24,000 bases of DNA, taken from Infirmifilum uzonense (GTDB lineage: Archaea > Thermoproteota > Thermoprotei > Thermofilales > Thermofilaceae). This document shows positions 1 through 24,000 of the stretch, one piece after another (position 1 is the stretch's first letter; every line of letters begins with the position of its first letter). The notes under the pieces were generated by a model, which saw only the letters and a list, made by a program, of their open reading frames with translations, did not search any database and was not told the origin of the DNA. The DNA is taken from assembly GCF_000993805.1 (NCBI RefSeq), contig NZ_CP009961.1, positions 528,714 through 552,713 of the forward strand, in the 5' to 3' direction. Made by a program: the position numbers and the translations under genes.

Positions 1-798
1 GAGGCAAGGTGGAGGGCGGAGGCAGCGGTTGAACTACTGGAACAGGTGCCGCAGCGCGTCACCGAGGCGGCCCCCTTCAATGGGCAGGTGGAGCGCCTGC
101 GGGAGTTGAAGGATCTCCTTGTGAAGGCCAGCGCCTATGCCGGTCTCCTTTGGGAGTTAGTCGAGAAGCACACAGAGGCTTCCGTCGAGCTCAACAAGGC
201 GGTAGAAGCTCTATTTGATAATGGCAGCGAGACTATGGAGGTTTGGACGCGTCTTAGTGGGGATGGCATTGAGGTATTTACTGAGTACGCCCATCTTTAC
301 TTAAAAAGCTCCGGCGGGCTTCCGCTCGATATTCAGAGGGCTTTAAGGCTCGTTGGGGTAGTAAGGGCTCGCCTTAAAGGAAGTGCCAATAGTAGATCAC
401 CCCTCCTGATCTTCAACAGAGAGGATCTGCTGAGAGCTCTGCGAAGTGAAGGTTTGAAGCAAGAAGGAGTCACGGATACCAGGGAGGAGCTACCGTTCGA
501 GGAGGCTGTTAAGAGGCTGTTACGTATAGTGGAAGACCCATGCTCGCTCTTCGAGTACATTAAGAGCGCAGAAGAGCAAAATAGAGTGTGGCTACAGTTG
601 AGGCTCGAGGTGAACACTCTCGAATACTATGGGTATGATTTCGCGCTCAGGATTTGCACGAGGGGCAGCGCAGAACAGTTGCTGAAACTACTTGAGGAAC
701 GTTGTAAAATGCAGAGATTAAGGGAGCAATTGATACGGGAGTTAGAGCTTAAGGAGAGAAAAGAGCTAGAGTTGGAGTTTGAACCGATGGGAAAGTGA
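1..798 (+). CDS. Hypothetical protein, C-terminal part (frame open to the left window edge)
   Basis: Frame 1 has no stop from base 1 to the TGA at 796-798, so the listed 46..798 ORF only begins at an internal GTG. The C-terminus is helical and charged (ELELKERKELELEFE). I recognise no family motif. GC falls along the gene, from about two-thirds to about one-half in hand counts of 60-nt lines. Confidence 0.5.
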   Translation, partial: EARWRAEAAVELLEQVPQRVTEAAPFNGQVERLRELKDLLVKASAYAGLLWELVEKHTEASVELNKAVEALFDNGSETMEVWTRLSGDGIEVFTEYAHLYLKSSGGLPLDIQRALRLVGVVRARLKGSANSRSPLLIFNREDLLRALRSEGLKQEGVTDTREELPFEEAVKRLLRIVEDPCSLFEYIKSAEEQNRVWLQLRLEVNTLEYYGYDFALRICTRGSAEQLLKLLEERCKMQRLREQLIRELELKERKELELEFEPMGK

Positions 799-1062
799 GG
801 GTTACCTTTGATTCCGAACAACCCCAGCCCAGCATGTAACGCTCGATATGACGCTCGAAGAGGGCATGTGCAGGGCCTTAGGGCGCTTGTGAGCTCCACA
901 GCTGTGATTACGATTAAGGATTCAAGCTCTTATCCTTAATACTGTCTCCCATACGACTAGGCGCATCAGTATGACCACAAAAGGGGCTGGGATGAGCCGC
1001 TTCAACTCCACGGGTAGACCGCGGGTAAAAGTAAATGTGTTGGTTCTGGAGCCGGCAAACCT

Positions 1063-1070
1063 TTAAATAC
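1063..1070 (+). promoter_or_regulatory. Candidate archaeal TATA box (TTTAAATA) for the 1103 gene
   Basis: TTTAAATA lies about 35 nt upstream of the GTG at 1103 and is preceded by a purine-rich BRE-like GGCAAAC. This spacing implies a very short 5' UTR. Confidence 0.35.
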
Positions 1071-1102
1071 CCGCCACGCCTAGCTGGCTCAGGCGTAGTT
1101 GA

Positions 1103-1363
1103 GTGGAGTCTACGCGTCTAGGCGAGAACCTCCGCAGGGTGCTCGAGGCACTCTCTCGTGAAGGCGTCGCCGACCCGGCACTCCTAAGCAGGGCCACAGG
1201 CATACCCAGGGAGCGAGTAGAGCTGATACTCTTGATGCTCAGGGACATGCGTGTTCTAGAAGTAAGGGAGGGCAAGCCGGCCTGCAGCCAGGCCTGCGAG
1301 AAATGCCCGCTGGCGAGGCTCTGCCAGGGCAAGAACCTGAGGCTCTACACCCTCAAGCCGTGA
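1103..1363 (+). CDS. Small winged-helix DNA-binding protein with a C-terminal 4-Cys cluster (FeoC-like architecture)
   Basis: The wHTH-like core is LSRATGIPRERVELILLMLRDMRVLEV. It is followed by C-x3-C-x2-C-x6-C (CSQACEKCPLARLC). The start is GTG. The 3' end overlaps the convergent permease gene by 19 nt. Confidence 0.5.
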   Translation: MESTRLGENLRRVLEALSREGVADPALLSRATGIPRERVELILLMLRDMRVLEVREGKPACSQACEKCPLARLCQGKNLRLYTLKP

Positions 1364-2637
1364 GCCCTACCCCTTAGCAGCCTGTAGCCGTAGAACCACG
1401 CCAGGGCGAGCGCTACGTTGACCCCACCTGCTACGAGCGTCCTAGTCCCCAGGCTCAGGCTGAGGACAAGGCTCAGGGCCAGGCCGATGAAAGCGTGAAC
1501 CGGCACGCCCCTCAACGAGTAGTCGACCGATACTTCCCTCCTGTCGAGCCTGAGGGCCGCGAGGTTTGTGAAGACATGGGTTAGGAGGACGCTGAAGCTG
1601 GTGAACGACGCGAGCCCTGAAAGGTCGACCGTCAGCACTAGGACGAGCATGATCACGCCCGACAAAAGTATAGAGTTCACGGGGGTCCCGAAGCGCTCCG
1701 ACACCCTCGCGAGCCTCTCCGGTATCTCCCCGTTCCTAGCCATAGCGTAGAAAACCCTGGACTGCCCCATAGCCGACGTCAACACGACGCTACCCGTGGC
1801 CAGCAGGGCCCCAGCCTCCACCAAGCCCTTTATCCCAAGCCTCTCGGCTGCGACGGCTATTGGAGCAGTGCTGCTGGCAAGGGCGTCGCTCCCTACAAGC
1901 CCCACCGCCGCCACGACTACGCCGACGTAGAGGCCCATGGAGAGGACCAGGGTGACAAGTATAGCCCTCGGTATATTCCTCTCGGGATCCACGACCTCCT
2001 CGGCCATCGTGCTTATGCGTGGAAACCCTATATACGCGAAGTAGAAGAGGCCCGCGGCAGCAGCCAAGCTGCTGAGGCTCGCGGACGTCATACCTGAGAA
2101 GTGGCCGGGGTCCATGCTCAGCACTCCCAGGGCGGCGAAGACCAAGAGCACCAGGACCTTCCCCGCGACGAGAACGTTGTTCACGGAAGCCGAGACCCTA
2201 ACCCCGACAACGTTCACCAGCGTGACCAGGGCTATAAGCAGGACGGCGCCGGCAACGTGGCTAAACCATGGAAAAGCGCTCTCAAGGTAATACCCGAAGC
2301 TGAGGCTGGCGGTAGCCCCGAGCACGATGTTACCGCTAACCCAGCTCCAGCCCATCAGAAACCCCAACGCAGGGTGTAGAAGGCTACGACCATACTCGTA
2401 GACACCACCAGACCTCGGCAGCGCGGCGCCAAGCTCGGCAAAGCTCAGGCCCGTGAAGACCGCGCTGAAACCCGCGAGCACTACGGCGAGCACAACCCCA
2501 GCCCCGGCCACGCCAGCCGCGAGCCCCACGACCACGAAGATACCAGCGCCTATCACAGCCCCCAAGCCCACCGACACAGCGTCCCAGAACCCGAGCTCCC
2601 TCCTAAGCGACCCGCACACGACCCCAACAAACGTCAA
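1345..2637 (-). CDS. APC-superfamily amino acid/polyamine permease
   Basis: The 430-aa protein is strongly hydrophobic throughout, consistent with about 12 TM segments. The N-terminal signature is GFWDAVSVGLGAVIGAGIFVV, typical of APC transporters, and later motifs include FAELGAALPRSGGVYEY. GC is about 65-67% by hand count. Several long antisense ORFs are GC artefacts. Confidence 0.9.
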   Translation of the reverse strand: MTFVGVVCGSLRRELGFWDAVSVGLGAVIGAGIFVVVGLAAGVAGAGVVLAVVLAGFSAVFTGLSFAELGAALPRSGGVYEYGRSLLHPALGFLMGWSWVSGNIVLGATASLSFGYYLESAFPWFSHVAGAVLLIALVTLVNVVGVRVSASVNNVLVAGKVLVLLVFAALGVLSMDPGHFSGMTSASLSSLAAAAGLFYFAYIGFPRISTMAEEVVDPERNIPRAILVTLVLSMGLYVGVVVAAVGLVGSDALASSTAPIAVAAERLGIKGLVEAGALLATGSVVLTSAMGQSRVFYAMARNGEIPERLARVSERFGTPVNSILLSGVIMLVLVLTVDLSGLASFTSFSVLLTHVFTNLAALRLDRREVSVDYSLRGVPVHAFIGLALSLVLSLSLGTRTLVAGGVNVALALAWFYGYRLLRGRAHGLRV

Positions 2638-3307
2638 AAAATATTTAAAAATATCCCAGTATACACACCTTACCCGTAAGCTCCACCACCCACTCGTCTC
2701 TTTTAATACGAGTCAAAAGATAGAGGTTCAAAAATATAGGAAACAGATCATGGCTACAGCTCTTAACCAACCCCTATATAGCCAATGAGTCTTACCATCA
2801 TACAGATTTCCACTTTACCTCCACATTGGATAACTGCCAAGCGAGATGATAAGAAGGAAGCTCAAGGAGAAATCGGGAAGCGAGCTGCCGGAGAGGGTAG
2901 AGCAAGGCCCAGACGTTGCTAGGAGAGTGAATGAGAGGTGGAGAGAGCCTGGGACATAGGGCTTACATCAGAGTGCCCATATCCTGTACTTTGCAGAAGA
3001 AGCTAATAAACTCTTAGCGACAGACAGGGCATTTCCCAATGAAAAAGTGTCCTGCGATAAATGAATTAAATTAACCTCTAGAAGAGCTCGACAGGGGGAT
3101 AAGAAAATCATTGGTACTTTCATCGAAGATGAGCACATGTCTGAGGAAAGAGGATAAATTTAAGCTTTTTAAGAAGCTCAACAGAAGGTTATCGCTATTA
3201 CTATCCCTGAATCCTGCAGAGGAAGTTCCTCTCCAGCTGTATTTATTTTTAACCCTTCACAGCTACATTAGTAAACTTTTTTAGTAAATAAGGCGCAGTT
3301 ATTAGCG

Positions 3308-4021
3308 ATGCCGAGAAGCAACTTCTATCCGCTGCCCCTCAGGAACCTCTACAAGCTAATGACATCCCTGAGGGATCCCAATCCTGATGAGATAATGTCC
3401 ATCCTAAAGGTGAGGAGCAGGAGGACAGCTGAACAGTATGCCAAAACCATGAGCTGGATTTTGAGGAAAGTTGAAGATGCCAAGTCCATGGATGAGTTCT
3501 TCGAGAAAGTTGCTGAGGTCCTCCTTAAGGAGTACATGCTTGAGAAGGCCTTCGCCTTCCTAATGGAGAGAGGGATCCCGCTCACCCCCTCAAGCCTTTC
3601 CCTTGCAGTTAAGAAGAACGGCCTCAAGATCTGCGATACTGAGGCCAAAGCAATAATATCATGGCTGAAAGAAGGTGGATTCCTGAAGGAGAGGAAGGTG
3701 CCTATCCTGGCCCTTTCCCTGGAGGAGAGAATCCTCGAGGACATAAGGGAGAGGGGCTCCCTCACATACTCCAGCCTGAGGAAAGTGTATGGTGATGCCG
3801 CAAGAGAAGCCTTATTCTCCCTGTGGAGAAAGGGGTTGATAGAGATCCCTTCCTTCGAGAAGTACAGGCAGGTGCTTGAGAATGTAAACGACATCGATAG
3901 GATACCAGGGGGCATTTCGGGGAGGATATTCTCCACATGGCAGGACAGGATAAGCGGAGATGTATACAGCGAGCTAGTAATACCCCTCAGGGAGAGAATA
4001 TCAGCAAGGTGGAATGAATGA
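3308..4021 (+). CDS. Hypothetical protein with a wHTH-like C-terminal region; first gene of a two-gene operon
   Basis: The 237-aa ORF contains a winged-helix-like segment, ILEDIRERGSLTYSSLRKVYGDAAREALFSLWRKGLIEI. An AT-rich TATA-like TTTAGTAAATAA lies about 20-25 nt upstream of the ATG. The stop overlaps the next start in ATGA (4018-4021). Confidence 0.6.
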   Translation: MPRSNFYPLPLRNLYKLMTSLRDPNPDEIMSILKVRSRRTAEQYAKTMSWILRKVEDAKSMDEFFEKVAEVLLKEYMLEKAFAFLMERGIPLTPSSLSLAVKKNGLKICDTEAKAIISWLKEGGFLKERKVPILALSLEERILEDIRERGSLTYSSLRKVYGDAAREALFSLWRKGLIEIPSFEKYRQVLENVNDIDRIPGGISGRIFSTWQDRISGDVYSELVIPLRERISARWNE

Positions 4022-5808
4022 GCCAGCCCGACTATTTTGAGGAGATAAGGGCGCTTTATGAAAAATTCAGGAAGCTCGAGAGCTCCACAATAAGGTTGAT
4101 ACTGGACAGGTGGTCAGATAGAAGGCCGCTGGAGCTCACAATTGACCTGATGCAGGATGTTTTGACGAACTTTTCACGCTTGAAGGAGACCTCTGATGCT
4201 GTGATAAGGTATCTGAAGGATAGGGATTGGAGGGGAGCTATAATCAGTATTGTCGGGGAGTATGGGTCAGGAAAGACTCAATTGGGTCAAATTCTCCTGA
4301 GGAGGATTGAGGAAGAGGGGATATTCTCCAGGATCATCACAATAAGCCCCTTAAGGGACATGAAGGGGGTTATGCTTGAAGCTCTTGAAGCTTCTCCCGC
4401 TGAAGGGCCCGCTGTTCTCATAATAGATGAGGTGGATCAGCTTCTAGGAGAGCTAAACAAGGGAAGCAGGAGGATGATTGAGGATCTAGCTGATACAATC
4501 AGGGGGATAACTGAGGGAGGCCATGGATATCCTCCAATGGGATCCGTAGTCATGCTGCTGTCCAAGAGAGCCAGAGAAGCCCTTAGGAGCGATAAAGCCC
4601 TTGGAAGCAGGCTAATGGACAGGTCTAAGGAGTTAAGCCTATCTATGAGCGAGGATGAGAGGGAGAAAGCAAGTAAGGAGGCATTAAATAAGATAATTGC
4701 CCTCTGGATGGCATATTATGAGCACGACGATGAGATGAGGTATGCAATAAGGAGCTCCCTGGACAGAGTATATCCTTTCATGGAGAGAGTTGCCTCAGAG
4801 CTCTCGAGGACGAGAGAGATAGGGGGGATAGTGAAGGGTCTAACCGAGCTATCATCAAGGATAATTGAAAACTTAGGAAGATCTGAACAGATGGGAAGAA
4901 TAGAAGAGGGGAACTTTGCAGAGAGCCTGCTGAGGAGGTTCCTGTCGAGCGAGATGAGGAGCATACAGCTCAACGTGAGGATTGGGGATATAACAAGGGA
5001 TTACATAGCGATATTCTCTGATGAGCCCTTAAGCGCTCCAGGGGCCAGAACTGATGCTCATTTCGATGTGTGGACCTACGATGCCAGCAAAGGGGTGAAG
5101 GGTGGCGTCCTAACAACAAAAGTTGGGGTTGAGATAAAGTACGGGAAGTACTGGATAGAGAGAAAAGATCAGCTTTCAAAGATAATGAATGCCTATCCAC
5201 TGCTTCTGATATCAATAGCTGAGATGGACCCAGACGAGATAACTGACGTAAAGGTGGAGATGGGGAGAAGGTTCGACATTGTGGATATAAACCCGGACAT
5301 GTTCAGGATGATCCAGGTTCTGAGGGATGATGCTGTAATGAGGTTCCTAAGGGATTGGACAACGCTTGAGAGGGATTTGAAGGAGGCCCTGGAGGAGTTG
5401 ATGAGAGGATCTGTTAAGGTGAAGGAGGAGGCTAGCGAGCAAGATATCCTAATGGAGGCTTCTGCCAGCCTGTTAAGCTCAGTTTTTAGGGAGTTGAAGA
5501 AAGCGAAGACTTCCAAGAGGTATGATACGCTCTCAAAGCTCATAGCTAGGAGCATAGAGGGCGTGTTCAGCAAGTACGGAGAGAGGCCTCCCTCTATTCA
5601 GGATACTGTTATCTATAGAATAGTGAGAATTCTTGAGAGGGAGGGGATTGGGAGGATGAGCCAGAGCGGAAAGAGCTTTAGCTTAGACAAGGACTGCAGG
5701 CTCAAGATCGAAGAGATAGAATCCGATTTGGAGAGGAGAAGGAGGATAGAGAGGATTATATTTGATGTCCTATCTAGACCGGCTGGAGTTCAGGCACTGG
5801 AGCTTTAA
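4018..5808 (+). CDS. P-loop NTPase (AAA/STAND-like) with a PD-(D/E)xK-nuclease-like C-terminal region
   Basis: Walker A is VGEYGSGKTQ (about 4255-4281). Walker B is VLIIDEVDQL (about 4414-4437). Further on, TDAHFDVW...KVGVEIKYGK (about 5041-5150) has D...E-x-K spacing like restriction-endonuclease-fold proteins. The gene is translationally coupled to the upstream gene. Confidence 0.75.
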   Translation: MSQPDYFEEIRALYEKFRKLESSTIRLILDRWSDRRPLELTIDLMQDVLTNFSRLKETSDAVIRYLKDRDWRGAIISIVGEYGSGKTQLGQILLRRIEEEGIFSRIITISPLRDMKGVMLEALEASPAEGPAVLIIDEVDQLLGELNKGSRRMIEDLADTIRGITEGGHGYPPMGSVVMLLSKRAREALRSDKALGSRLMDRSKELSLSMSEDEREKASKEALNKIIALWMAYYEHDDEMRYAIRSSLDRVYPFMERVASELSRTREIGGIVKGLTELSSRIIENLGRSEQMGRIEEGNFAESLLRRFLSSEMRSIQLNVRIGDITRDYIAIFSDEPLSAPGARTDAHFDVWTYDASKGVKGGVLTTKVGVEIKYGKYWIERKDQLSKIMNAYPLLLISIAEMDPDEITDVKVEMGRRFDIVDINPDMFRMIQVLRDDAVMRFLRDWTTLERDLKEALEELMRGSVKVKEEASEQDILMEASASLLSSVFRELKKAKTSKRYDTLSKLIARSIEGVFSKYGERPPSIQDTVIYRIVRILEREGIGRMSQSGKSFSLDKDCRLKIEEIESDLERRRRIERIIFDVLSRPAGVQALEL

Positions 5809-5851
5809 GGGGCTTTGCTTTAGCTCGCTGTAGATGTCCTTCGCTTTGCTA

Positions 5852-5876
5852 CTTTCAATCCTCTTTAAATTGAGGC
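5852..5876 (-). repeat. Orphan CRISPR repeat copy, inverted relative to the adjacent mini-array
   Basis: CTTTCAATCCTCTTTAAATTGAGGC is the reverse complement (24/25) of the repeat at 5929-5953. The two are 52 nt apart. Confidence 0.8.
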
Positions 5877-5928
5877 AAAAATTCAATAATCTCACAAAGG
5901 GAATTGATACAGGGCCCGAGCCGAGGAA

Positions 5929-6017
5929 GCCTCAATGTAAAGAGGATTGAAAGTAATAGCTCTGATGGCAAAGTACGGCGGAGACAAGGTCGGCCTCAAT
6001 GTAAAGAGGATTGAAGG
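5929..6017 (+). CRISPR. Mini CRISPR array of a second repeat family: two repeats and one 39-nt spacer
   Basis: GCCTCAATGTAAAGAGGATTGAAAG is at 5929-5953. GCCTCAATGTAAAGAGGATTGAAGG, with one mismatch in the last bases, is at 5993-6017. The spacer is 5954-5992. The + orientation places ATTGAAAG at the repeat 3' end, and the distal copy is the degenerate one. Confidence 0.75.
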
Positions 6018-6022
6018 CAAAG

Positions 6023-6789
6023 TTAAGCTTTCTTCCAGAGTATCCAGATCAAAGCTCCAGTTATCATAAGTTTGAGTGAGATCTCAGCCACATTGAGGCT
6101 GAAGGGAATATTTAGCAGAACAGCCAATACACTGGCTACCTTCTCCCACTTGGTCATTCTCACCTTCAGCTCAAAGACCTTTGGCAGCATCACCACCATT
6201 TTAGAGCTCTCGTGTATGTAGTACTGATCTAGGTCGCTCTCGCTTGCCAGCACAGCCATAGCTGCAATCTCAGCTTTGAAGCCAGCAGTTAAGTTGAGGA
6301 CCACGTTCTTGTTCCTCCTGACCACATCCCTAGCGCTCCTCACGAGGTTTTCACTGCGCTGCTGAAGTCCCCTGTTCCGAATCCAGCCAGAGTGTGGATG
6401 CTCACATTAGCTCCGAGGGAGTGTAGGTAATCTTGAAGGACATCTGCCATGATCTTTCCAGCTTCTGTGTCGGATCTGAAGATGTGGGCCTCACTTACGA
6501 CCTCTTCCAGCTTAGAAGTCCCCTTGACCTGCTCAACATAGCTGAGGAGGCTGTTCAGCTCAGCGCTAGCAGCCTTGGGATTCCTCTCAAGGTATTTCAA
6601 CATCTCACCCTTAAGGGCGATCTTCTCATCACCACTCAAGCTCTTCAAGAATCCCTCACTTACATTGGGATCCTCGAGTTTCCTCTTAAGATCCGGATAC
6701 TTACACAACAAAGAGCTCTGGGTTAGGTTTCTGGCGAGGTTCCTCAGGAGAGATGCCCCACATGTGATGACATGAACCTCTTTTTGCAT
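6023..6789 (-). pseudogene. CARF-domain protein (APE2256-like Cas family) split by a frameshift, with a hydrophobic C-terminal tail
   Basis: ORF A (6340..6789) has VHVITCGASLLRN, SAELNSL and FRSDTEAG. ORF B (6023..6343) has LNLTAGFKAE, the second CARF signature. The two ORFs overlap in GTGA. Adding one G to the G4 run (C4 on the + strand, 6369-6372) gives one continuous frame of about 255 aa (...GFGTGGLQQRSENLVRSARDVV...). The last 40 or so aa are hydrophobic (VASVLAVLLNIPFSL, LMITGALIWILW). Confidence 0.7.
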
Positions 6790-7400
6790 GCTGAGATTAG
6801 CTCTTGGTTCTATAAAAAACTCATTAATCTTCGTATAGATTTATAAAACAGTTGGTACAATGTTAAGAAAACCCAGCCGAGATGTGCCTTCACGTCTGTT
6901 GTTAGATGCTTTTGACCTTCGATGAGGTTGGGCGGTGGCAGGTTATTTCCATCGAAGATGGAGTTATCGTCGCAATATCCACCTTTTCTTCGGAAAACCT
7001 TCTCTTGATTATTCCATATGGTCTCTATTTTATTGATGAAGCTCTTAATATAAACTTTTTATTTTTCTCCTTTCAGCTACAAAGGGGTGCGATGATGAGC
7101 CAGACCTCATTTGAGACAAGAGATCTCTTGGTCTGAAGAAGCTTATTGCTTTTTATAAAACTTGAGGGCAGAAGGATCATCATGCTGAAGACATTCCTCC
7201 AGAAATAGAAGCCGAGTACAAGCTTTGAGAGGGCTTTAACAGAGGCAAAGAGATCATCTGACAAGGCAGCACAGCTGCTGAGGGACCTTGGTGTTGAATA
7301 AGATTGCCTTGGACAAGCGTGATAGTGAAGCATGCGAACAGAGCTGGAAAGCGGAATTTATCCTCAAGGAGAGAGAACTTAAATAATTGTAAGGTGGTGT

Positions 7401-8433
7401 TTGAGGATGGAGGTAAAAGTAAGGAGGTTCAATCCGATATACGAGGCTTTTCTGAATCTCAAGAGGGTTAATGTGATGAGAGGTCCTCCTGAGACCGGCA
7501 AGTCCAACCTTCTTGAGGCTCTATCAATCTTCTCCTTCCTGGGTCAGATCAAAAACTACATGAATTCAGGCCTTGTGTCCCCTGTGAGCATAGGAGGTAG
7601 ACTCTGGTCCCTTCAAGGTCTATCTGAGATCCTGAGGATGATGACAAGAGCTAGAAAACTGGATGATATCTTCTTTGCTTTCTCAAGGGAGGAGCCCATT
7701 GAGGTGGAGCTGGATGGAAAAAGGATGAAATGCTCCTATGACAGCAAGAAGAGGGCTCTCAGCGTATGCCTTCAGGAAGAGGAGATCCTGGAAATAGATG
7801 AGTATATGAACATCAGGGCAAGGCGTGAGGGTCTTGAGGGGCTTCCAGAAAACGTGAAGTTCTACAGGTACTCCGAGGGAAAGGAGGTTCAAAAGGAGGT
7901 TTAGTTTGGGGACTTCCTTCTCCCACCCCATGGTCCAAATTTAATGTATCTCTTAAGGACAAGGGATGACCTGAGGAGGATTGCAACCAGAATTCTTGAT
8001 GATTTTAACATAAAATTTATCATTTCTGAGGGGAAAATCAAGTTCTTAAAGCCGAGAAATAGAGAGCACCTCAGAATAGAGCACCATATGCTTTCAGATA
8101 CTGTTAAGAGAACTCTTTTTTTTTGCCTGGGGGCTGTGGAGTCAAACAGGGATTCGCTGGTGTTAATGGAGGAACCCGAGGCCCACTCTTTCCCCTTTTT
8201 ACACAAAGTTCCTCGCTGAGAGAATTACATTAAGCGATAACTCCTACATTGTCACCACTCACAATCCCTACCTCCTTGAGACCCTCATGGAGAAAATTCC
8301 GGAAGGAGATATCTCTGTTTATCTCTCCAGGGCTTCAGGATGGGAGACAAAATACGAAAGAGTGGATGTAAGGAGGATCAGGGAGATAGTGGCTGAAGGA
8401 GTGGATGTCTTTTTCGAGCTTGGAGGTAGTTGA
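7401..8433 (+). pseudogene. ABC/SMC-like AAA_21-type ATPase (abortive-infection/OLD-like class), disrupted
   Basis: Walker A is GPPETGKSNLLEAL. The signature-like motif and Walker B are LSDTVKRTLFFCLGAVESNRDSLVLMEEPEAHSFP. The H-loop is YIVTTHNPYLLE. These motifs lie on three pieces. 7401..7904 and 7944..8219 share one frame, separated only by an in-frame TAG (7902-7904). The last piece (about 8199..8433) is in another frame, and removing one T from the T5 run (8196-8200) restores ...SFPFYTKFLAERI.... Confidence 0.75.
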
Positions 8434-8810
8434 GCATGTTGAGTGTTATCTGAGATATCTGGTCGAAGCTATGGGCTTCACCCCTCGCATGCTATAGGAA
8501 AGGGAAGAGCCATAAATGCGGGCAAGAAAGGATCAATGTGCATCGTGGACTTCGATTCTGAGGACTCTATGAGGGACTACATAGGGGAATGCGCAGAGGA
8601 CAAAGAGCCGAGCGATTAAAACTGGGAATCAGGGTTTACAGATCTTGAGGAATTATAATAGCTCTTGTGGAGAATCTGGAGGATTTTATTCAGCACTATA
8701 TTGACTTGATGGGGTTGGATAACTATTCCTCTTCGCTCACTTCCTGCGGTTTCCTAGGCACAGAACAAAGGAAGAGGCTAAGGAAAGTCCCTACCTTATT
8801 AGCATTAGTC

Positions 8811-10580
8811 CTACGTAGAAATCATCTGATTTTCAAGCATAAAAAACTCGGGTATATATATGTATATCCTTTTCATGATTTTATTTATTTCACTTGCAAA
8901 CGGCATTGGCTCTCCAGCAATTTCATGCATAGCAGATCGTACTTTCCCGATTTTCTCAATAAGGGAGTTCATATGTGCCTGAATGTCTTCTGCATCTTGT
9001 AATAGCTTTTTAAGTTTTTCAAGAACACCTCCTTCCTCATATTCAGCTAGAGATTCAATTAATTTACCAAGATATGATATATGAGGCTGAGAAATCTCTG
9101 TCAAGACAGGAATTTCTCTTTCTATCACATTATTTAGGTTATTGAATAGAATATAACAGCGTTCTAAGAAGTATTTAAATTTTTCATCTAGTAATCTGTC
9201 GTCAACTCTAGTAGGAGGTGTCAGCAGGACTCCATGAGTTGCGAAGGAACTATTTCTAAGATAATTTATATTTATTTCAATTTTCCTCCCTTTAATGTAT
9301 TCAAGCTCGGTTATATTATAAAATTTACCTCTCTCTTCAGGTTTAATTTCCTCCTCCTTTACTTTTAATTTTTTATTACAAAAATTCTTTAGCTCATTAA
9401 GCTTTTTTAGATCATAAATTTTGAATAAAAGCTCATGGTAGTCCACTTTTTCACTTGGAGGAAGGATTGATAGGCCTAGGATCGAACAGTTTATAATGTC
9501 ATTTACTTGAGTTATCATATTAACAAAATTATAAAAGAACGAGAAAATGTCCAAGATATTTACTCTTATTAAATAGCAAAGCAGACCTACTGCAAAGTAG
9601 AGATATGATATTGCAATAATATTTGCATACATTATATTTGTTATATTATAATTTCTAGTAAAATGAATTGTCAGTTTCCCCTCAGGAGGGAGCATGCCAG
9701 TTTCTCCACTGAGTTTGTCATACCCCTTCAAAAGATCTTCTAACTTCTCAAACGAGACCTCTATCCCAGTTATCATACCGGCGTAGTGCTCATAAATATC
9801 ACAAATTAGGTCAAGCATCTTCTTTAATTTGAAGATTTTCTCATTAGGATCTATGTAATAAGCGAAATTCAACCGTGGGATCAAGAACTTCCTTATTAAG
9901 CTGTTTACTGTGTCCAATTGCCCATTTCTATATCCACAATAGGCATAAACTATTAATTGATTCATAACTAATGAGTTTATTATTCTATAAAAATGATCAA
10001 TGAATTTTCCTGTATCTGCATCAGCATTAAAGAAACGCAGTGCAATCTCCTGCGCAAGATTAACCAGCGATCTCACAACAGCGCCGTTGTCCGGAGGTCT
10101 CGGCACTAAATGCCTTATTTGATGTTCCGTATCTATACAGAAATATGAAATATTTGATAATAAGTGTTCCTTTGAAAGGTTTTCCTCCAGAATCCTCAGC
10201 TCATCCTCATTTTCTACTGTAATGGAAAGCTTATCGAGCAGGAATATACGGAAAGCAGATTCTAAGAGGAGGTTCTTCTTTGGAGATCTCTCTAGGAAGG
10301 ATTTAAACTCATAATCTACTAGGCCCAGGAAACTGGCAACATCCTCACTTGAGGGAGAAAGAAGTAGAACTCCTAGGGATCCTACCTCTCTTAAATTCTC
10401 CGTTGACATCTTCTCATTTTTTAGCTCCCCCTTCCCTTTATTGTTAAAGCTTAGTCTATACAATCCCCCCCGATCCATTAGAAAGAGCTTTCCATCTAGT
10501 CCCAGATCATTAAACTCATATTCACGCAGGCTTTTTCCTCTTGAAAAAAGGGGTGAGACCAGAAATAAGTCCGGGATCAA
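8811..10580 (-). CDS. Uncharacterised large protein with a central hydrophobic (TM-like) block; last gene of the type III operon
   Basis: The 589-aa ORF starts 2 nt after the stop of the upstream gene. The listed start is TTG, and the next in-frame ATG is at 10478. The hydrophobic block is IMYANIIAISYLYFAVGLLCYLIRVNILDIFSFFYNFV...CSILGLSIL. The C-terminal third is K/E-rich and helical. The middle and 3' parts are markedly AT-rich (about 25-37% GC in hand-counted lines) against about 45% in neighbouring cas genes. I recognise no family motif. Confidence 0.7.
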   Translation of the reverse strand: MIPDLFLVSPLFSRGKSLREYEFNDLGLDGKLFLMDRGGLYRLSFNNKGKGELKNEKMSTENLREVGSLGVLLLSPSSEDVASFLGLVDYEFKSFLERSPKKNLLLESAFRIFLLDKLSITVENEDELRILEENLSKEHLLSNISYFCIDTEHQIRHLVPRPPDNGAVVRSLVNLAQEIALRFFNADADTGKFIDHFYRIINSLVMNQLIVYAYCGYRNGQLDTVNSLIRKFLIPRLNFAYYIDPNEKIFKLKKMLDLICDIYEHYAGMITGIEVSFEKLEDLLKGYDKLSGETGMLPPEGKLTIHFTRNYNITNIMYANIIAISYLYFAVGLLCYLIRVNILDIFSFFYNFVNMITQVNDIINCSILGLSILPPSEKVDYHELLFKIYDLKKLNELKNFCNKKLKVKEEEIKPEERGKFYNITELEYIKGRKIEININYLRNSSFATHGVLLTPPTRVDDRLLDEKFKYFLERCYILFNNLNNVIEREIPVLTEISQPHISYLGKLIESLAEYEEGGVLEKLKKLLQDAEDIQAHMNSLIEKIGKVRSAMHEIAGEPMPFASEINKIMKRIYIYIPEFFMLENQMIST

Positions 10581-10582
10581 CT

Positions 10583-10969
10583 CTATCCCCTTATGAGATC
10601 AATCAAGTGATGCATCTCTTCCTTTTTCCTCAGCTGGAAGTAAAGACCGCATATCGATCTTAGATCCCTCATTTCTGTCAATATGTCAAGAATTCTAGAT
10701 GAGATCCTTCTTGCATCCCTCTCTGATAATGAGAATGGAAGTCTCTTACTGGAGAACTTCAGCGCAATTTCACTTATTATTCCTTCGATGAACACATCCC
10801 TGCTCTCGGCCGGATTGTACCCTCTCCTCAGGATGTATTCGTACCTTCTGACAAGCCTGAATCCCAGATCATACAAATCCCGCCAGCTTTTTATCTGCTC
10901 AAAAGCTCTCTCCATTTTTATAAAATTGATGAGATCCTCGCACCTAACCACCGCCGAACACCTCCTCAA
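10583..10969 (-). CDS. Uncharacterised small helical protein in the type III operon
   Basis: The ORF is 128 aa, or 111 aa from the ATG at 10915, which avoids the 26-nt overlap with the upstream cas7. It sits between the last RAMP gene and the 589-aa gene. No recognisable motif. Confidence 0.6.
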   Translation of the reverse strand: MRRCSAVVRCEDLINFIKMERAFEQIKSWRDLYDLGFRLVRRYEYILRRGYNPAESRDVFIEGIISEIALKFSSKRLPFSLSERDARRISSRILDILTEMRDLRSICGLYFQLRKKEEMHHLIDLIRG

Positions 10970-11744
10970 ATCTTCCTTTTAGCTCCTGTAGGACATTACT
11001 AGCTTGCCTCATGATCTCATTCGTGATGTCCCTCTCATTTCCGAGGGCATCCACAGATAACACTCCTATACTGAGGATTCTTACCTTTCCTAACCCTCTT
11101 GGTTTTCCGAATCCAAGAAGAAATACTTTAGAGCCATTAGGATTATACCCCATCGCTAGGATTAGTTTTGCTGTTTCTATTTCTAGCGGGTTCAGAACAA
11201 TGATATCCGCCTTCAAAGATGTCCCCTGAGGAATACATTCAAGGTAATACTGCTCTTTCTCTTCTCGAAACTCAATGTCATTTCTGTAAAGCTTTATTTT
11301 TCCTGATTCCCGTGCCTTAGGCTGCCAGCTTGGACCAATCCCTACTATTTGCGGTTCAACAGAGCCTTCTGGGAATGAGTCCGAGAATAGAGCTTTGGAC
11401 ATATAACCAGGGAAGCCAAAGAGGTTTGAAGTAGAGGATATATCTCCAGTAAGCGCCAGATAATAGTGAGAAATCGCTCCTTTCAGAGTGGATCCAGGAA
11501 TAATAAGTTTTCCTTCTGATCTAGCATTTAGCAACAGAGGAAGATCCTTGTGAAGCTGGATCTCCCCACTTCCAACATGAACTGGGGATTCTGTCTTCAG
11601 AGATACGTGTATTTTGTGAGCTCTACTAAGAGATGAGTGAGGAATGTAGTTTCTCGTCGATCTCCTCCTTAAACCATCCACCTTAATGAACTTGTAAGTT
11701 TTGGAGCTCATTTGCCCAGCCCCCTTATCAAGGGCTCCAAGCAT
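10944..11744 (-). CDS. cas7: Type III RAMP, Cas7 group (Csm5/Cmr6-like position)
   Basis: Motifs are VHVGSGE...LIIPGSTLKGAISHY, FGFPG and a glycine-rich C-terminal loop, LLGFGKPRGLGKV. The likely true start is the ATG at 11711, which overlaps the upstream stop as ATGA. Confidence 0.8.
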   Translation of the reverse strand: MLGALDKGAGQMSSKTYKFIKVDGLRRRSTRNYIPHSSLSRAHKIHVSLKTESPVHVGSGEIQLHKDLPLLLNARSEGKLIIPGSTLKGAISHYYLALTGDISSTSNLFGFPGYMSKALFSDSFPEGSVEPQIVGIGPSWQPKARESGKIKLYRNDIEFREEKEQYYLECIPQGTSLKADIIVLNPLEIETAKLILAMGYNPNGSKVFLLGFGKPRGLGKVRILSIGVLSVDALGNERDITNEIMRQASNVLQELKGRFEEVFGGG

Positions 11745-12529
11745 TTCTCAACATCCGACCACTTCAGCTTAGCCCTTAAAATAGGAGGCTTTGTTTCCAT
11801 ATCTCCGGTCAGTTCGCACTCGGAAATGGAATCTGAGATTGAGATCTTGTTCTCTGATTTCCTCAGGGAGATCCTTACTTTTTTCCCATAATTCGGGAGG
11901 GAGAACGAAAGGGAAAGACTGTCCATCTCGGACGGCCACACTATGTCAGCTGAGATATCTAACAGATTTATGGATACATGTCCATATCCCCTGCTCTTTG
12001 ATCTCCCCAATCTGGCCACTCCGATATCCGCCTGCTTGATCACAGGGGAGAGAAGGGAGAGGAACGACAGGGGGATATTCCTAAACGAAATATTAGATGA
12101 AAAGCTAACTCCGGGTTTCACGTATTCCTGAGTGAAGGGTCCGTGCTCAACCGCCATCGTTGTTGAATTTATCTTTATATGATCCCTCATCCCCACTGCA
12201 TCGTCCCTGTCGGTATAAGCATCACTGAAGATAAGCCTGGAGCCATAGGCTTCGACTCTAGTCGTCCCGAAGAGATCCTCTACCAGTTTAATGTAATCTT
12301 TTATATTAAGCGCTGATAGAGTTCTCTCAATGCCGGATCTGAAGAAGCCCTTCAAGGTCGATCCTGGTATAACCGGCCTTCCAATGGAATCTCTGAGGAG
12401 TGGTATATCCGGAGCAAGTGGATCCACTGGGCTCTTGCCAGCTCCTATTGTGAGAGGAGTTTTCGTTTTTATCTCACATTTTACACTTCCTGAGATAACA
12501 ATAGCCTCAAATCCGTGAACTTCCTGCAT
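11708..12529 (-). CDS. cas7: Type III RAMP backbone subunit, Cas7 (Csm3/Cmr4-like)
   Basis: Motifs are PLTIGAGKSPVDP...DIPLLRDSIGRPVIPGSTLKGFFRS, LFGT, SRLIFSDAY and RLGRSKSRGYGHV. Confidence 0.85.
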   Translation of the reverse strand: MQEVHGFEAIVISGSVKCEIKTKTPLTIGAGKSPVDPLAPDIPLLRDSIGRPVIPGSTLKGFFRSGIERTLSALNIKDYIKLVEDLFGTTRVEAYGSRLIFSDAYTDRDDAVGMRDHIKINSTTMAVEHGPFTQEYVKPGVSFSSNISFRNIPLSFLSLLSPVIKQADIGVARLGRSKSRGYGHVSINLLDISADIVWPSEMDSLSLSFSLPNYGKKVRISLRKSENKISISDSISECELTGDMETKPPILRAKLKWSDVEKCLEPLIRGLGK

Positions 12530-12534
12530 TCATA

Positions 12535-13350
12535 TCACCTCCTGGGAACTATATCCCCAAGATTTACCTCTCTAATGTTTCCATTAAGCAGATCGCTCAC
12601 ATCTGCTACTCTGATTTTCATCAGCTTTATCCTAGCTCTTCCATATCCCCTGCTTTTCCATCCTCCAATGAACTCCTCCAGACCTTTATTCAGCATTGTA
12701 AGCAGCAACATGAATGCATTATTGGCATCCGAGAATAGGGGATCGCCAAGCTCATCGTATATTATGGTAAATCTGTATTTTGTTGGATCTCCCGCACGCT
12801 CCTTTATTGCCTCCACTTTTGTAAGCATCTTTTTCTCAGCTGCATCTCTTTTCCTGTCCAGCGAAACATGAGTCCTCTTTAGAGTACCAACTAAGCTAAC
12901 TGGCTCAGCATCAGTGAATTTTATCAGCGATGAAAATGAGATGTTCCTTCCAGAATACCCGAACACCTTGTCTAGTACGCATAAATCCTCTAGCTTACTT
13001 GCATCCATCCTTTTCTCGGAGATGCTATCGATGCATGGTTTTAACTCCACCTTAATCCCATCGACCTCCACAGAAGAGCCTCCAGCTATCCTGTAAGCAA
13101 GGAGAAGACGGGAAAGATAGGACCTGAAGAAGCCCTTCAAGGTCGATCCTGGTATAACCGGCCTTCCAATGGAGTCCCTCAGAACTGGAAGGTCTATTGG
13201 AGACTCTGGATCTCTACCAGCACCCACTCTCAGCGGTTCAAGAAGCTCGATCTCACAATCTGCCCATATCCTTCTTTTTATTGTCAACAGACCTCTAGCT
13301 CCGCTCATTTTATCACCCCAATAGGTCACTGAGACCCTTTCTGTAGGCAT
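12535..13350 (-). CDS. cas7: Type III RAMP backbone subunit, Cas7 (Csm3/Cmr4-like), paralog of the previous gene
   Basis: Motifs are PLRVGAGRDPESPIDLPVLRDSIGRPVIPGSTLKGFFRS, VFGYSG, LIKFTDA and IGGWKSRGYGRA. The likely start is the ATG at 13308, 4 nt after the cas11 stop. Confidence 0.85.
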   Translation of the reverse strand: MPTERVSVTYWGDKMSGARGLLTIKRRIWADCEIELLEPLRVGAGRDPESPIDLPVLRDSIGRPVIPGSTLKGFFRSYLSRLLLAYRIAGGSSVEVDGIKVELKPCIDSISEKRMDASKLEDLCVLDKVFGYSGRNISFSSLIKFTDAEPVSLVGTLKRTHVSLDRKRDAAEKKMLTKVEAIKERAGDPTKYRFTIIYDELGDPLFSDANNAFMLLLTMLNKGLEEFIGGWKSRGYGRARIKLMKIRVADVSDLLNGNIREVNLGDIVPRR

Positions 13351-13711
13351 TAAATAGGTATATGCAGGATTTCAGAATGTACTGTGCCAATTTCAGTCTC
13401 TCTTTGCTGCTTTCGGCGCTATTCTTTATTTCCGTCAGGAGATTTTTAACGAAAATATACAGATCATCCCCTTGAGAGGCATTTCTGGCCAAATAAACTA
13501 TTCTCAGCCCAAACAGATCCCAGTTATCCTTCTCTGCGCAGTCTATTGCCACCTCAAGCATATTTCTGAGATTTGTCATAGTGATCTCCGACTCCTCTTC
13601 CTCCTCTTCTGAGGGTATATGCACCCTCCTGAAGAGACTCTTGGCTATTTCAACTGCCCTCTTTTGAAGGGCAGCATCATCCTCGGAGGAACTAATTCCG
13701 CCTGACATCAC
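13313..13711 (-). CDS. cas11: Type III small subunit, Cas11 (Csm2/Cmr5-like)
   Basis: This is a 132-aa all-helical protein in the canonical position between the cas5-like and cas7 genes. It carries a TMTNLRNML motif resembling the small-subunit T-x-x-Q/N-L-R segment. It overlaps the upstream gene in ATGA. Confidence 0.65.
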   Translation of the reverse strand: MMSGGISSSEDDAALQKRAVEIAKSLFRRVHIPSEEEEEESEITMTNLRNMLEVAIDCAEKDNWDLFGLRIVYLARNASQGDDLYIFVKNLLTEIKNSAESSKERLKLAQYILKSCIYLFNAYRKGLSDLLG

Positions 13712-14736
13712 ATCTCACCTCCCAAACTCAAAAGGGAATCAAAATGGAAGGGATTATCAAAAAAGACCATATCAAGACCATGAAATCTCCTCAAAGCACT
13801 TTGAGGGGGAGTTAGCTCTATCTGGATTATCCTCTCTGGATCCAGATTCCCCCTTGGATATACCAGAACGCTTCCTGGTCCCATCATTTTCTTATAAATG
13901 TAGAACTTACCGTTGAACCATGTTTTAAAATCAGATATTCTTATTTTTTCATATATTGGATTTCCTAGTTCGAGGAGCTTTTCACGAGAGGTGAAGGTCA
14001 TTATATCGACCGTGAGAAACTCATGCTCCGACTTCAATCCCTTCAACCTTCCTTTCCTGTACTCATCAAAGCTCATAGACTCATCCACTTTAACTCTTGT
14101 AAGTCCGAATCCCTTTTTTGTAAAAGCACCTATTCTAACCTCGATTTCCTTTTTCAACTCTTCATGAAGGGAGCTATCGAGAAAAGCCAGTGCATGGAAC
14201 TTGGATCCCGGTCTTATGACCTCCTGTGTGAACAGAAGACCGTATTTCTCACCCCTATCTTCTATAGAAGCGTGCGTCCTTCTTTCATAGCTTAGTGCAA
14301 CTTGAGTGATGATCTCCTTGCTTGGAGGCTCGAATCTTCCCTCTTGATTTATGAAAATTGTCCCGACTTTCTTGTTTAAACCCTTCATCTTATCCAGTAA
14401 GCTTGGCCCCTCCTTCATTGCCTTAGCGAAAAGAAGGGCCAAGGAAAGGTAAGTATCATCCTCTTTTCTTGACAATGTTGTGAGCGGAAGAGGAGGAGAT
14501 CCACATAGCTTAAATGGCCTATCGCTGGGGAATGCATGACTAATCCACATGTTAAGATCCTCTATTCTACCATTCACACCCCTCCTTCTGAAGAAATCAG
14601 ATGCTATTGCGCCGGAAAGAGTTGATGACGGGACATACGGAGGACTGGAATAATGAGCTCCCTTACTGTACTTATCTCTTATGATGAGAGGTTCTATCGC
14701 CTCAAGGCACAGCACATCCACCCAATCAAAACTCAC
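13708..14736 (-). CDS. cas5: Type III Cas5-group RAMP (Csx10/Csm4/Cmr3-like)
   Basis: The N-terminal motif is IEPLIIRD...PPYVPSSTLSGAIAS and the C-terminal glycine-rich loop is IGAFTKKGFGLTRV. It is the second gene after cas10, as in type III loci. Confidence 0.75.
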   Translation of the reverse strand: MSFDWVDVLCLEAIEPLIIRDKYSKGAHYSSPPYVPSSTLSGAIASDFFRRRGVNGRIEDLNMWISHAFPSDRPFKLCGSPPLPLTTLSRKEDDTYLSLALLFAKAMKEGPSLLDKMKGLNKKVGTIFINQEGRFEPPSKEIITQVALSYERRTHASIEDRGEKYGLLFTQEVIRPGSKFHALAFLDSSLHEELKKEIEVRIGAFTKKGFGLTRVKVDESMSFDEYRKGRLKGLKSEHEFLTVDIMTFTSREKLLELGNPIYEKIRISDFKTWFNGKFYIYKKMMGPGSVLVYPRGNLDPERIIQIELTPPQSALRRFHGLDMVFFDNPFHFDSLLSLGGEM

Positions 14737-15325
14737 TTATGCTCACCTCCTCAACACTTCCATAACCTAAACAAGTCCATCCACCAATCCCCCACCCCTT
14801 AAGAGCATTTAGAGCTTTTGTCAGAAGATCCACTTCTCTCTCATTGAGTTCTTCGTTAGATTTTATCAGAAAGGTAACCTTGAACCCAGATGATATCACC
14901 TGAGAGAAAAGAAGAGATCCTCTCTCGACAGTTCCTAGCTCTCTATCCAGCTTTGTTCTGGGCCTCAGCTCGATCAGCTTCTCAAGCTTGTCGCTGATAT
15001 CACAATTTATAATTTCAAAACTTAGCTTTCCCTCCTTAGAGACAGGCGAGGCCACCTCTCTACTTTCACCAAAGCACCTGTCAGCAACGTCAGTGCCGAA
15101 GAGATCCTCATAAGCTTGCCTGAGCTCAGGTTTGTTCTGCACTACTATGCACGCTATCTGCCTGAGGGCTCCTTTAAATTGGGCCGGGGATATCGGATAG
15201 GCAACTATTCTGTCTCCTACCTTCTTCTCATAGACCATTACCCTGTAATCCTCCTTTCTAATCTCACCGGATGGTTGAACTGTTCTTATTCCCCTTAATT
15301 TGACCTCAACTCTCAGATTTCTCAT
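14726..15325 (-). CDS. cas7: Small type III RAMP, Cas7 group
   Basis: Motifs are ISPAQFKGALRQ, LFGT and the glycine-rich loop LKGWGIGGWTCLGYG. The start abuts the cas10 stop (15325/15326). Confidence 0.7.
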   Translation of the reverse strand: MRNLRVEVKLRGIRTVQPSGEIRKEDYRVMVYEKKVGDRIVAYPISPAQFKGALRQIACIVVQNKPELRQAYEDLFGTDVADRCFGESREVASPVSKEGKLSFEIINCDISDKLEKLIELRPRTKLDRELGTVERGSLLFSQVISSGFKVTFLIKSNEELNEREVDLLTKALNALKGWGIGGWTCLGYGSVEEVSISEF

Positions 15326-17455
15326 CTACTCACCCTCACAAAATGATCTTCCTATTTCACTGAGCTTTTTTCTCAAGTCAATGCTTCCGAGCTCATTCTC
15401 CACTCTATCCTCCACTATATTCAGTATTGAGCAGAGAGTGTACAGGGATCTCCAGACCTCGGCTGATCCCTTCTTGGTTAGTTCGCTGAATATCCTTCTA
15501 AGACGGCCGTATAATTCCCTGTCCTCTTCCCACCTCGAATCCATACCTCTTGCTATATCACTTAGCCATCTCAGAAGCGCCATCTCATGATATAGCCTTG
15601 ATCTTCCTCCTGAAGGAAGGAGATCCTCAAGGACCTCCTTAAAATCAGAGGATCTAATGGCATTATCTCCAGAGACAGCAATTCTGAGCGATTTAAGAAC
15701 AGGGGATTCATCCTCCGTTCCTATCCATAGAAGAGATCTCCACAGGCCATCATAGTCAACACTCTCTATTTTGAATTTATTTATGGATTCCCATGATGCA
15801 CCTGATTTCGCATATAGAATTGAGGCTTGCACTGTGAATTCATCTCTCGGGGCCTTTTTCGCTATCTCTTTTGTATATCTCAGCATTGCGCGAGAGGCAT
15901 CATATAAATACACACCTGGTACCTTGGTTCTTCCTGCAGTTATGCCCATGCTAATACCCATTTTCTCCTCTTCGGGGATTATTTTGAGCTCCTTTGCGGT
16001 AAAGAAGACCCTTTTAGCTCTCTCAGCTAGACCCCTGATGAATCCAACAACGTGTTCTGCCCTTAAAATGAGCACCATGTCATCGCCAGCCACATAAAAG
16101 GGTGTTATGGGGAGGAAGAAGTTGTACTGCCTTGGCCCAGCGGACTCTCTCATTCTTAAGTTTAGGAATTTTTCCTCAACTTCTAGGGAGTTCCTTGCTC
16201 CGCTCACTAATCCCTCCTCCATGAGAGTACTGAAGAGAATGGATAAGGAGAGAAAGTCCTCAATGGACTTGGAATTGCCCTTTAAGGCGCCAAAGCCATC
16301 CCCATCTGCAGTTATCATAGCAATAAGTGCATTAGAGGACTCGGAGTAATCATAATTCTCCAGTCCCGTCACAAATCTGGCTTCAAAGCCGGCAGAAACG
16401 GCATTTCGCACTTTTTCAAATATCTCATAGGATGATGCCATCTTAACCGCATTCAGGACATCTTTGTTCCATCCTTTTTCTTCTCCATTTAGAATATCTG
16501 TAAAAATAAGCCCATATGAGGCTAAAATTAGGCAGCTCTGGCATATTTTGCCACCATACCTCTCCACGATGTTTTCTTTTAGCCTCCTCACTTTCGTCTC
16601 ATCAACAGCAAAAGAACGCAACAGTTTGTCCACAGAGGATTCATTCAGGCTTGAATCGGCTCTGCAACCCCTACATATATCCTTAGGATCGAGCTCAATC
16701 GGATCACCAGATCCAAGATTGATCGCTCTAGTTGAGGCCAAGGCTAGTCGATACGATGATCCAGCACGGTTCATTATATCTTTGACTTTCAGCATTGGAG
16801 CGCTTGAGCCGTTTCCCTTTAAGACTATAGCATTAGCAATAGGTATTCTCTTGAGGTGTTCAATGATCTCTCCTTCCATTTTCCCTGATAAAGATGGATG
16901 TGAGATAAACACAAGCTCTCCAGCCTCTTTTGTCAGTATGAACTCCTCTCCTAGTTTGTCAGCTACATAAATCGAAGCATATCTGGGCAATACATCGACA
17001 AGAAGGCTTGCACCTCTCATTTCCCTGAAGGCACCATTTCTCTTCACTATTTCCTGTATAGAGCCAACTTCAAGGACCTGTATTGTCACCTTCCAGTCTC
17101 CTCTCTGCATCAAGCCAAGGATCTCCTTAGCTCTCTCATAGTAAGATGAGACATCCACTTTTATTTGTTCAGCAAGTTTGCTGAATCCCTCTCTTTCAGC
17201 AACAGCTTTTAAAGAGGAGAGCCTTACCTTGATCCAATCGCTACTTTCCGGATCGCTGGAGAGAGCCAGTGCCAGCAACGGAGGATGAACCCTCAATCTC
17301 ACTAGATTCCCAAATATCTCCTTCCCCTTTAATTTTCCCCTAAGAATCTCTTTAAGAATTTCATTTATCTTTTCATAAAGGGGATTCAGCCCCCAAACGC
17401 TATAAACAGATAGAAGATCCTCTTCAATTTCGTGCCTGGCCGGGCCTTCGGACAT
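15326..17455 (-). CDS. cas10: Cas10 large subunit, lacking an HD domain and with a cyclase palm motif AGDD
   Basis: The palm 1 entry is VGSIQEIVKRNGAFREMRGASLLVD. The zinc ribbon is CRGC...CQSC. The first palm acidic motif is ITADGDGFG and the second is FYVAGDDMVLIL. The roughly 130 aa before palm 1 contain no H...HD...D pattern. At 709 aa the protein is short for Cas10. Confidence 0.9.
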   Translation of the reverse strand: MSEGPARHEIEEDLLSVYSVWGLNPLYEKINEILKEILRGKLKGKEIFGNLVRLRVHPPLLALALSSDPESSDWIKVRLSSLKAVAEREGFSKLAEQIKVDVSSYYERAKEILGLMQRGDWKVTIQVLEVGSIQEIVKRNGAFREMRGASLLVDVLPRYASIYVADKLGEEFILTKEAGELVFISHPSLSGKMEGEIIEHLKRIPIANAIVLKGNGSSAPMLKVKDIMNRAGSSYRLALASTRAINLGSGDPIELDPKDICRGCRADSSLNESSVDKLLRSFAVDETKVRRLKENIVERYGGKICQSCLILASYGLIFTDILNGEEKGWNKDVLNAVKMASSYEIFEKVRNAVSAGFEARFVTGLENYDYSESSNALIAMITADGDGFGALKGNSKSIEDFLSLSILFSTLMEEGLVSGARNSLEVEEKFLNLRMRESAGPRQYNFFLPITPFYVAGDDMVLILRAEHVVGFIRGLAERAKRVFFTAKELKIIPEEEKMGISMGITAGRTKVPGVYLYDASRAMLRYTKEIAKKAPRDEFTVQASILYAKSGASWESINKFKIESVDYDGLWRSLLWIGTEDESPVLKSLRIAVSGDNAIRSSDFKEVLEDLLPSGGRSRLYHEMALLRWLSDIARGMDSRWEEDRELYGRLRRIFSELTKKGSAEVWRSLYTLCSILNIVEDRVENELGSIDLRKKLSEIGRSFCEGE

Positions 17456-17626
17456 CCTTCATTAAAACTTTGTTTTTTATTATAAACATTTCGGTATTTA
17501 ATTTTTTAACTCTACAAGAGACAAGATAACATTGCAGATATAAAAATTATTTTTGTCTCTAATAAATAGAATTCATTATTTTCACATAAACCTTTTTATT
17601 AAAGTTTGCTTCCATCTCTTGGTATC
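17456..17626. promoter_or_regulatory. Divergent AT-rich promoter region for cas10 (-) and csx1 (+)
   Basis: On the minus strand, TTTATAATAA (17477-17486) is centred about 27 nt upstream of the cas10 ATG (17455). On the plus strand, TTTTTATTAAA (17594-17604) is centred about 28 nt upstream of the ATG at 17627. Both spacings imply leaderless or near-leaderless mRNAs. Confidence 0.5.
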
Positions 17627-19012
17627 ATGGGGGAATCCAAGAGCGAGAGATGTTTAGCTGTAACAACATGGGGAAATCCTCGTGGCTGGTGGTACTCAAG
17701 ATACGTTTATGAGGAATTAGGCCAGAAATTCGACAAATACGGCTTTTCCACGCTGAACTTGTTGATGGAGGTTGAAAGACCTGATATTGTTCTTCTGCTG
17801 GCATTGGACACGCTTTCCAGCCTAAAGGAAAGGGTTTACAACAGCATTAAAAAGGAGGTGGAGGATTACATCAGGTCTCATTTATGCGTTGAGAATGAGA
17901 TTGCGATAGAGATCCTGCCGGGCATTCTTTCCTCTAAAAAAAAGGCTTTCAAAGCCGACTTGGGGGATTATGAGTTGCTTGCACTAAATAAGATCTTTCA
18001 TGAGGGTCTTAAGCTTGGAGGCAATAAGTTACGGATAGCACTGGACATAACACATGGAGTCAACTATATGCCTGTGTTGACTTATTCTGCTGCCCTGGAG
18101 GCAGCTTCCATGCTTGCAGTGACAATATCTAGAGAGGTAGACCTTCGCATTTACCAAGCAGATCCAGTATACCTTGAAGAAGAACTAAGAAGAGAGCTTT
18201 CTAGGCAGAAGGATGATCCTTGTAAGCCCAATGGCAGAGCTGAACCACCTGAGCTACGGTACAACCTCTTGCGCAGGAGGAAAGTTTCGCCTTGGGAGTT
18301 GACAAGATATCTAAGCTACAGCGAAAATAATGCCAGCAAGCTTTTGACAGATCCTCGAGATTGTTCTATAGAGGATTCAGAGATCCTCTACAAAAAAGTC
18401 CTACCGTTGCTGGGGGCATTCAGGATTGGGGCCTTGCCCGAGCTCTGCATTCTGGCTAAGAGCTTAGATCCCAGCTTCCTGAGGAACATCATCAATGAAG
18501 CATTGCAGTGCTGGAATTCAAAGAGAGTCGTCACAGAGGGGAATGTTCTAGAACTAGTGAGCAATACCAGACTTTCTGAGGGATTTAGAGCGTTGTTGCA
18601 TGCCTTAGCACTAGTTACTGGCGTCATGCGTAACCTGGAAAGTGAGTCAGCATGCAGTGAAGCAAGAGAATGCACAACCACGCTTGAGGAGATTAAGAAG
18701 CTGAGGCGCCTCTTAAATGGCTCAAAAGTGATTGAAACCCTTGTTAACAGAGAAATATCTAAGTTAGAACATATAAAACAAAAGATATGCCCTGATGACT
18801 GGACACTCTACTCAGAGTATAAATCAAATGGAGGAGATATCTCACGCTCGGGAAATGGGAAATTTACCAGAGATTTCATAGCTCATGCAGGCTTTCATAA
18901 CGAAGTTCTTCTGCTGAGGAAATCCTCCTCAGAAAAAGATCTTGAGATAAAGATAGATGAGGGACAATTGGACAAAGTCCTAAAAATCCTGAGAAAACAA
19001 GTCCTCATATAG
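17606..19012 (+). CDS. csx1: Csx1-family CARF-HEPN ribonuclease (Cas DxTHG family)
   Basis: The N-terminal CARF strand is CLAVTTWGNP. The DxTHG motif is ALDITHGVNYMP. The C-terminal HEPN motif is TRDFIAHAGFH (R-x4-H with the Csx1-type AHAG). The probable true start is the ATG at 17627. Confidence 0.88.
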   Translation: MLPSLGIMGESKSERCLAVTTWGNPRGWWYSRYVYEELGQKFDKYGFSTLNLLMEVERPDIVLLLALDTLSSLKERVYNSIKKEVEDYIRSHLCVENEIAIEILPGILSSKKKAFKADLGDYELLALNKIFHEGLKLGGNKLRIALDITHGVNYMPVLTYSAALEAASMLAVTISREVDLRIYQADPVYLEEELRRELSRQKDDPCKPNGRAEPPELRYNLLRRRKVSPWELTRYLSYSENNASKLLTDPRDCSIEDSEILYKKVLPLLGAFRIGALPELCILAKSLDPSFLRNIINEALQCWNSKRVVTEGNVLELVSNTRLSEGFRALLHALALVTGVMRNLESESACSEARECTTTLEEIKKLRRLLNGSKVIETLVNREISKLEHIKQKICPDDWTLYSEYKSNGGDISRSGNGKFTRDFIAHAGFHNEVLLLRKSSSEKDLEIKIDEGQLDKVLKILRKQVLI

Positions 19013-19323
19013 CTTCTGCCGGAGAGAATCCTTTACTCTTGCAGTGTTCCCAATGACAGCTGCTGTAGTCTCCTCTGGATCTCTCCTCTCCTGTTGTGAC
19101 TGAGTTCATGCAGTGGCTTGTCTTAAGAGGCATTAATGTCAGAAGAGTTTACCTCCTAGCTACAGACGAGGATATCCTCCAAGAGCAAGGCTTATAGAAA
19201 TAGTGGTCTCAGAGGATACCCATTTTCGTTTATACTTTTTATTATCTCATCTCCTGTTATATGACCCGAACGAAGTGAGGGCGAGAAGCGAAGCGACAAA
19301 GCGTTCCGCCCAAAAAGCCGCTG

Positions 19324-19551
19324 TTAAACAATACTGTTTTTAATCCCATATTTCTCACACAACCTTTTTGTTCTTTCTTCAAGTTCCTTTTGATATTCTT
19401 TCGTAGGTTGAAAGAATACTCTGAATGAGCTTTTATATTTTGGAATAAGTGTAGGATAGTGTTCTTCCAAAAATTTGTAATAAAGGGTCTTGCAATCTGC
19501 TGGACCCTTTCCGAATAAAGTTAATGCACCAGCAAAAACAAAATTCGCTCC
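19324..19551 (-). pseudogene. C-terminal remnant of a radical-SAM (SplB/COG1533-like) gene
   Basis: A 75-codon frame is open with no start codon: ...LFGKGPADCKTLYYKFLEEHYPTLIPKYKSSF...TKEYQKELEERTKRLCEKYGIK*. As I recall them, this resembles the C-terminal ends of archaeal SplB-like radical SAM proteins. The upstream part of the gene is missing. Confidence 0.4.
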
Positions 19552-21431
19552 TTAATCCTTTGCTATTTTTATCATTAGATTTAAAAAAGAAGTTTGAAGG
19601 TAAGACAACATGCGCTAAGAGTGTGAGAAAGTTGAGGTTTCAATACCTGATATTAATACTCCTCATTTTAGCATCCTTCGCTACCTCACCTGCTCAGGCC
19701 TGCCAGGACGTCCATGTGCTCCGAGTGCTCTTCCTCTTCTACAATACCACCCTGCAGTCGGTCTCACCAGGATCGACGAACAAGGTCATCGAGAGGTTAA
19801 ATTATTTTAAAACATTTTTTAAAGAAAATACACATAATGCTCTAACCTTAACCTACCAATATATTATAGTTAACAGGACTATTTTGAGGGAGGAGATGGC
19901 CAGCGCTGTGATTGAGGGACAGGTGAGGTACTGGGTGGAACCACGCACCGTTGCGAGGGATCTAGCCTTTAAGCAATCTTCCTATGATGTTATAATTGTA
20001 TATTATGGAATAAGGTGGCCTTTCGTTGCTCACGGTGGCGTTTCATATGGTGCTAAAGGCTTTTTTGGGGAATCTGGTTTTATTTCCATACCCATAGCCC
20101 CAGATGAAGAGCCTATCTCCGATAGATATGCTGACTTCCTGATAGAAGTAGCAGTTCACGAGTTCTTACATATCTTGGATGATATGTACGAAATTACAGG
20201 GGATTCATCCTTTTATAATCCGGATGAGATGACCAAGTGGACCAGTTACACGAAGCCCTACGACTACTACAGATGGATTCTCCAGACATGGCCTGTCGAA
20301 AAATGGTTCATCCTCCAGTTTGGGTATAACGCCAAGGAATGCGATGGGAAAATTTATGTAGATGTCACTCTCAAAAGTAATAATCCTTTAGCAAAAATTA
20401 ACATAGATGGCTTCCTGTTTTCAACTCCCAACTCAACTTGGCTGAGCTTAGGACCTCACAGTCTATTTGTTGAGCCTACTTCAGTTCATGTTCAAAATCT
20501 CACGCGCACTGAGTACTTCTTCTCAAACTGGGTTTTGAACTCTCAAAGTATAGCCCAGAATTCTATCACAATAATTGTAGATAAACCTCTGGCCATTGTT
20601 GCTAACTTTGAGCTCAGAAGGGAGCATCGTGTAGTCGTTATGACTAGATATTCACGGCCTATTGATGCCTGGATTCAGGAGAACTCAACAATAACTTTAA
20701 GTGAGCCTTCAGAGAGAGTTGAAAATGACACTAAGTATGTGTTCGCTGGATGGTTTTCCGACGGGAAAATATATTCAGATGAGCAAACTATTCTATTAAA
20801 AGTCAGGGAGCCTATTCGATTGGAATCCCGTTGGAAGAAGTTCTTTCACGTGAAAATAAAGTCTGATAGTGTTCCATTAAAAATTAACGATGAATGGACC
20901 TCAATATTTGATGAATGGCTGCCTTCTATGACCTCCATTAAGTTTTATGCTCCTGAGCTCTGGGATGCTGGAAATGGCACTCGACTGGTATTCAAGGGCT
21001 GGAGCGATCATGTGCTAACGCCCACCAGGCAGGTCAATTTGTCGGGGCCCATAGAGATAACCGCGCTCTATGAGACAGAATACGAGGTTTCTGCCTCCTC
21101 TCCTTATGGAGAAACCTCAGGTAGCGGATGGTACAAGAAAAATGAAACAGTGTTGATCTCAGTAAAACCAACTGAGGTGAACCTTGGAGCAAAGCATGTC
21201 TTCGATCACTGGGAGGATGAGAAAGGAGAGATTGTCTCCAGGGAACCAGAAGTTAGGATCAAGGTAGATAGGCCGGTGAAGCTGACAGCCGTCTGGAGGA
21301 CAGAGGTAGATTATACATTGCCTCTACTCGTAGCTGGATTGATATTCATTTTTCTAATTTATGTAATATTAAAGAAAATGACCTTGAAGAGAAAAACCGA
21401 AGGAGAAGGAATTCCACTATTGCTGATCTGA
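19524..21431 (+). CDS. Secreted, membrane-anchored HExxH protein with four B-repeat-like modules
   Basis: The signal peptide is LRFQYLILILLILASFATSPAQA. The likely start is the GTG at 19623, with TTTAAAAAA about 35 nt upstream. The zinc-protease-like motif is VAVHEFLHILDD. There are four modules: YFFSNW.., YVFAGWFSDG.., LVFKGWSD.. and HVFDHWEDEKG... Each ends in P-[IV]-x-[LI]-x-A-x-[FWY]. The C-terminal TM anchor is LPLLVAGLIFIFLIYVIL. Confidence 0.75.
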   Translation: MHQQKQNSLLNPLLFLSLDLKKKFEGKTTCAKSVRKLRFQYLILILLILASFATSPAQACQDVHVLRVLFLFYNTTLQSVSPGSTNKVIERLNYFKTFFKENTHNALTLTYQYIIVNRTILREEMASAVIEGQVRYWVEPRTVARDLAFKQSSYDVIIVYYGIRWPFVAHGGVSYGAKGFFGESGFISIPIAPDEEPISDRYADFLIEVAVHEFLHILDDMYEITGDSSFYNPDEMTKWTSYTKPYDYYRWILQTWPVEKWFILQFGYNAKECDGKIYVDVTLKSNNPLAKINIDGFLFSTPNSTWLSLGPHSLFVEPTSVHVQNLTRTEYFFSNWVLNSQSIAQNSITIIVDKPLAIVANFELRREHRVVVMTRYSRPIDAWIQENSTITLSEPSERVENDTKYVFAGWFSDGKIYSDEQTILLKVREPIRLESRWKKFFHVKIKSDSVPLKINDEWTSIFDEWLPSMTSIKFYAPELWDAGNGTRLVFKGWSDHVLTPTRQVNLSGPIEITALYETEYEVSASSPYGETSGSGWYKKNETVLISVKPTEVNLGAKHVFDHWEDEKGEIVSREPEVRIKVDRPVKLTAVWRTEVDYTLPLLVAGLIFIFLIYVILKKMTLKRKTEGEGIPLLLI

Positions 21432-21625
21432 TATTGCATCAGGAAAGCCTAAGAAAGCTTTCAATGACCTTTATGCCATGAAGATGAGTTCTGAGATCCT
21501 CTGCTGATGCTTAAAGGCTGCATGCCTCATAAAAGCAATGAAAGAGGAATTAAAATCTGATCTCAGGATCTACGCCATTGGAATTCATCTTGGTAAACTT
21601 TTTAAGTATATCAGGGTGAAGCAGA

Positions 21626-21856
21626 ATGTCTGAGGTTGTGAGCTTCAAGATCCCCAGGCACATAAAGGAGAAGATGAGGAGGTATGCAGATCGCGTGAAC
21701 TGGACTGAGGAGCTCGGAAGATTTGTTAAAAGCAGAGTTGAGGAGCTGGAGAGGGAGGAAAATATCAAGGAGGTTGTCAAAATCCTTATGAATACAAAGG
21801 AGGTTCCAAGCGGCTTTTCTGAGGCATCAGTGGTGGAGGATCGTGATAGTAGTTGA
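21626..21856 (+). CDS. vapB: VapB-type antitoxin
   Basis: The 76-aa protein has VVSFKIPRHIKEKMRRYADRVNWTEELGRFVKSRVEELER, as in archaeal VapB-like antitoxins. It overlaps the downstream PIN gene by 14 nt. Confidence 0.75.
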   Translation: MSEVVSFKIPRHIKEKMRRYADRVNWTEELGRFVKSRVEELEREENIKEVVKILMNTKEVPSGFSEASVVEDRDSS

Positions 21857-22241
21857 TGCCACTGTTATAACTGCTTTCATCCTGAGGGAGCCTGAGTGGG
21901 AAAAGTATGCAGACATCATAAAGAACTGCTGCACTGTTGATCATGTCGCTAAGGAGGTCTCAAATGCCATCTGGAAATCCTTTAGGAGAGATTTTATTTC
22001 GGAGGAGGATGCAAAAGCGAAGTTTCAAGCCATGAGAAAGCTCATTGATGTGAACGTAATCCTCTACAATGAGCTGGAGGTGCTCGATAAAGCATTTGAG
22101 GTATCGATAAAGGAAGGGATCACCGTGTACGACGCGCTCTACATAGCCCTCTCAATGAAATTAGGTGGAAAACTGGCAACTCTGGACAAAAGGCAGAAAA
22201 GCGTTGCTGAGAATCTGGGGATAGAGACATTAGTAGGCTAA
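21843..22241 (+). CDS. vapC: PIN-domain toxin VapC
   Basis: The start is GTG. The PIN acidic residues sit in canonical contexts: VVDATV, KEVSNA, VYDALYIALS and ATLDKRQ. Length is 132 aa. Confidence 0.88.
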   Translation: MIVVDATVITAFILREPEWEKYADIIKNCCTVDHVAKEVSNAIWKSFRRDFISEEDAKAKFQAMRKLIDVNVILYNELEVLDKAFEVSIKEGITVYDALYIALSMKLGGKLATLDKRQKSVAENLGIETLVG

Positions 22242-22360
22242 GGAACAGCATTTTTTTCCTGAAGGATCTAAATCCACTTTACCTCATGAAAGATTTTAAT
22301 AGCTGCTAGCTTCATTTCATTAAATATTTTAAAAAGACTACTTCTTTCCTATCTCGCATG

Positions 22361-24000
22361 ATAGTTATTCCTGCCTTTCTGATACCAACCATACACGGTG
22401 ACACAAAGCTTTACAGATTCAAGCACCTTTCAATTCATTCCTTTCTGATACATAAGGGATATAGACTAGGAAACCATATTTTCTTTGTGAACTTTCAATT
22501 CATTCCTTTCTGATACCCGTGTAGTCGCGATTGTTGAACTCGCTCTTATCCTCCTCTTTCAATTCATTCCTTTCTGATACGTTCAGTCTGGCAAAATTTT
22601 CTGTTTTCACGACCTCGGCTTTCAATTCATTCCTTTCTGATACACAACTGTCGAACTATATAGACGCCCCGGAAAACTATATCTTTCAATTCATTCCTTT
22701 CTGATACGTGCTACATCAGGTGCTTCAATCCGCTACTACGTGGAAACCTTTCAATTCATTCCTTTCTGATACACGCTACCATTATTATGACGGCTACGCT
22801 TATAATGACTTTCAATTCATTCCTTTCTGATACCTCCGACAACGTGTTGTCGGGAACAGTGCCGGGCGGACCTTTCAATTCATTCCTTTCTGATACTATA
22901 CAAACGGCTCGACGCTGCAATCTATTTGTTTGATACCTTTCAATTCATTCCTTTCTGATACGGGGGCCTTCGTGTTGTTGTTGATGCGTATCGGTTGAAC
23001 TTTCAATTCATTCCTTTCTGATACGGTTCTATGCTCCATTCGCTACTCCGATCCCGAGCTTTCAATTCATTCCTTTCTGATACTACTTCTCCCTCCACTC
23101 GATGTCAAGCCCCTTATTCTTCCTCTTTCAATTCATTCCTTTCTGATACAAGAGCAACCGAAAAGAGTACGAATTTTGGACAAAGGACTTTCAATTCATT
23201 CCTTTCTGATACAAGCTCCTTACCGGATCCTCCCTAGGATACGAGAAAACGCTTTCAATTCATTCCTTTCTGATACCTAAAGCCTCAAGCCCGTTGACGA
23301 CCTCTTCACCGCCGACTTTCAATTCATTCCTTTCTGATACTAGACTTTTCATACAATTCTAACATGCACATGTCACCGCCTTTCAATTCATTCCTTTCTG
23401 ATACACTAAGAAACCCATCCGGGTCTTTAATGCCATGAACTCTCTTTCAATTCATTCCTTTCTGATACACGCCACCTGTGGGGAGCTGTGGCTGCCGCGA
23501 CCGTGGGCTTTCAATTCATTCCTTTCTGATACACTTAACGCTTAAACTGTTGTTGAAAACTCGATAGAATAACTTTCAATTCATTCCTTTCTGATACCTT
23601 ACCCTTAATCGTAGGTAAGTTTGGAAAACCCATATCCTTTCAATTCATTCCTTTCTGATACTTTAACGCTATATAGTCTTCTAGAGAACATACATAGCTC
23701 ATGCTTTCAATTCATTCCTTTCTGATACGAGGTCGTAGCTCCACTGAATGTTCCCCAATGTATCTTTTCTTTCAATTCATTCCTTTCTGATACATGACAG
23801 ATCTGTAGCCTCCACCCCCCCACGTCTCACTTTCAATTCATTCCTTTCTGATACGATATATGCAAAAATGTATATAGTATACAAAAAACTTTCAATTCAT
23901 TCTTTTCTGATACTTTAACAGGGGCAAAGCCACTGCCCCGCGAACAAATAGACTTTCAATTCATTCCTTTCTGATACAACGGCTATGAAATTGCAATAAC
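22361..24000 (-). CRISPR. CRISPR array of at least 25 repeats (CTTTCAATTCATTCCTTTCTGATAC on the + strand), truncated by the window edge
   Basis: There are 25 complete 25-nt repeats, the first at 22427-22451 and the last at 23953-23977. The 24 unique spacers are 34-42 nt long. One variant repeat is at 23889-23913 (C>T at 23903). A degenerate copy at 22361-22385 conserves only about the last 18 nt. The strand is inferred from the minus-strand reading GTATCAGAAAGGAATGAATTGAAAG, which ends in ATTGAAAG. Confidence 0.95.

Follow-up and report, generated by a model that had tools for sequence, protein, structure and literature searches.

A type III-D-like operon and its two terminal genes

The window analysed here is a stretch of 24,000 nucleotides from the genome of Infirmifilum uzonense. 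Its minus strand carries a CRISPR effector operon (10944..17455) consisting of cas10 (15326-17455), a cas7 gene (14726-15325), csx10/cas5 (13708-14736), the gene of a small 132-residue protein taken as a putative cas11 (13313-13711), two further cas7 genes (12535-13350 and 11708-12529) and a last RAMP gene (10944-11744). Adjoining cas10 and divergent from it, a plus-strand gene (17606..19012) encodes Csx1, with a CARF and a HEPN domain. The Cas10 protein matches palm2 (Pfam, 1.2e-6) and the Cas10 models of PADLOC (9.4e-15), and contains an AGDD motif; no HD dipeptide is found within its first ~130 residues. A first inspection of this DNA, hereafter the sequence-only reading, had described a Cas10 that lacks the HD domain and keeps its palm motifs, and the domain and motif inspection bears this out. 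Csx10/Cas5_IIId was detected with PADLOC at 4.7e-10 and with TIGR02674 at 1.5e-7, the latter under the cut-off of that model. Four clear RAMPs are encoded, with matches ranging from 1.6e-10 to 3.7e-24. Because Cas10, the signature of a Csx10-type Cas5 and several Cas7/RAMP genes occur together, the operon is, from its domain content, type III-D-like. No cas6 was detected in a Pfam/NCBIfam scan of the operon ORFs.

As already described from the sequence, the operon runs on past the last RAMP gene into a small minus-strand ORF (10583-10969 at its maximal extent, 128 aa) and then, after 2 nt, into a gene of 589 codons (8811..10580, minus strand). These two genes are named X122 and X589. Because all relatives keep the N-terminus MVRCEDL and an overlap of 8 nt with the RAMP stop, the most likely start of X122 is the GTG at 10951, which would give a basic protein of 122 residues (10583..10951, minus strand; pI 9.5). 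X589 starts with a TTG located 2 nt after the X122 stop; its product and the hypothetical protein MA03_02800 of I. uzonense are 100% identical. Both genes point the same way as the effector genes, and each start overlaps the stop before it or lies right beside it, as is seen with translational coupling. In one group of relatives, clade B, the X122/X589 junction is an overlapping TTGA.

Conservation of the gene order in four clades

The X589 family was assembled through an exhaustive phmmer search and scans of contigs anchored on X122. A word-index search with the X589 sequence or profile, in which up to 8000 word-sharing candidates were scored and distant relatives were probably left out, returned only a 98% twin. 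The related type III-D operons form four clades (A, which includes the window, to D) from hot-spring Thermofilaceae and Korarchaeia, and X122 directly follows the RAMP gene throughout. Of the 21 contigs to which X122 or X589 led, 15 have the order RAMP-X122-X589, as does the window; the six remaining contigs are without X589 or end at X122. In the exhaustive search, relatives of X589 were confined to this same operon position. Their full-length ORFs, of 589-614 aa, are present in the four clades and share 32-47% identity, more than 40 residues being invariant. Identity to the proteins of the window is 58-76% for the cas products, 58-65% for X122 and 32-40% for X589, a genuine coding gene with a much higher rate of evolution. 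Since the clade pattern of identity is the same for X589 and for the cas genes, X589 co-diverged with the operon. Synteny and coupled starts, conserved across four clades, therefore substantiate the view that the two genes are real, uncharacterised and closely tied to the operon. Overall, X589 is very probably an operon-linked accessory, and X122 and X589 are two lineage-restricted CRISPR-associated families of a III-D variant in hot-spring Thermofilaceae and Korarchaeia.

Across clades, the conservation of X122 equals that of Cas10 and Cas11, and its loss was seen in none of the related type III-D operons found. This constant retention at 58-65% identity suggests that X122 is probably an extra core subunit of the III-D variant common to Korarchaeia and Thermofilaceae. 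The size and operon position of X122 fit a Cas11 small subunit; hhalign of X122 against the operon's own 132-residue putative Cas11 gave a probability of 0.4%. Weak reciprocal HMM matches (E >1) had presented X122 as a Cas11 paralogue or as a relative of the X589 C-terminus. Neither relationship was confirmed by hhalign.

Database searches and layout of X589

Searches of Pfam, NCBIfam, PADLOC and PHROGs linked neither X589 nor X122 to a known family of cas or accessory proteins, in agreement with the sequence-only reading, which had recognised no such motif in either protein. CARF and SAVED domains gave no match with Pfam, NCBIfam or PADLOC in a search taken to E 10 across 19 aligned family sequences. 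No PDB-sequence match was obtained for the two proteins, profile hmmsearch giving just designed helical bundles or noise, and no viral homologues were present in IMG/VR. PHROG matches had E values of 0.014 or weaker and lay on coiled-coil-like segments. Matches to SLATT_4 and to the PADLOC '2TM effector' (E 0.06-0.25) concerned two of the 19 members, at residues 549-588, outside the hydrophobic block described below. Together with matches to ZorA and Cas2, they were treated as noise, since they fell at off-target positions or in single members. The profile searches assign X589 to no known family, and its homologues sit only in the III-D operon position.

The AF2 models of X589 have a mean pLDDT of 43.9 with a 5-sequence alignment and of 51.0 with a 19-sequence alignment, the long helices alone being confident. 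Foldseek with the low-confidence AF2 model found nothing in PDB or BFVD, and no nuclease or RNA-binding fold was detected in X589. The predicted secondary structure comprises a beta-rich N-terminal segment of ~75 residues, then helices throughout. At the N-terminus, MIPDxxLVSxLF is invariant in the family alignment. A helical region (residues 80-290) precedes a conserved hydrophobic helical hairpin at residues ~299-370 (to ~372; codons 9465..9684, minus strand), which holds the densest cluster of invariant residues of the family. A variable K/E-rich linker (residues ~373-435) is followed by the invariant motif L441-R442-N443-x5-H449-G450 (codons 9231..9260, minus strand), by three long C-terminal helices (residues 461-575) and by a conserved C-terminal YIYIPEFF.

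The central hydrophobic block

From the hydrophobic block, the sequence-only reading had proposed a membrane-associated effector. The block itself is present: Kyte-Doolittle 19-residue windows exceed 1.6 across residues 316-349 of the window's copy, where just one helix is so hydrophobic. Membrane association is not supported by hydropathy sums across four clades or by sequence conservation. As a membrane effector or sensor, X589 would insert via its central block and perturb the membrane or signal there upon activation of the complex, like Cam1, Csx23 or CorA. Helix 1 is indeed TM-grade in clade A (Kyte-Doolittle 1.98; Hessa-scale sum of ~+0.5 kcal/mol), near the values of permease TM segments encoded in the same window. 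In addition, some clade D members were named AzlD or YggT by IMG, both of which are small membrane protein families, and the frequent loss of X589 reported below would suit a toxic membrane effector. However, on these Hessa sums, which are crude hydropathy totals and not a trained topology predictor, helix 1 reaches +3.1 to +7.0 in clades B, C and D, as compared to 4.4-4.5 for the most hydrophobic stretches of the soluble Cas10 and Csx1. Helix 2 gives +16 to +19 in all clades, which argues against a TM hairpin, and a single TM helix would put 315 or 250 residues outside the cell without a signal peptide. Moreover, the block is kept in sequence, beyond mere hydrophobicity: it is the most conserved part of X589, with invariant polar residues N320, R339, N351, Q358 and N364. 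No CARF, SAVED or other ligand sensor was found in X589 by the profile searches, and the weak SLATT_4 and '2TM effector' matches fall on C-terminal soluble helices rather than on the block.

Because TM-grade hydrophobicity is limited to the window's clade and helix 2 is far too polar, the data do not support a membrane effector, which we consider unlikely; from hydropathy and conservation, X589 is probably soluble. The conservation of the block in sequence, with invariant polar residues, favours a buried core over an anchor, and the hairpin fits a functional buried core. On the crude hydropathy sums, the block thus resembles a buried soluble core, an outcome that the sequence-only reading had named as refuting its proposal.

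Composition, selection and repeated loss of X589

The GC content is 0.31 over positions 9001-10000 of the window as compared to ~0.44 in its cas genes, so that the AT-richness noted earlier is real. The mosaic or recent origin suggested from it is not supported: low GC is found in all four clades (0.33-0.355 for X589, 0.44-0.48 for the cas genes), and this, along with co-divergence, speaks against a recent acquisition. A 5'-to-3' gradient of GC along X589 is visible in clades A, B and C. The GC3 value of X589 is 0.34, versus 0.40-0.51 in the cas genes.

X589 is under purifying selection where the data suffice. The pN/pS ratio is 0.20 in clade D (33 synonymous and 27 non-synonymous changes, 60 substitutions) and 0.37-0.87 in clade B. 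Within clade A, it is 1.3 between the window and contig L001 and 0.48 between the window and L012. The former comparison rests on 2 synonymous and 10 non-synonymous changes in X589, as compared to 49 and 32 in the pooled cas genes (Fisher p = 0.005); the 2 synonymous changes observed fall short of an expectation of 12.3 (P = 4e-4). An explanation by recent exchange of the operon 3' end between the window and L001 was considered but is not relied on, mismatch density being patchy over the entire operon.

Four independent events inactivated X589 and left the cas genes intact. In L008 and L009, a deletion extends from ~codon 30 past the stop and the start TTG has become TTA; the RAMP/Cas7 proteins common to both contigs are 96-99% identical to those of L018, whose X589 is intact. 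The gene is truncated at ~codon 75 in L015 and L016, where it runs into the CRISPR array. In L003 and L019, codons ~97 to ~520 are deleted in frame at a microhomology, and L002 has a frameshift near codon 520. The L002 frameshift was observed a single time, whereas each of the other three events appears in two separate metagenome assemblies.

X589 might therefore be a decaying passenger, formerly functional, and the intact I. uzonense ORF may add nothing to immunity. Besides the four inactivations, this is suggested by the pN/pS values involving the window (1.3 and 0.48), by the low GC3, by the remnants in L002 and L003, which diverge ~10 times faster than the neighbouring cas genes, and by the 192 pseudogenes annotated in the I. 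uzonense genome (PMC4673724). On the other hand, long-term purifying selection is needed to explain why full-length X589 persists in four clades at 32-47% identity, more than 40 of its residues being invariant. The ratio of 0.20 on 60 substitutions in clade D and the fact that every clade A and clade B copy seen is intact also argue against decay, which we hold to be rather unlikely.

The R-N-x5-H-G motif

R442-N443-x5-H449 is invariant in the 19 aligned sequences, from four clades. It agrees with the HEPN motif, reportedly defined by Anantharaman and colleagues in 2013 as Rx4-6H with a polar residue after the arginine. As in the HEPN RNases Csx1 and Csm6, the X589 motif (Rx6H) has a polar residue, in its case asparagine, after the arginine and lies in a helical region; its spacing differs in being at the long end of the Rx4-6H range. 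No HEPN profile matched X589 in Pfam and weak-hit scans of the 19 family sequences. When X589 was compared to Csx1 with hhalign, the probability was <1% and the motif was aligned to the CARF DxTHG segment instead. For the RN...THG motif, hhalign was significant neither as a CARF DxTHG nor as a HEPN motif. In the AF2 model, the RN...HG region has a pLDDT of ~25, its local fold being predicted without confidence. A HEPN-like RNase is a doubtful identity for X589.

Position next to the CRISPR array

X589 has the effector genes on one side and a convergent CRISPR array on the other, of which it faces the trailer end. This position is compatible with a role in crRNA biogenesis or in the array, for instance in loading crRNAs or trimming their 3' ends. 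In L017 and L018, arrays with as many as 141 repeats begin ~150 nt beyond X589, one repeat follows X589 in L001, and the operon is without cas6. A non-CARF type III accessory family has been reported to act in crRNA maturation (PMC6546367). However, in X589-deleted lineages X122 is still followed directly by a very long array (78 repeats in L008 and 141 in L015), showing that X589 is not needed for array maintenance. In addition, the array is apparently transcribed from its far end because the reverse complement of the repeat ends in ATTGAAAG, and X589 has no detected nuclease or RNA-binding fold. A crRNA factor is thus a very improbable reading.

Proposed role of X589

The sequence-only reading had concluded from its HD-less Cas10 that immunity should rely on signalling or accessory effectors, and hence that an undescribed effector was plausible. 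The Cas10 premise holds; the need for a new effector is weakened, since Csx1 adjoins cas10. Csx1 is the recognisable cOA-activated effector of the window's locus, and the loci of relatives contain Csx1, a B116-like ring nuclease and a SAVED protein. With such cOA-pathway proteins already in the loci, reliance of immunity on X589 is weak as a premise.

Our preferred reading, to which we give a probability of about 40%, is that X589 may be a dispensable modulator or effector associated with the complex. X589 would be produced along with the effector subunits, as a soluble accessory built mainly of helices. It may dock on the III-D complex, with MIPDxxLVSxLF and YIYIPEFF as candidate docking elements, and would add an activity or modulation that is non-essential and probably comes at a cost. 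Its buried functional core would be the conserved hydrophobic hairpin, and R-N-x5-H-G is the strongest candidate for a catalytic site, perhaps that of a HEPN-like RNase. Because X589 is without a CARF or SAVED domain, the trigger of such an enzyme would be the complex bound to its target rather than cOA. The frequent loss and the pN/pS near 1 in clade A fit a loss of function in I. uzonense equally well. As a long shot, X589 could be the first member of a new class of type III effectors or modulators, having no cOA sensor, docked or built in with X122, triggered by the target-RNA-bound complex via the hairpin and R-N-x5-H-G, costly and shed repeatedly.

Two accessory families are now defined by their boundaries, taxonomic range and evolutionary profile, and X122 looks like a missing core subunit of the III-D variant in Korarchaeia and Thermofilaceae. 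If X589 is a complex-activated effector, a cOA-independent output would be added to multi-subunit type III systems. If it is not, X589 is still a clean case of a costly or dispensable accessory purged repeatedly from loci that retain their effector operon. A culture of I. uzonense exists (DSM 28062), which opens the genes to experiment.

Comparison with known systems

Uncharacterised accessory genes are numerous in type III loci, and CARF domains are missing from about half of the families reported. Cam1, Csx23 and CorA pair TM helices with a ligand sensor, which is a CARF, a tetrameric cA4-binding or a SAM-AMP-binding domain. X589 resembles them as an accessory adjoining a type III cassette, with a hydrophobic segment in the window's copy. 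In contrast to them, it has no detectable sensor, and the segment is not TM-grade in three of the four clades.

Csx19 of III-D1/III-Dv, a small and formerly uncharacterised protein, proved to be a core subunit needed for assembly (PMC11026444). As a small protein encoded inside a III-D operon, it is by description an analogue for X122. Csx19 is described with multiple beta-sheets, whereas X122 was called helical from sequence alone and has no NCBIfam, Pfam or PADLOC match.

Cmr7 of the Sulfolobales type III-B Cmr-beta system and Csx26 of III-G are lineage-restricted extra proteins of effector cassettes (PMC6546367, PMC12669027). They show no sequence similarity to X589 or X122 (PADLOC cas and defence models), and X589 differs further in being far larger (589 aa) and often lost. 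Like Cmr7 and Csx26, X122 and X589 are lineage-restricted, have no detectable domains and have their genes inside the effector operon or at its end. Cmr7 and Csx26 are thought to join the complex, and we infer that X122 and X589 may do the same.

Two conserved genes extend the type III operon

On the minus strand, positions 17455 to 8811 form a single tightly packed operon. It starts with cas10 (709 aa), followed by genes for a RAMP (199 aa), a Csx10-type Cas5 (342 aa), a small putative Cas11 (132 aa) and three further RAMPs of 271, 273 and 266 aa. Because family scans matched Cas10 to the Pfam palm2 domain and PADLOC Cas10 models, Cas5 to Cas5_IIId/Csx10 and the RAMPs to Csx7, Csm3 and Cmr4 models, the cassette was classified as type III-D-like. 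In agreement with the sequence-only reading, Cas10 retains the palm motifs D-G-D-G-F-G and A-G-D-D, and no HD dipeptide is present in the first ~130 residues of its translation. The same reading had proposed that two additional genes continue the 3′ end of the operon, and the coordinates confirm this. A small ORF, covering at most 10583-10969 (-), follows the last RAMP gene. Its product, previously estimated at 111-128 aa, can be set at 122 aa (X122), because relatives share the N-terminus MVRCEDL from a GTG start at 10951; this start gives an 8-nt overlap with the RAMP stop. The last gene, 8811-10580 (-), begins with TTG, 2 nt beyond the stop of X122, and encodes a 589-aa protein (X589).

In Infirmifilum (formerly Thermofilum) uzonense, X589 corresponds with 100% identity to AKG38414.1/WP_052883817.1, annotated as "hypothetical protein MA03_02800". 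This organism is a cultured hyperthermophile from Kamchatka whose genome (1.61 Mb, GC 47.9%) has 192 annotated pseudogenes and, elsewhere, two CRISPR stretches (PMC4673724). Apart from coiled-coil-type noise, neither X589 nor X122 matched any Pfam, NCBIfam, PADLOC or PHROGs profile (E up to 10; 19 aligned X589 sequences), any PDB sequence or, with Foldseek, any PDB or BFVD structure, in line with the initial failure to recognise a cas or accessory motif in either protein.

X589 is an old, fast-evolving resident of the operon

A word-index search with X589 returned only a 98% twin, and an exhaustive phmmer search added one 37%-identical relative and two fragments. Searches anchored on X122 recovered many further loci. 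In all 22 locus records (21 distinct contigs), tblastn found X589 homologues only immediately downstream of X122, which bears out the anticipated linkage to type III loci. IMG/VR contained no relatives of either protein. The family was grouped into clades A (the window, L001, L012 and a MAG labelled Ca. Methanodesulfokora), B (607 aa; including Ca. Korarchaeum cryptofilum RSN68249.1), C (L022, L002, L003) and D (L017, L018). Identity to the window's proteins was 58-76% for cas proteins, 58-65% for X122 and 32-40% for X589; X589 evolves much faster. X589 and the cas genes group the clades in the same way, with B nearest C and D nearest an X589-less lineage. Therefore, X122 and X589 are old residents of the operon.

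The window's operon is 98.6% identical at the nucleotide level to a contig from assembly GCA_023270135.1. In addition, the Ca. Methanodesulfokora MAG carries X589 at ≥90% identity, and Ca. Korarchaeum cryptofilum has a clade B copy. Thermofilaceae and Korarchaeia may thus have exchanged the operon recently, unless the contigs were wrongly binned.

As first described, the central and 3′ parts of X589 are AT-richer than the cas genes (GC 0.31 over 9001-10000 versus ~0.44), and a mosaic or recently acquired gene had been proposed on this ground. However, X589 is AT-rich in all clades (GC 0.33-0.355 versus 0.44-0.48), and its 5′-to-3′ GC gradient is present in clades A, B and C. In the window, GC2 (0.27) and GC3 (0.34) are both low. 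Since the low GC is found in every clade, the idea that I. uzonense recently acquired a mosaic gene is ruled out.

Two other features were observed. Between the 98.6%-identical operons of the window (8811-17667) and L001, mismatches are very patchy (2-37 per 500 nt), suggesting recombination mosaicism inside the operon, and the least diverged stretch is the AT-rich two-thirds of X589. An amino-acid permease gene (1000-2640) has a GC content of 0.61-0.62, as compared to 0.42-0.47 in the cas region and 0.479 in the genome, with a sharp boundary near 2600-3000.

X589 is maintained over long times and repeatedly lost

Clades that share only 32-47% identity have kept full-length X589 ORFs (589-614 aa), in which more than 40 residues are invariant. 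Values of pN/pS were 0.20 in clade D (L017 versus L018; 33 synonymous, 27 non-synonymous changes), 0.37-0.87 in clade B (L020 or L004 versus L021), 0.56 in clade C (L022 versus L002, the latter frameshifted) and, in clade A, 0.48 for the window versus L012 and 1.3 for the window versus L001. In this last pair, X589 shows 2 synonymous and 10 non-synonymous changes versus 49 and 32 in the pooled cas genes (Fisher p = 0.005).

X589 has been inactivated independently four times, while the adjoining cas genes and X122 remain intact. In L008 and L009, the gene is deleted from about codon 30 to past the stop and the TTG start has become TTA; RAMP/Cas7 proteins common to these contigs are 96-99% identical to those of L018, whose X589 is intact. 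In L015 and L016, X589 breaks off at about codon 75 and reads into a CRISPR array. In L003 and L019, an in-frame deletion at the microhomology AACATCTC(G/A)AGAATTTAGTAGATA fuses codon ~97 to codon ~520. Each of these three was seen in two separate assemblies and is therefore not an assembly artefact. The fourth, a frameshift near codon 520 of L002 that splits off an 86-aa tail, is based on one MAG contig.

A gene in decay is a rival reading here; the losses and the window/L001 comparison speak for it, and the long-kept ORFs speak against it. Taken together, the ORFs and the four inactivations show that X589 is a real but dispensable gene, and possibly a costly one. X122 behaves like a core gene.

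The hydrophobic block is conserved in sequence, not in hydrophobicity

Residues ~299-372 had been described as TM-like, and X589 as a plausible membrane-associated effector or sensor. Conservation in X589 is highest in this block (Y318-A-N, Y326-L-x-F, Y336-L-x-R339, Y350-N-F-V-x-M-x-x-Q-V, N364), but its hydrophobicity is not conserved: twelve 19-residue Kyte-Doolittle windows exceed 1.6 in clade A, and zero to two in the other clades. On the Hessa scale, taken as crude sums, helix 1 scores about +0.5 kcal/mol in clade A and +3.1 to +7.0 in clades B, C and D, and helix 2 scores +16 to +19 in all clades. The most hydrophobic stretches of the soluble Cas10 and Csx1 give 4.4-4.5 kcal/mol; real TM segments in the window reach -1.0 (permease) and -2.7 (anchor of a 635-aa protein). 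In the AF2 model, helices 299-337 and 343-370 (pLDDT ~50-73) sit among other long helices. The values for clade A helix 1 would suit a membrane effector; with TM-grade values confined to that clade and helix 2 strongly polar in all clades, the membrane assignment is not supported. The block is most simply read as a buried hairpin of helices whose hydrophobicity rose in the AT-rich clade A, and not as a membrane anchor. IMG names "AzlD" and "YggT" on some members, and weak SLATT/2TM matches on residues 549-588, do not alter this reading.

CRISPR arrays and cOA machinery around the operon

Three CRISPR-repeat-like copies lie at 5993-6017 (-), 5929-5953 (-) and, inverted, 5852-5876, with 2-3 mismatches to CTTTCAATCCTCTTTGCATTGAGAC, the repeat of long post-operon arrays in relatives. 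In L001, the 3′ flank of X589 is directly joined to the repeat equivalent to 5929-5953; ~2.7 kb separate the two in the window, and in L012 as far as the contig reaches. In all arrays found, the operon strand reads CTTTCAATCC... (L017 2196-2400; L018 4380-4560). The reverse complement of the repeat ends in ATTGAAAG, the usual source of the 5′ handle; transcription of the arrays is therefore probably convergent, toward the 3′ end of X589. If so, the degenerate repeats adjoining X589 would be the trailer end. This proximity would fit a crRNA-related factor, a reading weakened by X589-less lineages that retain 78-141-repeat arrays directly after X122.

Standard cOA machinery is already present in these loci. 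Csx1 (CARF-HEPN) is divergent from cas10 in the window and located after X589 in relatives; a STIV B116-like gene of the ring-nuclease family and, at one locus, a SAVED-domain protein lie just upstream of cas10 in relatives (L003 395-2655; L021 2914-3252). These components vary among otherwise collinear loci, and L021 also carries split Cas3 helicase genes. A Cas_APE2256-family CARF gene at 6023-6789 (-) is interrupted by a frameshift near 6340; the two resulting ORFs, of 149 and 106 aa, each contain part of the Pfam domain. Pseudogenisation or a sequencing error is the likely explanation. The C-terminal tail of this gene's product shows moderate hydrophobicity (Hessa sum +3.3).

Two further neighbours were observed. 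A RecF/AAA_15-like ATPase at 7401-8433 (+) is fragmented over at least three ORFs and shows an LMEEPEAH motif and the Walker A sequence GPPETGKS. It could be a decayed version of Cas_RecF, a type III-associated ATPase family described for crenarchaeal thermoneutrophiles. At 3308-5808 (+), a 237-aa ORF overlaps by 4 nt a 596-aa AAA/STAND-like ATPase with weak BrxC/D, KAP and nSTAND matches, and the two may be an uncharacterised defence pair adjoining the CRISPR locus.

Possible function and comparison with known systems

The extreme N-terminus of X589 (MIPDxxLVSxLF) and L-R-N-x5-H-G at residues 441-450 are invariant, and a C-terminal YIYIPEFF is conserved. The HEPN signature is Rx4-6H, which L-R-N-x5-H-G formally satisfies. 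No HEPN profile matches this motif, hhalign of X589 with the loci's Csx1 was not significant and paired it with the CARF DxTHG segment, and AF2 confidence around it is ~25. X589 lacks a sensor domain and is therefore unlikely to be a cOA receptor. With modest confidence, we propose that X589 would be a soluble accessory co-translated with the effector complex, that it would dock on this complex and that it would supply a dispensable modulating or effector activity. In the most specific version, X589 could, quite tentatively, be an HEPN-like RNase licensed by the complex.

A survey of type III accessory genes does not name Thermofilum or Korarchaeum in its text (PMC6546367), and our literature search found no paper joining Korarchaeum with type III and Cas10. 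The boundaries of the X589 and X122 families are clear, the way they evolve is informative and the host can be cultivated. Their closest analogues are Cmr7, Csx26 and Csx19, lineage-restricted extra proteins of type III cassettes (PMC6546367, PMC12669027, PMC11026444), to which they show no sequence similarity. X589 and X122 represent two new gene families linked to CRISPR, but as uncharacterised genes for type III accessories or extra subunits they are of a familiar kind and do not make a new type of system.
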